From positions 8,070 through 72,069 of the forward strand of contig CAZPCQ010000001.1 in NCBI GenBank assembly GCA_964585155.1: a DNA stretch of 64,000 nt, in the 5' to 3' direction. The position numbers and the translations under genes were made by a program. Below are positions 1-64,000 of the stretch, one piece after another. This stretch comes from an uncultured Candidatus Saccharibacteria bacterium. GTDB taxonomy: Bacteria; Patescibacteriota; Saccharimonadia; Saccharimonadales; Saccharimonadaceae. The stretch's first letter is position 1. Each line of letters starts with the position of its first letter. The notes under the pieces are model-generated. The model saw only the letters and a list, made by a program, of their open reading frames with translations, made no database searches and was not told the origin of the DNA.

Positions 1-593
1 AATCCATCAACTTCGACCTTATGTCCGAGACCGAGCGTGAAGGTGTTGAGTATAGTTACCAGAATTTCCTCAACTCTCTCAACTTTACTATTCAGATTCT
101 TGTTCGCTCTCAACGTGTCGATATCGGCCCTTATATTGAGCGCCTTTCCAACATCCGCCGTAACAACGACAATATGCTTCTCGGCGTCTTGATGGATGAT
201 TACATTAACTTCATCGACATTCTTTCCCAAGAAGCCAACATTATGGACAAATCCTTCTTTATTGTCATTCCATATTACAGTTCCGCCGATGCCGAAGCCC
301 TTGTCCAGCAGACCAAAAACCTGTTCAAAACTTTTGGCAAAAAAGCCCCCAACGTCACTCGTATCAATCGTGACACTTATAATAAAGCCGTCGACGAGCT
401 CAACAACCGCGTCGAAACCGTCATTTCTGGTCTATTTAATATCGGTATTCATTCCGTCCGCCTCAAAACTCGCGAACTCGCCGAACTCTATTACAACTTC
501 AATAATCCCGACACTGCCGTTCGCGAGCCTTTAGTTGACTTTACTAAGTTAGCCACCACCTATGTACGCAAAGGAGAAAAAACCAATGAGTAA
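1..593 (+). CDS. 5'-truncated T4SS-associated protein (TraC/TrsD-like VirB4 partner)
   Basis: Frame is open from the window edge (..SINFDLMSETERE..LNSLNFTIQILVRSQ..). It overlaps the start of the VirB4-like gene. Confidence 0.6.
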   Translation, partial: SINFDLMSETEREGVEYSYQNFLNSLNFTIQILVRSQRVDIGPYIERLSNIRRNNDNMLLGVLMDDYINFIDILSQEANIMDKSFFIVIPYYSSADAEALVQQTKNLFKTFGKKAPNVTRINRDTYNKAVDELNNRVETVISGLFNIGIHSVRLKTRELAELYYNFNNPDTAVREPLVDFTKLATTYVRKGEKTNE

Positions 594-2415
594 AAAAGAC
601 AAGCAAAACCAACTCTCTGCCGCCGAAATCGCTATGCAGTCCCAAGCCGCCGAAGAAGCGGAAATCCAGCAAGCCTTCGAGCAGGGGATTACCACTCTCC
701 GCGACCTCATTTCTCCTAGTTCTATTGAAATCCACTCCGGCTATTTCCGCCTCGGCACTAAATATGGCCGCACTATTTACATTTACGGTTATCCTCGCAG
801 CCTCTACACCGGTTGGCTTTCTCCTCTTATTAATATTGACGAAGTTCTTGATGTCTCTATGTATATTTATCCTGTCGAAACCGCCGTCGTCATGAAAAAC
901 CTCCGCAAAAAAGTCACCCAGCTCGAGGCTAGTTACAATGTTAATGCTGAGCGTGGCAAAGTTCGTGACCCAGAGATTGAAGCCGCCATCACCGACGCCG
1001 AAGAACTTCGTGACAAACTCCAAGTCGGCGCCGAAAAGTTTTTCCGTTTTGGTCTTTACATCACTTTGTGGGCTGATTCACTCGATGAATTGAGTTTTGT
1101 TCAACACAAGATCGAAACCATGCTCGGCCAACAAATGGTCTTCAGTAAAGTCGCCAGCTCTCAACAAGAGCAGGGAATGAACAGTACTATGCCTCAATGT
1201 ACCGACCAGCTCCAAATCCGCCGCAATATGAACACCGGTGCTATTTCCACCAGTTTTCCTTTCACCTCCGCCGACCTCACCCAAGAAAAAGGCATTCTCT
1301 ACGGTGTCAATATGCATAATAACGGTCTCGTTATCTTCGACCGCTTCAGCCTAGAAAACGCCAACCTCGTCGTCTTCGCCAAATCTGGTGCTGGTAAATC
1401 TTTCGCTGTCAAACTCGAAGCCTTGCGTTCCATGATGATCGGCGCCGAGATTCTCATTATCGACCCAGAAAACGAATATCAAAGATTATGCGATGCCGTC
1501 GGTGGTAGTTACATCCGCCTATCACTCAACTCCGACGTCCGTATCAACCCATTCGACTTACCAAAAGTAATTGATAGTGAAGATGCTAATGACGCATTAC
1601 GTGCCAACTTAGTCACTCTGCACGGTCTTTTCCGTCTTATGCTCGGCGGCAACCAAATCGGCCCTAATGGTCAAATTGTCCCCGCCTTAAGCGCCAACGA
1701 AGAAGCCGATCTCGACCAAGCCCTCATTGATACCTACGCCCGTGCTGGCATTACTAGCGACCCCGCCACTCACCAAAACGTTCCGCCAACTATTATCAAT
1801 TTATACGATACTCTACTTCATATGGGTGGCTCCGGCCCTCAGCTCGCTCAGCGCCTACGCAAATACACCACCGGTACTTTTGCTGGCATTTTCTCTCAAC
1901 AGTCTAATATTGATATCAATAACCAAATGGTCGTTTTCAATATTCGCGATCTCGAAGATGAACTCCGCCCCGTGGCCATTTATATCGTCCTTTCCCACAT
2001 TTGGAACATCGTCCGCGCCGACCAGCGCCGCCGTCTCCTCATCGTTGATGAGGCTTGGCAACTTATGCAACACGACGATTCCGCCAACTTCCTCTTCAGC
2101 CTCGCCAAGCGCGCTCGTAAGTATTATCTCGGTCTCACTACTGTCACTCAAGATGTCGAAGACTTTATGAGCACCAAAATGGGCCGTGCCATTGTCGCCA
2201 ACTCTTCTATGCAGTTATTACTCAAACAATCCGCCTCTGCCGTCGATGTTTTATCTGATGTTTTCAAACTTACCAACGAGGAAAAGAAGCGTCTCGCCAA
2301 CTTCCCAGTCGGTCACGGTCTCTTCTTTGCCGGCGCCAACCACGTCCATATTCAGATTATCGCTTCCGAGACCGAAGAATCCCTCATCACTACTCGACCA
2401 GGAGATAAGCGTTAA
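586..2415 (+). CDS. virB4: VirB4/TraE-like T4SS ATPase
   Basis: Walker A AKSGAGKS, IIDPENEY, Walker B LLIVDEAW, RARKY..TQDVEDF. RBS AAGGAG at 571-576 favours the ATG at 586. Confidence 0.85.
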   Translation: MSKKDKQNQLSAAEIAMQSQAAEEAEIQQAFEQGITTLRDLISPSSIEIHSGYFRLGTKYGRTIYIYGYPRSLYTGWLSPLINIDEVLDVSMYIYPVETAVVMKNLRKKVTQLEASYNVNAERGKVRDPEIEAAITDAEELRDKLQVGAEKFFRFGLYITLWADSLDELSFVQHKIETMLGQQMVFSKVASSQQEQGMNSTMPQCTDQLQIRRNMNTGAISTSFPFTSADLTQEKGILYGVNMHNNGLVIFDRFSLENANLVVFAKSGAGKSFAVKLEALRSMMIGAEILIIDPENEYQRLCDAVGGSYIRLSLNSDVRINPFDLPKVIDSEDANDALRANLVTLHGLFRLMLGGNQIGPNGQIVPALSANEEADLDQALIDTYARAGITSDPATHQNVPPTIINLYDTLLHMGGSGPQLAQRLRKYTTGTFAGIFSQQSNIDINNQMVVFNIRDLEDELRPVAIYIVLSHIWNIVRADQRRRLLIVDEAWQLMQHDDSANFLFSLAKRARKYYLGLTTVTQDVEDFMSTKMGRAIVANSSMQLLLKQSASAVDVLSDVFKLTNEEKKRLANFPVGHGLFFAGANHVHIQIIASETEESLITTRPGDKR

Positions 2416-2417
2416 CT

Positions 2418-5400
2418 ATGGCTACCGATACCAGAAAATCCACCAATGAGCTACAAGGCGGCGATCAACCGCTTTATCAGCCATGGAATGATTTTTCCGG
2501 TAGACCTCAAACCAGTCAAAGCCAAGACGATGTTCAAGATAACGGTCCTACCACCAGTAAAGAGAATTACGACAACGACCCTGGTTTTTATCGCAACTCC
2601 CGCGCCAACTCCGCCGTCAACACCCTTCGTAATGCCGAGAATGGCGCCTTATCCAATCGGGAAGCCGAATCTTCCTTATACACCGGTCAAGGTCGCAACA
2701 CCAATGCCAAATCCAAAGCCAAAGGCGGCAAGAAAAAAATCGGCGCTCTTATCACCATTCTTTGTATTCTCGGCGGTGGCGCTGCCTTCCTTGGCTCCTC
2801 CAACACACTCCTGCTCGACGCCGTCAATACTCTATTTACTAATGCCACTGATTATCAATACAGCCAATTTTCTCAACGTATTCTCAAACTTGTCGGTTTT
2901 AATATGGATAGCGATGATATCGTTATTACCGAAAAAAGTTGGACTGGCGCCCTTAAGTACAAACATATGTCCTCCGAATTCGAACAAAACCTCGCCAACG
3001 CCGGCTTCACTTTCGAAGGTTCCGGCGGCAAAAAAACCATGACCTGGACTTATGACACTGGCGACGGCACCACCATAACCCGCTCCGGCATCACCGCCAG
3101 CGAATTCATCGACTTATATAACAACAATGTTGACTTTCGCGGCAAATACAGTCTTGCCGCCGACAACCGTGCTATGACCGCTTTCGACGCCAGCGCCAAT
3201 GGCTCCTATCGCCACATCGGCAACACTCGTAATACTTTTAATGATTTTGAAGATACTGGCAATAACGAAACCAATCTCAAGAACTATCAAGATACCGTTC
3301 GCCCCAAGTTTGATGGCGATAGTACTACTCTCCAAACCTCAGGCAAACAAGAAGTCACCGAATACGTTGATAAATTAGATGCCAATGGCAATCCAGTTAT
3401 CGAAAATGGTCAAGTTGTCAAAGAACCAGTTACCAAAGAAGTACGACAATCCGCCTCCGATTCCGCTACCACTTCTTCCTCCGTTGATGTTGATGGAGCC
3501 AGAAGTATGATTAATAAAGTCTCTGGTGCCGTCAGTGATACTGGCAACTTCTACTGTGCCGCCATGAAATTCGGCAATATGATTTCTATGGCCATTGCTG
3601 GTAACGAAATCTATCAATCCATCCAATTCTTTATGACCCTCACTGAACCCCTCAGTAAGACCAAAGCCGGCTTCGGCGACCAGGCGCCCGTTCATCAGGT
3701 CCTCAACTGGTTTAGTACCAAAGCCGACACCGAAGTTAGTAATTTCGGCACCTTCAAGATCTCTGGCCAAGGCAAGCAGACTATCGAAGCACTTAGTCAA
3801 TCTGGCTCACCACTCGAATCTAACGGTATGCGCAATATCCTCGCTAATGCCGCACCCAATACCAAAGAAGTTAGCTCTTTCTCCCTCGAACGCGTCGACA
3901 ACTCCATCACCGGCCAGCTATCCAGTCTCGCCACTAGTAGTGATACCGCTGGTAATTGCGCCCGCTTCAGTATTACCGATAGCATAGTCTCTATCGGTCT
4001 CACTATTGCAAGTGGCGGTCTCACCAAGATTTTTGCCAACGTCATCGGCAAAGCCCTCATCGGCACCGCCATATCTGTCGCCATCAGCACCTTCTTTTCC
4101 TTCTTAACACCCACTATTCAAAACGCTTTCTTCACCAACGCTTTTGACAATGCTAAAGGTCAACCTGGCGGGGAATTATTTGCTCGCGGCAGCGGCGCCA
4201 TCGGCTCTCAAAATGCCCGTCGCAACAGCGGTTACGGTACCGCTTCCAAAACTAAAGTTATGCAATACAATAAGACTACCAACGCCGTACTCGCCCTCGA
4301 CGCCGAAGTTGACCGCCAGCGTCGCAGTCCTTTCGACATTAGTAGTCCCAATACCTTCTTTGGCAGTATCGCTTATAGTCTATTACCCACTCTCACCTCC
4401 ACCAACCTCACCGGTATTTCTTCTATCCTTACCTCCACCATGTCTTCGCTTTCTACCCTTATTGGCGGCGTTCACGCTGATGGCGAAAACTCCTCCTATA
4501 TGACCACTTTCGGCGAATGCCCTGCCCTCGAATCTATCGGCGCTACCGGTGATATGTATTGCAACCCTATACCTGTTCCCGACACTTCTACCGCCGACAT
4601 CACCCCTGACGACCAAAAATATCAAGAAGTCCTTAAAGAAGCCCAAGAGTGCGACAGTGAGGGTAACTGCACTATCAAACCCGAATCCGATCTCGCCAAA
4701 TACATTACATATTACGACGGTCGCGACTCACCTCTCGGCGTCGTCGATCAAAACATCCTCGCCGCTACGCAGCCCAGCAGCGATACTGGCATTATAGGTA
4801 CCGTCCTCAACCAAATCCCTATCGTTGGTGATATTATCAACATAGTTGACTCCGGTGCCGATATTGTAAATCTCCCCTGGGCCACTGGCGCCATCGGCTC
4901 CCAAAACGGCGGCGATAGTATCGCCAACCTCCTCGCCGCTACCGACGAAGTCGACTATAAAAACTGGTGGAACGAAAAAGGTAAATATTACCAACGCTAC
5001 GTCGAAGATTCTCGTATTCTCAATATGATGGGCGCCTACGAAGCCACCAATTCCAAAGATCCCGTCCTCGCCTACAAAGAAGAATACGAGCAAAAGTATC
5101 TCGAAGAACACCCCGAAGCCAACACCTACATCGGCTACCTCTCCCGTGTTTCCGGCCTCACTATCGAAAATACCGAAACCACTCTCGCCTTCATTGGCTA
5201 TCTCAATTATATCGATCAATACGACCCCACCCTCCGCATCGCTATGGACGGCGACACTACCGAGATCAAAACCGCCACCCAAATCGCCGCCATAGCCGCC
5301 GAGGATTATCACGCCATTTATTTCGAAAATGATAATCTAGAAACTACTTTCACTGAGCCCATTATCGCCAACCACCACATCATTTACGCCGACGTTCGTA

Positions 5401-5423
5401 ACCGGAGTTATGCCATATGTTAA
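2418..5423 (+). CDS. Large (1001 aa) membrane-anchored T4SS-cluster protein, function unknown
   Basis: Long ORF 2 nt after virB4 with hydrophobic segments (LITILCILGGGAAFL; SIGLTIASGGL..ISTFFSFL). Confidence 0.65.
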   Translation: MATDTRKSTNELQGGDQPLYQPWNDFSGRPQTSQSQDDVQDNGPTTSKENYDNDPGFYRNSRANSAVNTLRNAENGALSNREAESSLYTGQGRNTNAKSKAKGGKKKIGALITILCILGGGAAFLGSSNTLLLDAVNTLFTNATDYQYSQFSQRILKLVGFNMDSDDIVITEKSWTGALKYKHMSSEFEQNLANAGFTFEGSGGKKTMTWTYDTGDGTTITRSGITASEFIDLYNNNVDFRGKYSLAADNRAMTAFDASANGSYRHIGNTRNTFNDFEDTGNNETNLKNYQDTVRPKFDGDSTTLQTSGKQEVTEYVDKLDANGNPVIENGQVVKEPVTKEVRQSASDSATTSSSVDVDGARSMINKVSGAVSDTGNFYCAAMKFGNMISMAIAGNEIYQSIQFFMTLTEPLSKTKAGFGDQAPVHQVLNWFSTKADTEVSNFGTFKISGQGKQTIEALSQSGSPLESNGMRNILANAAPNTKEVSSFSLERVDNSITGQLSSLATSSDTAGNCARFSITDSIVSIGLTIASGGLTKIFANVIGKALIGTAISVAISTFFSFLTPTIQNAFFTNAFDNAKGQPGGELFARGSGAIGSQNARRNSGYGTASKTKVMQYNKTTNAVLALDAEVDRQRRSPFDISSPNTFFGSIAYSLLPTLTSTNLTGISSILTSTMSSLSTLIGGVHADGENSSYMTTFGECPALESIGATGDMYCNPIPVPDTSTADITPDDQKYQEVLKEAQECDSEGNCTIKPESDLAKYITYYDGRDSPLGVVDQNILAATQPSSDTGIIGTVLNQIPIVGDIINIVDSGADIVNLPWATGAIGSQNGGDSIANLLAATDEVDYKNWWNEKGKYYQRYVEDSRILNMMGAYEATNSKDPVLAYKEEYEQKYLEEHPEANTYIGYLSRVSGLTIENTETTLAFIGYLNYIDQYDPTLRIAMDGDTTEIKTATQIAAIAAEDYHAIYFENDNLETTFTEPIIANHHIIYADVRNRSYAIC

Positions 5424-7210
5424 AACACAAACTACAACTTTTTTTCAAAACTTTCCTCTGTCTCCTCCTCGCTCTCCTCATCGCCTCCCCCGCCTCCGCC
5501 GCCGACAGTTCCTACATTCAGTCTGCCGCCCTCAACGGTAGTTACTGGTACGATCCCTCCGCTCTTAATAGTAGCTGTTTTAGTAGTGATATTTCTATCT
5601 CTGGTAGTACCGCCGCTCAAAAAATCTGGTCCGGCCTCATTACTTTTATGACTCCCGAGCAAGCCGCTGGCGTCATCGGTAATATGGCCAGCGAAGGCGG
5701 TTTCAATCCCGTTCGTCACGAGATCTCCAAAAAGAATGCTCTTTGGCCCGGTTTCGATATTATGAACGACGTCTCCGATTCATATGGTATTGGCCTCATT
5801 CAATGGTCATGGGGGCGTCGCACCAAACTTCTTCATTATATCCAAAGCAACGACTCTAGTCTCATCCAATATTTTATGAATCCCGACACCTACAGTACTT
5901 ACGGTTCTGGCGACAAAACTTCCGGTGATGTTTTCCTTGAAAAAGTAGGTGATGCCGTTTTTGACCGCCTCATCCAGCTTGAGCTCGAAGTTCTCAAAAA
6001 CGAATTAAATATCAGTTACTCCGATTTCTTCAATCAAACCACCGTTTATGATGCCGCCAAATATTTCCTTGAGCGCGTCGAAAGACCCGCCAACCCTACC
6101 ATCGAAGCCCACCCCGAACGCGCCACCGCCGCCCAAACTTTTTATGACCAACTAAACGGCGCTTCTCTCACCCCATCCGGCAGTAACGGTACTAATATTT
6201 CCGGCTCCAGCATCACTATTATTGGCGATTCCATCACCGCCCGTTCCAGCAGCAGTCTCAGTAATAAACTCCCCGGCGTCGAGATTAACGCTGAAGTCGG
6301 TCGCAGTTTCGCTACCGGTATCGACATTGCTAGATCCATGGAACTCCGTAACGTCGTCGTCTTCGCCCTTGGCACCAATAGTCGCAATGTTAGCAGTGAC
6401 CAAATCCAAGAAGTCATCGATCTCGTCGGTCCTTCTCGCTCACTCTACTTCCTCACCAACTACGGCGTCGGCTACGACTTTACCAATAACAACCGTCTCT
6501 TCAATGAAGCCGCCGCCAGAAATTCCAACGTTAATGTTATCGACTGGGCCAGCTCCGTCTCTAGTAGCCCCGATAAATACATCGCCGTCAACGAATCCAC
6601 CCCGGTCCACCCCACTGCCGACGGCATCACCCTCTTTACTGATTTAATCTCTAACGCTGTTACCTCCAAAAACCTCACCAGCGACGGCTGTACTGTCAGC
6701 GGCGATTTCCAATCCACTGTTCTCGCCTACGCCTGGCCTACTCCATCCGACCCCGTCTCCACCGTCAACCAGGCTACTCCTAAACCCGAATACGCCGCCG
6801 CCGTTGCTCGTCGCCGCGCTGCCAACAAATATATCGGTACCAACGGCATTGACTGTGGCTGTTTCGTTGCCGCCGTCTTGACTGATAGTGGTTTCGCTCC
6901 TGGCTACCGTGATAATGGTATGGGTGGGGAAGAGTGGGTTATCGCCAATGGCTGGACTCTCCTCAATCCCGACGAAAACACCCCCATTTCCGACACTAGT
7001 ATTCTTCAGCCTGGCGATGTCGCCTTCTCCAACGGCGCCCCGGGCAACGCCGGCCACACCTTCCTATATGTCGGTGATATTCCTGGCTTCGGATCAAAAA
7101 TCGCTTCCGCTTCCACTGGACCCACCTGGCGCGCGCCTATGGCAGGCACAGAAAGCCTTACCCAAAGTAATTTTGGCGGCTATCCAGTTCGCTGGTATCG
7201 TAAAGGTTAA
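5417..7210 (+). CDS. Secreted cell-wall hydrolase: phage-tail-lysozyme-like + SGNH + NlpC/P60-like domains
   Basis: Signal peptide; QAAGVIGNMASEGGFNP..GIGLIQWS; IIGDS..ALGTN..VHP; DCGCFV..LQPGDV..GHTFLYVG. Confidence 0.75.
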   Translation: MLKHKLQLFFKTFLCLLLALLIASPASAADSSYIQSAALNGSYWYDPSALNSSCFSSDISISGSTAAQKIWSGLITFMTPEQAAGVIGNMASEGGFNPVRHEISKKNALWPGFDIMNDVSDSYGIGLIQWSWGRRTKLLHYIQSNDSSLIQYFMNPDTYSTYGSGDKTSGDVFLEKVGDAVFDRLIQLELEVLKNELNISYSDFFNQTTVYDAAKYFLERVERPANPTIEAHPERATAAQTFYDQLNGASLTPSGSNGTNISGSSITIIGDSITARSSSSLSNKLPGVEINAEVGRSFATGIDIARSMELRNVVVFALGTNSRNVSSDQIQEVIDLVGPSRSLYFLTNYGVGYDFTNNNRLFNEAAARNSNVNVIDWASSVSSSPDKYIAVNESTPVHPTADGITLFTDLISNAVTSKNLTSDGCTVSGDFQSTVLAYAWPTPSDPVSTVNQATPKPEYAAAVARRRAANKYIGTNGIDCGCFVAAVLTDSGFAPGYRDNGMGGEEWVIANGWTLLNPDENTPISDTSILQPGDVAFSNGAPGNAGHTFLYVGDIPGFGSKIASASTGPTWRAPMAGTESLTQSNFGGYPVRWYRKG

Positions 7211-8158
7211 ATGAGTAAAACATTTATGCAACCATCCAATCAATTTAACAAACGCAACACTATTATCCTAATCGTTATATGTACAATTATTATACTCGGA
7301 CTGATTATCTTTGGTATCGTTCGTGCCATTATTCGCTCTCACCAAGTTGAAATCGGTATCTACTATGCCCCTTTCACCGCTCAAGTTAAATTAAACGACG
7401 AGACCATCAAAAATAACTCCACCATCTGGATCGACCCCGGAGAATATCATATTACCGTTTCACTTGACCATTTCACCACGCTTAATACCACTTCTACCGT
7501 CGATCAATCCACTACCAACCTCTATGGCTCTCTTTCTCCTAGCGACGAAGAAGGTCAGCGCATCATGGAGACTTATCGCGCTGATTATGATATTATTCAA
7601 TCCCTTAATAGCGCCGCCGCCATTGCCCTAGGCGAAGCTCAACGCGCTAAATGGCCCCTTATTTCCGCCCTCCCTATTAGCAACCCTCTCTTTTCCATCG
7701 GCTACAATATTTCCACTAATGACCGCCTCACCATCAATATCAACGCCGCCACTACTTATCTCGATGACGCCATCCACACTCTCAAATCCCATCTTACCAC
7801 CAATGATTCGCTCGCCAATTACAACATCGCTTTTAATGATTGGACCAATCCACTTACTGATCAATTCCGCAGCAACACTAGCCAAGACCCCATCGAATAT
7901 CTTATTCAAGGTTATCGTCACCTCAACCCGGATCTCAATCTAGTTATTCAGTCAGGGAACTATGCTAACAACGGCCAGTATTACTATACCACTATCACTA
8001 CCGGATTCGACGAACGTTACAGTATCGTCACTTACCGCGCCATCCTCAAAAAAGACGGTACTTCTTGGCAACCCACCTCTACTCCTCAGCCTATTGTCAC
8101 TACTTATAATACTCCGGAAGTCTCCACTGACATCCTCAATGCAGCCAACAACCTATAA
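7211..8158 (+). CDS. Membrane-anchored hypothetical protein (possible PEGA-like domain)
   Basis: N-terminal TM helix; abuts the previous stop codon; followed by a terminator. Confidence 0.65.
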   Translation: MSKTFMQPSNQFNKRNTIILIVICTIIILGLIIFGIVRAIIRSHQVEIGIYYAPFTAQVKLNDETIKNNSTIWIDPGEYHITVSLDHFTTLNTTSTVDQSTTNLYGSLSPSDEEGQRIMETYRADYDIIQSLNSAAAIALGEAQRAKWPLISALPISNPLFSIGYNISTNDRLTININAATTYLDDAIHTLKSHLTTNDSLANYNIAFNDWTNPLTDQFRSNTSQDPIEYLIQGYRHLNPDLNLVIQSGNYANNGQYYYTTITTGFDERYSIVTYRAILKKDGTSWQPTSTPQPIVTTYNTPEVSTDILNAANNL

Positions 8159-8179
8159 ACACTACTCGCTCCACTCCCC

Positions 8180-8205
8180 AAAATACCCTCTCAGAGGGTA
8201 TTTTT
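8180..8205 (+). terminator. Intrinsic terminator
   Basis: AAAATACCCTC-TCA-GAGGGTATTTTT. Confidence 0.8.
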
Positions 8206-8541
8206 AAGCCCTACAAGGCCCTTCTTTTTCCAACAAGGCATCCATCCTTTTCTTTTTTCATTAAAATTTATTTTCACATTTCAAAATTATTTTCAACAAA
8301 ACTCGCCCAACGCATTCATACCCACCTTTCACCAAACACCCACCTTCCTGGCCAAATTTAGCGCCTTTCCCACCATTTTATCCACCCATCACCACCCACA
8401 TTCTTCCACTCATTTTTCACTTATTTTCCGTTCGGTTTTCCTCTACCTCTGTTTTTCTTACCAAAACCGAACAACCCGAACACTTACCTCCAAACCCGAA
8501 CACATTTTATATCACTTTCTTCTAAATTATACAACCATCAC

Positions 8542-8757
8542 TTTTCCACATTACGTGGATAACTTTTCCGCTTTTTCACCATACCAAACCCGAACACAAA
8601 AAGTCCACTTTATTACTAACATAATTAGTTTCACCTCAGTTTTCCACTTATCCACTTTTATCTGTGGAAAACTCCCACTCCACCCACCGCTCCGACGGGG
8701 ATTTTTCTTATAAAAATCGGTGGTAAGTTTTCCACTTTTCCACCTACTTTTCCACAT
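8542..8757. promoter_or_regulatory. DnaA-box cluster downstream of recF
   Basis: TTTTCCACA (8542, 8749), CGTGGATAA (8554), TTATCCACT (8648), TGTGGAAAA (8663), TTTTCCACY (8640, 8729, 8737). Confidence 0.7.
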
Positions 8758-8776
8758 TATTCAAAAACTAATGACG

Positions 8777-9781
8777 TTATTCTACACTTAGTCCACCACT
8801 CCCCACACTTGTCAGCACAATCTGATTATCCCTAAAATTCTTCACTAGACACTTCTGCCTCATCTCATCCAGTTCCGAGAATACATCATCCAGTAATACT
8901 AGCGGTCTCTTCTCTAGTACCTCCAGTATCAACTCCGCCTCAATAAATTTTAACGCCAGAATGCTCGACCTCACCTCACCTCTACTCGCCGAGCCATCCG
9001 CTTTTCGTCCATTAAACACGAACTCATAGTTATCATGATGTACTCCAAAACTCGTATGTCCGAGCAGGGAATCACGCCCAAAATCCCGCTCCAGTCTCAA
9101 CAAGAAATCACTCTCTTCTTCCACTTCACTCAAATATTCCAATTTCACCTCATCCTCATTTTCCGCAATCGACCGATACACCTCCGTAAATCTCCGGTTT
9201 ATCTTCTCCATTATTTTTCTTCGCTCTTGATTTAGCGCCACTCCATGTTTTACCAGTAAAATATTCCAAGAAAACAAATCCCCTGGCATTATCATTTCAT
9301 CTTTCAATAATTCATTCCGCTGCTTCAGCGCCTTATTGTATCGCGTCAAATTCACCGCGTAGTTTTCCGATAACTGCCCAAACATCCGATCAAAATACCC
9401 CCGTTTACTCGTCGGACTCGACCCCACTAAGTGCAAATCATCCGGCTCAAACAATACAATCGGATATTGCAACTTTTTCGGCAGCCTCCCCGCTTTTTTA
9501 TCTTCCACCAAAAATTCTTTCTTCACCCCGTCATACACCGCCACTACTTTTCTGCCATCCTTATATTCCAACTCCACCCGATAAAATTCCGCCCCCCTTC
9601 GCAAAATCTCTTTATCCGCCGCCCGGAAACTTTTCCCCCGCAATACCTCATAGATCGCCTCTAGGATCGAAGTTTTCCCACATCCATTTTGCCCCATAAT
9701 AGTCGTCGTCTGCCCGGCACAATCCAGCACAAAACTCTCATGACTCCGAAAATTCACCAACTTCACTCGTCTAATTACCAT
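8777..9781 (-). CDS. recF: DNA replication/repair protein RecF
   Basis: GQNGCGKTSILEA, SASRGEVR, LLDDVFSELD; lies downstream of dnaN. Confidence 0.93.
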   Translation of the reverse strand: MVIRRVKLVNFRSHESFVLDCAGQTTTIMGQNGCGKTSILEAIYEVLRGKSFRAADKEILRRGAEFYRVELEYKDGRKVVAVYDGVKKEFLVEDKKAGRLPKKLQYPIVLFEPDDLHLVGSSPTSKRGYFDRMFGQLSENYAVNLTRYNKALKQRNELLKDEMIMPGDLFSWNILLVKHGVALNQERRKIMEKINRRFTEVYRSIAENEDEVKLEYLSEVEEESDFLLRLERDFGRDSLLGHTSFGVHHDNYEFVFNGRKADGSASRGEVRSSILALKFIEAELILEVLEKRPLVLLDDVFSELDEMRQKCLVKNFRDNQIVLTSVGSGGLSVE

Positions 9782-9914
9782 CTTTTACCTCTAATCTTTC
9801 CCTGAAGAGAATGAATTTTGAGTTAATACGCGGAAAAAGTGAAGCACGCAAGCGAACCGTATTTGACATACGGAGAGCGCGTACTGGAACTTTTGACAAA
9901 GTAGTAACCAAAAT

Positions 9915-11021
9915 TCAACTCTTCAACGGCATTACTATATGAATGTAATTATTACACCCCACCCCCTGCACCACCACCGGATCCAACCTATTCGCAAACC
10001 GGAAAATCACTTCATCCTCTACCGTCGCATTCAGTGCATCTAGCAAAAACCTCGAGTTTAGTGTTACTTTTCCATCCACTTCTACTTTCGTCGCAATCTC
10101 TGAGCTATTCTCTCCTAATTCATTCGCCACTGCCGCAATCGCAAAAGTCCCATTTTCTACACTCGTGCTGCACACTACCGACCCACCTACTTCTCGCGCA
10201 AACAATGCCGCTAATTTTGTCACTCTGATCAACTCGCTTTTACCTAATTCCACTTTCACTTCCGATTCTTTCGGGATTAACTGTCGATAATCAGGGAACG
10301 AACCATCCACCAATTTTGAAGTTACCTCAATTCCATCTAAGCGGAACTTCACTTGCGTCTCGTCAAACAATATTTCCACTTCTTCCATTTCATCACTGAG
10401 CGACCGCATCACTTCCTGTAGCGACCCCGCCGGCACAATTGCCGACACTTCCGCCTCTACTTTATCCACCAGTTTACGCTCTGCCAGCCTATATCCATCC
10501 GTCGCCGCCACATACAGTCCACCTTCAAAAGTATTAAAATACACCCCAGTTAGCGCCGGTCGCGTCATATCACTACTCGCCGCCATCATCACTTGTCCCA
10601 GCCCCGCCTTAAATTCTTCCGCCGGCACCCGGAAACTCACCATTTTCTCTTCCTCTAATTCTGGCAATTCCGGAAAATCATCCGCCAACGCTCCATTAAT
10701 CATCGACCGACAAGCCCCCGCTTTCACTTCCACTTTCGTCCCATCCGCCGTAATTTCCACCATCTCACCCCTCGGTAGATTACTCACAAACTCCGCTATC
10801 AGTTTCGCCGGTACTGTCACTACTCCATTTTGACTATCCGTTACCGGTAACACACTCATTACTGCCATATCCAAATTTGTAGTGGTTAGACTTACTTTCT
10901 TATCTTCCACTCTTACTAATACATTGCTTAAAATCGGCAAAGTTGCCCGAGATCCCGCTGCTACTCGGCTCACATTACTTAAAGCCTTCGCCAACTTTTC
11001 CTGCAAAATCTTAATTTCCAT
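9915..11021 (-). CDS. dnaN: DNA polymerase III beta clamp
   Basis: LPILSNVL, RPALTG, AATDGYRLAE, GSFPDYRQLIP, IVMPL. Confidence 0.97.
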   Translation of the reverse strand: MEIKILQEKLAKALSNVSRVAAGSRATLPILSNVLVRVEDKKVSLTTTNLDMAVMSVLPVTDSQNGVVTVPAKLIAEFVSNLPRGEMVEITADGTKVEVKAGACRSMINGALADDFPELPELEEEKMVSFRVPAEEFKAGLGQVMMAASSDMTRPALTGVYFNTFEGGLYVAATDGYRLAERKLVDKVEAEVSAIVPAGSLQEVMRSLSDEMEEVEILFDETQVKFRLDGIEVTSKLVDGSFPDYRQLIPKESEVKVELGKSELIRVTKLAALFAREVGGSVVCSTSVENGTFAIAAVANELGENSSEIATKVEVDGKVTLNSRFLLDALNATVEDEVIFRFANRLDPVVVQGVGCNNYIHIVMPLKS

Positions 11022-11040
11022 ACTTCCTTTATCAGCCCTT

Positions 11041-11288
11041 CATTATAATTTATTTAATAATAGTAATAGTAAGTACTGTGGAAATTGTGGAAAACGCTCC
11101 CCCATATCTGTTTTCCTATGTGCAAATCGACCTGCAAAACTTTCCCACAGCCACGTGCAAAACTCCGACTTTTACCCACCAAAACCCCACTTTCCGACTT
11201 TTTCACAGCCCCCTTCCAACTTTCCCACAGTCTTTCCCACAAACTTTCCCACAAACTTATCCACATTTTTTCCACAGCCACCGCATTT
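11041..11288. promoter_or_regulatory. oriC: oriC: AT-rich DUE, DnaA-trios and DnaA boxes between dnaA and dnaN
   Basis: TAA TAA TAG TAA TAG TAA (11055-11072), then GTAC and TGTGGAAAT/TGTGGAAAA (11077, 11086). This matches the B. subtilis basal unwinding layout. Further boxes at 11221, 11233, 11245, 11257 (TTATCCACA) and 11268. Confidence 0.9.
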
Positions 11289-12662
11289 TTACCCATAAAT
11301 CTGCTCCCTCAGCTCGTTTACCTGATCCCTCAGACTGAAGTTCAATTTCAGGTCCTTTTCAATTTTCTTTACTCCGTGCATCACCGTTGTATGATCCTTC
11401 ACCCCTACCTCTAGCGCAATTTTCGGCGTACTCATCCCTAAATCTTTCGACAAAATATACATCGCCACCTGCCGTGCATTCTTAATATGCGCCACCCGAC
11501 TCTTTCCGCACATTTCTTTCGGTGTTAATTGATAAAACTTCGCCACTTTTTCTACCACCATCTTCGGTGACACCGTCTTCGCTCGTGTTGCATTAACCGA
11601 GTTCGCATACCCTTCCGTAATTACCTGATAAGGCGTCATATTCTTAAAATCTGCCACCGCCAAAATATGTGTCAACTCTCCTTCCAGTGCCCGAATATTT
11701 GTCTTCACATTATCCGCAATATATTCAATCGCTTCATCTTCAATTTCCGCTCCCCGGAACTCCGCCATCGATTTTAAAATCGCGCACCGGTCCTCAAACT
11801 GCGGCATCTGCAAATCATACTCACCCGCCTGTGATAGCCGCGACGCCAATCTCACATCTACCGACTTAATCTCATTCGGCAACCGATCCGATGTTACAAT
11901 AATCTGTTTGTCGTGTTGTGTTAGCTCGTTAAAAATATCAAAAAACTCCGCCTGTGACGCATCCTTATTCATGATCATCTGGAAATCATCAACAATCAAC
12001 ACATCTAATTTTTGGAATCTCTGCCGGAATTCCTCAATTTTTTTTGTCTGCAGCGCCTTAATGAAATCTGAATAAAAACTCGATATCGGCGTATAAAATA
12101 CTTTTAGTGACGGATCTCGCTTCAAGATCTCATTTCCGATCGCCTGCACTAGATGCGTCTTACCTAGTCCCGGTCCGCCATACAGGAAAAACGGGTTGTA
12201 TCTCGTCCCCGGCGCGTCAATTACATTTTGCGCCACGTTCACCGCTAGATCGTTATTTGTACCAATCACAAAATTATCTAGCGTATATCTTGGATTTAGC
12301 CCCGTTTGTACCGACCCGTTCACTAGTGGGGAAGAACGGTAATTTGAAGTCGCCACATTTGCTAATGACTGAATCGCATCCACTGGCGGTCTCGATATAT
12401 GATTTTTCGGTTTCGGCTTCTCTCGCGTCAAAATATCATATTTTATCTCTGTGACCGCTATGTCATTATGCGTCAGCGCCATCTTGATTACATCCGAGTA
12501 TTTCGACTGCAACTGTTTCCGCTTAAACACATTCGGCACCCCAATCACAATCAAATCATCTTCTATCGAAAGTAACTCTGCTCCAGTAAACCAAGTCGCA
12601 AACTGTTCCTTCGGAATCGTCTGTTCAATCTCAGCCATCACCTTCTTCCACACATCAAGCAT
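11289..12662 (-). CDS. dnaA: Chromosomal replication initiator DnaA
   Basis: YNPFFLYGGPGLGKTHL, DDFQ, RLASR, ARQVAMY, KDHTTVMHG. Confidence 0.98.
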   Translation of the reverse strand: MLDVWKKVMAEIEQTIPKEQFATWFTGAELLSIEDDLIVIGVPNVFKRKQLQSKYSDVIKMALTHNDIAVTEIKYDILTREKPKPKNHISRPPVDAIQSLANVATSNYRSSPLVNGSVQTGLNPRYTLDNFVIGTNNDLAVNVAQNVIDAPGTRYNPFFLYGGPGLGKTHLVQAIGNEILKRDPSLKVFYTPISSFYSDFIKALQTKKIEEFRQRFQKLDVLIVDDFQMIMNKDASQAEFFDIFNELTQHDKQIIVTSDRLPNEIKSVDVRLASRLSQAGEYDLQMPQFEDRCAILKSMAEFRGAEIEDEAIEYIADNVKTNIRALEGELTHILAVADFKNMTPYQVITEGYANSVNATRAKTVSPKMVVEKVAKFYQLTPKEMCGKSRVAHIKNARQVAMYILSKDLGMSTPKIALEVGVKDHTTVMHGVKKIEKDLKLNFSLRDQVNELREQIYG

Positions 12663-12679
12663 AGACCCCCGTCACCTCC

Positions 12680-12870
12680 TTCCTTAATAACTTCATTATA
12701 CCAAACCTTCTCCCATTTTTCCACAGTTTTTTCTCCAAAAACCCACATTTTCCAACTATGTTATAATATGTCCACTCCGTAACAGAGATAACTTTTCCAC
12801 AGCCAGCTCCAAATCTCTAGTTTAATATGTGGAAAACTTCTTGAAAAAAGTGGAAAACTGGTGTATACTA
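12680..12870. promoter_or_regulatory. Divergent dnaA/rpmH promoters with DnaA boxes
   Basis: Boxes at 12717, 12793, 12828, 12849. rpmH promoter TTGAAA(12841)-17-TATACT(12864). Minus-strand TGGTATAAT near 12686. Confidence 0.7.
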
Positions 12871-12925
12871 GAACAAGTAATTGCTATACATTAAAGCACA
12901 AGAGTAATAAATTGGAGAAAATACT

Positions 12926-13063
12926 ATGCCAAAGAGGACTTATCAGCCACACAAACGCCAACGCAAAGTCGAGCACGGCTTTATGAAGCGCAATAGCACC
13001 AAAAATGGTCAAAAAGTTCTGAAGCGCCGCCGTATTAAAGGTCGCGCCCGCTTAACCGCCTAA
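12926..13063 (+). CDS. rpmH: 50S ribosomal protein L34 (not in the ORF track)
   Basis: Translated by hand: [52 protein letters not shown]. Confidence 0.97.
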
Positions 13064-13069
13064 CTTACT

Positions 13070-13101
13070 AAAATAACCCTCAATGACGGGGGTTATTTTT
13101 T
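13070..13101 (+). terminator. Terminator after rpmH
   Basis: AAAATAACCCT-CAATGAC-GGGGGTTATTTTTT. Confidence 0.75.
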
Positions 13102-13145
13102 GAAGAAAAGAATACGAAGGGGTGGGAGTGCAAGCCCTTCAAAAA
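13097..13145 (+). repeat. Structured repeat family A, 3' remnant
   Basis: GAAGGGGTGGGAGTGCAAGCC is also present in the 14.1 and 62.2 kb copies. Confidence 0.7.
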
Positions 13146-13185
13146 CATATTTGCATTTTCATTTCAAATCTAGTATAATAAAAGT

Positions 13186-13545
13186 ATGTTATCCCAGCGT
13201 TATCGTTTTCATTCTCGGGGCGGCGTTAATTACACTTATCAAAAGGGTAAAACTATTCGCACGCCTCTGATTTCGCTAGTCTATAATCATAACTCTCGCG
13301 GCCGCCAACGCTTCGCTGTCGTCGTTTCCAAAAAAGTTCTTAAATCCGCCGTCGGTCGCAATACTATCCGCCGCCGCGTTTATGAGGCCATCCGCCTCGA
13401 ACTTCCGGGCTACCGCGAGCCGATGGATAATATTTTTGTCGTCTATAATCAATCCGTCCTCACGATGCCTTTTCTCGAACTTCGTCGCCTCATCAGGGGA
13501 CTAATGGACCGCAGCCTCACCGCTTATCATCCTCATCATAAATAA
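13186..13545 (+). CDS. rnpA: RNase P protein component
   Basis: RFAVVVSKKV.KSAVGRNTIRRR; synteny. Confidence 0.93.
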   Translation: MLSQRYRFHSRGGVNYTYQKGKTIRTPLISLVYNHNSRGRQRFAVVVSKKVLKSAVGRNTIRRRVYEAIRLELPGYREPMDNIFVVYNQSVLTMPFLELRRLIRGLMDRSLTAYHPHHK

Positions 13546-13571
13546 AAGCAGCCCCACCGAGGGCTACTTTT
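13544..13571 (+). terminator. Terminator after rnpA
   Basis: AAAAGCAGCCC-CACCGA-GGGCTACTTTT. Confidence 0.7.
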
Positions 13572-14117
13572 ATAGGCGAAGGATCTTGACATACGTTTAA
13601 TAGTGCGTTAAAATGGTCTCATACAGCTATTGAAAATTACTTTCGTTTACCGAAGGTAATTTTTATAGTCACCTTAAGGCGACTAATCTTGAATGATATA
13701 GTCATATAAGTCTCATTCCACATTGTTAAATTGTACTAATTCATCGACCAACCAATAAAGGTTGAATAGCATCGGCCAATTAGTCCTTCCTGTCAGTCTC
13801 CGCCATATCTCCATATTAGCATAAACTTTACTTAATATAAACACTAAATCATTATAAACATAAATATAAACACAAAAATAACTATATCACAACCCAAGAC
13901 TATACTTCCATAAACCAAATTTTATTATATAATAAGCAACACTAATATATCACCAAATGAATATTTAAGATATAATATTGATAATATGACACCAGATAAA
14001 AAATAAAGCCTCCTGAAGCAAAGGCCTACCGCCTCACGCCTCCCTCTAGCGAATAGTCATTATTTCATCTAAATCCAACTTTTTGTTTCTTAGTCTAGTT
14101 AAACTACGTCGTATTAT

Positions 14118-14212
14118 TCCGAGGCGACGAACCGCCCCTGAAGCGGGGCCTAAGACTTGGCCGAGCGGCCCGGAGCGGCCCCGCGGAAGGGGTGGGAGTG
14201 CAAGCCATCGGA
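14118..14212 (+). repeat. Structured repeat family A, short copy inside a larger nested inverted repeat
   Basis: GGCGACGAACCGCCCCT..CTAAGACTTGGCCGAGCGG..GCGGCCCCGCGGAAGGGGTGGGAGTGCAAGCC, flanked by a perfect 19-bp IR (14068-14086/14248-14266). Confidence 0.85.
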
Positions 14213-14406
14213 TGATTAGAAGAAAGATTTGTCTAGCATATTATCTTACAAAAAGTTGGATTTAGATTATGTACATTATTCGCTTAGAAAAAATTAAAAT
14301 ACCTTTTCCATTTTTTATTTTCAAAATATGTTAAAATTCTTTAAAATAAATATGAATTTCCACATCCCTTCTAGTCATCTCTATAAAAGTATGCTATAAT
14401 GGAACT

Positions 14407-15522
14407 ATGTTTTCATTTATTGATATGATTATCGTCCGCCCCATCACGAACATCCTCTTTTTGATCTACGGTTTCGTGGGTGATTTCGGCCTGGCGATTA
14501 TCCTTTTTACAGTTTTAGTTAAAATTTGTCTCTGGCCTATCGCCAAGAAACAGCTTCATCAGACTCGCCTGATGCGCAAGATTCAGCCTGAGCTCGCTGA
14601 GATCAAGAAGAATTGCAATGGTAACCGCCAGCTCGAATCTCTTCAGATGATGGATCTCTACAAGCGCAACAATATCAAACCTTTCCGCTCTATGCTTACG
14701 CTTATTATCCAGCTGCCGATTTTTATCGCCCTCTATACTGCGGTTCGCGTGATGGTTTTACCAGTTCCCGATGACAATCTTGAGCTTCGCGCCTACGCCC
14801 CCGTCCGCCAGATCGAGCGCGTCGAAGAAGTCGTCCAGCTTCAGCAGCCTTATCTCGAGTATCAGCGCGAAGTTGCCGCCATCCGCAGTGATAGTAATTT
14901 GAGTGACGAAGAAAAAACCGCCAAAATCGACGAACTTCCCAAAGTCACCTATGATTTTCACCCTAAACTTTTCGGTCTTGTCGATCTCGATGTTAAGGCT
15001 GGTTTTGGCTCCACTAGTGCTCTCGTGATTATGGTTTTTGCTCTCGCTTCCGCCTTCACTCAGTTTTGGATTTCTCGCCAACAACTTCCATCTAAAAAAG
15101 GTGACCGTAAAACCTTCCGCCAAATCATGGCCGAAGCCGCCGACGGTAAAGAGCCTGACCAAGCCGATATGAATCAAGTTATGTCTAGTCAGATGGCCTA
15201 TACGATGCCGATTATGATGCTCCTCATTATGATTAATCTCCCTGGCGCTCTTGTCTTTTACTATCTTATCACGAATCTTATGACCGGTCTCCAGCAAAAG
15301 TATATCCTCGGCAAAAAAGAAGAACAAATGGAAATCTCTGCCGACAAAAAACTCATCCGCGACCTCAAGAAAATGGAAGAAGGCCAGATTGTCGAAGATA
15401 CTACATCTAATCGGTGGGTCAAGAGTAAGAATGCGACCAAAAGTGAAGACAAAGCCGGTGTGAAAGTTACGCACATTTCCGCCAAAAGTAGTCGCAGGGG
15501 TCATAAGAAGAAAAGGAGTTAA
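14407..15522 (+). CDS. yidC: Membrane protein insertase YidC
   Basis: DFGLAIILFTVLVK..IQPEL..LIIQLPIFIALY; GALVFYY; synteny. Confidence 0.95.
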   Translation: MFSFIDMIIVRPITNILFLIYGFVGDFGLAIILFTVLVKICLWPIAKKQLHQTRLMRKIQPELAEIKKNCNGNRQLESLQMMDLYKRNNIKPFRSMLTLIIQLPIFIALYTAVRVMVLPVPDDNLELRAYAPVRQIERVEEVVQLQQPYLEYQREVAAIRSDSNLSDEEKTAKIDELPKVTYDFHPKLFGLVDLDVKAGFGSTSALVIMVFALASAFTQFWISRQQLPSKKGDRKTFRQIMAEAADGKEPDQADMNQVMSSQMAYTMPIMMLLIMINLPGALVFYYLITNLMTGLQQKYILGKKEEQMEISADKKLIRDLKKMEEGQIVEDTTSNRWVKSKNATKSEDKAGVKVTHISAKSSRRGHKKKRS

Positions 15523-15525
15523 TCT

Positions 15526-15987
15526 ATGAACAAAGATGAATCAATTCGGTTTGCCACCAAATACCTCGAGGACTTACTTTCGTTTTTCGGTATCAACGTC
15601 GCTGTCGATTCTACCATTGATGACGAAGTTATCCAGCTTTCCATTCCCAGCACCTCGATGAACTCCCTCCTTATCGGCCGCGAAGCGCAGAACCTCCGTG
15701 CCCTCCAGCACATCGTCTCCGCTGCCCTCACTTGTCGCGACGCCGAAGTTACCCGCGTCAATGTCGATGTCGCCGATTACAAACGTCAACGTGCCGACCG
15801 CATCGCCGAGCAAGCTGAGAGATGGATCCGCGAAGTCCGCGTCACTGGTAATCCTAAGCGTCTCAATCTCAATGCCGCCGACCGCCGTGTCGTCCACAAA
15901 GTCGCCCAAGATTACTCCGACATCCGCACTCATTCCGAAGGCGAAGGCCGCGAACGTCAGCTCATTATGGAAAAACTCCCCAACTAA
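15526..15987 (+). CDS. jag: Jag/KhpB RNA-binding protein (KH+R3H only)
   Basis: LLIGREAQNLRALQ, RRVVH..HSEGEGRER; follows yidC. Confidence 0.88.
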   Translation: MNKDESIRFATKYLEDLLSFFGINVAVDSTIDDEVIQLSIPSTSMNSLLIGREAQNLRALQHIVSAALTCRDAEVTRVNVDVADYKRQRADRIAEQAERWIREVRVTGNPKRLNLNAADRRVVHKVAQDYSDIRTHSEGEGRERQLIMEKLPN

Positions 15988-16009
15988 TCTTTTTAGGCTC
16001 CGCAACAGG

Positions 16010-16450
16010 GAATTAAACTCGATTTATGAAAAGTTTAATTCATTATTACGCGGTTTAACTTCACGCAAAAGAAAGTTTAATTTCTTGTCGTGTAATTTAA
16101 GTCTACACACAGAAAAGCATACTCCCATCGCGAACAATTTAAGTCCGCATTCAACAAAGTTTACTCTCGCTATAAACAATTTAAGTCGGAGCCTAAAGAA
16201 ACGTACCCGCCAGTACGTTTCTTTAGCCACCCCTGTTATTTTAGCAATTTTCCGCCCTTAGAAAATCTTAGTTCCGCGTCTGCAAAACTTAATCGGAAGT
16301 TCCGAAAGTTAAGTCAGAAGTTTGTAAAACATAGTCAAGAGATTAGGAAATTAAGATACAACTTAATGAAGTTAAGTGACATATTTTGTAATTTAAGTCA
16401 GATATTTCTTAAACTAAATCCTAATTTAATTGAGCTAAGTTTCAAACTCC
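16010..16450. repeat. Degenerate 21-bp tandem repeat array
   Basis: AAA(C/T)TTAA(G)T-like core recurs every 21 bp (nine consecutive units 16262-16449; AATTTAAGTC about 42 bp apart in 16095-16190). Confidence 0.7.
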
Positions 16451-16456
16451 CCCAAC

Positions 16457-18229
16457 TCACCGCGCCACGCATCTCACTGAAAGACCGTCATAACGGTTAC
16501 CATAACCACCGTTCTGTGCTGTGGGGTTTACTGAACTGCTGAAGGAGAGAACATATGATATAATATCGCTAACAGCACTATCGGATGACCAGTAATCGCC
16601 GCGAGAGCCAGCTTCTGTCATAGTCCCATGATACATATACCCACTGTATACGAAGAAAAGCGGCGCCAATCTGATATCGTATTGACCACTAGATAAGGTG
16701 CTCTGAAGGTTATATTGCGAGAGAAGGAAACCGAAAGATTTGCTGGATGTCTTATTATTGCCTATTGGTAGACGCCATCCCCTTGGACATATACTTCGTG
16801 AAGCAGATGCTTTGTCTGAAATATTCTGCGCCTCATTGGCTGTTGTTGCTCCCCAAGAGTAGTAATTACCTGATAAATAATGCGCGTCATACTCTTTATT
16901 AGTAACTACCTGGTTCCCCATATCTTTATAGAAATTAGGATTATCTGATGGAGTTAACGATTGTACGTTTTTCCATACATCTGCACATCCAGATAACGCA
17001 CTACCAGCGGTCAAATCACACTTTTTTATGGAAGTAGGATTTGAAAGTGCATATACGCCAGGGTTATAGTATTTCACCAAATTGGCGGTGTTTTGACTAC
17101 CGGACCAGAACCCACTCGCCCCCGTCGTCGACTTCCAGCTCCCCACTGTTTCCGGAATATCCGAATCCGCACTCGTCAGCGTCCTCCCGTTCAGATCAAG
17201 CGCCAAATTCTGCGTCATCCAACAGTTGCCATCCGCTAACTTCGCAATCCAGTAATACTTGCTATCTCTCGCATCCTTCACTCTTGCTGTATCACCTATC
17301 AGCGCCGCATCGCACACTCGCCACGTCATATCTTGCATTGTCGGCAGGGAAGATAGATTGACTACTTCTTTCGCATCTGTCGCTACACTCAGTGTGATAT
17401 TTGATTTATAGTGATCCGCTTTCGCCCCTTCCATATTTGCCGCGAACGCCAAAGTATATGGTTGTGTCACGTTGGTCAGTTGACTTCCATCACTTTTCTT
17501 CACTGTATCCGCCGCTATCCCTACTGTTGATTGGATTGCTTGATAAGTCAAACTCGCCGGGTCCGCATTATGACTTTTTGCCACCGCATAACCCCACTGC
17601 ATCGCGCCAATTCCATTCGCTGCTGTCGCTGTTGCGATACTACTAATTACATCCGGATTATTTGGTGTCGCACCGGTCAGCAAAGTACTGTCCGCCTGCA
17701 CGAACACTTGATATTGATCTACGTTGTTTGCTCCCACTGTGAAGTTTATGCTAATATATTGCGCTCCACCACTACTAGATACAGGCTGCGTGATAGTATT
17801 GTTATCCATTGCCGTGTCAATACTTAGTGCTACTCCTTTTTCCGGCACCGTTAGCGCTTGCGTATCGATCAAATTTTCTGTGTCACCCTCAGTTGCTGAT
17901 ACTTCACTTATTTGAGTAGGGAATATCATCATTCCGATTAACCCAACCAGAGCCAATGACGCCATCGCCGGCAAGCCTAGAGGAATTATCTTGCCCACAA
18001 TACGACTTTTCTTATGATTTAGACAAAATTCTTGGCGAGGGTCGCTCCCGAACTTTTCCACCACTCGTCCAGCCGCTTGTGTTTTCCTAAAGAAACTCTT
18101 ATTCAACTTATTTTTGTAGAAACAAGTACGTTTATCACTACGAAGAAGATGTGATTTTTGCTTAAGTTTTTCTGCACAAGAAACATTACTTTCTCGCACA
18201 GAATAAGTTTTCTTTATTCTATGCCTCAT
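16457..18229 (-). CDS. FISUMP (Fib_succ_major) domain surface protein 1
   Basis: LADGNCWMTQNL, GNYYSWGA, ICPRGWRLP, GDYWSS, GLSVRCVAR; TM helix; RBS AAGGAGG before MRHRIKK. Confidence 0.8.
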   Translation of the reverse strand: MRHRIKKTYSVRESNVSCAEKLKQKSHLLRSDKRTCFYKNKLNKSFFRKTQAAGRVVEKFGSDPRQEFCLNHKKSRIVGKIIPLGLPAMASLALVGLIGMMIFPTQISEVSATEGDTENLIDTQALTVPEKGVALSIDTAMDNNTITQPVSSSGGAQYISINFTVGANNVDQYQVFVQADSTLLTGATPNNPDVISSIATATAANGIGAMQWGYAVAKSHNADPASLTYQAIQSTVGIAADTVKKSDGSQLTNVTQPYTLAFAANMEGAKADHYKSNITLSVATDAKEVVNLSSLPTMQDMTWRVCDAALIGDTARVKDARDSKYYWIAKLADGNCWMTQNLALDLNGRTLTSADSDIPETVGSWKSTTGASGFWSGSQNTANLVKYYNPGVYALSNPTSIKKCDLTAGSALSGCADVWKNVQSLTPSDNPNFYKDMGNQVVTNKEYDAHYLSGNYYSWGATTANEAQNISDKASASRSICPRGWRLPIGNNKTSSKSFGFLLSQYNLQSTLSSGQYDIRLAPLFFVYSGYMYHGTMTEAGSRGDYWSSDSAVSDIISYVLSFSSSVNPTAQNGGYGNRYDGLSVRCVAR

Positions 18230-18566
18230 TGGCCCTCCTTGTTGGTTATTATTTTGGGCCAACACAAAATACTTGAATATAAATATAATTGGCCCTTCTT
18301 CGCTCGAGCGCCAACTTTCAGTCTACAACTAAAAACGACACCCTAGGTCCGAGTATCTCACTACGCGGAGGTGTCTACGTACAACTAATCTTTCGAATAC
18401 TTGTGAGCAAACGACTTTTTACCTAAGGTGCCGTTCAAATCTCATAAGTATTACCAAACTAGTTTCTTCAAACTTTAACAAATTGTACATAGATTATTAT
18501 AAAAATAATCCGCATAGTGAGATAACCCCATTATACCACATTTCTCACCAAATCAACCCAAAAAAC

Positions 18567-18622
18567 TTATCCACCACCCGCACACCACTTGTGCAAAACT
18601 CTGTGGAAAACTCTGTGCAAAA
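18567..18622. promoter_or_regulatory. DnaA-box-like cluster upstream of the FISUMP-1 promoter
   Basis: TTATCCACC 18567; TGTGCAAAA 18590; TGTGGAAAA 18602; TGTGCAAAA 18614. Confidence 0.55.
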
Positions 18623-18683
18623 CTTTCCGCGCACCTAATAATATAATATAACCCCGCGGAAAACCATTCCCCTACTCCCCCCT

Positions 18684-20519
18684 TCAAACCTCTCCCCCAC
18701 TTACTCCCAGAATGATCACAAAATCCACATCCCCCGGCTCAATCCCTTCCGGCAGATCATTTATGCCTTTCACGGGTACTTTATACCGCTCTTCCAGTTT
18801 CGCTTTGGTCGCCGGGAAATCTTGTCCTACCGCATAGACACAATATTGCGCCTCACACACTCCTAATTCCGCATCACCTACCGCAATATTCTCAAATCCC
18901 ACCTCAACTAACCTATCTCTTTCCGCTCCGGCCACGCCATACTGACCGCTTGCATTATAAACTATCATCCGTGAATGCTCTCGTGTCATCGGGTCGCTGC
19001 TAAACATCTCTGCTACATATTCACGAATCTGACTATAATTACCTTCGCCCGCCGAGGGAACTACATACGATATATTATTAATCGTCGCCGTCGTCATATA
19101 GAATGTTTGTGTATCGTAATTCACCAGCGGTACTTGTCGGATATTTGCGATATTAAAGTCGCTCAGGATCTTTACCCCTGCCTTGATATTATCTGTCGAG
19201 AAATTTGACCTTAAATTATCTCCCAAGATATTCACCAAGTTAAACGCTTCCGTCACCCCTACCCCGTTTTGCACAATTTTATCCACGATTGCCTGGACGA
19301 TTTTTTGCTGTGTATTCCCGCGGGTGAAGTCTCCCCCTTGCGTCCCGTGTCGCGCCCGCGCCAAGCCCAGCGCCTGCTCACCGTTCACTGTCACTGGTAC
19401 GCCTGCCTGTGCCACCGCACCTGTCCAGCCATAATCATTAATATCTTCATCTAGCGTCACCGTAATCCCGCCCAGCGTATCAATAATATCAATCAGCGAC
19501 GCCCAGTTAATATGTGCATAATATTGGAACTTAATCCCCAAAATCGTCCCGATTTGGTCCATCAATGCCTGCGCCCCGGCTTCCTCATTTGTCCCATCTT
19601 GGTTATGACACCAAAAGACTTCGTTAATTTTTCCCGCCGAGCACGCCATCGAGACTTTTAGATCCCGCGGCAGACTCAGTAGTGCTACATCCTTCGTATT
19701 CTGGTCTACACTCACCACCATAATCGAATCCGTCAGCTGTGACCCACCGTGCTCGCCGTAAGCCGTGTCGCCACTCATATTATAGCCTTCCGTCCCGAAG
19801 ACCAAAACATTCGTCCTCCCGTTTTTATCCGTCTCAAACGGCACCGCATCCGATACCATCGAATGAATCGCATCCCACAAGCCCGAGCGTCCACCGGTTA
19901 GTCGTGCGATCAACTCATCCCCCCACTTATACACAATTCCACCGCCAATTACTAATATTCCTAGTATCACCGCCGTCACAATTCGCCCAATATGGCGTTT
20001 CTTCTTCGGCGCCCGTACTCGACGCTTCGGTTTTGTTGGCTCTTCTGGCTCATCTTCCTCTTCTGTTTCGTCATCCAGTACACTCTGCGCCAAAAACTCC
20101 CGCGTATCACCCTCTCCGCCCCATTCGCTCAGAAAATCACTCTCCGCCGTCTCATTTTTACTATAATTATTATACTGCGGCGCATTATTCTCCTGGCTTG
20201 CCAATAGTTCCGACCAATCCGCTTCCGCCCCCGCGTTAAAATCATCATTCGGCTCATTCATCTCTTCCGCATCAAAATCAAATGTCTGCACTGGATCCAA
20301 GAATGAGTTTACGGCCGGATTCTTCTTTTTTATCTTATCAATCGAGTTCAAGGCCGCTCGTCGCTCTGTTCGCGAGCGTTCTACCTGTGCGTGAGCCGCT
20401 TGCGTGCGGGTCGTCAAATCGACGGTATGCGCCGATGCCGAACGCCGCGCCGTATTCACAGCACGATTTGGTTGCGCATCATCCCGCACTTTTAACCCGT
20501 CAATTGTCGTCCTTGCCAT
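18684..20519 (-). CDS. LCP (LytR-CpsA-Psr) family glycopolymer transferase with LytR_C domain
   Basis: TNVLVFGT, TDSIMVV, LSLPRDL, ARARHG..GDFTR..QQ, VYNASG; RBS GAGGAG before the ATG at 20519. Confidence 0.9.
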   Translation of the reverse strand: MARTTIDGLKVRDDAQPNRAVNTARRSASAHTVDLTTRTQAAHAQVERSRTERRAALNSIDKIKKKNPAVNSFLDPVQTFDFDAEEMNEPNDDFNAGAEADWSELLASQENNAPQYNNYSKNETAESDFLSEWGGEGDTREFLAQSVLDDETEEEDEPEEPTKPKRRVRAPKKKRHIGRIVTAVILGILVIGGGIVYKWGDELIARLTGGRSGLWDAIHSMVSDAVPFETDKNGRTNVLVFGTEGYNMSGDTAYGEHGGSQLTDSIMVVSVDQNTKDVALLSLPRDLKVSMACSAGKINEVFWCHNQDGTNEEAGAQALMDQIGTILGIKFQYYAHINWASLIDIIDTLGGITVTLDEDINDYGWTGAVAQAGVPVTVNGEQALGLARARHGTQGGDFTRGNTQQKIVQAIVDKIVQNGVGVTEAFNLVNILGDNLRSNFSTDNIKAGVKILSDFNIANIRQVPLVNYDTQTFYMTTATINNISYVVPSAGEGNYSQIREYVAEMFSSDPMTREHSRMIVYNASGQYGVAGAERDRLVEVGFENIAVGDAELGVCEAQYCVYAVGQDFPATKAKLEERYKVPVKGINDLPEGIEPGDVDFVIILGVSGGEV

Positions 20520-20591
20520 CAAACTCCTCATTATTAGTCCAAAATCTGGACTTACCCAATTAATATTTGTGTGATATACTTATTATAACAT

Positions 20592-20936
20592 ATGAAAGTC
20601 AAACTTACGAAAAAACAAGCGCTTATTATAGATTTTATTAAGGAATATCTGGCTCGCACTGGGGAATCACCTTCATATCGCGAAATTATGTCCGCCCTCG
20701 GCCTCTCTTCGGTTTCCGCTGTCGCTGAACATATTGATAATTTAGTTGCTAAAGGCGCTCTTAAAAAGATTCCCGGCGCCGCCCGCTCGCTCGAAGTTGT
20801 CGATCTTAGTTATCCCGAGACTACTGAACTTTTCTACCGCGTCCTCACCACTTCTTCCTCCACCGAACGTAAGATTCTACTACAAGCCGCCGACCTCCTC
20901 GGCCTCGACCTCAAACTACCCGATCCCGACGACTAA
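20592..20936 (+). CDS. LexA-like winged-helix DNA-binding protein lacking the S24 peptidase domain
   Basis: LTKKQ..I.DFI..Y....GESPSYREIM..LGLSSVSAV..HI..L..KGAL is the LexA N-terminal signature; only 114 aa. Confidence 0.8.
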   Translation: MKVKLTKKQALIIDFIKEYLARTGESPSYREIMSALGLSSVSAVAEHIDNLVAKGALKKIPGAARSLEVVDLSYPETTELFYRVLTTSSSTERKILLQAADLLGLDLKLPDPDD

Positions 20937-21094
20937 TCCAACTTGTAATTTCTATACAAGTTCAACCTGCCTCCACCTCTGTAAAATTCCAAACCCTACA
21001 CATCTTAAGCCAACCAAGTTTACATATATTTATTCGGGGTAAATTCATTGACCAAACTCGTTTTTCTGCTATACTAGTATTAGGAGAAAGGTCA

Positions 21095-21667
21095 ATGTCC
21101 AAATCAGAATCATCTCGCCACCGTGTTCCACCCTACAAGCGTCCACTAGTCGTGGGAGGATTTTTAGCGATTCTGGCGGTTGTGATTTTATCTACGGTTC
21201 TGATTTGCAAGAACTTTCTAGGATCTAGCGACGATTCGCAGGTTAAAAACCCAGATGATAATTCCAATACTCACCAGCCCGAGGAGCAGCCGCCCGATAC
21301 TAAGCCTGCCGAGCCCGACGAGCTGGAGAATAAAACTCCTCAGTTCGAAGGTGAAGATCCCAACGAGCTAAGCGAACTTACTGGCCACATCATTTACAAA
21401 GATATTGATACTGTAAACCAAGCCCTCCACTCCGCCGTAATGATTAATCAATATCTCCAGGCCGACGGTCAGTGTGTCTTCAATCTCAAACGTGACGACG
21501 CCGTCCTTCGTACCGCTTCTGCTGTTGCTACAGCCGATGTGACTACGTCCGTCTGTGGTCCGTTCGATATCTCCATTGCTGACCTGCCGCCAGGGAATTA
21601 TCAATTAGAAATTATCATTACCGGTGACGGCAAACGCGGAGTCATCACCGACGATTTAGAGATTTAG
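21095..21667 (+). CDS. Membrane-anchored hypothetical protein
   Basis: TM helix, P/Q/E-rich linker, beta-rich C-terminus; RBS AGGAG; promoter TTGACC..TATACT. Confidence 0.7.
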   Translation: MSKSESSRHRVPPYKRPLVVGGFLAILAVVILSTVLICKNFLGSSDDSQVKNPDDNSNTHQPEEQPPDTKPAEPDELENKTPQFEGEDPNELSELTGHIIYKDIDTVNQALHSAVMINQYLQADGQCVFNLKRDDAVLRTASAVATADVTTSVCGPFDISIADLPPGNYQLEIIITGDGKRGVITDDLEI

Positions 21668-21725
21668 TTGCATCTCAACCTACCAACACCAAACCAAAAG
21701 TCAAACATAAACAGGAGTTACCAAA

Positions 21726-23894
21726 ATGTCAAAGTTCACCCAAGAACTACAATCCGAGTTTTCCGCTCGTCGTAATCTACTCTTTGTGGTTTTTGCTTTT
21801 TGTATGGTCGCCACGCTCTCATTTTTTGCGACTAGCCGTATGCACGAATCTTCCGCTGCCAATCTTAGTAACTTTACTCCTGGTAATATTATCAGTGATG
21901 CCGTGATGTCTAATTATAGTTCTATGAGCGAACAAGATATTCAAAACTTCCTCAATAGTAAGAATAAGTGTGATAATCGCGATTACAATCTTTACCTGCA
22001 GTACACTAGTTCCAAGCCCACCATTTCTTGGCATTGGGAAGGCGAGCCTTACAATGGTCATTTTGTTTGTCTAGCCGAAGAAAAGTTTGGCGAAACTGCT
22101 TCCGAGATTGGTACCGGCAAAACTGCCGCTCGGATTATTTACGAAGCCGCTCAGGCTAATCATATCAATCCTCAGGCTCTCCTCGTCCTTTTGCAAAAAG
22201 AATCTAGCCTCATTACTGACAAAGTTCCCAATTCTTACGACTATGGCCAAGCCACCGGTTACGGCTGTCCTGATACCGCCGCTTGTGATAAAAAGTATTC
22301 TGGCTTTAGCAATCAAGTTCACCGCGCCGCCGAACTTTTCCGCTATGTCCTCGACCACAACTCTGTTTATTATCCCGCTGGCCGTACTGTCTACGTTGGC
22401 TATCATCCTAATTCCAGCTGTGGCGGCACTCAAGTCCTCATCGAAAATCGCGCCACTGCCGCCCTCTATCAATACACGCCTTATCAGCCCAACGCCTCTT
22501 CTCTCGCCGCTGGTTATGGCCAAGGCGACACCTGCTCCGCCTACGGCAACCGCAATTTTTATCTTTATTTCACTGATTGGTTTGGCAGCACTCAGGCCGC
22601 CGTTGAAGGGGAACTAGTGGATATTCCGGACGGTTCCTATACTTTAGTTTCCGGACTTTCCGAGCAGCGCATTCTCGGCGCCTCTTCTCGTAATGTCCAG
22701 CTGAGTAATATTACCGCCGCTGATACCTGGACTATCAAGCGCGATACTAATGGCTTGTATGAACTTACCAATGCCGCCACCAACCTCCCGCTCTCCGTTG
22801 ATCAGTCTCAACCCGAATCCGGCACCAACGTTTCTGTCCGTGCCACTTCCACTGAATGCGCCAAAAAATGGAAAATTTACCAAACCAAAGATGGCTACCT
22901 CACTTTAGAATCTTCCTGTACCAGTGGTTTCGTTCTCGATGTTAATGGTGGCTCTTCTGCTGTTGGTACCAATATCCAGACTTATATCACCAACGCCAGC
23001 CTTTCCCAAAAATGGCACCTCCGCGCCAGCCAAACCCTCGACGACGGTGTCTATACTATCTCTTCTGCACTCGACCGCAGTGCTATGATTGACGTTGCCG
23101 GCGGTGGTACTCACAATGGTGCTAATATTCAGATCTATGAGAACAACCAAACCCTCTCTCAGAAGTGGCTCATTCAATACGATTCTAGTACTGGTCATTA
23201 TACTATTACAAACCCACTTTCCAATAAATCCATCGACATTTCTTATGGCAATATCAAAGATGGTACCAATATCTGGCTTTATGAGCATAATAGTACTTGT
23301 TCTCAGCAATGGAATATTATTGAATCCGCTGGTCGTTATGTTATTTCTTCTGCTTGTTCACCTCTTAAAGTTCTTGAACTCAAAAACAAATCTACTACTA
23401 ATAGCACTAACATCCAGCTCCAAACTTATGACCGTGATCACCTTGGCGAATCTTGGGTTATTACCAAATCTCCTGAGCCTTCCGATGGTACTTATGCGAT
23501 TCACGCTCGTCTTGATAACGATCAATTACTCGACGCCTCGAACGGCAATGTTCAACTTTATCAATCCCAGTCCGACCGTAACCAAAAATGGACCATCAAA
23601 AAATCTGTCACCTCGGGATATTACACTATCGTTGATCAATCTTCCGGCCAAGCCATAGATATTAAATATGGTGACATTCGCAACAGTACCAATATTTGGC
23701 TCTACGACCAGAACAACACTTGTTCTCAACAATGGTATATTATCGAAAGTCGGTCTGACCATTATACGATTTTCTCTTCTTGTGTCTTAAATTATACTCT
23801 TGATGTTACTTACGGTGATGCTCGTAATGGCACTAATATCCAACTTTATCAGTCCAACGGTACGATTTCCCAAGAGTGGTATTTTGCTCGTTAA
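21726..23894 (+). CDS. Surface protein: lysozyme-like N-terminal domain plus ricin-B lectin repeats
   Basis: INPQALLVLLQKES..ATGYGCPD; repeated QxW ricin motifs (GANIQIY..SQKW, GTNIWLY..CSQQW). Confidence 0.75.
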   Translation: MSKFTQELQSEFSARRNLLFVVFAFCMVATLSFFATSRMHESSAANLSNFTPGNIISDAVMSNYSSMSEQDIQNFLNSKNKCDNRDYNLYLQYTSSKPTISWHWEGEPYNGHFVCLAEEKFGETASEIGTGKTAARIIYEAAQANHINPQALLVLLQKESSLITDKVPNSYDYGQATGYGCPDTAACDKKYSGFSNQVHRAAELFRYVLDHNSVYYPAGRTVYVGYHPNSSCGGTQVLIENRATAALYQYTPYQPNASSLAAGYGQGDTCSAYGNRNFYLYFTDWFGSTQAAVEGELVDIPDGSYTLVSGLSEQRILGASSRNVQLSNITAADTWTIKRDTNGLYELTNAATNLPLSVDQSQPESGTNVSVRATSTECAKKWKIYQTKDGYLTLESSCTSGFVLDVNGGSSAVGTNIQTYITNASLSQKWHLRASQTLDDGVYTISSALDRSAMIDVAGGGTHNGANIQIYENNQTLSQKWLIQYDSSTGHYTITNPLSNKSIDISYGNIKDGTNIWLYEHNSTCSQQWNIIESAGRYVISSACSPLKVLELKNKSTTNSTNIQLQTYDRDHLGESWVITKSPEPSDGTYAIHARLDNDQLLDASNGNVQLYQSQSDRNQKWTIKKSVTSGYYTIVDQSSGQAIDIKYGDIRNSTNIWLYDQNNTCSQQWYIIESRSDHYTIFSSCVLNYTLDVTYGDARNGTNIQLYQSNGTISQEWYFAR

Positions 23895-23949
23895 AGCCCT
23901 AAACTTAACTTCTTCTCAATAATCCTCGAGAGTATGCTATAATTACTTT

Positions 23950-25722
23950 ATGCGAGTATTTGTGAGGAAAATCTATAACTTTTTTGCACAACATTGGCAT
24001 TATCTTTTAGTTATTATTTTTGCACTTATTCTTAGTGTTGGTGTCTGGGGAAGCATCCATACTTATATTGCTGGCGACGATTATGCTTTCCATATCGCGC
24101 GTATCAAAAGTATCTCCGCTGCACTCAAGGATGGTCAACCTCTCGCTCAGATTTCTCCTCACGATATGTTTGGCTTTGGCTATGGGTACAACCTTTTCTA
24201 TGGACCACTTTTGCCTTGGCTTGGTACTTTTTTGCGTGTATTTTTCTCATCCTGGCCTCTCGCTATTAATATTCTGTGTATTTTGTTAATGTGTGCGTCT
24301 GGTTTGCTTACTTGTTATGCTGTCAGTCGTATTAGTCATCAAAAATCTCTCGCCGCTCTTGCCGGTATCTTTTACCTTGCTGCCCCATATCATCTTATTA
24401 ATTTATATGACCGCTTTGCTCTCGCTGAATTTGCCGGTATGGCTATTCTACCGCTTTTGATTTTAGGACTATATCAACTTACCAATCACGAGAAATTCGC
24501 CGTCCGCAAAATCATCATTGCTGCAACTTTGCTTATCCTCACGCATAGCCTTAGTACTATTTTCGCAATTATTATTTCCGCCGTTTACCTATTATTGAAT
24601 CTCAAGCAGATTTGGAATCTTGCCACCTTCAAGAAAATCCTCATCATTATCGGTTTCGTTTTGGGTAGCACCGCCTTTTTTACTCTTCCACTTCTCGAAG
24701 CCAAACTTACCGGCACTTATGGTGTTTTTGATAAAAGATATAGTTCACTTCGCTTAGAAACCAATCCTGAAAAAATCTCCGTTCAGCACTTGTCACTATC
24801 TGCTCTGCTCTATTCCGATTATGACAATGCCGAACTCGCTCGTGATAAAATGGCTATCGGCATTATTGCTATCATCGGGCTTACAGGGTATTGGTTTATT
24901 CGCAAAAACCTCCCAGCCGAGCAACGTCATTTCACTGACATTATGTATGTCCTTAGCCTTATTTCACTTTTTATGACTACTTCATTTGCGAATTGGAATC
25001 TTGTCCCTAGTGTATTCTACTCTATCCAATTTCCGTGGCGTTTTCTCAGTATTTTCGCTTTCACTTCCAGTATTATTTCCGCGTATGTTATTTATGAAAT
25101 CATCAAGACCTTCTCTACCTCCCAGCAACCACTTCTCGCCATCGTAATTGGTTTGCTTACCATTAGTACTGTTAGTGAACTTTATACTTTACCGCATGTC
25201 GCCCACACTGCTCCTGGTGATGAAGTACAGTTTAGTCTCGAGGAAGGTAGTCCGGGTTGGTCTGGCGAATATGCTCCAGTTGGCTTGCTTTGTGAAGATT
25301 ATGCCGATGACAAATGTGGTCTCGGTGAACTTTCTAGTAATCTCACTCTCCGCGGTCAAGACGTAAAAGTTCTTAGCGGTAACGTTGATATTCAAAACTA
25401 CCAAAAAACCGGCACTAAGATTACTTGTGATCTTGTTAATATTTCTAGCGATGCTACTATTGAGCTTCCTCTGATTTGGTATCCCGGATATGTTGCTACC
25501 TTGAACGGACAAAAACTTCCCGTCCGCGCCAGCGCTCAGTTTGGTCTTGTTGAGATTGATTTATCCGGTTTTACCAGCGGGGAACTAAAAATCCACTACC
25601 CCCTTTCTGTGGCGTCAGTTATTGGTCTAATTATTACTATTTTTACTATTATTTTAGCAACTATTCTTTTCATTTATCAAACTAAAAAATCTAAATTTTC
25701 TCTCAAGGAGTCCAACCAATGA
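23950..25722 (+). CDS. Multi-TM GT-C-like membrane protein (YfhO/PTPS-related)
   Basis: GDDYAFH, GYGYNLFYGPL, APYHLINLYDRFALAE, IQFPWRFL. Confidence 0.7.
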   Translation: MRVFVRKIYNFFAQHWHYLLVIIFALILSVGVWGSIHTYIAGDDYAFHIARIKSISAALKDGQPLAQISPHDMFGFGYGYNLFYGPLLPWLGTFLRVFFSSWPLAINILCILLMCASGLLTCYAVSRISHQKSLAALAGIFYLAAPYHLINLYDRFALAEFAGMAILPLLILGLYQLTNHEKFAVRKIIIAATLLILTHSLSTIFAIIISAVYLLLNLKQIWNLATFKKILIIIGFVLGSTAFFTLPLLEAKLTGTYGVFDKRYSSLRLETNPEKISVQHLSLSALLYSDYDNAELARDKMAIGIIAIIGLTGYWFIRKNLPAEQRHFTDIMYVLSLISLFMTTSFANWNLVPSVFYSIQFPWRFLSIFAFTSSIISAYVIYEIIKTFSTSQQPLLAIVIGLLTISTVSELYTLPHVAHTAPGDEVQFSLEEGSPGWSGEYAPVGLLCEDYADDKCGLGELSSNLTLRGQDVKVLSGNVDIQNYQKTGTKITCDLVNISSDATIELPLIWYPGYVATLNGQKLPVRASAQFGLVEIDLSGFTSGELKIHYPLSVASVIGLIITIFTIILATILFIYQTKKSKFSLKESNQ

Positions 25723-26897
25723 AAGTCCCCGCTATTTCTATTGTTATGCCAATCTATAACGCCGAGCCTTTTCTCAAGCAGACTCTAACTTGTCTTTTAC
25801 AACAAACTTTTACCGACTTTGAGTTAATCTGCGTTGACGATGGTTCTACTGATTGTACTCCCGAGCTGCTGCGTAAGTTTTCCTCTAAATTCTCCCATCG
25901 TATGCACATTATTACTCAGACCAACGCCGGCCCTGGCGCCGCTCGTAACGCCGGCATTGCTAAAGTTCGCGGTAAATATCTCGCCCTCCTTGATGCCGAT
26001 GATATTTATGAGCCCAATTTTCTCGAGCGTACCTATCAAAAAATCACTGCCGACCAGAGTGATCTTGTTGTTGTCCGCTCTGACGAATATCATCCGGACA
26101 CTGATCAATATATCTCCACTCCATGGACTATTAACTCGCATCTTTTACCATCTCATATACCTTTTGCCGGCACAGATATTCCTCAAAATGCCTTTGAGCT
26201 TTTCGTTGGCTGGCCTTGGGATAAACTTTTTCGCACCGATTTTATCCGCGAGCAACATTTACGTTTTCAAAACTTACGCTCGTCCGAGGATGCTTCATTT
26301 TGTTTTATGTCCATCATCTTAGCCCAAAAGATTTCCATTGTTGATAATATTCTGGTCCACCATCGTAAAACTCCTGGTTCCGTTTCTAACACTAGGGAAC
26401 AAACTTGGTCTTGTTTTTATGATGCGCTTCTCGACCTTCGTCGCCAGCTCAAGCAGCATCACCTATATCGGCGTTTCGAGCGTGACTTTATTAACTACGC
26501 CCTCAATTTTTCCTTATGGCACCTCACTACCCTCACTGGTTCCGCCTACTTTGAACTTTATGATCAGCTCAAAACGTCCTGGTGGCACGAGTTAAAAGTC
26601 GATCGTCATTCTGCCGACTACTTTTATAGTCCTTATCATTATAAACTCTATCAACAAGTCCTCCAAAATTCGGCGACTGACTTTCTTTTTCATTTTCTCC
26701 AGCAAAAACTTCAAGAAATTGACCATCTCCATCAAGACCTTGAGCAACTTCGCACAGAATGCCAAACTCTCGAACAAACTCTCGCTCTCCGCAATCAAAC
26801 TATTCAAGACTTGCATAACTCAACCTCCTGGAAGGTTGGTTACGCTCTCACTGCGCCCGCCCGCTTTCTCAAGTCTAAATTTAAACCTTCGACTTAG
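25719..26897 (+). CDS. Glycosyltransferase family 2
   Basis: ISIVMPIYNAE, VDDGSTD, GAARNAG, LDADD; coiled-coil tail. Confidence 0.9.
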   Translation: MKVPAISIVMPIYNAEPFLKQTLTCLLQQTFTDFELICVDDGSTDCTPELLRKFSSKFSHRMHIITQTNAGPGAARNAGIAKVRGKYLALLDADDIYEPNFLERTYQKITADQSDLVVVRSDEYHPDTDQYISTPWTINSHLLPSHIPFAGTDIPQNAFELFVGWPWDKLFRTDFIREQHLRFQNLRSSEDASFCFMSIILAQKISIVDNILVHHRKTPGSVSNTREQTWSCFYDALLDLRRQLKQHHLYRRFERDFINYALNFSLWHLTTLTGSAYFELYDQLKTSWWHELKVDRHSADYFYSPYHYKLYQQVLQNSATDFLFHFLQQKLQEIDHLHQDLEQLRTECQTLEQTLALRNQTIQDLHNSTSWKVGYALTAPARFLKSKFKPST

Positions 26898-27924
26898 TTT
26901 TCAGCCTGTAACGAGTTCTTAATATACTAAGCTCCGTTTTTGCTATGATCCAATTCGGTGCCAAAATAATCCCCAACAAGATTCGATCCGTCTTCCGAAA
27001 ATAAGTATACTTAAAACTTTTGTCCTCACGGACTGGCGATAACAACTTCCTTAACTGTAGCCAATAACTCTTCTCGTATTGCGCATCAATATTGTACAAA
27101 AACCCCAAATTCGTCCACAAAATGTGAATGTATAAAGCCTCTTTCACCTGCGCGAACTTGCCTGAGTTTTGTACAATTTCAACACCAGTTTTGCAAGCCG
27201 CAATCATCTGCAGCGCTTTTTTATCAGTTACGCTAGTTGAATGCTTTTGTTTCGGGTCGTTCCGCCAATGTACAAACGGTTTTTTGACGACTACAATCTT
27301 TTCTGCCGCACATAATACTTTCATCGCGAATGGAAAGTCTTGATACGCTGCTCCCGCAGTTTCCGTCAAGAGTTTATCGTCCTCCATCAGACTCTCCAAA
27401 AACTCCCTCCGGTAAATCGCCGACCAAATTGAAGCATGGAATGCTAATAACGCTGGCCACTCTGTAATATTAAAAGGTTTATTTGGTGCCAGGCGCAAAT
27501 TTACCTCACCTGGATCCGTAAAAACTACATCCTGTTCTCCCTCTGGTTTTGTTGAATCTGTCTTCCAAAACATCCCTTTTACAATGTCTGCTCCCGTTGC
27601 TTTGGCTTTCTCATACAACGTTTGCATCATTTCTGACTCAATCCAATCATCTGATTCGATTATTCCCACATACTCACCCTGTGCCAGATTGATTCCGCGA
27701 TTTACTGCCGCTCCATACCCTGCATTATTTTGGTGTACCACTTTGACGCGGTCGTCTTTTTCTGCCAGTTCGTCTGCTATCTTTGCGCACCCATCCGTCG
27801 ATCCATCGTCGATTAAAATTATCTCAATCTCTCTTAAACTTTGCGCCAAAATACTTTCCACGCACTTTTCTAGATACGCTTCCACGTTGTAAATCGGCAC
27901 TACTACTGACACTTTTATCTTCAT
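26881..27924 (-). CDS. Glycosyltransferase family 2
   Basis: VSVVVPIYNVE, IDDGSTD, ESDDW. Confidence 0.9.
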   Translation of the reverse strand: MKIKVSVVVPIYNVEAYLEKCVESILAQSLREIEIILIDDGSTDGCAKIADELAEKDDRVKVVHQNNAGYGAAVNRGINLAQGEYVGIIESDDWIESEMMQTLYEKAKATGADIVKGMFWKTDSTKPEGEQDVVFTDPGEVNLRLAPNKPFNITEWPALLAFHASIWSAIYRREFLESLMEDDKLLTETAGAAYQDFPFAMKVLCAAEKIVVVKKPFVHWRNDPKQKHSTSVTDKKALQMIAACKTGVEIVQNSGKFAQVKEALYIHILWTNLGFLYNIDAQYEKSYWLQLRKLLSPVREDKSFKYTYFRKTDRILLGIILAPNWIIAKTELSILRTRYRLKTKSKV

Positions 27925-27979
27925 TCTATCTATTATATCACAAAATGTGTTATAATAGAGAAAACAGGGAAGGAGAATT

Positions 27980-37368: not shown

Positions 37369-38337
37369 TCAGGTGGGGTCAGAAGGGAACGGACCAGTAT
37401 AAGGACCATTTTCCGGCTCAATCTGCCCCGTTTTTACCAGATGTTGCGTCCAGATTTCCTCCAACGCCTCCCGGTATTGCTCTTGCGAGTTCACGATATC
37501 GCCGTGCGTTGCCGGCACCGATACCTGGATCGCGTCCGCGTACAAGCCTTTTAGGGAGCTAATCTGCAGATACTCATCCTGCTCGCTGGTCACCAAGCCG
37601 ATAACGCTTCTCGTTGACGGCCTAATTGCACCATTCGCCTCTTCCACCAGGTTATATTCCCGCATTGTCTGCAGGTTATCTGACCGGCCATTCGCGTCCG
37701 GGATCAGGCTAAACCATCCCTTGATATATACCCACACACGCCGCCATGGGACTCCCCTAGTAACCGTCTTTTGCAGCTCCGGCCGTATCACCAATGTACT
37801 CGGGCACGGGTCGATCAGGACTATCCCTGGGTCATTCAAACTTGACTTCGACATCGCTTCGTGTGCCGCTAGCGCTCCCGATCCGATCGCCCAGATCGTC
37901 ACCTTGCTATAGCCATTGCGCATCACGTCGCGACTCAGCTCATTTGCCACGCCGTATGCGGTGTACTGGAATTGCTGACATTTGACTGCTTTAATCGTAC
38001 CGTGCAAATTATCCGGCAGGATTGCAAGCATATCTTCCGGTCGCGTCTGCTCACCGGCGATTAAGTAATGCACCTCGTCCGACTGGTAGATCCCCACGCC
38101 GTTTAGCGTCTCCAGCTTCGGTGGGCCATCGTACATACCAAGCCCAAGCACTCCCCTTACCAACGCAAAGGTCCCCGAGTTCGTGAACTCCGCGATGATT
38201 AGTACTATGAGCACTACGCGAAGCACTTGTCGGGATCGCTTCTCCGGCTCCCTATCCCAGAGAAAGGCGAGCCCAACGCCCAGCATCACCCACAGTATGG
38301 CCACAATCAGTCCTACCAGGAAAAATGACAACAACAT
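37369..38337 (-). CDS. Hypothetical membrane protein with a possible alpha/beta-hydrolase-like domain
   Basis: Two N-terminal TMs; VTIWAIGSGALAA and VLIDP resemble nucleophile-elbow regions; atypical codon usage. Confidence 0.55.
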   Translation of the reverse strand: MLLSFFLVGLIVAILWVMLGVGLAFLWDREPEKRSRQVLRVVLIVLIIAEFTNSGTFALVRGVLGLGMYDGPPKLETLNGVGIYQSDEVHYLIAGEQTRPEDMLAILPDNLHGTIKAVKCQQFQYTAYGVANELSRDVMRNGYSKVTIWAIGSGALAAHEAMSKSSLNDPGIVLIDPCPSTLVIRPELQKTVTRGVPWRRVWVYIKGWFSLIPDANGRSDNLQTMREYNLVEEANGAIRPSTRSVIGLVTSEQDEYLQISSLKGLYADAIQVSVPATHGDIVNSQEQYREALEEIWTQHLVKTGQIEPENGPYTGPFPSDPT

Positions 38338-38660
38338 TATTACCCCTCCTAATTTTTTGTCTTCTGATCTGATTTCACTGGATAACCGCAGTAGAACTTG
38401 TATAACTACCTGGTTTATAAAGTCCCACTTCGGTCTTTGCTGGATTTTTGCTGGTTTCTGCTATGTCTGGCCCATCCGCCAGAGATTTTCCCACCTTTCT
38501 TCTAGTAAAATTGATTTCAAAGAACCTCGGGTCACACCCAACCTTCAAATTATAGCACACTTCACCAAACATTTCAAGTCTTGCCAAAACGCTTATGCTG
38601 TGCTACAATAAGCTCATCGCTCTGCTAATGAGCCAAAAGTTGATTTTTCTATAAAGATTT

Positions 38661-38870
38661 TGAGGGCGGCGAACCGCCTCTGGAGCGGGACCTAAGACTT
38701 GGCCGAGCGGATTCCGAACTGCCGAGAATAGCGAACAGAAAGAAAAGTCTTTGAGTAGTATTCTATATATCATACACTTTATTAGACTTTTCTTTCTTAA
38801 GCGACGCAGGCAGCATGTGGCGCCAGCCACTGCAGCGGTCCCGCGGAAGAGGTGGGAGCGAAAGCCCTCA
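38661..38870 (+). repeat. Structured repeat family A, full copy
   Basis: Aligns end to end with 62221-62430; ends 6 bp from the galE stop codon. Confidence 0.9.
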
Positions 38871-38876
38871 GGAAAA

Positions 38877-39896
38877 CTATCTCAATTTCAACCCTTGCTC
38901 TTTCAAATACTTCAAAGTATCCTCCATCGCCTCATCCACTGTCAGCTCTGTCGTCCAGTGGAGTTCTTTTTCTGCTAATGTCGGGTCGGCATAGAACTCC
39001 GGCAAATCCCCCGCTCTGCGTCCCACGATCTGGCAGGGAAGTTTACGCTCACTTACCCGGTCAAACGCCTCCACCATCTGGAACACCGATCGCCCCTCGC
39101 CCGAGCCCAGATTATAGATTTGCACCCCTGCATCCATATGATTCAGCGCCGCCAAGTGTCCCTTCGCCAGGTCTACCACGTGGATGTAGTCGCGAATGCA
39201 ACTTCCGTCCGGCGTCGGGTAATCATCCCCGTACACCGACAACTGCTTCATCTGCCCCGTCGCCACCTTCATAATAATTGGCATCAAATTATTCGGCTTA
39301 TCATTCGGATCCTCACCCAGCAATCCCGACGGATGCGCTCCAATCGGGTTAAAATACCTCAAAATCGTCACCTGGAACTCCGGATCTGCCACCGCCACAT
39401 CCTTCAAGATTTCCTCGATCATATATTTCGTCCGGCCGTATGGGCTCGGGATCTCTTGCCCGGTCCGCATCGTTTCCACCAATTTTGGCGAATCCTGCAC
39501 TCCATATACCGTCGCCGACGAAGAGAACACGATCGCCTTGCAGCCAAACTCCTGCATACATTCCAGCAAGTTGATCGTTCCACCCACGTTATTCTCATAA
39601 TACCTTAGCGGCTGTTCTACCGACTCCCCTACCGCCTTCAGTCCGGCAAAATGTATCACCGCATCATACTCCGTCTCCGCAAATACCTTCGCCAGCGCCT
39701 CCGCATCCCTGAGGTCCACATTGTAAAATTTCGGCTTCGCTCCCGCGATCTCCGCAATCTTGTCCAGTACCTCGATCTTACTATTGTAGAGGTTATCCAG
39801 TATCTCCACCTCATATCCTGCCTGGATTAACTCCACCGCCGTATGCGACCCAATATACCCCGTCCCCCCTGTGACTAAAATCTTCTTTTTCTCCAT
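38877..39896 (-). CDS. galE: UDP-glucose 4-epimerase
   Basis: LVTGGTGYIGSH, HFAGLKAVGES, FSSSATVYG, YGRTK, LRYFNPIGAH. Confidence 0.97.
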   Translation of the reverse strand: MEKKKILVTGGTGYIGSHTAVELIQAGYEVEILDNLYNSKIEVLDKIAEIAGAKPKFYNVDLRDAEALAKVFAETEYDAVIHFAGLKAVGESVEQPLRYYENNVGGTINLLECMQEFGCKAIVFSSSATVYGVQDSPKLVETMRTGQEIPSPYGRTKYMIEEILKDVAVADPEFQVTILRYFNPIGAHPSGLLGEDPNDKPNNLMPIIMKVATGQMKQLSVYGDDYPTPDGSCIRDYIHVVDLAKGHLAALNHMDAGVQIYNLGSGEGRSVFQMVEAFDRVSERKLPCQIVGRRAGDLPEFYADPTLAEKELHWTTELTVDEAMEDTLKYLKEQGLKLR

Positions 39897-40139
39897 CTTA
39901 TTCCTATCTTACCATACTTTTCTCTATTTTGCCTAAAATCCTCCCCAGTCTCTCGCCTTGCAAATTCAACCACCTATGGCATTGCTCACCACATTCTCTA
40001 AAAAACACAAGCAAAATTCAATAATACCTATCTCGCCCCTTGCCAAATCCCGTTATTCTATCCTCCCTGACCATATTCTCCACAAAACACAAGTTATTCA
40101 GCCCAATCCCTGTTGCAATTTTTTGAAGACTGTGTTATG

Positions 40140-40325
40140 ATGGAGCAATAGCGACAAAGCGCCGTTTTTGTCGCCAAAAAGAGGGCTATCTGTACTAATA
40201 GGGCCAAATATTAGTTTTTTACATAAAGATTTTAGAAATAAGTACTTTTATCACTATGAAGAAGATGGTTATATAAAATAATACAAATTTCTTAAACTTT
40301 TCCGCAGGTAGCCCTCTTTTTGTAT
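40140..40325 (+). ncRNA. Candidate small RNA antisense to FISUMP mRNAs (or remnant of a FISUMP 5' end)
   Basis: Promoter-like TTGCAA..TGT-TATGAT; 13-bp IR (40166-40178/40309-40321) followed by Ts; 28 nt identical to 42084-42111. Confidence 0.4.
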
Positions 40326-40519
40326 TCCGCGGTCCGCGCAGGGAATTATGAAAATAAACCTTACCGAGATCTCAAACTTATGCCAATATAGAATCAGCGA
40401 GGCGTCCTAGTGTGTATTTCTTTAGGCTTAGCCCTCCGATTTTTTTGTTTAGGTTTCAGGAAAATGAGTGCCGGCAGGAGTGTCAGCACTCAACAAAACG
40501 CTACTTAAAAATAATGCGC

Positions 40520-42178
40520 CTAGCTGCCAGTAGTAAGGCAGCGAATTGACTGTGCGAAAGTCTGTGACGTGCCAGAGGATGTTCCCGCATAGTTAGCAGT
40601 AAATGTAAAGGCGTTAGCATCATTTCCATTAGGTATGGAGGTCCAATATCCCCCTTGCTTGCCTACATCATCATAGTCAGCCCCATTGCTGTATCGTCCG
40701 GCAGGCACTAAGTATTGTGGTGAATGCCGCAAAGTTCCATAATCACTACCCGTCACTGAGACTACGAAACTAGTAGGTAATTTCCATCCTTTAGGGCATA
40801 TATCACCATTCCCGCTAGCAGCACCAACGTTGCTACCACGAGTATTACTTGCATTTGCTGTATTATATGGGTAGTAATCGCCAACAAGATAATGAGTGTC
40901 TGTATTATTGGGGATACTTCCATTAAAGACCTCGAAATATGCTGTACAGGTAATAACTGTCCCTATATGGCAACCGGTCGATGGCATAGCTGCTGTGGCG
41001 CTAGATGGTTTATATATGTATGTGCCAGGATTATAGTAATTACCTAAGTCTGAAAACGTAAACACAGAAGGTACATTAGTGTCTTCCGGTTTCAATGTAG
41101 TCCCTACAGACAACGGCAAATCAAGATTTTGTGTCATCCAACAATTTCCGTCTTTCAGCTTGCCAACCCAATAAATAGTTTTGCCTAATCCACTCGTAGT
41201 GCGATCATCTACAAGTTGGATTTGGTCTCCGACTGCCATATTTGAGCAGACGGTCGGATATTTTGCGAACTCTTGCATTGTTGTTTCGCCACTTATTACA
41301 TCCAAAACGTCCCACTCATTCGGTAATACGGATAAAAGTACATTTGAAGTATAATGGCCAGCAACTTTATCTTTGCCGAATTTTGCTGCAAAGGAGATCT
41401 TAAGGGCTGCGCCAGCTCCCCCGGTACTTTTGTCAGTAGTATAACTTTCGGTCTTAGTTGGTTCTACTTCCGGCATAGTGCTATATTGTAAACTGGAATC
41501 AGCTTTGCTGGATTCTGCTATTGCGTATCCCCAAGTATTGTCTGCAAAATTATTGGGGGACACATTTTCTCCTACTCCAAATAACACATCGGGCGCTTCT
41601 TGGTTTTGCAATTTGTTAGAGTTTGCCTGTACATATACTTTGTAGCCTTGTGTTCGGCACGCTGTCACTGTAAAATCTTTTGAGAGATAGCTGACTGCAT
41701 TATTGGCAATATCGTCGTCTACACTCTTACTTAAATTTACATCTCCGGTCATATCAAGCGCTAAAACTGGTTTTCCGGCGGCACACTCTTCTGCTGGAGT
41801 TTCCGCATATACTCTTTCTCCGCCAACTCCCACTGGAAATATCATTAAACCTAATACCAAAAGAAGAGCAAATGAGGCTAGTACTAGAGGAATAGTACTA
41901 GGTCTAAGCGACCCAACTCTTCCTTTCCTAAGAAACCGTCCGCAGCGCCACGAGCGAGGAAGAGGTGGCTCGCACCCGTAACGACGGGCTGCGAGAACAC
42001 CGCGTTTCGTGGAAAGTGAAGAGTTGAGGTCGCTTGCGTCAGAGAACTTATCATTACTTGGCTTATCTTTGTAGAAATAAGTATAAGTACTTTTATCACT
42101 ATGAAGAAGATTTTGTCCATCACTAACGCAATGTAACAACGTACTTAAGTTTGGTATTTTCTTTATTCTATGGCGCAT
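40520..42178 (-). CDS. FISUMP domain surface protein 2
   Basis: LKDGNCWMTQNL, GDYYPYNTA, ICPKGWKLP, GGYWTS, QSIRCL; starts MRHRIKK like protein 1. Confidence 0.8.
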   Translation of the reverse strand: MRHRIKKIPNLSTLLHCVSDGQNLLHSDKSTYTYFYKDKPSNDKFSDASDLNSSLSTKRGVLAARRYGCEPPLPRSWRCGRFLRKGRVGSLRPSTIPLVLASFALLLVLGLMIFPVGVGGERVYAETPAEECAAGKPVLALDMTGDVNLSKSVDDDIANNAVSYLSKDFTVTACRTQGYKVYVQANSNKLQNQEAPDVLFGVGENVSPNNFADNTWGYAIAESSKADSSLQYSTMPEVEPTKTESYTTDKSTGGAGAALKISFAAKFGKDKVAGHYTSNVLLSVLPNEWDVLDVISGETTMQEFAKYPTVCSNMAVGDQIQLVDDRTTSGLGKTIYWVGKLKDGNCWMTQNLDLPLSVGTTLKPEDTNVPSVFTFSDLGNYYNPGTYIYKPSSATAAMPSTGCHIGTVITCTAYFEVFNGSIPNNTDTHYLVGDYYPYNTANASNTRGSNVGAASGNGDICPKGWKLPTSFVVSVTGSDYGTLRHSPQYLVPAGRYSNGADYDDVGKQGGYWTSIPNGNDANAFTFTANYAGTSSGTSQTFAQSIRCLTTGS

Positions 42179-42590
42179 CTGCCCTCCTTGTGGGTATTAA
42201 TTATCGCCCCGCAGCCGCCATCTTTGAGGAGGGCCAACTCCATACAAAAATGGCGCCGCGAGGCGAAACCACAATCTAGAAGCAATCTGCTCAAGAACGT
42301 TAGCTTTCTCGTGACGCCATTTTCACGTTCTCAAACAAATACACTCAAATAAGCAATTGTCATAATTCCAAATTGTGATTTCGCACTTCCAATTATATAT
42401 CAAACTGTCTGCGTTTTCAAGCATTTTTCTCGCCTCCCCAGCGAGCTGACGTACGTATCATAAGTTTCATAACCCACTCTTTAGCAGTTAGGATTAAAAA
42501 CCTTCAGAGCTGTCAACAACACGGCCTCCTAAGGCAGATACCTCCTCCTCTCCATCTCTCCTCTAGCGAATTAATCTTGATATTATGCTC

Positions 42591-42746
42591 GGCGCGACCC
42601 GGTGAACCTTTTCATTCGAGGTTATTTCGTTCCTGGCTGGCTCGGGTCCGATTCAGGCGGGTTGGTTCTGAGTGAGAATGGGCTAAATCCTGATGAGGAG
42701 AGAGCCACCAAACCTCGGAGGGAAAGGTGAGCGCAAGGGGAGCGCC
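42591..42746 (+). repeat. Structured repeat family B, copy 1
   Basis: GGCGCGACCCGGTGAACCTTTTCATTC..GGAAAGGTGAGCGCAAGGG shared with 51742-51898. Confidence 0.85.
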
Positions 42747-42915
42747 TTCGCATATATTATTTTAATTCGCCTAAAAAATAAAAATCCTTTTCCATTTTTT
42801 ATTTTCGATATTAATTATAAAAACTATTTCCAAAAACTTTTTATTAATTTTTTGGTTTCAAAAATCTAAGAATATCCTCCTTTCCCAAACCCCCAATCTA
42901 TGCTATACTTATCTT

Positions 42916-44343
42916 ATGAAACGGGACACGGGTTTGATTTTCCACGCTTTCCTGATTTTGGGTGACGCGTGCGCGATTTTACTGTCCTTTTTGGCGGCTT
43001 ATTTTATGCGCACTCATTTGGACCAACGCCCATTTTATTTTGAGGCTGACCCTTGGCGCTTCGTTTTGTCAATGCTGGTTATGGTCCCCGTTTATCTTCT
43101 AATTATGGCTGCCCTCGGGCTGTACAAGAAATCCGTTTTTCTCAGCAATAGTCGCTGGCACGAAATCGGCCGCATTTTCCTCGCCTCTGTCATTGGGATG
43201 ATGGCGATTATCACCTGTGACTTCTTCTTTTCCACCGACCTTTTCCCGGTCAAAGTTATGGCATTATATGCTGTTTTCACCTGTTTTGTCTTGCTTAGTC
43301 TTTTCCGCGGTGGCGTCCGCCTCGTCCGCAGTTTTGCTCTCAAGCACAGCCACAAAGCCGCTCTTCGTGCCATCATTGTCGGCAATAGTCAAAATACCGA
43401 GTACCTCGCTGACTACATCTCCGCTTATCCCGAGTCTGGCTTCCGTCTTGCCGGTATAGTCGCCTCGCAGAAATATATCCCCAAAGATCTCCGCCGCAAA
43501 CAATATTCCTCTCTCAAAGAGGCCTTGCGCAAGGCCCGCCCCGACGTTATTTTCCAAACCGATGAGCGCCGTACTGATTACGTCTATCGTCAGGCTGTCA
43601 ATCGTCATCTCTATTATTATTTCGTGCCTTCTAGTGCTGCTCTTACCGCCCAGACCGGAGAAATGGAGCTCGTCGGCAGTACCCCGGCTATCTTAGTCAA
43701 AGTCACCCCTCTTGCCGGCGGTGCCCGCTTTGCCAAGCGCTGTTTCGATCTGTTTTTCGGGTCGATTATTTTACTGCTTGCCCTCATTCCGATGGTTCTC
43801 ATCTGGCTAATCGAGAAGATCTCCGATCCACACGCCCCTGCCGTCTATAGTGATATCCGCCTCTCCCGCTATAACAAGAAGTTCAAGATTTACAAATTCC
43901 GCTCCATCAAGTCAGAATACAACGGCCTCACCCCAGAGGAGGCCTTCGAGAAAATGGGCAAACCTCAGCTGATCAAAAAATACCGTGCCGGCGGCGATAT
44001 GATCCCTAACGACCCTCGTATCACCAAACTCGGCCACTTCCTCCGCGCCACTTCGCTGGACGAATTGCCGCAATTGTTTAACGTTGTCAAAGGCGACATC
44101 TCTCTCGTCGGTCCCCGTGCCCTCGTCCCCGGAGAACTCCGCCATTACGGCGATCGCTCCCTCCTCCTCTCGGTCAAATCTGGGCTTACTGGCCTCGCCC
44201 AAGTCTCCGGCCGCCGCGACATCGGTTTCGACGAACGTCGCGCCCTCGACCTCTATTACATCCAAAACTGGTCTATCTGGCTTGATCTCCGCATCCTCCT
44301 CCGCACGGTTGGCGCTGTTCTACTCTGTAAAGGGGCGAAATGA
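42916..44343 (+). CDS. Polyprenyl-phosphate sugar-1-phosphate transferase (WcaJ/WbaP family)
   Basis: KRCFDL, FKIYKFRS, DPRITKLGHFLRATSLDELPQLFNV, SLVGPR, DLYYIQNWS. Confidence 0.93.
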   Translation: MKRDTGLIFHAFLILGDACAILLSFLAAYFMRTHLDQRPFYFEADPWRFVLSMLVMVPVYLLIMAALGLYKKSVFLSNSRWHEIGRIFLASVIGMMAIITCDFFFSTDLFPVKVMALYAVFTCFVLLSLFRGGVRLVRSFALKHSHKAALRAIIVGNSQNTEYLADYISAYPESGFRLAGIVASQKYIPKDLRRKQYSSLKEALRKARPDVIFQTDERRTDYVYRQAVNRHLYYYFVPSSAALTAQTGEMELVGSTPAILVKVTPLAGGARFAKRCFDLFFGSIILLLALIPMVLIWLIEKISDPHAPAVYSDIRLSRYNKKFKIYKFRSIKSEYNGLTPEEAFEKMGKPQLIKKYRAGGDMIPNDPRITKLGHFLRATSLDELPQLFNVVKGDISLVGPRALVPGELRHYGDRSLLLSVKSGLTGLAQVSGRRDIGFDERRALDLYYIQNWSIWLDLRILLRTVGAVLLCKGAK

Positions 44344-46337
44344 CCTCTAGGAACTCTCCAAAGGTGGGCTCACGAGCGCAAAACCCCTCAAAATCACCCA
44401 AAAATGACCAACGGTCAGTTTTTCCTGTCAAAAACGCCCAAAAATCTCAAAAACCGAAAAAAGATAATTCTTCGTCGGAAACCGCGCTTTTTGACAAAGA
44501 ATCAAACTGGTCTTTGGAGGTTAGACACCTTTCTCCCAGAAAGGGGTCTAAATATGGCGTCGCCCTCGTCTGTGACTGGCTCACCACCCCTGGTGGCGCC
44601 GAAAAAGTTCTCCTCGAGCTCCACCGTATGTATCCCGACGCCCCCATCTACACCTCTCAATATAGTAAAAAGGGAATCGACTGGTTTGCTGACGCCGATG
44701 TTCGCACCGGCTGGCTCCAAATCTTCCCGAGAGCCTTCCGCAAATTCATCGGTCCCTTACGTCAGCTCTATTTTAGCCACCTCGACCTTTCCAGCTACGA
44801 TCTTGTTATCTCTGTTACTGGTGCTGAAGCCAAATCCGTCCGTACGAAACCTAGGCAACAATCTTCATCAAAAAGCTCCAAAACCGACCTCACCGTGCCC
44901 AAAAAACACCCATCATCAAAAAATGCACCTTCCATCGAACCGCAAACCGGCGCCACCCACCTCTGTTACTGTCACGTCCCTACCCAATACTATTGGCAAA
45001 TGTATGACAAATATGTCGCAAACCCTGGTTTTGGCCTGCTCAACCCTCTTGTTCGCCTCGCTTTTAGAGTTCTAGTCAAGCCTCTCCGCCAGGCCGATTA
45101 TCGCGCCGCTCAGCAGCCCGACCAGTTTATCACCATCTCAAATTACGCCAAAGATCAGATTCAGAAATACTATCAGCGTGACGCTGTTGTCATCGCTCCG
45201 CCGGTCGAAGTTGCCAAATTTACCCGCTCTTCTGTGTGCTCTCTGCCGGAAAACTCTAAAAATCATCGACGGAATTCTACTTTTCCACCGGAAGTAGCCC
45301 AGAAATCCACTGCTAGTGGGGAATTATCCACCAAATCTCCCAAGATTTCCACAAATTCTCCACAAGAAATCCACTGCACGCCTCATACTTTTCCATCAAG
45401 ATCATCTACTTCTCCACAGATTATCCACAGCCAAAACGTAGTTTATCCACAGGGGATTACAACTTCTCCACAACATTTCCACCAGAAATCCACCGAAAAC
45501 CGTAACTTTTCCACAACTTCTCCACAGAATATAGCAGATCTTTCCACCGTTAGCACTAAAATTTCCACAACTTTTCCACAAGTTTTCCACAATCAAAGTC
45601 AAAGTTATCCACAGGACGGATATTTTATCATTTCTTGTCGCCAGGTGAACTGGAAACGCGTTGACCTTGCCATCACCGCCTGCAAATCTCTTCATCTCCC
45701 CCTCAAAGTCATCGGTAGCGGCCCCGAGCATTCACGCCTTGTCAAACTTGCCGATAACTGTCCTAATATTGAATTTATCCCTTGGCTCGACACTGGAGAA
45801 TTAGCCCATTTTCTGCAAAATGCCACCGCCTATCTTTTTCCTAGCCTTGAGCCTTTTGGCATCGCTGCTGTCGAGGCTCTTGCTGCCGGTTGTCCCGTCA
45901 TCGCCTATCGCGAGGGCGGCAGCCAAGACTTTATCGAAGAAGGGAAGAATGGGCTCTTCTTCGATCAGCAGACTCCGGATTCTCTTATCAAGGCTCTCCA
46001 TACTTTCTATGATTACGACTTCGACCCCAATATTGTCGCTCAGACCGCCCAGCGTTTTAGTCCTGACCACTTCCGCCAGCAGATTCAGTCTCTCATCAAT
46101 CAATCTTTTCACGGTATCGTGAAATCAGATCTCGACCCCAGTCAAAGCCACCCCAGTTCATCGACCTCATCTCACTCCAAGCCTATCACGCAAGCCAAAC
46201 AAGGTCACTCAAATCCCAAAGCATCAAACTCCTCATCCCGCCCCAAATCCATCACGAAATCCAAACCTCAGCCCAAAGATCTCATATCAGACCATCGTGC
46301 CAATAAAAAATCAACCAAGAAAGGAACAAATTTATGA
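44340..46337 (+). CDS. GT4 glycosyltransferase with several low-complexity insertions
   Basis: VALVCDWLT..GGAEKV, WKRVDLAI, EPFGIAAVEALAAGCPVIAY. Confidence 0.88.
   Translation: MTSRNSPKVGSRAQNPSKSPKNDQRSVFPVKNAQKSQKPKKDNSSSETALFDKESNWSLEVRHLSPRKGSKYGVALVCDWLTTPGGAEKVLLELHRMYPDAPIYTSQYSKKGIDWFADADVRTGWLQIFPRAFRKFIGPLRQLYFSHLDLSSYDLVISVTGAEAKSVRTKPRQQSSSKSSKTDLTVPKKHPSSKNAPSIEPQTGATHLCYCHVPTQYYWQMYDKYVANPGFGLLNPLVRLAFRVLVKPLRQADYRAAQQPDQFITISNYAKDQIQKYYQRDAVVIAPPVEVAKFTRSSVCSLPENSKNHRRNSTFPPEVAQKSTASGELSTKSPKISTNSPQEIHCTPHTFPSRSSTSPQIIHSQNVVYPQGITTSPQHFHQKSTENRNFSTTSPQNIADLSTVSTKISTTFPQVFHNQSQSYPQDGYFIISCRQVNWKRVDLAITACKSLHLPLKVIGSGPEHSRLVKLADNCPNIEFIPWLDTGELAHFLQNATAYLFPSLEPFGIAAVEALAAGCPVIAYREGGSQDFIEEGKNGLFFDQQTPDSLIKALHTFYDYDFDPNIVAQTAQRFSPDHFRQQIQSLINQSFHGIVKSDLDPSQSHPSSSTSSHSKPITQAKQGHSNPKASNSSSRPKSITKSKPQPKDLISDHRANKKSTKKGTNL
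45281..45613 (+). repeat. Phased DnaA-box array inside the GT4 coding sequence
   Basis: 20 (T/A)T(A/T/C)TCCAC-type 9-mers, every gap 11, 21 or 22 bp; perfect TTATCCACA at 45421, 45443 and 45605. Confidence 0.9.
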
Positions 46338-48328
46338 AGATCCTCCGCAACCTTCTCTGGCCCCTAGTCTACGCCCTCCCTGCCGTCCTCTTTTTCTCCT
46401 ATCACCCCGTCATCGGCCTCGGCGCCAACTCCTCCATGAACTTCGAACTCTCCCTTCCGCTCCTCTGGCTGATTATTTTTGATTTCTTTAGTTTCATTAC
46501 AATGGTCGTCCTCTTCGTTCAAAAACGTCAATCAGCGCAGCACAAATCCACTTCAAAATCAATAGGCCAAGCATCCGCCCGCTCTAAGCATCACTCTGGC
46601 CCCTGGGGACCTCACCTCCCTGGCCTCACCGACCGCCGCTTCTTCCTCTTAGCCATTTTCCCGCTCTACCTCACCATCTCGGTTTTCTGGTCGGCCAATC
46701 CCCTCCGCGGTCTCTTCACCGCCGGCGTGATGTGGGCTGTCTTTTTCGCCGTTTTCTCTCTGTTATTTATTGTCCCCCAGACTGGCGCTCCTCGCCGCCT
46801 CCGCACTCACGTCCTCTTGACAATGTTCATCTCCGCTGTTATCGTTTGCAAATTTTGCTATGCTCAGAGTATTATGGATACTTGCTTTGGCCTTTCCCGC
46901 GATGCTACTCTCCTCTGCCCCGGCTGCACTTACCGCTCCTTCGGCTTTCCTCATCCTTCCGGCTTCGCCATCGAGCCCCAGTTTATGGGCAATCTCCTTC
47001 TCGCCCCCACCCTCACCGCGCTCTATCTCGTCGCCTTCCGCTCGCGCAAATTCGCCAATACCGTTATCCATGAAGCCTCTCATCTTGAGAATGAGGCCGA
47101 ACATAATCTCCTTCACGACCAAGTTCACCTCCCCGAGGTCAACTGGAAACTCTGGCAACGCATCGGTATGATCATCCTCGCCGGCTTCCTTTCGATGACG
47201 CTGTTTTTCACCTTCTCCCGCGGCGCCATTTACGCTTACGTCGTCGCCATCTTGAGTATGCTAATTTTTGCCCTCAAGCGTCACCAATTCCGCTGGAGCC
47301 TCATCGCTATCCCCGTTGTCAGTTTCATCCTCTCGCTCAGCCTCCAGGGAACATTCGCCGCCGTCGGCCCCACCGCTGAGACTTTCTTCTCCGGCGTCGC
47401 CAAATCCGTCCACCAGCTCTCCCTCGGCCTCATCGACTTCCGTTCGCTCGCTTATGAGCCCTCCGAGGACGCCATCGAGCAATATAGTTATGAGCATGCC
47501 GTCCCCACCTCTGTCGCTCGGGAGATTCTCAAACGTCAATATCAATCCCAGCTCTCTTCTCAATCTGTGAAAAACTCCTCATCAAACGGTGGAAAACCTG
47601 TGGATAAAACCAGCCTAGATGTGGAAAAGAATGACCAAAATGTAGATAAAATCGATCAAGATGTAGAAAAAACCGCCGAAATCATCGACCACGAAATCAC
47701 CAAAGAGGAAACCAAGTTAGAAAACGAGGTTGATACTACGCTTGAAGATATCATTTTCGAGGGCTACGTTCCCGAATCCACCAATATCCGCCTGCACCTC
47801 AATCGCGCCGCCATCGACACCTGGCTTTCCGCCCCCGGCCATCCCGAGTCCGGCCTCAGTATTGGTCTCAAATGTTCCCACTCCGACCCCTGCCTTGCCT
47901 CTGGTAAACTCACTCCCACCAGCATCCTCTTCGGCGTTGGCCTTGGTGGTGCCGGCACCGCCCTCTATCTCAATTCTCCCGTTACTGACATTAACTCGCC
48001 CAAAGAAATCGTCCAAAACGAACCCTTCTCCCTCCTCTTAGAAACCGGACTCGTCGGCATCGCTCTGGCTATTTTCGGACTCCTCATCATCTTCGCGCCC
48101 CAGATTTTCACGCGCAAATTCCTCGACGGCAAATCCGCTCCAGCTACCAAATCCACCCCCAGCCCCTTCTGGCGCCATCCCGCTCTCCCGCTTCTCCTCT
48201 CCCTCATCGTCGCCTACGTCATCACCCTCAATTTCTTCTCCGGCCTCCCCAACGCCCTCCAGATTTACCTCATGCCGCCCCTCCTCTACCTCATCTTTTC
48301 TGACCACTACCGCGTCACCACTGTTTAG
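46334..48328 (+). CDS. O-antigen ligase/polymerase-like (Wzy_C) membrane protein
   Basis: Many TMs; GFAIEPQ, TFSRGA, FGVGLGG, NEPFSLLLETGLVG. Confidence 0.75.
   Translation: MKILRNLLWPLVYALPAVLFFSYHPVIGLGANSSMNFELSLPLLWLIIFDFFSFITMVVLFVQKRQSAQHKSTSKSIGQASARSKHHSGPWGPHLPGLTDRRFFLLAIFPLYLTISVFWSANPLRGLFTAGVMWAVFFAVFSLLFIVPQTGAPRRLRTHVLLTMFISAVIVCKFCYAQSIMDTCFGLSRDATLLCPGCTYRSFGFPHPSGFAIEPQFMGNLLLAPTLTALYLVAFRSRKFANTVIHEASHLENEAEHNLLHDQVHLPEVNWKLWQRIGMIILAGFLSMTLFFTFSRGAIYAYVVAILSMLIFALKRHQFRWSLIAIPVVSFILSLSLQGTFAAVGPTAETFFSGVAKSVHQLSLGLIDFRSLAYEPSEDAIEQYSYEHAVPTSVAREILKRQYQSQLSSQSVKNSSSNGGKPVDKTSLDVEKNDQNVDKIDQDVEKTAEIIDHEITKEETKLENEVDTTLEDIIFEGYVPESTNIRLHLNRAAIDTWLSAPGHPESGLSIGLKCSHSDPCLASGKLTPTSILFGVGLGGAGTALYLNSPVTDINSPKEIVQNEPFSLLLETGLVGIALAIFGLLIIFAPQIFTRKFLDGKSAPATKSTPSPFWRHPALPLLLSLIVAYVITLNFFSGLPNALQIYLMPPLLYLIFSDHYRVTTV
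47566..47670 (+). repeat. Small phased DnaA-box array inside the ligase-like gene
   Basis: Boxes at 47566, 47588, 47599 (perfect TGTGGATAA), 47620, 47641, 47662. Confidence 0.75.
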
Positions 48329-48468
48329 CTCTTGTTTTCTAATCCGGTCCATCATTACAAAATCTCCTCACCTCAAAAATCGCCTTTCCACCCCTGCATA
48401 AGTCCCTAGCCTCAAGAATACCGCCCCGCCCCTGTAGAGTCCATTTCCAATAGCGTCAGCCCTCGCGC

Positions 48469-48499
48469 AAAAAGCCCCGGATTTTCATCCGAGGCTTTT
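48469..48499. terminator. Bidirectional terminator
   Basis: AAAAAGCCCCGG-ATTTTCAT-CCGAGGCTTTT. Confidence 0.7.
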
Positions 48500-48513
48500 G
48501 GGGTAATAGATAG

Positions 48514-48924
48514 TTAACGCCGTTTTCTAGGATCGTAATGATCGCTCATCTCATAGAACGCAACACAGAGCCCTATATGTAGCAGTATCGCCCAGTCCAC
48601 CGCGTATTCCACGCTTTTCTCAGTTCCGAAAATGCCGTAAGTCAGGCTGAGATATAGCAGCACCAATATCAGCTGCCCCAGGTAGGTCAATCCTATCTGT
48701 ACTTTCTCCTTCACTCCGTTATATCCGAACCAATCATCCCTCAGTATGTCACGCACCATAAACAGCAAAAACGTCAATACGGCCAAGACAGCCGCCGGCA
48801 CGATAACAGTTAGGATTGTGAAGAAGATCGCCGGCAACCCCAGTCCGCCTATTGCTTCTCCGAGTATTTTCCAGAATTCCCAGAATCTCTCCCAAAACAG
48901 CCCCCAACTCAACATCAGATTCAC
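48514..48924 (-). CDS. Hypothetical membrane protein (3-4 TM)
   Basis: Hydrophobic ORF with its own promoter and terminator. Confidence 0.6.
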   Translation of the reverse strand: MNLMLSWGLFWERFWEFWKILGEAIGGLGLPAIFFTILTVIVPAAVLAVLTFLLFMVRDILRDDWFGYNGVKEKVQIGLTYLGQLILVLLYLSLTYGIFGTEKSVEYAVDWAILLHIGLCVAFYEMSDHYDPRKRR

Positions 48925-49189
48925 CCCATATTAAAAATTTCCAACAAAAACCCTGCTGGATGCTAGGATTTCTCATCCCATATTTCCATTATAGCACGCA
49001 TCTGCCAAAAAGTCAAGACCATACCGCGTGAATCCCTAAGCCTTGCGTCGCCAACCCGAGGCGCCGCTCTAGGGGGGGTAAAAATTCCTAGAGACACAAA
49101 GTAGTTTAGGGATTCGGGTCATACCCACACATACGACTATCAATCTTAAAAACCTCCCCCGCTTGCGCAGGGGAGTTGGGTGGTTAGTT

Positions 49190-49753
49190 TTAGTCTTTGT
49201 CGGCGCCATCTTTTGCCTGCTGCAGTCTCTCTCGGATTACCTCCGACCGCAGCGCCGCCTTGAACACGCCCGCAATTAAATTCAGTTTAGCTAACGGGCA
49301 GACAATGCTATCTACGCTTTTACACCGTCCCAGGTAAAGTCCCCAAGTTGGCACGTTGGGGGCTACATCTACTCCTCCCCTGACGATATTCGCTATCATA
49401 CCAAGCTCAAGCGCCGACTTGCCGACTATCACCGCGGTTCTCAGATCCCTGGCGCCAAGTCCCCGCTCATCCAGCACCATACATCCACCGGCACTGTCCG
49501 AATCAGGCGCTTTTATGCCAAAACCGCCAACGCACACCCCGATAAACTGCAACAGCGTATACACTAAATCCAGCTCTTCATCTCTGACATTTGTTGTCTC
49601 ACTCAGACAGAGAGCGATGTGCTCGGTTGGCTCGTCATCGTCGCGACCAAAATCCACCGCCCCAGCGCTCGTCTTGATGCCTAATCTGGCCGCCAGCTGA
49701 CTGAGCTCGATCATCTTCGCCGCCGTCTCACTATCAAAAGCCCGTTCTGCCAT
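49190..49753 (-). CDS. Hypothetical protein
   Basis: RBS AAAGGAGG before MAERAFD; terminator at 49152-49177. Confidence 0.65.
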   Translation of the reverse strand: MAERAFDSETAAKMIELSQLAARLGIKTSAGAVDFGRDDDEPTEHIALCLSETTNVRDEELDLVYTLLQFIGVCVGGFGIKAPDSDSAGGCMVLDERGLGARDLRTAVIVGKSALELGMIANIVRGGVDVAPNVPTWGLYLGRCKSVDSIVCPLAKLNLIAGVFKAALRSEVIRERLQQAKDGADKD

Positions 49754-50252
49754 TAAAATTCCTCCTTTGAGTAGTCTAAAGCCACTCCATCCAGTGGCCT
49801 TATTTCTACCCAAACAGGGAATTAACTAACCAAAATGTACCTAAGCCACTACAGATAATAGACTGTAGCCAGCCCATATCTCCACTATAGCACACATCTG
49901 CCAAAAAGTCAAGGTTGCTTTTCCGCCCAATCATATGATTTTATACTATCGACTAAAATAAAATCAATACCGCCTACACTTCTCTCCTGCAAAGTCAAAC
50001 TAACTCGCGAAATCTCACTATTTTCCACTCAAAACCTAAATTCTGTGCTATAATAGAACTGCTGAAAGACAATTTGATTAAGTAACCTATGGTTTTATAT
50101 GTAGCCTACATTTTTCATAATGCATTAAAATGGCGTCACGAACGGCTAAAAAAGTGCATTGTGATCGTAAGGTTACTCTGTTGTCTTTCAGCACCGTCTC
50201 GCGGCGCCATTTTTGTATTAAGCCTCGGGCGGTGAACTAATAAAGGAGGCAG

Positions 50253-51737
50253 ATGCTAAAACTCAACACTAAATTAAAATACCCACTCTTCACAATAACT
50301 TTTGCGTTGGGTGGATTTTTCTTATTTCAATACCTAACTTTTATTCCCGAATACTCCAACGCCACAACTATAGAAACTCCCGTCTACGACGATTCCAAAG
50401 TCGACACGCGCACTCTTTCTGACATTACTTATATGCAAGAAATGACATCTGGAATATGTAAACGTTCTGTAAAAAATGAAAGTAAACAACTTATCGATGG
50501 CCGTGATGGAAAACACTATTGGGTAACAAAGCTCGTTGGTCCAGGCGGTGAAGAAAAAAATGGATGTTGGATGACGCAAAATTTGGATTTCGATTTGTGG
50601 AATGAGGAGACTAATGAACCAATAGTATTAAAAGTGGATAATTTAAATTTTATGGGCACAGATATAGAAAAGAATTGGGAGTCTACTTCTGGGAGATCTG
50701 TGCTATGGGCGGATTCGGGGAGCGAGACAGTTAAGTACTATGACCCGGGGTACTATTTGTATAAAGGCTTTTCTTTACGTCAGCCGGCGTCTCGCGATTT
50801 GGCATATGGCAAGGCATCGGAAAATTTGACCTTGACGGATGCTCATTACCTTCAAGGGAATTACTATTCATTCAACGCTGCTACGGCTGGCAAAGGGGCA
50901 AATTTTGGCCTTGTGGGTAAGGATGAAGATGTACGGAGTAGTATTTGTCCGAAAGGCTGGAGGCTACCTACGGCTCTTAGTGATGATGGGGTGTCATTCA
51001 ATTTTTTAAATACAGTAAGCACAACTAAGATATTTTCATCACCGTATTTCTTTATAAATAGCGGTTTTGTGAATGGAGGCTTGCTAGATGATGCCTTCGC
51101 TGGTAGATACTGGTCTTCTACGGCTTATGCTTATAGGGACGATGCTTATGATTGGGGTTTTGCTGATGGTGACGAGTGGCCAGCGCTTGGTATAATTTAC
51201 AGATATGAGGGAAAGACTATAAGATGCGTAGCGAGGGACGATACTGAAGATGTGGAGACTCCGGGCATTGATAATCCAAACACCTCCGTCACCGTCCCAA
51301 ACATAATAACACTAGACGTAAGTAATAATGTAAATATAGAAACAAATACTAATACAGTAAACGAAGGTAGTTTCACCGCTTCCGTCAGTTCTAATGCTCC
51401 ATATAGCATTAGTCTTAGTACCACGGATGGTGGCCACACCGACTTACGTAATGATAATACCAACTCCTCCATTCCCGCATTAAACCCTACTTCTAATATC
51501 ACAGAGAGTAGTAGTAAATGGTGGGGAATCAAATGTACTAACTCAGGCACTTCCACGGGTTGTACTAAAACAACCTATACTGGTCTTACTAATCACTTAA
51601 CTCCCACTCTTTTCTATACATCAACTCAAAGTACCTCTAACCAACTCACCCACTTCACCATCGGCATCCAAACCTCTCCCGACCTCCCAAGTGGCACTTA
51701 TTCCACCAGTATATTAGTTACTGCATCTCAGAATTAG
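50253..51737 (+). CDS. FISUMP domain surface protein 3 (FISUMP first, beta-sandwich domain last)
   Basis: NGCWMTQNL, GNYYSFNAA, ICPKGWRLP, GRYWSST, TIRCVAR; RBS AAGGAGG. Confidence 0.8.
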   Translation: MLKLNTKLKYPLFTITFALGGFFLFQYLTFIPEYSNATTIETPVYDDSKVDTRTLSDITYMQEMTSGICKRSVKNESKQLIDGRDGKHYWVTKLVGPGGEEKNGCWMTQNLDFDLWNEETNEPIVLKVDNLNFMGTDIEKNWESTSGRSVLWADSGSETVKYYDPGYYLYKGFSLRQPASRDLAYGKASENLTLTDAHYLQGNYYSFNAATAGKGANFGLVGKDEDVRSSICPKGWRLPTALSDDGVSFNFLNTVSTTKIFSSPYFFINSGFVNGGLLDDAFAGRYWSSTAYAYRDDAYDWGFADGDEWPALGIIYRYEGKTIRCVARDDTEDVETPGIDNPNTSVTVPNIITLDVSNNVNIETNTNTVNEGSFTASVSSNAPYSISLSTTDGGHTDLRNDNTNSSIPALNPTSNITESSSKWWGIKCTNSGTSTGCTKTTYTGLTNHLTPTLFYTSTQSTSNQLTHFTIGIQTSPDLPSGTYSTSILVTASQN

Positions 51738-51741
51738 TCTC

Positions 51742-51898
51742 GGCGCGACCCGGTGAACCTTTTCATTCAAGGTTATTTCTTTACTGGCTGAGCCGGGTCC
51801 GATTTGCGAGAGGAGAATAGTAGAACAGAATAACTATGCTCCGCAATGAGGAGAGGCTCACCGAACCTTGAATGGAAAGGTGAGCGCAAGGGTTGCGC
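51742..51898 (+). repeat. Structured repeat family B, copy 2
   Basis: Homologous to 42591-42746; starts 4 bp after the FISUMP-3 stop codon. Confidence 0.85.
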
Positions 51899-52554
51899 GT
51901 ATTGGCCTTTTGAACAAGGTAGCCGTGCCTTGGAAAAAATCAAACAAAAAAGAGCGCAGAAACCCTTGTATTTTTCAGATAAGTGTGTTAGAATGGGAGC
52001 ATAAAGAGAGTTGATTACCTTCGATTGATGTCGAGGGTAATCTTTAGTTTACGCACTAGTGGGCTTTTAGCCTTGTCTAGCTCGATTTCTAAAGAGGCTC
52101 TCTTCATACTCACCTCCTCACGCAAGGCCATTTTTATAAAAAATGGCGGTAGAGCGTATCTTCGGAAATAAAAATACAAGTATTTTTGTTTCACTCAGAT
52201 ACTACTACCTAAAATTGTTTATATTATCGAAAATTGTAGGAGACGAACCAATAAAAGTAACACTACTTATAGAAAGTAGTGCCTTAGCGGGAATTAAGTT
52301 ATTTTTATTGTGAGGCGACGCCCAATTTTCTGGCGCGTCAGCGACAGACCTGAAAAAGTTAATAATCTAAACTATACAAAACGTTTTCTACGCTCTCTAC
52401 ATCTATCCTATCAGAGAAATAGGCTTTTGCATAGGGTAAAATTCGGTCGAAGCCCGATTTCCCCAGAGGCAACCACAAAAAAGTCCCATTTTTGTGAAAA
52501 AAGTCTTAAAAAAGTCTTGATTTTCTAAAAATCTGCGGTATAATGTACATATGT

Positions 52555-52631
52555 CGCGGGATAGAGCAGCCTGGTAGCTCGTTTGGCTCATAACCAAAAG
52601 GTCGTTGGTTCAAATCCAACTCCCGCCACCA
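52555..52631 (+). tRNA. tRNA-Met(CAT), initiator type
   Basis: Cloverleaf CGCGGGA..TTTGG-CTCATAA-CCAAA..GTTGG-TTCAAAT-CCAAC-TCCCGCC-A-CCA; C1:C72 mismatch; encoded CCA; promoter TTGATT-17-TATAAT upstream. Confidence 0.95.
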
Positions 52632-52632
52632 T

Positions 52633-52674
52633 AATCAGCGCTAGTATCGCCCCCCCGATCTAGCGCTGATTTTG
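52633..52674 (+). terminator. Terminator after the tRNA
   Basis: AATCAGCGCTAG..CTAGCGCTGATTTT. Confidence 0.75.
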
Positions 52675-52978
52675 GTTTTGGGCTAAACCTGAGTCACGCA
52701 TTAAACCAACTCTCGTATATCTTATGAAACCCCCGTCTACCTTACCAAATTCAAAGCCTTAAACATCATCTTGAAATTAATATTAAATAAAAAATAATCC
52801 CGTCAAACCCTAGAACCTTATTCATCTCTTGCTTTTTCCGCCAATCTATGCAATAATATAAGTATTGAGCCTTCGCCCATATTTTTCTTACACCAGCGAA
52901 TCGCTGGAAGGGAAATACACGGCGCTAGAGACCCACGTCCTTTCCCAGTTCGGAAAACTATCAAAGGAGGAATTCCCA

Positions 52979-53461
52979 ATGTCAACCCCTACCCCTCGCC
53001 CTGCCACTTCTCGTCGCGCCCGTCTTGTTCATGGCCTGCTCGACTTTTTTGTCCCATTTTGGGGCGCTTACGGCCTAATCGCCGCTCTGCAGTCGCTTTG
53101 CGATTTCCCGCAATCTTTTTCACTCACCCAGCTCCCGCTCGGCCTAATTTATCTCCTCGCCCTCAGCCAGAATTCCCACACCTTACCCTACCTCTCCGTC
53201 GTTCTCAATCTCGAGCTCCCTGTCCTCACCAGCCGTCGTCTCTACCAACTCGCCGGTTTCCGCACTCTCGCCATTGCCCTACCCCTGGTCAACTTTATCG
53301 CCGCTCTCACCGGCACTCCCGACCCGCTCTACGTCGCCATCCTGCAGTTGCTCGGTAGCATCGCTAGCCTAGTCGTCTATCTGCTCGTCCTTTTCTATAT
53401 TATTTATATTCCCATCGGCCTCTACGGCTATTTCGTCTACCAGAACCGTCAAAAAGATTGA
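52979..53461 (+). CDS. Hypothetical membrane protein
   Basis: RBS AAAGGAGG before MSTPTPRP; multiple TMs. Confidence 0.65.
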   Translation: MSTPTPRPATSRRARLVHGLLDFFVPFWGAYGLIAALQSLCDFPQSFSLTQLPLGLIYLLALSQNSHTLPYLSVVLNLELPVLTSRRLYQLAGFRTLAIALPLVNFIAALTGTPDPLYVAILQLLGSIASLVVYLLVLFYIIYIPIGLYGYFVYQNRQKD

Positions 53462-53474
53462 GAGGTATAATACA

Positions 53475-54074
53475 ATGTTATTCCGTAGTCAAATCTATTG
53501 CAGTGGCACCGACGTTGCCCGTCAGCCCTTCAACGCTTCTGTTCCCGCCGAGTATGCTATTCAGGACAATCGCCTCTATCTCTATTCCGCGCAAGGGAAT
53601 TGCAAAATTCGCGTCAGACCTGGTAAAGTCTACACTGTCGATTTTACCAAATCTCCCCCAGGCATCTACCGCGCTCATCCTCCCGCCGGAGTTCCCGAGA
53701 CTTTGATGTGGCTCCTCGGCCTCAGTGATCGCAAACGCGCCCGTACGCTCGATCATTATCGAAATACCCTTGAATTTTTCCGCTCCACCCAGCGCACTGC
53801 TGATTATGAAGAGCATCATATCAGCGGCGAAGGCTACGAATTTGTCGTTTTCACATACTCCGACTCCACCGAGATCTGCCCCGTCGTTGGCTATATCAGT
53901 AATAAAACTGAAGTCACCCCTGATTTCGTCAAAACTTTCCTCTGTCTCTGGCCCTACCAGTTGCCTTTTCCGGCTTCGTATGTCAAAAATATTCTGCATC
54001 AGCGTCTCCACCTCTCCCGCTCGGATTGGCGAGCCCTCACTGCTTCCAATCCCCGCCTTTTCCCAGAAATCTAA
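53475..54074 (+). CDS. Hypothetical protein
   Basis: 199-aa ORF with host-like codon usage. Confidence 0.6.
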   Translation: MLFRSQIYCSGTDVARQPFNASVPAEYAIQDNRLYLYSAQGNCKIRVRPGKVYTVDFTKSPPGIYRAHPPAGVPETLMWLLGLSDRKRARTLDHYRNTLEFFRSTQRTADYEEHHISGEGYEFVVFTYSDSTEICPVVGYISNKTEVTPDFVKTFLCLWPYQLPFPASYVKNILHQRLHLSRSDWRALTASNPRLFPEI

Positions 54075-54431
54075 CCCTGCGGCTTTGTTTCATAATTAAT
54101 GTACCACCTCCGCAAAAGAATATCGTTCCTAAGTTATGAAAACAAGTCTAACCCTACTCCAACAATCTGCCTTTCTCGCAAAAATATCCTTAGTTAAGCC
54201 ACTTTTCTAGTTTTCCGCCACCCCGGCTCACTCGAGTCGGGGCGTTTTCTTGCAGTTCCACAAGCCTCTCTCTAGAACATCCAATCTCCGCATAAATTCC
54301 GTCAAAATTATCAAATACTTTTGCCTTTTTCTCAAAAATAAGCATAAAACTATTGACTTTTTCACAAATGTGTGATACAATAGAAATATAGGATAATACC
54401 TATATAATATCTCACTGGGGGGAGTAAGATA

Positions 54432-54971
54432 ATGAACCTTATTAAAACTAAGAAATCTCGGAAGAATTACCTAACCGAAATAGTCGACCTGATGTTGCTC
54501 GACGTGTCGTTCGCGTTGGTGCTCCTCGTCATCTCAGGAGCCCTATTCCTGTTGTGTTATGCCCACCAGCAGGTTTTCGTCCGCCAGCATCTCTGGATGG
54601 AAAGATACTGTCTCCCAGTCATATGTATTCAGATCGTATGCGTGGACTTCGTTAGGAAACTCCTTCATGTCCGTCCTTATCGACTCATTGAAAGTCCGAT
54701 ATTTGATCGGCCTGACTTCATTAGCATACTTAGTGTCGTCATCGGAGCAATACTTATCATTGCCGTCTGCCTGCCGATCTCTGAAATCCCTATGTATCTG
54801 AACGAGGAAGGGCTGCTCTACAAAATCATCCAAAGCCGCGGCTGGAGAATCCCTGACTTTATGGTCTGCGCCGGTGCCTTTGCGGCCCCGATAGCTGTCT
54901 ATCTGTTAGGCTTCTTCACGACTCCGGACAATACTGCCGACGACGCCGTGACTAACTCCGACAATTCTTAG
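54432..54971 (+). CDS. Hypothetical membrane protein (4 TM)
   Basis: Promoter TTGACT(54353)-17-TACAAT; RBS GGAG; terminator 54982-55012. Confidence 0.65.
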   Translation: MNLIKTKKSRKNYLTEIVDLMLLDVSFALVLLVISGALFLLCYAHQQVFVRQHLWMERYCLPVICIQIVCVDFVRKLLHVRPYRLIESPIFDRPDFISILSVVIGAILIIAVCLPISEIPMYLNEEGLLYKIIQSRGWRIPDFMVCAGAFAAPIAVYLLGFFTTPDNTADDAVTNSDNS

Positions 54972-55042
54972 CTCTTCGACTAAAAGGGGACGCCTTCACT
55001 GGCGTCCCCGTTCTGCTTGTTAAGGCTCGTCGCAACGGGGAA

Positions 55043-56572
55043 CTACTCCACCTCGCTCGAGCTCTCTTCCTCACTATCGACGTCGACAACCTTATTCAAA
55101 TCTTCGTCAATATCTTCCTCGGGCTTCTTATAATCATCTTTAACTACTTTCGGCTCGTCTTTCACTACCGAGTCAGCCTCGTCTTCAGTCTCTACCGTGG
55201 CGTTATCTTTGCTTACTTCGGCTTCTTCTTTTTGCTCGGCTTCGTCGGCCTCTTCGTTGAGCTCTAGCATATCTACCACTGCATCTTCCGCTACATCCGC
55301 CTCTTTCTCTAATTCTGCACTCTCCTCAGCGTCACCTTTTTCCGCCTCGCCATCCTTAGCCTTTTTCGTTTTCTTGCCAGATTTCTTTGCGTCTTCAGGC
55401 TTCTCTGTACCGTCACTATCAGTCGCCTTCTCTGCACTCTCATTCGTATCGGCATTCTCATCTTCGTCCGACTCACTCAGCGCATTCAATAATGCATCTT
55501 CCGCATTCTTACGTTTCTTCTTTTCCGGCGCCTTTGCCAGCTCGATGTCTAGATCGTATCCGGTCAATTTCGACGCCAAGCGCACATTTTGCCCCTGTTT
55601 ACCAATCGCGATCGACTGCTGGTCTTCATTTACATAGACTTTCGCCTTCTTCCCATCGATTTCCACCTTCACCACCTCTGCCGGGCTCAGCGCCTCCCGG
55701 ATATACTCCGACGGATTATCGCTCCAGGTAATAATATCAATTTTCTCCCGGTCGCCGATCTCGTTCATAATCGCCTGTACGCGCATCCCGCGTCCCCCGA
55801 CGAACGTTCCTACTGGATCCACTCCCGCACTATTCGCCGTCACCGCAATCTTTGTCCGCCGGCCCGCCTCACGCGCGATTCCTTTAATTGACACTGCGCC
55901 ACTATCCAGCTCTGGCACCTCTTGCCGGAACAGATTCTCAATAAACGCCGTATTTCCCCGCGAGAGAATTAGTTGCGCCTTTGAATCGTCGTGCTCCACT
56001 CCCTTGATGTAAACTTTCAAACGCTCACCTACAGTATAATATTCACCATCAATCTGCTCGCTCCGCGGCATAATCCCGCTTGCGCGCCCCATATCGATAT
56101 GCACCACCCGCGGATCCACTCTCGAGACCACTCCCACCGCGATCGTCCCGATTTTATCCTCAAACTCCGCCAACACCGCATCGCGCTCTGCCTCGCGTAG
56201 CCGTTGCACCACCACCTGCTTCGCCGTCATCGCCGCCACCCGGCCAAATTCTTCCACGTCATACGCTTCCTCCACGATGTCACCAATCTCCGCATCGGCC
56301 TTCAGTTTCTTCGCCTCTTCCTGCGGAATCTCTGTCGCCGGGTTATAGGCCAACCCATCTTCGATCACCTCGCGGCTCACATAAGCCTTCGCCGTGCCAT
56401 TATTCGTATCCAAAAGCGCCCGCACATTCATCTCACGCTCACCGTGATCTCGCCGCCACGCTGCCGCGATCGCCATCTGCACCGCATCCAGCACCGCCTC
56501 TTTCGAGAGGCCTTTTTCCTCCGCGATTACATCCACCATCGCCGTCATTTGTTTCAGATCTAGATTTTCCAT
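55043..56572 (-). CDS. nusA: Transcription factor NusA with a long acidic C-terminal tail
   Basis: FGRVAAMTAKQV, AREAGRRTKIAV, DPVGTFVG, AIGKQGQNVRLASKLTG. Confidence 0.96.
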   Translation of the reverse strand: MENLDLKQMTAMVDVIAEEKGLSKEAVLDAVQMAIAAAWRRDHGEREMNVRALLDTNNGTAKAYVSREVIEDGLAYNPATEIPQEEAKKLKADAEIGDIVEEAYDVEEFGRVAAMTAKQVVVQRLREAERDAVLAEFEDKIGTIAVGVVSRVDPRVVHIDMGRASGIMPRSEQIDGEYYTVGERLKVYIKGVEHDDSKAQLILSRGNTAFIENLFRQEVPELDSGAVSIKGIAREAGRRTKIAVTANSAGVDPVGTFVGGRGMRVQAIMNEIGDREKIDIITWSDNPSEYIREALSPAEVVKVEIDGKKAKVYVNEDQQSIAIGKQGQNVRLASKLTGYDLDIELAKAPEKKKRKNAEDALLNALSESDEDENADTNESAEKATDSDGTEKPEDAKKSGKKTKKAKDGEAEKGDAEESAELEKEADVAEDAVVDMLELNEEADEAEQKEEAEVSKDNATVETEDEADSVVKDEPKVVKDDYKKPEEDIDEDLNKVVDVDSEEESSSEVE

Positions 56573-56941
56573 TTCACTCCTTTGTAAGATAATAATAAAC
56601 CCTCCTGATAAAAGTCTTTCCTCCTCGGTCCGGCGCCCGCAGCCTTCCGCGTCCGCAGTACCGCCACTTCTAGTGCTACTGTTTCCGTTAAACCACTCAG
56701 ACCCCTCCCGACGAAAAATCCGCCCTTCTTCAGGTCGGTCAATATCAGTATAATTCCATTATAACGCAAAACCCCGCCCCGTCAACCCCTTTTCCGTAAA
56801 ATTTGGCTTCGCTGCCCAATTTCCATTTCACTCCTGTCGACTTATCATTAGTCTCCGCAAATTCTGTCTAACAGTTGCCTTAGTAAAAATTCCCAGCAAA
56901 AACGGGCCAGACTCAGTCCGGCCCGTTGTGCGCATAGGTGA

Positions 56942-57643
56942 TTACTTGTCAGAAAGGCGTCCGCCGCTCGTCTCCCGGGTTTCTTCCGGAATCACCTCCA
57001 GCGCGGTCGATTTTGCCGGATCGCTCTCTCTTACGAAAGATCTGCCGATAAACCAGCCAAGCTGACAGAATGCGTTCGCTGCGTAGAGCAGAAAAATCGC
57101 TACGATCGCGAACAGGAGCGCGATGCCAGAAATGGCCATCAGGGTGGCGGTGGCATTCTCGAGCCTGCCGCTCAGAGGGCTATACGTCACCAGCCAGTCC
57201 AAACTTGGCAAAGCGACAGATACTCCCAAGAAGGTGTGCCACAGAGTTTTCATAAAACGTTTGTAGCCGTCATCGTCCGGAATAACCTGTGTTGGCAGAA
57301 CCAGCGGCAGCATTATATACAGCGCCGTCAGCATGGCCATCAGGCCAGTTTTCGCCAAAAGGTTTAAGCCGTCGTCGTTCTGCATAAAGCGGGTTCCAAT
57401 CATCCGTAACAACGGCTGTGCCAGCAGTGTCAGGCTAATGATCGCCGCTTTGAACAGCATCAACTGCAACTGTTTGATCGCTCGCACCGGTGTAATGTCG
57501 CCATCAGAGACGGCAAAATCACTGGTCTTAGCGTCCTGGCGCATTTTAGCGTAGGAGTGCTGCATTTTTATGCAGCACTTCCGTCCCAAGCCGCCAAAAG
57601 CCTTTACGATCAGCGTCTTCAGCATATCAACGATCTTCTCCAT
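56942..57643 (-). CDS. Hypothetical membrane protein
   Basis: 4 TM; promoter TTGACA-17-TACAAT (57758-57730); terminator 56898-56927. Confidence 0.6.
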   Translation of the reverse strand: MEKIVDMLKTLIVKAFGGLGRKCCIKMQHSYAKMRQDAKTSDFAVSDGDITPVRAIKQLQLMLFKAAIISLTLLAQPLLRMIGTRFMQNDDGLNLLAKTGLMAMLTALYIMLPLVLPTQVIPDDDGYKRFMKTLWHTFLGVSVALPSLDWLVTYSPLSGRLENATATLMAISGIALLFAIVAIFLLYAANAFCQLGWFIGRSFVRESDPAKSTALEVIPEETRETSGGRLSDK

Positions 57644-57987
57644 AGTTGATACCCCTCTCTTTCGTCTTTTGTATAGTATTAACCTATGCTAGGGTACGAT
57701 GGGGTTAGGTTAATCACCCCATTACTACCATTGTAGCACACATAAGCATTTTTGTCAATACTTTTATGCTTATTTTTCACCAAAACACAACCCTCTCACC
57801 CAATTCTCCTACATCTGTCAAATCCCCGCCCCGCGCTTCCCAGAACTAGAACACAAAAAACACCAACCTTCTGAACGAAGTAGTCGTACCAAAAACACAA
57901 TTACAAAAAACCGACCCCCATTCGGCGCCGGCGCAGCAATTACATGCTCCTAACTTCGCTTCCGTAACATTTCGCCATATCTACCTC

Positions 57988-58461
57988 CTAAAAGAACTTA
58001 ACTATTAACAATATTATAACCCCTACGATAAATAAAAACAAGGCCAAATTTGCCGCCCGTGCGTATTTCCCAGTAATTCTACAGGCCTCGTCATAGGCTG
58101 CATTATAATCATTGACGGCCACTTCCAGAATTTCTTTCTCATATTCTAGATTATTGATTTTTTCGAGTTCAACGGGGCCAATCGGCATTGGCCAGTTATG
58201 TATTGCTCGATAGTGCGCCAAAAGTATTCCAATAGATATCAAGATTGCAATGACTCCTACCGCAAAGAAAATTATCCCATACAACTCTTTAGGCAAACAT
58301 TCACGAATATCTGAAAAGAAATAAGTTAAAATTGCTATCCCGAGAGTCAAGAATAATAACATACGATTTTTGATATCTTTACAGGTTTGGTCGACCCTTG
58401 CGTATTTCCTCCGGCCTTCCTCCAACAGGAAATAATATTTAGCAGATTCGTCATTGCTCAT
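57988..58461 (-). CDS. Hypothetical 3-TM protein, AT-rich
   Basis: Two N-proximal TMs, a helical linker and a C-terminal TM. Confidence 0.65.
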   Translation of the reverse strand: MSNDESAKYYFLLEEGRRKYARVDQTCKDIKNRMLLFLTLGIAILTYFFSDIRECLPKELYGIIFFAVGVIAILISIGILLAHYRAIHNWPMPIGPVELEKINNLEYEKEILEVAVNDYNAAYDEACRITGKYARAANLALFLFIVGVIILLIVKFF

Positions 58462-58520
58462 ATCCCCAGTTTAGCATACCTCAGTGGCTAAGTAAAATCC
58501 TAGTGTCAATAAAAATAGCT

Positions 58521-59297
58521 CTATCTCCCCACTTTCACCGTCTTACTATAAATTTCCTTCATCCGCTCATCCGGAAACTTCTGGTCCAGCACCTTCTCTA
58601 GCCGTGTTTTCGCCGGGTCACCTTCGTCCCGCTCATTCTGCCGCCACACTGCCGCTGCCGACAGGGTAATATCAAACAATAGAAACAATGCAATCGCCAG
58701 GCACAGCCGATTCGCCTGCCTTGCCTCAATCTGCCGATAAATTTTCTCAATAAACGGGCACACCCCCTTCGCCGTCACGAACACCAGTATTCCCCACACC
58801 AGCGCATACGGCACCGTCGTCCGCCCGTCAATATTCAGCCACAGTTGTGAATAATCCCACGACCGCGTCTGGAAAATTATCTCCTGCAGCCAACTGAGCA
58901 AGAACTCCAGTGCTCCGCCAAAAAACGCTCCTCCCACCAAGCATACCCACCCCCGGAACTTCGGTAGGTAAAATATCAAATAAATCAGCACCGCCCCAAT
59001 CCCATACACCGGACTAAACGGCCCATACACCAGCCCTCGCCGCGACTCCCAGTCAAACACCCCCGTCGTCCACAGCGTCGATACCAGATGCAGTACCTCT
59101 TCCCAATACGTCCCAAATACGCATCCTACTGTAAAAATCAGCACTACCATATTAAAAATCCCCCGTTTTGTCAACTTCAGCTGCCCGTCATCCTCCGCAA
59201 ACAGCCATTCTCGCCAATTCCACCCCTGTTTCCGTGGCGTCTTCATCACTTTAGCCTTTACCGATTTCTTTTTCGCGGAATTCGTTGTCTGCTTCAT
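58521..59297 (-). CDS. Putative ABC transporter permease (DUF1113/CmpB-like)
   Basis: GLVYGPFSPVYGIGA, LEF..SWLQE..F..RSWDYS..LNIDGR; start at 59297, 6 nt after TATAAT. Confidence 0.75.
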   Translation of the reverse strand: MKQTTNSAKKKSVKAKVMKTPRKQGWNWREWLFAEDDGQLKLTKRGIFNMVVLIFTVGCVFGTYWEEVLHLVSTLWTTGVFDWESRRGLVYGPFSPVYGIGAVLIYLIFYLPKFRGWVCLVGGAFFGGALEFLLSWLQEIIFQTRSWDYSQLWLNIDGRTTVPYALVWGILVFVTAKGVCPFIEKIYRQIEARQANRLCLAIALFLLFDITLSAAAVWRQNERDEGDPAKTRLEKVLDQKFPDERMKEIYSKTVKVGR

Positions 59298-59495
59298 AAT
59301 CTCATTATACCGAACTTTCCCCAAAAATCCAACCGCATATCTCCAGCCTCGCCACTCTTCATTACAATCTTGCCAAAAGTCAAAACCCCCTTAAACTTCA
59401 TCACGATCCCGCAAAATGTCCAGTCAACCTCTAACGCATCCAACCCATAAAAAGCACCCCGTCCGTAGACAGGGTGCATAGGAGCGTGTGGCGAG

Positions 59496-59927
59496 TTACA
59501 AGGCGGCAACCTGAGCGTCAGCGCTGTCCTCCGGCCGCCTCAGAGCAATCACGTTGCCAAAGGATCTCTCGTCGCCGGCTTCCGCGGCCTCCCTGCTCGC
59601 CTCGAGCTCGGCCTGCCGCCGCTCCCGCTCCTCCGGGCTCGTTTCCAGCCCATCAAAGCAGAACCCAGCGCAGACCCGCCGCTTCTCCAGGAATACCAGC
59701 GCCTCGCGGACTTTGTTGACAGTAAAAGGGAACTCGTGCAGCTGCGTGTTCTCGGTTTCCTCCATCGGCTGGCAGAAAATCTCCACCTTGCCGTCCGCCA
59801 GATTCACCAGTGTCCGCCGCGGCGGTACCCGGAAGAACTCCAGCAGCATCTTGTACGCATCGGGATTCTTGTCAGCGAAAGTCTCCCTGCTCATCACGGT
59901 AGAAGTCTGTTTGTCCATAGGGGTCAC
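59496..59927 (-). CDS. Hypothetical protein
   Basis: ORF with an upstream minus-strand TGTGCTATAAT promoter near 59975. Confidence 0.55.
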   Translation of the reverse strand: MTPMDKQTSTVMSRETFADKNPDAYKMLLEFFRVPPRRTLVNLADGKVEIFCQPMEETENTQLHEFPFTVNKVREALVFLEKRRVCAGFCFDGLETSPEERERRQAELEASREAAEAGDERSFGNVIALRRPEDSADAQVAAL

Positions 59928-60230
59928 TCTTCTTTCCTATAAAATAACGAACAAGCCATAATTGACCCACCTCTATTATAGCACACAATTTTCCCAAAAT
60001 CAACTATCATTGTGGAAAACTTCCCATTTTGTCCATTATTTTAATAAAAATCCTAAATTACCGCAACAGGGAACTACCCCTATTACCACAACTCTCATCA
60101 CCACTCAAAACCTATAGATTAACCATAAAAACTATTGACAAAAACAAAAAAGTGTGCTACAATGGATGTATAAGGTGGCTAAATAATAGCTCGTACCTAA
60201 CACAATTTGTATGAAAAGGAGAATACCGTT

Positions 60231-60908
60231 ATGTCTAATACTCTGAGAGTCCTGATGAGAACCCACTTCGGGCGCAACGACGCTAAGGATTATGCCATCG
60301 ACGATTTCACTGAGTATCATCAGAAAATTGTCGACACAGCAAAGAAGCTGTTTCAGGCGGTCCCGGTGATACCCAACGACAAGGCTAAGTTCGAAGAAAT
60401 CTCCGCCAAGGCGACCCAGTCGTACTATGACACCGCAGAACTCCGCTCGACGCTCACTGGCGCGATTGATGAGTTCGGTAAAATGCTGCGGAGTGTCTGG
60501 GGTGACAGCGAGTTGCCCGTCTTCATCGAAGAGGCTGAGTCTAGCAACCCTTTGAGCACCGGCTGGATTTTTGAGATTTCAGACGAGTCTCTGAGTGAGA
60601 TAGAGTCTTGCCAGCGAGAGCTGAACGACAGCGATCGAGACCTCGATGACGCTCTCTGGTGTCTTCAGAATGGTCTTGGGCTCAGGTGGCTAGTGGAAGT
60701 AGGATTTTTCTGCTTCCCGTTCGGCGATGATGAGGATACTCCGGACAATTCCGAGCTGCGCAATTCTGAGCTGAAGGAATTTCTGGAGATCTGCGACAAG
60801 CAATACGCTCTGATCAAGAAAATATTCAACCTGGCCAGTCAGGCCCGGGATCACGAGCTGGCTGAGATCGTCGCCACCAAAGCCGCACGCGCTGTCGCCA
60901 TGGCCTAG
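60231..60908 (+). CDS. Hypothetical acidic protein
   Basis: Promoter TTGACA(60135)-17-TACAAT; RBS AAGGAG; terminator 60964-60986. Confidence 0.65.
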   Translation: MSNTLRVLMRTHFGRNDAKDYAIDDFTEYHQKIVDTAKKLFQAVPVIPNDKAKFEEISAKATQSYYDTAELRSTLTGAIDEFGKMLRSVWGDSELPVFIEEAESSNPLSTGWIFEISDESLSEIESCQRELNDSDRDLDDALWCLQNGLGLRWLVEVGFFCFPFGDDEDTPDNSELRNSELKEFLEICDKQYALIKKIFNLASQARDHELAEIVATKAARAVAMA

Positions 60909-61361
60909 CTATCACTCATACCAACTTGCCGGATTCGACCCATACGCCTTTTCAGCAAAACTCGCCCCCTACCACCCGTAGGGGGCACTTGCTATCCCGA
61001 ACCAAAGTTCAAAAATTAGTCATATTAATCGCGCAAGAGCAACTACTACTTTAGTAATTACCAATTTTGTCCATTATTTTAATAAAAATTCTAATATCTC
61101 GCAATTAAAACTACCCCTGTAAACATACCTTTATCCCCTAATCAAATCAGTAAAATAGACATAAAAAGTATTGACAAAAATAGCAATGTGTGCTACAATG
61201 GAAGTATGAGATACATTAAGTATCATCAAGCAGTTTAATAGTTCTTGAAATATAGGTAAAAATAAAATCATTTCCTCAGTTTACCACGTAATTTTTCGGA
61301 GTAACGACCTCGATTTCGTGGAAATGATTTTAGATTATCTATATTTCAGGAGGGAAAGAAA

Positions 61362-61880
61362 ATGTTTAAAACTGTTAAAACCGTCCACGATGACATTTTT
61401 TACCAATTCAGTAATGACGCACTCGTCAAGGAGTTGAAGCTCCTGGAAGGCCAGGCCGAGGAGCTTGGTTGGAACTTGCTGCTGGACACCGACATCGGCC
61501 AGTTTGGGCTTTTAAGCCCAGAGGGCGTTATCTGCCAGTATTCCTACCAGAAGCCGGGCAGCTATCAAGCCGACACGGCCTCCGTTGCCCTGACTCGCAA
61601 CCTTGTCACCCTGTTCGTCGAAAAGTTCCAGACCATATCAGATGAACTGGAGCAGCTCCGGCGCAAAAATGAGGATCTGAGCGCCGACCTCCGCGAGGCC
61701 AAGAAGAACAATGAGCGCCTTAGTGGGCAGCTCAACAATGCTGAGTGCAAACTCAGTTATGAGAGGCGTGAGCGGAAGGAGGCTCAGGAACAGCTGCGCG
61801 TCGCCCAAACGGAGCTGGCCAAGCTAAAAGAGGCTTCCGGCGGCATCGCTGCCACCACTGATGCGGGTATGTCCGCCTAA
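61362..61880 (+). CDS. Hypothetical protein with a C-terminal coiled coil
   Basis: Promoter TTGACA(61171)-17-TACAAT; RBS AGGAGG; terminator 61933-61960. Confidence 0.65.
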   Translation: MFKTVKTVHDDIFYQFSNDALVKELKLLEGQAEELGWNLLLDTDIGQFGLLSPEGVICQYSYQKPGSYQADTASVALTRNLVTLFVEKFQTISDELEQLRRKNEDLSADLREAKKNNERLSGQLNNAECKLSYERRERKEAQEQLRVAQTELAKLKEASGGIAATTDAGMSA

Positions 61881-62056
61881 CTCCACTTCTGGCATTAGCC
61901 CCACCTCTATTACTCCTCCAAGAACTACCATTAATCCCCCGGCTTCGGCTGGGGGATTTCTGTTTTTATCATAAAGTCGCTGACCTATTCTTGAGATATT
62001 TTCCATTCAAGGCCCATAAAATCATCAAAAATCCTCAAAATCTTCAAAAAAGTCCA

Positions 62057-62166
62057 TTAGCACTCTTGCATTGTGAGTGCTAATGTGCTACAATAGAGGT
62101 AAGTTGGCAATCGCAATGCCCGACTGCCAACTAAATTAAATAGCACTATTGACATTCGAGTGCTAG
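62057..62166 (+). promoter_or_regulatory. Three CIRCE/CIRCE-like HrcA operators
   Basis: TTAGCACTC-N9-GAGTGCTAA (62057, perfect); TTGGCAATC-N9-GACTGCCAA (62104); ATAGCACTA-N9-GAGTGCTAG (62140). Confidence 0.88.
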
Positions 62167-62217
62167 TGAATTAGAATAATAAAAGATGAAGTTTAATAAT
62201 TTGACGTAGAAAATGAT

Positions 62218-62433
62218 TTTGAAGGCGACGAACCGCCCCTGGAGCGGGGCCTAAGACTTGGCCGAGCGGATTCCGAACTGCCGAGGATAGCGACTAGAAA
62301 GAAAAAGTCAGTACGTATCAATATATAACCAATGTAATACAAATGACTTTTTCTTTCTGGAGCGACGCAGGCAGCACGTGGCGTCAGCCACTGCAGCGGC
62401 CCCGCGGAAGGGGTGGGAGTGCAAGCCTTCAAA
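62218..62433 (+). repeat. Structured repeat family A, full copy in the dnaK leader
   Basis: TTTGAAGGC..GCCTTCAAA termini; homologous to 38661-38870. Confidence 0.9.
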
Positions 62434-62479
62434 GCCAATATGATTCATACGTTAGATTTTATTACAAAGGAGGACAAAT

Positions 62480-64000
62480 ATGTCAAAAATCATCGGTATC
62501 GACCTCGGCACGACCAACTCCGCTTTTGCGTATATGGTCGCCGGTAAGCCCGAAGTTATTACCAATAGCGAAGGCGACCGCACCACGCCGTCCGTCGTCG
62601 CTGTTACTAAGAAAGGCGACCGTCTCGTCGGCAAAGTCGCCCAGCGTCAACGCGTCACCAATCCGCGCAACACTATTTATGGTATCAAACGTTTGATTGG
62701 TCGCAAATTTGACGATAAAGAAGTCCAGCGCGACCTCGACATTATGCCTTACAAGATTGTTAAGAAAGGCAATGGTGTCGCCGTCGAGATGGATGGCAAG
62801 GAATATACTCCGGAGGAAATTTCCGCAATGATTCTCAGCAAAATCAAGGCTGACGCGGAAGCCTTCCTCGGTGAGAAAGTTACCGAAGCCATCATTACTG
62901 TCCCGGCTTACTTCAACGATTCTCAGCGCCAGGCTACCAAAGACGCCGGCAAGATCGCTGGCCTCGAAGTTCGCCGTATTATTAATGAGCCGACTGCTGC
63001 TGCCTTGGCTTATGGCCTCGAGAGCAAGAAGGACGAAAAAATCGCCGTCTTCGACCTCGGTGGTGGTACGTTCGATGTGAGTATCCTTGACATCGGCGAT
63101 GGCGTCTTTGAGGTGAAATCCACCAACGGCGATACTCACCTCGGTGGTGAAGATTTCGATAACGTCATTGTTAACTTCTTGCTTGACGAGTTCAAGAAAG
63201 AATCCGGTATCGACATTCGTGACGATGCTGCCGCTATGCAGCGTGTCAAGGATGAGGCCGAGAAAGCCAAGAAGGAACTTTCCTCGACCACTTCTGTTGA
63301 GATCAACTTACCTTTCTTGACTGCTGACGCCGATGGTCCAAAGCATTTCGAGTATACTTTGACTCGTGCCAAGATGGAAGAATTAGTTAAGCCACTTCTG
63401 AACCGCCTCGCCGATCCAGTCGAGAAGGCCCTGAAAGACGCCAAACTCACCGCCAAAGACATTGACGAGGTCGTAATGGTCGGTGGTATGACCCGTATGC
63501 CTGCTGTCGTCGAAGAAGTCAAGAAGATCTTCGGCAAAGACCCCATGCAGGGTGTCAACCCTGACGAAGTCGTCGCCGTCGGTGCGGCTATCGAAGGTGG
63601 TGTCTTGCAAGGTGATGTGAAAGATGTTCTCTTGCTTGACGTTACTCCGCTTTCCTTGGGTATCGAGACGATGGGTGGCGTTTCCACTAAGTTAATCGAG
63701 CGCAATACTACCATCCCTACCAGCAAATCCGAAGTCTTCTCCACCGCCGCTGACAATCAGCCGCAGGTCGAGATCCACGTTTTGCAGGGTGAGCGCGAAA
63801 TGGCCGCCGACAACAAATCTCTTGGTCGTTTCATCCTCGATGGTATCGCTCCCGCTCCTCGCGGCATCCCTCAGATCGAAGTTACTTTCAACATCGACGC
63901 CAACGGTATCTTGAACGTTACCGCCAAAGACAAGGGTACCGGCAAAGAGCAGAGTATCACCATTCAGAACTCTGGTAATATGAGCAAGGAAGATATCGAG
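62480..64000 (+). CDS. dnaK: Chaperone DnaK (3'-truncated by the window; not in the ORF track)
   Basis: [41 protein letters not shown]..; RBS AGGAGG. Confidence 0.98.

Follow-up and report, generated by a model that had tools for sequence, protein, structure and literature searches.

The locus considered here lies in a stretch of 64,000 nucleotides from the genome of an uncultured Candidatus Saccharibacteria bacterium of the gut (the window), which was compared with ~20 kb from each relative. A single open reading frame on the forward strand (46334-48328) encodes a polytopic membrane protein of 664 amino acids that was assigned to the Wzy_C (O-antigen ligase/polymerase-like) family. The initial annotation had called it O-antigen-ligase-like, and precomputed PF04932 (Wzy_C) matches are indeed present in most of its best 120 homologs; the protein itself, however, scores only 22.7 bits against PF04932, below the gathering cut-off of 31.7 bits, matches TIGR03097 with E = 0.003, and in a Foldseek search of the PDB gave no fold match to a solved ligase or polymerase (best E = 0.38, TM ≤ 0.14). 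A sequence relative in the PDB was likewise not found, and the O-antigen-ligase-like identity of the host protein itself is weakly supported. Hydropathy and the AlphaFold model (pLDDT 79, pTM 0.80) both indicate that the protein is polytopic and that its Wzy_C helices are followed by a large hydrophilic loop. This loop, which extends from the transmembrane segment at residues ~321-344 to that at ~563-594, carries a hydrophilic and variable insertion (residues ~394-465, positions 47513-47728 of the forward strand) at which few orthologs have any residues, in agreement with the loop between membrane-spanning blocks that had been proposed. The pLDDT falls below 50 at residues 409-445 and 455-480, and the insertion is predicted to be disordered.

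Inside this insertion, at 47566-47670, six 9-mers resembling DnaA boxes follow one another in a single orientation, on the minus strand, so that the coding strand reads TGTGNAWAA-like. We counted mismatches against TTATCCACA and used TTWTNCACA as the stringent consensus. Box 1 (47566-47574; TGTGAAAAA on the plus strand, TTTTTCACA on the minus strand) has two mismatches, fits the stringent consensus and is translated as (S)VKN; box 2 (starting at 47588; GGTGGAAAA, read as TTTTCCACC on the minus strand) also has two. The perfect box 3 (47599-47607; TGTGGATAA on the plus strand, TTATCCACA on the minus strand) is translated as (P)VDK, and box 4 (47620-47628; TGTGGAAAA, minus reading TTTTCCACA), with one mismatch, as (D)VEK; both fit TTWTNCACA, which is thus found at three of the six positions (47566, 47599 and 47620). 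Boxes 5 (starting at 47641; TGTAGATAA, minus reading TTATCTACA) and 6 (starting at 47662; TGTAGAAAA, minus reading TTTTCTACA) have one and two mismatches, respectively. Individually, half of the boxes are weak, with two mismatches each. The gaps between them (22, 11, 21, 21 and 21) keep these same-strand sites within ~1.5 bp of one helical face. The loop peptide over the array is NGGKPVDKTSLDVEKNDQNVDKIDQDVEK; frame 2 accounts for five boxes (xVDK/xVEK/SVKN), frame 0 for the remaining one (GGK). Sequence and mismatch scan thus bear out the six boxes, their gaps and the perfect site at 47599 as they had been described, and the array is in frame as claimed, between conserved blocks of the one reading frame. 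Contigs from four independent sequencing runs are identical over the array region, and copy-number variants are not visible in them. The RNA runs on record have only a species label in common with this organism and were left aside, and a search for usable RNA or ChIP runs yielded none.

Neither the composition of the gene nor the peptide that it encodes reproduces this arrangement. Six or more same-strand boxes with up to two mismatches within 105 nt were obtained in none of 2000 dinucleotide shuffles of the gene (five were reached once), and three boxes with at most one mismatch were equally absent from all 2000. In 20000 synonymous recodings, which kept the peptide and followed the codon usage of the strand that carries the gene, stringent boxes averaged 0.066 as against the three observed (fraction reaching the observed number 5e-5), and boxes with up to two mismatches averaged 2.55 as against six (fraction 1.5e-4). 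Note also that GTG is rare on this strand, where it accounts for 21 of 435 valine codons.

Among 80 orthologous loci the loop ranges from 0 to 128 amino acids and its peptides are not alignable, while TGTGGAAAA and TGTGGATAA persist despite this divergence. The initial annotation had named orthologs that keep the peptide and lose the 9-mers as the outcome speaking against it, with loop length as the thing to compare; the opposite was found, the peptide being lost and the 9-mers being kept at synonymous sites and at the final base of the codon before. For the V[DE][NK] motif of the orthologous loops, GTG encodes the valine in 113 of 120 cases, as against 85 of 300 in the background; T precedes the motif in 92 of 120 (background 95/300), and D or E is encoded by GAA or GAT in 114 of 120 (background 189/300). 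A de novo word count led to the same motif, since every one of the top-enriched 8-mers of these loops, which are 13-530-fold more frequent there than elsewhere in the gene, is a sub-word of TGTGGAAAAC/TGTGGATAA; GTGGAAAA is present in 37 of 81 loops. Information content drops to ≤0.5-1 bit immediately outside the 9-mer, which rules out a longer repeat or a mobile in-frame element like those of Rickettsia. Even where protein identity has fallen to ~33%, this loop retains a pair of boxes 12 nt apart, the motif is kept in genomes of opposite strand composition, and in one relative (L017) the array has moved to another loop of the same gene. The number of boxes per locus varies from 0 to 22, and arrays are missing altogether from some relatives that share the synteny (L019, L037); the arrays are dispensable. 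Across all arrays the boxes occupy the three reading frames, both orientations and six different peptide motifs; TTTTCCACA is the commonest variant throughout (116 of 202 boxes), and TGTGGATAA is never found in the frame in which its TAA would be a stop codon. The sites at 47566-47670 are thus conserved as DNA, independently of their coding content, and we consider it very probable that they form a DnaA-box array selected at the DNA level.

Of the three arrays in a single glycopolymer gene cluster this one is the smallest, and the two larger ones are present where they had been reported. The first (33687-33974, minus-strand boxes) comprises 11-14 boxes in the N-terminal extension of a TagH/Wzt-like ABC ATPase (gene at 33616-34761), among them a run of three at 11-nt intervals, each read in a frame of its own (CGK-DVEN-LCKT). 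The second (45281-45613, plus-strand boxes) has ~14 boxes in the inter-domain linker of a GT4 glycosyltransferase, encoded at 44340-46337 and adjoining the Wzy_C-type gene; here the coding strand reads TTNTCCACA and is translated as STT/SPQ/YPQ/FHQ. The phasing rule that was said to be common to the three arrays holds well beyond them: over the window and the 80 loci, adjacent same-strand spacings are 11, 12, 21, 22, 24, 32, 33, 42-44, 53, 54 and 63-66, with 58 as the lone exception. These are approximately multiples of 10.5 bp only, and 15, 18, 27, 30 and 36 are absent.

In 1.33 Mb of sequence from relatives, all 39 clusters of at least three boxes fall within orthologues of the Wzy_C-type, GT4 and TagH/Wzt-like ATPase genes, where box density is 1.34/kb, compared with 0.099/kb elsewhere and a mononucleotide expectation of 0.083/kb. 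A DNA-uptake or polarity motif is ruled out by this chance-level density elsewhere and by the clustering and phasing of the sites. Relative to the gene, the boxes are in plus orientation in 18 of 20 GT4 clusters and in minus orientation in 17 of 17 Wzy clusters, also in those that are carried by the opposite replication strand; orientation is flipped in two loci (L021, L035). Arrays were gained and lost independently in each of the three genes. Protein searches with translated arrays were unproductive because the arrays are too short and too variable: a homologous-protein search with the translated first sister array found nothing, and a phmmer search of 1.84 billion representative sequences yielded three weak matches, of which P0003 alone resembles a translated box array. 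When metagenome contigs were scanned for box triplets within 75 nt, at least 120 loci were returned; among the matches listed, dnaA is nearby in 14, the three Saccharibacteria gene families are absent, and in-frame box triplets occur in MnmE, in the linker of an ABC exporter and in phage- or plasmid-like HTH proteins (L143, L144). These triplets offer precedent, not a quantitative estimate.

The window also contains dnaA (11289-12662, minus strand), whose product retains RQxAMY, the loop proline and DHTTVMH in domain IV; RQVAMY, TPKIA and DHTTVMH can be aligned to structure 8btg of B. subtilis DnaA, and the residues contacting box bases are those of PDB entry 1J1V. Judged by these motifs, the box-reading domain of this organism is canonical. 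The dnaA-dnaN spacer (11021-11289, plus strand) is the likely oriC: it contains same-strand boxes at 11221, 11233, 11245, 11257 and 11268, spaced by 12, 12, 12 and 11 nt, together with a 30-mer of 93% A+T at 11039, and shares both its box variants and its 11-12 nt spacing with the arrays. A small open reading frame called across this spacer in the window and in relatives is probably spurious, its peptides not being conserved and its start codon lying in the conserved dnaA C-terminus. Further boxes are found in the rpmH-dnaA spacer (12663-12926) at 12717, 12793, 12828 and 12849. On one and the same contig, the Wzy_C-type gene is 33.7 kb from dnaA in the window and 16.6-37 kb from it in eight relatives. 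No AT-rich unwinding element was found beside the three arrays, where A+T reaches 0.73-0.80 as against 0.93 in the dnaA-dnaN spacer; within 300 nt on either side of the 47566-47670 array, the maximum over 30 nt is 0.77 and is located inside the array itself. GC skew changes sign neither at dnaA nor anywhere else within the window, and we call the arrays putatively origin-proximal on the strength of their distance to dnaA and of the oriC-like spacer, not of skew. The same-sign skew flanking dnaA hints that replication around the origin region is perhaps non-canonical in this clade.

How such sites might act can be sketched from better studied bacteria. Stable DnaA binding is governed by how dense the boxes are locally and by their affinity (PMC2533591), a separation of 2 bp between sites allows cooperative binding (PMC6727663), and in B. 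subtilis oriC-proximal DnaA-box clusters restrain initiation, a property predicted to be common in bacteria without SeqA or Hda (PMC3245932). In the present case, the canonical DnaA of the organism would bind the 9-mers of the arrays; co-oriented boxes, spaced by 11/12 or 21/22 bp and facing the same side of the helix, would bring neighbouring DnaA molecules into contact, and binding would be cooperative, as on low-affinity oriC arrays. Lacking an unwinding element, the arrays would not fire, and they could instead hold or inactivate DnaA near the origin, forming an initiator sink that tunes initiation, in the manner of the B. subtilis clusters close to oriC or of datA in E. coli. Coding constraints would restrict the box variants and reading frames that can be used, frames that give hydrophilic peptides predominating. 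We infer DnaA binding, its cooperativity and an effect on initiation in this way for all the arrays. That the main role of the array is that of an initiator sink or initiation regulator seems to us an even call, and for the overall picture, a coding-embedded putative DnaA-box cluster near oriC that serves as a cooperative DnaA sink or regulator, we lean slightly in favor. A pure sink model does not predict that all arrays are confined to genes of one pathway, as they are in the sequence covered, ~64 kb of this genome and ~20 kb per relative; further arrays may lie elsewhere in the genome.

Several other origins for these sites deserve consideration. If a (D/N)xxV(D/E)K heptad repeat were selected for protein function and the likeness to boxes were a by-product of codon choice, the hydrophilic nature of the loop and the 21-nt (seven-residue) period of the last four units would be readily understood. 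Recoding of the very same peptide, however, yields 0.066 stringent boxes where three are observed, codons and neighbouring bases are constrained across orthologs, which do not mix their Val, Asp and Glu codons, and peptides vary between orthologs and frames over a constant 9-mer in a segment predicted to be disordered; such a peptide-level explanation is scarcely credible and appears close to refuted. The same linkers, being tolerant and disordered, could have accumulated functionless, slippage-prone repeats whose resemblance to DnaA boxes is fortuitous and whose binding, if any, is incidental. The wide variation of copy number and loop length, the relatives without arrays and the frame-preserving units of 21 and 33 nt are all compatible with this. 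Nevertheless, only the 9-mer is conserved and not the unit between boxes, and for that reason unit duplication or gene conversion cannot maintain the motif; it survives to ~33% protein identity and in opposite strand composition, makes use of a rare codon, and recurs in the neighbouring gene, where it is turned around and read in different frames; spacings that would preserve the frame but break the helical phase do not occur. We therefore regard functionless repeats as quite unlikely. The high density of boxes, exceeding that of the dnaA-linked oriC, and a skew without a sign switch at dnaA might also suggest a second replication origin, or the remnant of one, inside the gene. This candidate was rejected on the absence of an unwinding element adjoining any of the three arrays; in addition, the sign of the skew is locally constant at the arrays, and these are translated parts of conserved genes, leaving it a very slight chance.

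Other alternatives accept that the DNA itself is selected and differ in what reads it. Phased same-strand sites imply only something that binds cooperatively on one helical face, and some other factor could bind the 9-mers, or these could have another DNA-level role near the origin, such as nucleoid organisation or domain anchoring; stabilisation of domain structure in the oriC region was raised by Ishikawa et al. as a possible role of sites of this kind (PMC2533591). We consider this highly unlikely, given that the motif matches the DnaA consensus TTWTNCACA exactly, that domain IV of DnaA is canonical and that the dnaA-dnaN spacer has the same variants at the same spacing. It is less unlikely, though still improbable in our view, that DnaA bound to the intragenic arrays chiefly controls the envelope-glycopolymer genes, as a roadblock to RNA polymerase or by modulating transcription otherwise, the sink being secondary. 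Under such control, the synthesis and export of surface polymers could conceivably be coupled to initiator status, a corollary that we hold to be equally doubtful. In the window and the 1.33 Mb from relatives, all arrays reside in the genes for the TagH/Wzt-like ATPase, GT4 and Wzy_C proteins, which belong to one pathway, and box orientation is largely kept for each gene on either replication strand (18/20 for GT4, 17/17 for Wzy); moreover, B. subtilis DnaA has been described as repressing genes through a block to initiation and/or as a roadblock (PMC2533591). Against regulation of this type speak the independent gains and losses in each gene, the shift to another loop in L017 and the flipped orientations in L021 and L035, and the orientation bias can be explained by the peptides that each linker tolerates.

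With these possibilities weighed, the initiator sink or regulator can be placed in a wider setting. We propose, tentatively and with more doubt than confidence, that this Saccharibacteria clade keeps DnaA-binding capacity outside its origin within reading frames, its phased box arrays being translated into disordered linkers in three proteins of the envelope-glycopolymer pathway. A single set of bases would then determine how much initiator is available and also the expression or the architecture of genes for surface polymers. If this were true, replication initiation would be coupled to envelope synthesis. It is already known that clusters of DnaA boxes outside oriC buffer the initiator, but in the models studied, the DnaA-box clusters (DBCs) of B. 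subtilis and datA of E. coli, they are intergenic or non-coding; the present clusters lie in frame within three conserved genes, have been kept over a long evolutionary time and visibly shape protein length, codon choice and the frames allowed. Searches of the full-text literature for DnaA-box arrays of this kind, whether in Saccharibacteria/Patescibacteria or as intragenic or coding clusters, found no paper. A putative cooperative protein-binding array over a translated linker would represent a clean natural case of dual coding and a concrete handle on replication control in the Candidate Phyla Radiation (CPR). For annotation, low-complexity insertions in CPR proteins are possibly DNA elements, and arrays of boxes free of stop codons are called as open reading frames.

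Known systems share individual features with the arrays. At the origin of phage lambda, initiator-binding repeats lie inside gene O and are translated as an inter-domain linker; these sites are the origin itself and are part of the initiator's own gene, whereas the Saccharibacteria host genes are unrelated to replication. Rickettsia palindromic elements (RPEs) are in-frame insertions of DNA repeats in surface-exposed or linker parts of proteins, and are long, mobile, palindromic and conserved over their whole length. They resemble the arrays as DNA-level elements tolerated in frame, and differ from them in that the arrays conserve the 9-mer alone and have no unit structure. The datA locus of E. 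coli is likewise a cluster of DnaA boxes outside the origin, which lowers initiation potential once replicated; it is, however, non-coding, requires IHF and stimulates hydrolysis of DnaA-ATP, while the 47566-47670 array is coding. Co-oriented 9-mers with an 11-bp period are also described for the low-affinity arrays of E. coli oriC, with sites 2 bp apart, which guide cooperative and progressive DnaA loading (Rozgaja, 2011; reviewed in PMC6727663). Those arrays are parts of an origin with an unwinding element, whereas the Saccharibacteria arrays have none and are 20-36 kb from oriC. The B. subtilis DBCs (Ishikawa, 2007, PMC2533591; Okumura, 2012, PMC3245932) also consist of boxes clustered outside oriC. 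Most of them lie close to it, in a bacterium whose origin is bipartite and dnaA-linked; DnaA binds them stably according to local box density, together they restrain initiation, and some in addition regulate neighbouring genes. Differently from these intergenic clusters, the Saccharibacteria arrays are in frame, translated, strictly co-oriented and helically phased.

Six co-oriented DnaA-box-like 9-mers are found on the minus strand at 47566-47670 of this Saccharibacteria (TM7) genome (TTTTTCACA, TTTTCCACC, TTATCCACA, TTTTCCACA, TTATCTACA and TTTTCTACA), with start-to-start gaps of 22, 11, 21, 21 and 21 nt, as the sequence and a mismatch scan confirmed for the initial annotation. Three of the six match the stringent consensus TTWTNCACA. 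They lie within an open reading frame (46334-48328, plus strand) whose peptide here reads ..SVKNSSSNGGKPVDKTSLDVEKNDQNVDKIDQDVEK.., five boxes being translated as xV(D/E/K)(K/N) in one frame and the sixth as GGK in another. The entire window contains 53 matches with at most one mismatch, compared with 13.8 ± 3.7 expected, and these gather near dnaA (11289-12662, minus strand) and in three intragenic arrays: the present one, array 1 in a TagH/Wzt-like ABC ATPase gene (33687-33974, minus strand) and array 2 in a GT4 gene (45281-45613, plus strand). In dinucleotide shuffles, whether of the whole gene or of the local stretch of 221 nt, no 105-nt span contained six same-strand matches with at most two mismatches or three with at most one (0/2000 each). 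When the peptide was kept fixed and codons were drawn from the usage of the array's coding strand, 20000 synonymous recodings gave a mean of 0.066 stringent boxes versus 3 observed, and a fraction of 5e-5 reached three. GTG, the valine codon that the boxes require, is rare on the C-rich coding strand (21 of 435 valine codons). The segment 44579-48259 recurs without any difference in contigs of four independent runs.

The host protein retrieved 80 related loci, all from Saccharibacteria or Nanosyncoccus assemblies and many labelled as sheep, goat or water-buffalo gut or rumen. Alignment of these 80 orthologs (32-62% identity) showed the array-bearing segment, query residues ~394-465, to be an insertion whose length varies from 0 to 128 amino acids. 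Conservation of the peptide with loss of the 9-mers had been proposed as the sign of protein-level selection; comparison of the ortholog loops revealed the reverse: the peptide is unalignable and the 9-mers persist. In an unbiased word count, the commonest 8-mers of the ortholog loops were all pieces of TGTGGAAAAC/TGTGGATAA, and GTGGAAAA occurs in 37 of 81 loops, a 135-fold enrichment over the remainder of the gene. Codon choice within V-[DE]-[NK] differs between these loops and other genes of the same loci: valine is GTG in 113/120 versus 85/300 cases, the preceding base is T in 92/120 versus 95/300, and GAA or GAT encodes the D/E residue in 114/120 versus 189/300. The box pair TGTGGAAAAnnnTGTGGAAAA is retained in the same loop of distant Nanosyncoccus-like orthologs (~33% identity), whose strand composition is opposite to that of the window.

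Frames and translations were surveyed by pooling all clusters of at least three stringent boxes from the window and its relatives. In these pooled clusters, boxes fall in each of the three reading frames and point either way along the gene, and are translated as FST/LST, xFH(K/N/R), xFPQ/xYPQ, CGK/CAK, xVEN/xVDK and LCKT; in array 1, three boxes 11 nt apart run through the three frames successively as SCGK-DVEN-LCKT. TGTGGATAA is absent from the frame in which TAA would be a stop, which fits translated arrays, although the set had been chosen for open frames. The phasing rule proposed for the window extends to the related loci. In the window and the 80 loci taken together, the spacing spectrum is approximately helical: same-strand neighbours lie 11 (n=51), 12 (n=42), 21 (n=28) or 22 (n=30) nt apart, further spacings being 24, 32, 33, 42-44, 53, 54 and 63-66 with one case of 58, and none of the in-frame but off-helical-phase spacings 15, 18, 27, 30, 36, 39, 45 and 48 was found there. 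Such a spectrum is what a protein binding cooperatively along one helix face would require. The 1.33 Mb of related DNA contains 39 clusters of at least three boxes, every one of them in an ortholog of the same three genes (GT4, 20; Wzy_C, 15; ABC ATPase, 4); box density is 1.34 per kb in these genes versus 0.099 per kb elsewhere, the mononucleotide expectation being 0.083 per kb. Related loci carry 0 to 22 boxes, arrays are gained and lost independently among the genes, and in one relative (L017) the array occupies another loop of the same Wzy_C-type protein.

The host protein had been described as O-antigen-ligase-like. Its Pfam Wzy_C match scores 22.7 bits, below the cut-off of 31.7, NCBIfam returned a faint O-glycosylation-ligase match only, and neither sequence nor fold comparison found a PDB relative; a precomputed PF04932 match is present in most of its 120 best homologs, and hydropathy and an AlphaFold model (pLDDT 79, pTM 0.80) indicate a polytopic membrane protein. 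"Wzy_C-type membrane protein" is therefore fair and "O-antigen ligase" unproven. In the model, pLDDT falls below 50 over residues 409-445, which the array encodes; Foldseek against the PDB with this confident model of the 46334-48328 product gave no match (best E = 0.38). The surrounding genes form an envelope-glycopolymer cluster, with a Wzm/Wzt- or TagG/TagH-like ABC exporter, UDP-galactopyranose mutase, GT2 and GT4 transferases, a polyprenyl glycosylphosphotransferase and an LCP protein. Some relatives have GT4 and Wzy_C joined in a single gene, encoding a protein of ~1000 amino acids (loci L025 4887-7964 and L038 6291-9290; database proteins P0052, P0084 and P0092). Three paralogous proteins with weak Fib_succ_major matches are encoded at 16457-18265 (minus), 40520-42178 (minus) and 50253-51737 (plus); the latter two regions, which may have been acquired recently, have lower G+C and hardly any strand skew, and an intergenic, 12-nt-spaced triplet of DnaA-box-like 9-mers (TTTTGCACA, TTTTCCACA, TTTTGCACA; 18567-18622) lies upstream of the first.

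The window holds a canonical origin region, recF-dnaN-dnaA divergent from rpmH-rnpA-yidC, with boxes in both dnaA-flanking spacers; the dnaA-dnaN spacer has five co-oriented boxes spaced 12, 12, 12 and 11 nt, adjoined by a 30-mer of 93% A+T. An ORF of 80-182 amino acids is called across this stop-free spacer on the dnaA strand, overlapping the dnaA stop by 8 nt (window 11054-11296, minus; L201 2867-3172; equivalents in L203-L211); its peptides (LWISLWESLWERLWES..YYYYY) are not conserved, and the call, which covers the box array and AT-rich element, is probably spurious. A box-like intergenic cluster of mixed orientation lies downstream of recF (8290-8830), and three identical plus-strand copies of the 21-mer GAAGGGGTGGGAGTGCAAGCC (13116-13136, 14186-14206 and 62407-62427; zero expected by chance), upstream of rnpA, yidC and dnaK, may represent an element common to these genes, regulatory or promoter-proximal. 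The distance between dnaA and the Wzy_C gene is 33.7 kb in the window and 28.6, 22.1, 16.6, 21.8, 21.5, 17.1, 30.0 and 37.0 kb in the eight relatives with both on one contig, Wzy_C always lying on the rpmH side. GC skew does not fit this picture: on the plus strand of 1-64000, and especially over 8000-15000, it is strongly negative on both sides of dnaA, regardless of gene strand, with GC3 skew of -0.6 to -0.8 on the left (down to -0.78) and -0.2 to -0.6 on the right; near 12.7-14 kb it steps in magnitude without changing sign. The single sign also holds in the eight relatives, and the usual symmetrical pattern has been reported for another Saccharibacterium (PMC6031116). "Origin-proximal" is therefore based on dnaA linkage and the oriC-like spacer. 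In the Nanosyncoccus-like clade, the Wzy cluster is on the G-rich strand instead.

The evidence best supports reading 47566-47670 as a coding-embedded DnaA-box cluster, a few tens of kb away from dnaA, with the oligomer scaffold of an origin but not its unwinding part. By analogy, such an array would bind DnaA cooperatively and lower or buffer initiation potential. A second origin is less likely, and no AT-rich element was found beside any of the three intragenic arrays of the window. Recognition by a protein other than DnaA also appears less likely; the encoded DnaA is canonical, alignable over its full length to the B. subtilis DnaA structure 8btg, and its domain IV retains RQxAMY, the loop proline and DHTTVMH. 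Neutral repeat expansion and a peptide repeat are less probable as well: information content beyond the nine bases is 0.1-1 bit, which rules out copying of a longer unit, mobile element or tandem repeat, and the conserved entity is a DNA motif, neither peptide nor repeat unit. As the chief alternative, the arrays would regulate the glycopolymer genes that contain them, for example as an RNA polymerase roadblock, which would account for all arrays lying in one pathway; this role and initiation buffering are compatible.

Extra-origin DnaA-box clusters are already known as an element type, and conserved, phased, in-frame, translated arrays in three non-replication genes appear to be a new form; full-text searches on DnaA boxes of Saccharibacteria or Patescibacteria, and on intragenic or coding-region DnaA-box clusters, gave no paper. 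Among the metagenome matches listed, isolated in-frame triplets occur in other real genes, so the translated-array principle may be wider than the clade: MnmE (DNYVDK repeats), a high-GC actinobacterial ABC exporter (GYPQ x3 in the TMD-NBD linker), phage/plasmid-like HTH_36 proteins and unannotated proteins (FSTPVDN x3), at L139 201-251, L148 1955-1999, L143 1573-1626, L144 6362-6475 and L097 3523-3555. P0003, a predicted 225-aa protein, repeats (K/R)xCGKxAENLRK every 11 aa and then has FFH motifs; it resembles an ORF called across a DnaA-box array in another organism.

The closest model for the Saccharibacteria arrays is provided by the oriC-proximal clusters of B. subtilis, where local box density and affinity govern stable DnaA binding (PMC2533591) and deletion of all six clusters leads to early initiation; such clusters were predicted to be widespread among bacteria that lack SeqA and Hda (PMC3245932). 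In their spacing, the arrays match the low-affinity DnaA arrays of E. coli oriC, with their 2-bp gaps and 11-bp period (PMC6727663).

Follow-up and report, generated by a model that had tools for sequence, protein, structure and literature searches.

Each of the three FISUMP-type genes in the window (the whole 64-kb stretch of Saccharibacteria DNA analyzed here) is preceded by a real, conserved RNA leader of approximately 150 nt, in which two long helices cross in the strand order a-b-a'-b' ahead of a U tract. With slightly better than even confidence, we read this leader as a cis-acting terminator/antiterminator transcription attenuator with two mutually exclusive folds, in which transcription would terminate at the U tract in one of the folds and something would switch the RNA between them.

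The leaders of the window and their genes

The window was screened for inverted repeats, covariance-model matches and Rfam families. Upstream of gene 3 the repeat search returned two inverted repeats, a/a' (50060-50072 / 50181-50193; 13 nt, 100% complementary, spacing 108 nt) and b/b' (50127-50141 / 50199-50213; 15 nt, 87% complementary, spacing 57 nt), which bears out the positions that an earlier note on this DNA had given for the two helices, and the order of the strands (a < b < a' < b') confirms its claim that they cross. The U tract lies 38 nt before the ATG (Table 1). The same crossing layout, also claimed for the other two FISUMP paralogs, is evident upstream of genes 1 and 2 from both sequence and folds. 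The statement that the sequences differ there holds fully for helix a and partly for helix b, as the b and b' strands of gene 2 are almost identical to those of gene 3, whereas both differ in gene 1. In the minimum-energy folds a/a' is the mere base of a longer imperfect hairpin (the rod); its apical loop contains b, and b' falls in the 3' tail. The fold z-scores of the three leaders were -5.3, -4.9 and -5.35 (0/200 shuffles as stable). Rfam searches at gathering scores found only a tRNA-Met in the window and only tRNAs and RNase P in 20 related loci, and a search of the gene 3 leader at E up to 10 gave only a chance snoRNA match on the opposite strand. The shuffle z-scores and these searches support the proposal that a genuine structured RNA leader, not in Rfam, is common to the three paralogs. 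Two further window candidates from a regex scan, 49057-49211 (+) and 23011-23115 (-), were dropped, the covariance model having given no confirmation.

Table 1. Positions of the leader parts and FISUMP-type genes in the window, with the basis of each call.
Feature	Sequence	Position	Strand	Basis	Remarks
Gene 3 extended -10 promoter	TGTGCTATAAT	50044-50054	+	Sequence	Hexamer 50049-50054, from which helix a starts 6 nt downstream
Gene 3 5' arm of rod		50060-50126	+	Folding, covariation	Helix a (50060-50073) is the rod base, predicted at about +1 of the transcript
Gene 3 strand b	AAAATGGCGTCACGAACGG	50127-50145	+		Apical loop of rod; 5' strand of the terminator-like helix
Gene 3 leader, R1 match		50122-50223		Covariance model R1	58.2 bits
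Gene 3 3' arm of rod (switching segment)		50146-50193	+	Folding	a' is 50180-50193
Gene 3 strand b', then A and U tract	CCGTCTCGCGGCGCC	50194-50214	+		U tract 50210-50214; b' adjoins a' directly
Gene 3 downstream strand	CGGGCGGTGA	50226-50235	+		Complement of the a'/b' junction; predicted to pair with b' in read-through RNA
Gene 3 ribosome-binding site	GGAGG	50245-50249	+	Sequence	
FISUMP-like gene 3		50253 (ATG)-51737	+		494 aa
Gene 2 -10 hexamer	TATAAT	42392-42397	-	Sequence	
Gene 2 5' arm of rod	GCGAAATCACAAT (helix a)	42325-42386	-	Folding	Helix a is 42372-42384
Gene 2 strand b	GAAAATGGCGTCACGAG	42308-42324	-	Folding	Apical loop
Gene 2 leader, R1 match		42237-42328	-	Covariance model R1	59.6 bits
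Gene 2 3' arm	ATTGTGGTTTCGC (a')	42263-42307	-	Folding	a' is 42263-42275
Gene 2 strand b' with U tract	CTCGCGGCGCCA	42246-42262	-	Sequence, alignment, folding	U tract 42246-42250
Gene 2 strand b''	CAAAGATGGCGGCTGCGGGG	42207-42226	-		Second, downstream partner of b'; hairpin of ~20 bp in read-through RNA (-43.2 kcal/mol)
FISUMP-like gene 2		40520-42178	-		552 aa
Gene 1 extended -10 promoter	TGTGGTATAAT	18530-18540	-	Sequence	
Gene 1 5' arm with side hairpins	TATCTCACTATGCGG (helix a)	18437-18524	-	Folding	Helix a is 18510-18524
Gene 1 strand b	GAACGGCACCTTAGGT	18421-18436	-	Folding, duplex search	
Gene 1 leader, R1 match		18322-18442	-	Covariance model R1	46.8 bits
Gene 1 3' arm	CCGCGTAGTGAGATA (a')	18354-18420	-	Folding	a' is 18354-18368
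Gene 1 strand b' with U tract	ACCTAGGGTGTCG	18331-18348	-		U tract 18331-18335; 5-nt linker between a' and b'
FISUMP gene 1		16457-18229	-		ATG 18229; 590 aa

All three downstream proteins resemble FISUMP, carry a membrane or signal segment at the N terminus and have the motifs CWMTQNL, ICPKGWRLP and IRCV in common. Their scores against TIGR02145 (NCBIfam) were 45.8 bits for gene 1, 29.4 for gene 2 and 36.3 for gene 3, with only gene 1 above the cut-off of 41.65, and those against PF09603 (Pfam) were 20-30 bits, below the cut-off of 33.9. A search for solved structures relevant to the gene 1 protein found nothing useful, and the label 'adhesin', which the earlier note applied to these proteins, is an assumption.

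Distribution, covariation and strand of the leader family

A protein-based scan with one genome per species gave 80 loci, nearly all from Candidatus Saccharibacteria assemblies and often with many paralogs per genome. The 450 nt before each start codon were searched blindly for perfect crossing stems followed by TTTT, which revealed the a-b-a'-b'-U layout at most of the 80 loci, and a looser duplex search yielded 38 leaders with this layout. Sequence conservation is seen in strands b and b' (approximately UAAAUGGCRCCRUGAGG and CCUCGYGGUGCCAUUUUUGUAU), while helix a is unlike at every site. A covariance model built on the b-to-b' segment only (R1) had exactly three matches in the window, each upstream of a FISUMP paralog, and 44 further sense-strand matches in the 80 loci; those outside its training set also precede FISUMP-type paralogs, and sense matches scored 40-71 bits against 23-37 bits for antisense ones. 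A DNA-motif scan of metagenomes in which protein information was unused, followed by an R1 filter, gave 11 good matches, and the downstream gene was FISUMP-type in all six cases where it was complete. Some 50 further copies of the leader were thus collected from Saccharibacteria genomes and metagenomes, nearly all of them before a FISUMP-type gene; every copy with a fully readable downstream gene precedes one, so that the link is exclusive to one gene family. At two FISUMP loci from Clostridia (L034 and L036), the layout, duplex and R1 searches did not find the element.

The earlier note had proposed looking for covariation in a broader alignment, and here it is strong in both helices. For b:b' (17 pairs, 37 leaders), 89.7% of the cells were paired compared to 77.6±0.9% when shuffled (0/500), with register slides reaching ≤54%, a covariation score of 0.521 (control 0.288) and compensatory changes on both sides in 11/17 pairs. 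For a:a' (16 pairs, 28 leaders) the corresponding values were 83.0% compared to 52.5±1.8% (0/500), slides ≤45%, a score of 0.760 (control 0.217) and compensatory changes in 15/16 pairs. The a:a' register was set independently of pairing, with the start of helix a placed 6 nt downstream of the -10 hexamer and the end of a' at a MAFFT column anchored on the conserved junction; a parallel version of the test gave 83% paired against 54±2.5% with partners permuted among loci. When a:a' was instead registered from the duplex-predicted start of b', only 46% was paired, which did not exceed the slides, the prediction having overrun into a' and some -10 boxes having been mispicked. The rod arms paired with a mean of -36.3 kcal/mol in cognate combinations and -15.3±4.2 in non-cognate ones (cognate ranked first in 31/38), and b:b' with means of -27.5 and -16.5±5.9 kcal/mol, respectively. 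In both helices, the sense strand was more stable than the antisense strand in 35/38 leaders, the mismatches being G:U when read on the strand of the gene; this bias therefore points to an RNA structure on the mRNA strand rather than to a feature of the DNA.

The register to the promoter is also conserved. In 28 aligned leaders the extended -10 box TGnTAYAAT is followed by five purine-rich nucleotides and then by helix a, usually starting with UG. The predicted transcription start lies ~6-7 nt after the extended -10 box and helix a is fixed 6 nt past the -10, therefore the 5' end of the RNA is predicted to be base-paired. A 5' arm of 50-75 nt pairs with a 3' arm of 35-55 nt to form an imperfect rod of ~45-50 bp, with gaps of ~0-10 nt between the arms and b, and with the conserved strand b in the apical loop. 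The a:a' helix is 13-19 nt long across leaders, the distance from a' to b' is 0-2 nt in most (5 nt in gene 1), the junction sequence ACACC is conserved, and a spacer of 36-300 nt separates the U tract from a strong ribosome-binding site. In many short-spacer leaders, a downstream strand is a continuous complement of the end of a' plus b' (-43.2 kcal/mol in gene 2, -39.5 in locus L049), and in long-spacer leaders a second hairpin is followed by CUUUUUG. A universal third helix between the junction and a downstream strand was rejected, as such pairing is confined to a subset (cognate rank 1-3 in ~14/36; mean -12.8 compared to -10.4 kcal/mol). Leaders L005, L009 and L024 are compact variants whose two rod helices are interleaved with a regular hairpin of b:b' plus e:e'; with a lying directly against b, helices a:a' and b:b' cannot both form.

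Competing folds and alternative explanations

From +1 to the U tract, the two states of the leader are nearly equal in energy, with means of -47.9 kcal/mol for the rod with b' free and -43.0 for the b:b' state. The difference (rod minus terminator) averages about 5 kcal/mol in magnitude and ranges from -15.6 to +15.3; the rod is the lower state in 29/33 leaders, and the compact variants L005 and L024 reach their energy minimum in the terminator fold. Imposing b:b' makes the 3' arm pair internally and prolong the b:b' stem to a single long hairpin. This self-structure exceeds that of dinucleotide shuffles (mean z -1.40, 32/36 below zero, p ~8e-7; 5' arm -0.53), so the 3' arm is self-complementary, with both the 5' arm and its own sequence as possible partners. 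Within the rod, b would be held 45-50 bp from the point where b' exits, and from this helix geometry the full rod and b:b' should not coexist; a:a' and b:b' are geometrically possible together only with the inner rod melted, given the 0-2 nt linker between a' and b'.

The b:b' helix has the features of an intrinsic terminator in that a G+C-rich stem is followed by a U tract. Across 37 leaders its core (GGCRCC/GGYGCC) is followed by A or G, by four positions where U is invariant or reaches ≥90% conservation, and then by GU. There are usually five U in a row directly after the G+C-rich helix, with a matching A tract 5' of b; ordinary terminators of the same genome also have ~5 U (e.g., 49154-49175 on the - strand), and a NusA gene is present in the window. 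The b and b' strands lie 50-60 nt apart and a simple terminator pattern scan does not call b:b'. As the two folds compete, an attenuator-like switch is the best-fitting reading; of the 'attenuator or riboswitch-like' function suggested in the earlier note, this part stands, with the competing folds and the terminator features of b' and the U tract behind it, whereas the riboswitch part, with neither a conserved unpaired core nor a family match, is unsupported and the label riboswitch unproven.

From the predicted start, helix a would form the extreme 5' end of the RNA, and the nascent 3' arm would then zip onto the 5' arm to give the rod, with strand b held in the apical loop. Strand b' would emerge at the rod base, out of the reach of b, and with no hairpin before the U tract the polymerase would read into the FISUMP gene; since it keeps b from b', the rod would be the antiterminator. 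If the 5' arm were unavailable or the rod destabilized, the 3' arm would fold on itself and b would pair with b', rendering a G+C-rich hairpin at the U tract that may act as an intrinsic terminator and turn the gene off. Once read-through RNA has been made, b' could be captured by a b-like strand further downstream (b'' or j'), which would lock the read-through state. Folding order favors the rod in every leader, and energy does so in 29/33, therefore a trigger would be needed, and our leading guess is a factor that recognizes the conserved b loop. A leader peptide is excluded as the trigger, since a start codon with a Shine-Dalgarno-like motif occurs in the first 70 nt of only 3/32 leaders and none is conserved. 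The AUG inside b is likewise not conserved, AUGG alternating with ACGG in covariation with b', and b' does not generally serve as an anti-Shine-Dalgarno strand, CCUC being found in some leaders only. Points against an attenuator are the need for such a trigger, the 50-60 nt separation of the strands, which is unusual for an intrinsic terminator, the lack of conserved unpaired nucleotides outside b and b', and the second hairpin and U tract without an evident antiterminator in some long-spacer leaders.

Among public sequence runs, the window sequence was found only in host-labeled DNA runs, and related loci in faecal 'FL-cDNA' runs labeled genomic, with contigs mainly on segments shared among leaders and genes (b', CWMTQNL). 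The leader of locus L025 was covered by 2-6x contigs from one mouse-gut metatranscriptome and two 'transcriptomic' runs, and at least two of these cross the U tract, so read-through RNA probably exists; being assembled contigs with unreadable 3' ends, they are uninformative on termination. High read depth at 4402-4478 of the same locus was set aside, this segment being the end of the FISUMP-type gene (...IRCV, stop), its likeliest cause being contigs of other family members.

Several other explanations have to be weighed against the attenuator. The leader may be a constitutive structural 5' UTR, in which the rod from +1 guards the mRNA against 5'-end-dependent decay, a b:b' pseudoknot stacked on a:a', or the b':b'' hairpin, adds stability, and the U tract is a mere partner of the A tract. 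The fixed start of helix a 6 nt past the -10 box, which would leave the 5' end paired in all leaders, is consistent with this, as are the 0-2 nt between a' and b' in most leaders, which would permit coaxial stacking, and the RNA-library contigs that cross the U tract. The entire gene 2 5' UTR also folds as the rod plus an adjacent 20-bp b':b'' hairpin (-88.4 kcal/mol, z -5.9). However, the U residues past the paired part of the tract are conserved, the self-complementarity of the 3' arm would be superfluous for a pure rod, long leaders carry additional terminator-like hairpins, and the same 0-2 nt linker bars the full rod together with b:b' unless the inner rod melts. The compact variants are moreover arranged against coexistence of the helices, with a abutting b and the terminator fold at minimum energy, and we consider a purely structural role rather unlikely. 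A separate small RNA of ~150 nt, with its own promoter and an end at the U tract, or a rod cut by RNase III that frees the b hairpin to act in trans on the b' strands of other paralogs, appears quite improbable. The leader does have its own strong promoter and a terminator-like end, a rod of ~45-50 bp would be a plausible RNase III substrate, and b and b' are alike between paralogs, so that some cross-pairing is possible (non-cognate b:b' mean -16.5 kcal/mol). The element nevertheless keeps one orientation, 36-300 nt 5' of the ribosome-binding site in a single gene family, and short spacers showed no second promoter. The covariation of b with b' inside individual loci suggests cis pairing, and a trans-acting RNA with tens of copies in a genome would be unusual.

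A small-molecule riboswitch, with a pocket at the a:a'/b:b' junction or in the b loop that shifts the balance between rod and terminator, is highly improbable. Two near-isoenergetic folds with a terminator-type expression platform, conserved sequence at the junction (ACACC) and in b, and a motif upstream of many genes of one family would all suit it, but no Rfam riboswitch was matched (at gathering scores in the window and 20 loci, and at E up to 10 in the gene 3 leader) and the downstream genes code for secreted or surface proteins rather than metabolic or transport functions. Almost every conserved nucleotide falls within the covarying helices or the junction, the internal loops of the rod being free in both sequence and size, and no conserved unpaired nucleotides were seen outside b and b' in the aligned leaders, so there is no obvious binding pocket and a small-molecule pocket is probably not the trigger. 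A DNA-level feature, such as recombinase inverted repeats forming an invertible switch, paired operators of a dimeric regulator, or a miniature inverted-repeat mobile element, is largely refuted and has hardly any likelihood left. The b core ATGGCGCCAT is nearly palindromic and the inverted repeats do lie beside the promoters of variable surface-protein genes, yet the complementarity and its compensatory changes reach non-palindromic flanks, and the G:T mismatches fall on the gene's strand, where the sense fold is better (35/38). An invertible promoter switch was rejected since the promoter lies outside (upstream of) both repeat pairs and is not flanked by them, helix a differs at every site, and no inverted form was present in DNA metagenome contigs examined at two loci. 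A miniature inverted-repeat or REP-type element was rejected because the arms, complementary within each copy, are wholly different between copies and the position is fixed between the promoter and the FISUMP gene.

Significance and comparison with known systems

Saccharibacteria and other Patescibacteria are tiny episymbionts for which, to our knowledge, very few regulators are known and almost no regulatory RNAs have been described. Comparative support for the leader as an RNA element is strong. It precedes the genes of a large family of secreted or surface proteins that is diversifying rapidly, often with many copies in a genome, and merits an Rfam family of its own. If it is an attenuator, it would give a handle on the control of the surface repertoire in Saccharibacteria and a natural expression switch for genetics in cultivated strains. 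It is also conceivable, if doubtful, that the leaders form a regulon-wide RNA switch confined to Saccharibacteria, in which a signal or factor (e.g., host-bacterium contact) reads the b loop and sets read-through of tens of FISUMP paralogs together. Were this true, the rod stability of each paralog (rod minus terminator, -15.6 to +15.3 kcal/mol) would translate into differing thresholds, and a graded or stochastic surface-protein repertoire would be set by RNA rather than by DNA rearrangement. Our literature searches on Saccharibacteria riboswitches, structured RNAs of Patescibacteria and FISUMP returned nothing relevant and no description of the element. In a passage of one review, riboswitches are mentioned merely as possible engineered tools (PMC11665869).

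The family and its architecture are new, while the class of mechanism is already known, and individual parts of the leader resemble several described systems. The strand order a-b-a'-b' is that of an H-type pseudoknot, but here a' and b' are the strands joined by the short linker, instead of b and a', stem length is 13-19 bp, and in the compact variants a abuts b, which makes simultaneous helices impossible. The leaders of ompA, aprE and ermC are simple 5'-terminal stabilizer hairpins, and their helix likewise begins within 1-2 nt of +1, although no conserved helix crosses it and there is neither a U tract nor an alternative fold. T-box leaders (RF00230) also have a long irregular 5' hairpin followed by a terminator/antiterminator, and the b' sequence GUGGUGCC is superficially like the T-box sequence GGUGGUACC, but conserved specifier-loop, K-turn or distal-loop motifs are missing from the rod. 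A relation to tRNA or the T-box (b resembling ...CACCA and b' resembling UGGU) was rejected since those bases vary and RF00230 gave no match; the invariant GG is preceded by U, C or another base rather than by a fixed U, and the downstream FISUMP-type genes are unrelated to amino acids. In pyrG of Bacillus subtilis, the 5' end of the transcript is the antiterminator, as G residues added reiteratively in a CTP-sensitive manner pair with the terminator's own 5' strand. The FISUMP leader shares with it that the extreme 5' end of the RNA joins the pairing that would block the terminator, but it uses a templated helix of 13-19 nt that pairs just upstream of b', with no sign of reiterative transcription.

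In overall design, the leader resembles the terminator/antiterminator leaders of Gram-positive bacteria (riboswitch platforms and those controlled by PyrR, TRAP, or LicT/SacY at RAT sites), which likewise occupy the position from promoter to ribosome-binding site and have two exclusive folds of similar energy, one of them a G+C-rich hairpin ending in a U tract. In contrast to these, the terminator strands of the FISUMP leader are 50-60 nt apart and no sensor domain or known protein-binding motif was identified. Its antiterminator would be a rod of ~50 bp anchored at the first nucleotide, with the 5' strand of the terminator in the apical loop. This layout is unusual for a terminator/antiterminator, as the 5'-anchored rod would keep one terminator strand far from the other and so add spatial separation to the competition for the 3' arm.

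A second hairpin in long-spacer leaders

In leaders with a long spacer, a further hairpin followed by CUUUUUG(A/U)U is placed between the first U tract, in which strand b' ends, and the start codon. Leaders carrying it were those of L005, L007, L015, L017, L019, L020/L021, L024, L056, L058, L059 and L072 (loci of the protein-based scan), and the version found in L007 and L020 resembles an extra b...b' module lacking the rod. In the compact class, part of the 5' strand of the second hairpin also belongs to the strand paired with the a'/b' junction, so that this hairpin would act there as a fail-safe terminator.

Most leaders also share a recurrent run of four to six U in the 5' arm of the rod, 10-35 nt upstream of b, often of the form G/C-UUUUU-G and resembling the end of b', and A runs matching these U runs are located in the 3' arm, after b. 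These U and A runs may be left over from an internal duplication that gave rise to the leader.

The FISUMP-like genes and their surroundings

Gene 1, at window 16457-18229 on the minus strand, and gene 2, at 40520-42178 on the minus strand, have an N-terminal part ahead of the FISUMP domain in common with many homologues. This part opens with basic residues (MRHRIKK...), continues with a hydrophobic stretch and ends in a domain, about 200 aa long, that has the motifs ...TWGYA... and ...GHY..N..LSV.... In gene 3 this N-terminal part is missing, and the protein is extended at its C-terminus by about 170 aa, with many Ser, Thr and Asn residues; neither the N-terminal part of genes 1 and 2 nor the extension of gene 3 is covered by a Pfam family.

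The leaders are located among cell-envelope genes (see table), those for an initiating sugar transferase (Bac_transf), a GT4 glycosyltransferase, an NAD-dependent epimerase/dehydratase, a membrane protein weakly resembling Wzy/O-antigen ligases and a LytR-CpsA-Psr protein. A 41-nt segment is present twice in the window, with 92.7% identity between the copies, each of which is a near-consensus minus-strand promoter (TTGACT, 17 nt, TGnTATAGT or TATAAT). The two small minus-strand ORFs downstream of these copies had no match in a Pfam search.

Features in the window and at related loci
Feature	Position	Strand	Source or remark
YidC and KhpB/Jag-like protein	window 14407-15987		
Cell-envelope genes	window 18684-20531	-	
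Cell-envelope genes	window 38877-39896	-	
Cell-envelope genes	window 42916-48328	+	
Small ORF	window 48514-48924	-	ORF calls; behind 41-nt promoter copy
41-nt promoter copy	window 48977-49017	-	
Small ORF	window 49190-49813	-	ORF calls; behind 41-nt promoter copy
41-nt promoter copy	window 49873-49913	-	
5'-arm U run (example)	window 50110-50114		gene 3 leader
tRNA-Met gene	window 52555-52631	+	Rfam search
NusA	window 55043-56572	-	
Class A RNase P RNA	L023 4968-5468	+	Rfam search of related loci; adjoins FISUMP locus of related genome
Weak model match	L031 6453-6550	-	28 bits

Unusual matches to the leader model

The weak match of the covariance model of the b-to-b' segment in L031 precedes a gene that is not FISUMP, a 320-aa ORF whose N-terminal stretch is cysteine/histidine-rich and zinc-finger-like; an insertion sequence may have landed here between the leader and its gene. 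A typical leader (50.7 bits) together with a FISUMP-type gene is present in L062, on a contig labelled uncultured Blautia sp. No leader was found at the Clostridia loci L034 and L036. L062 may be a Saccharibacteria contig that was binned into the wrong genome.
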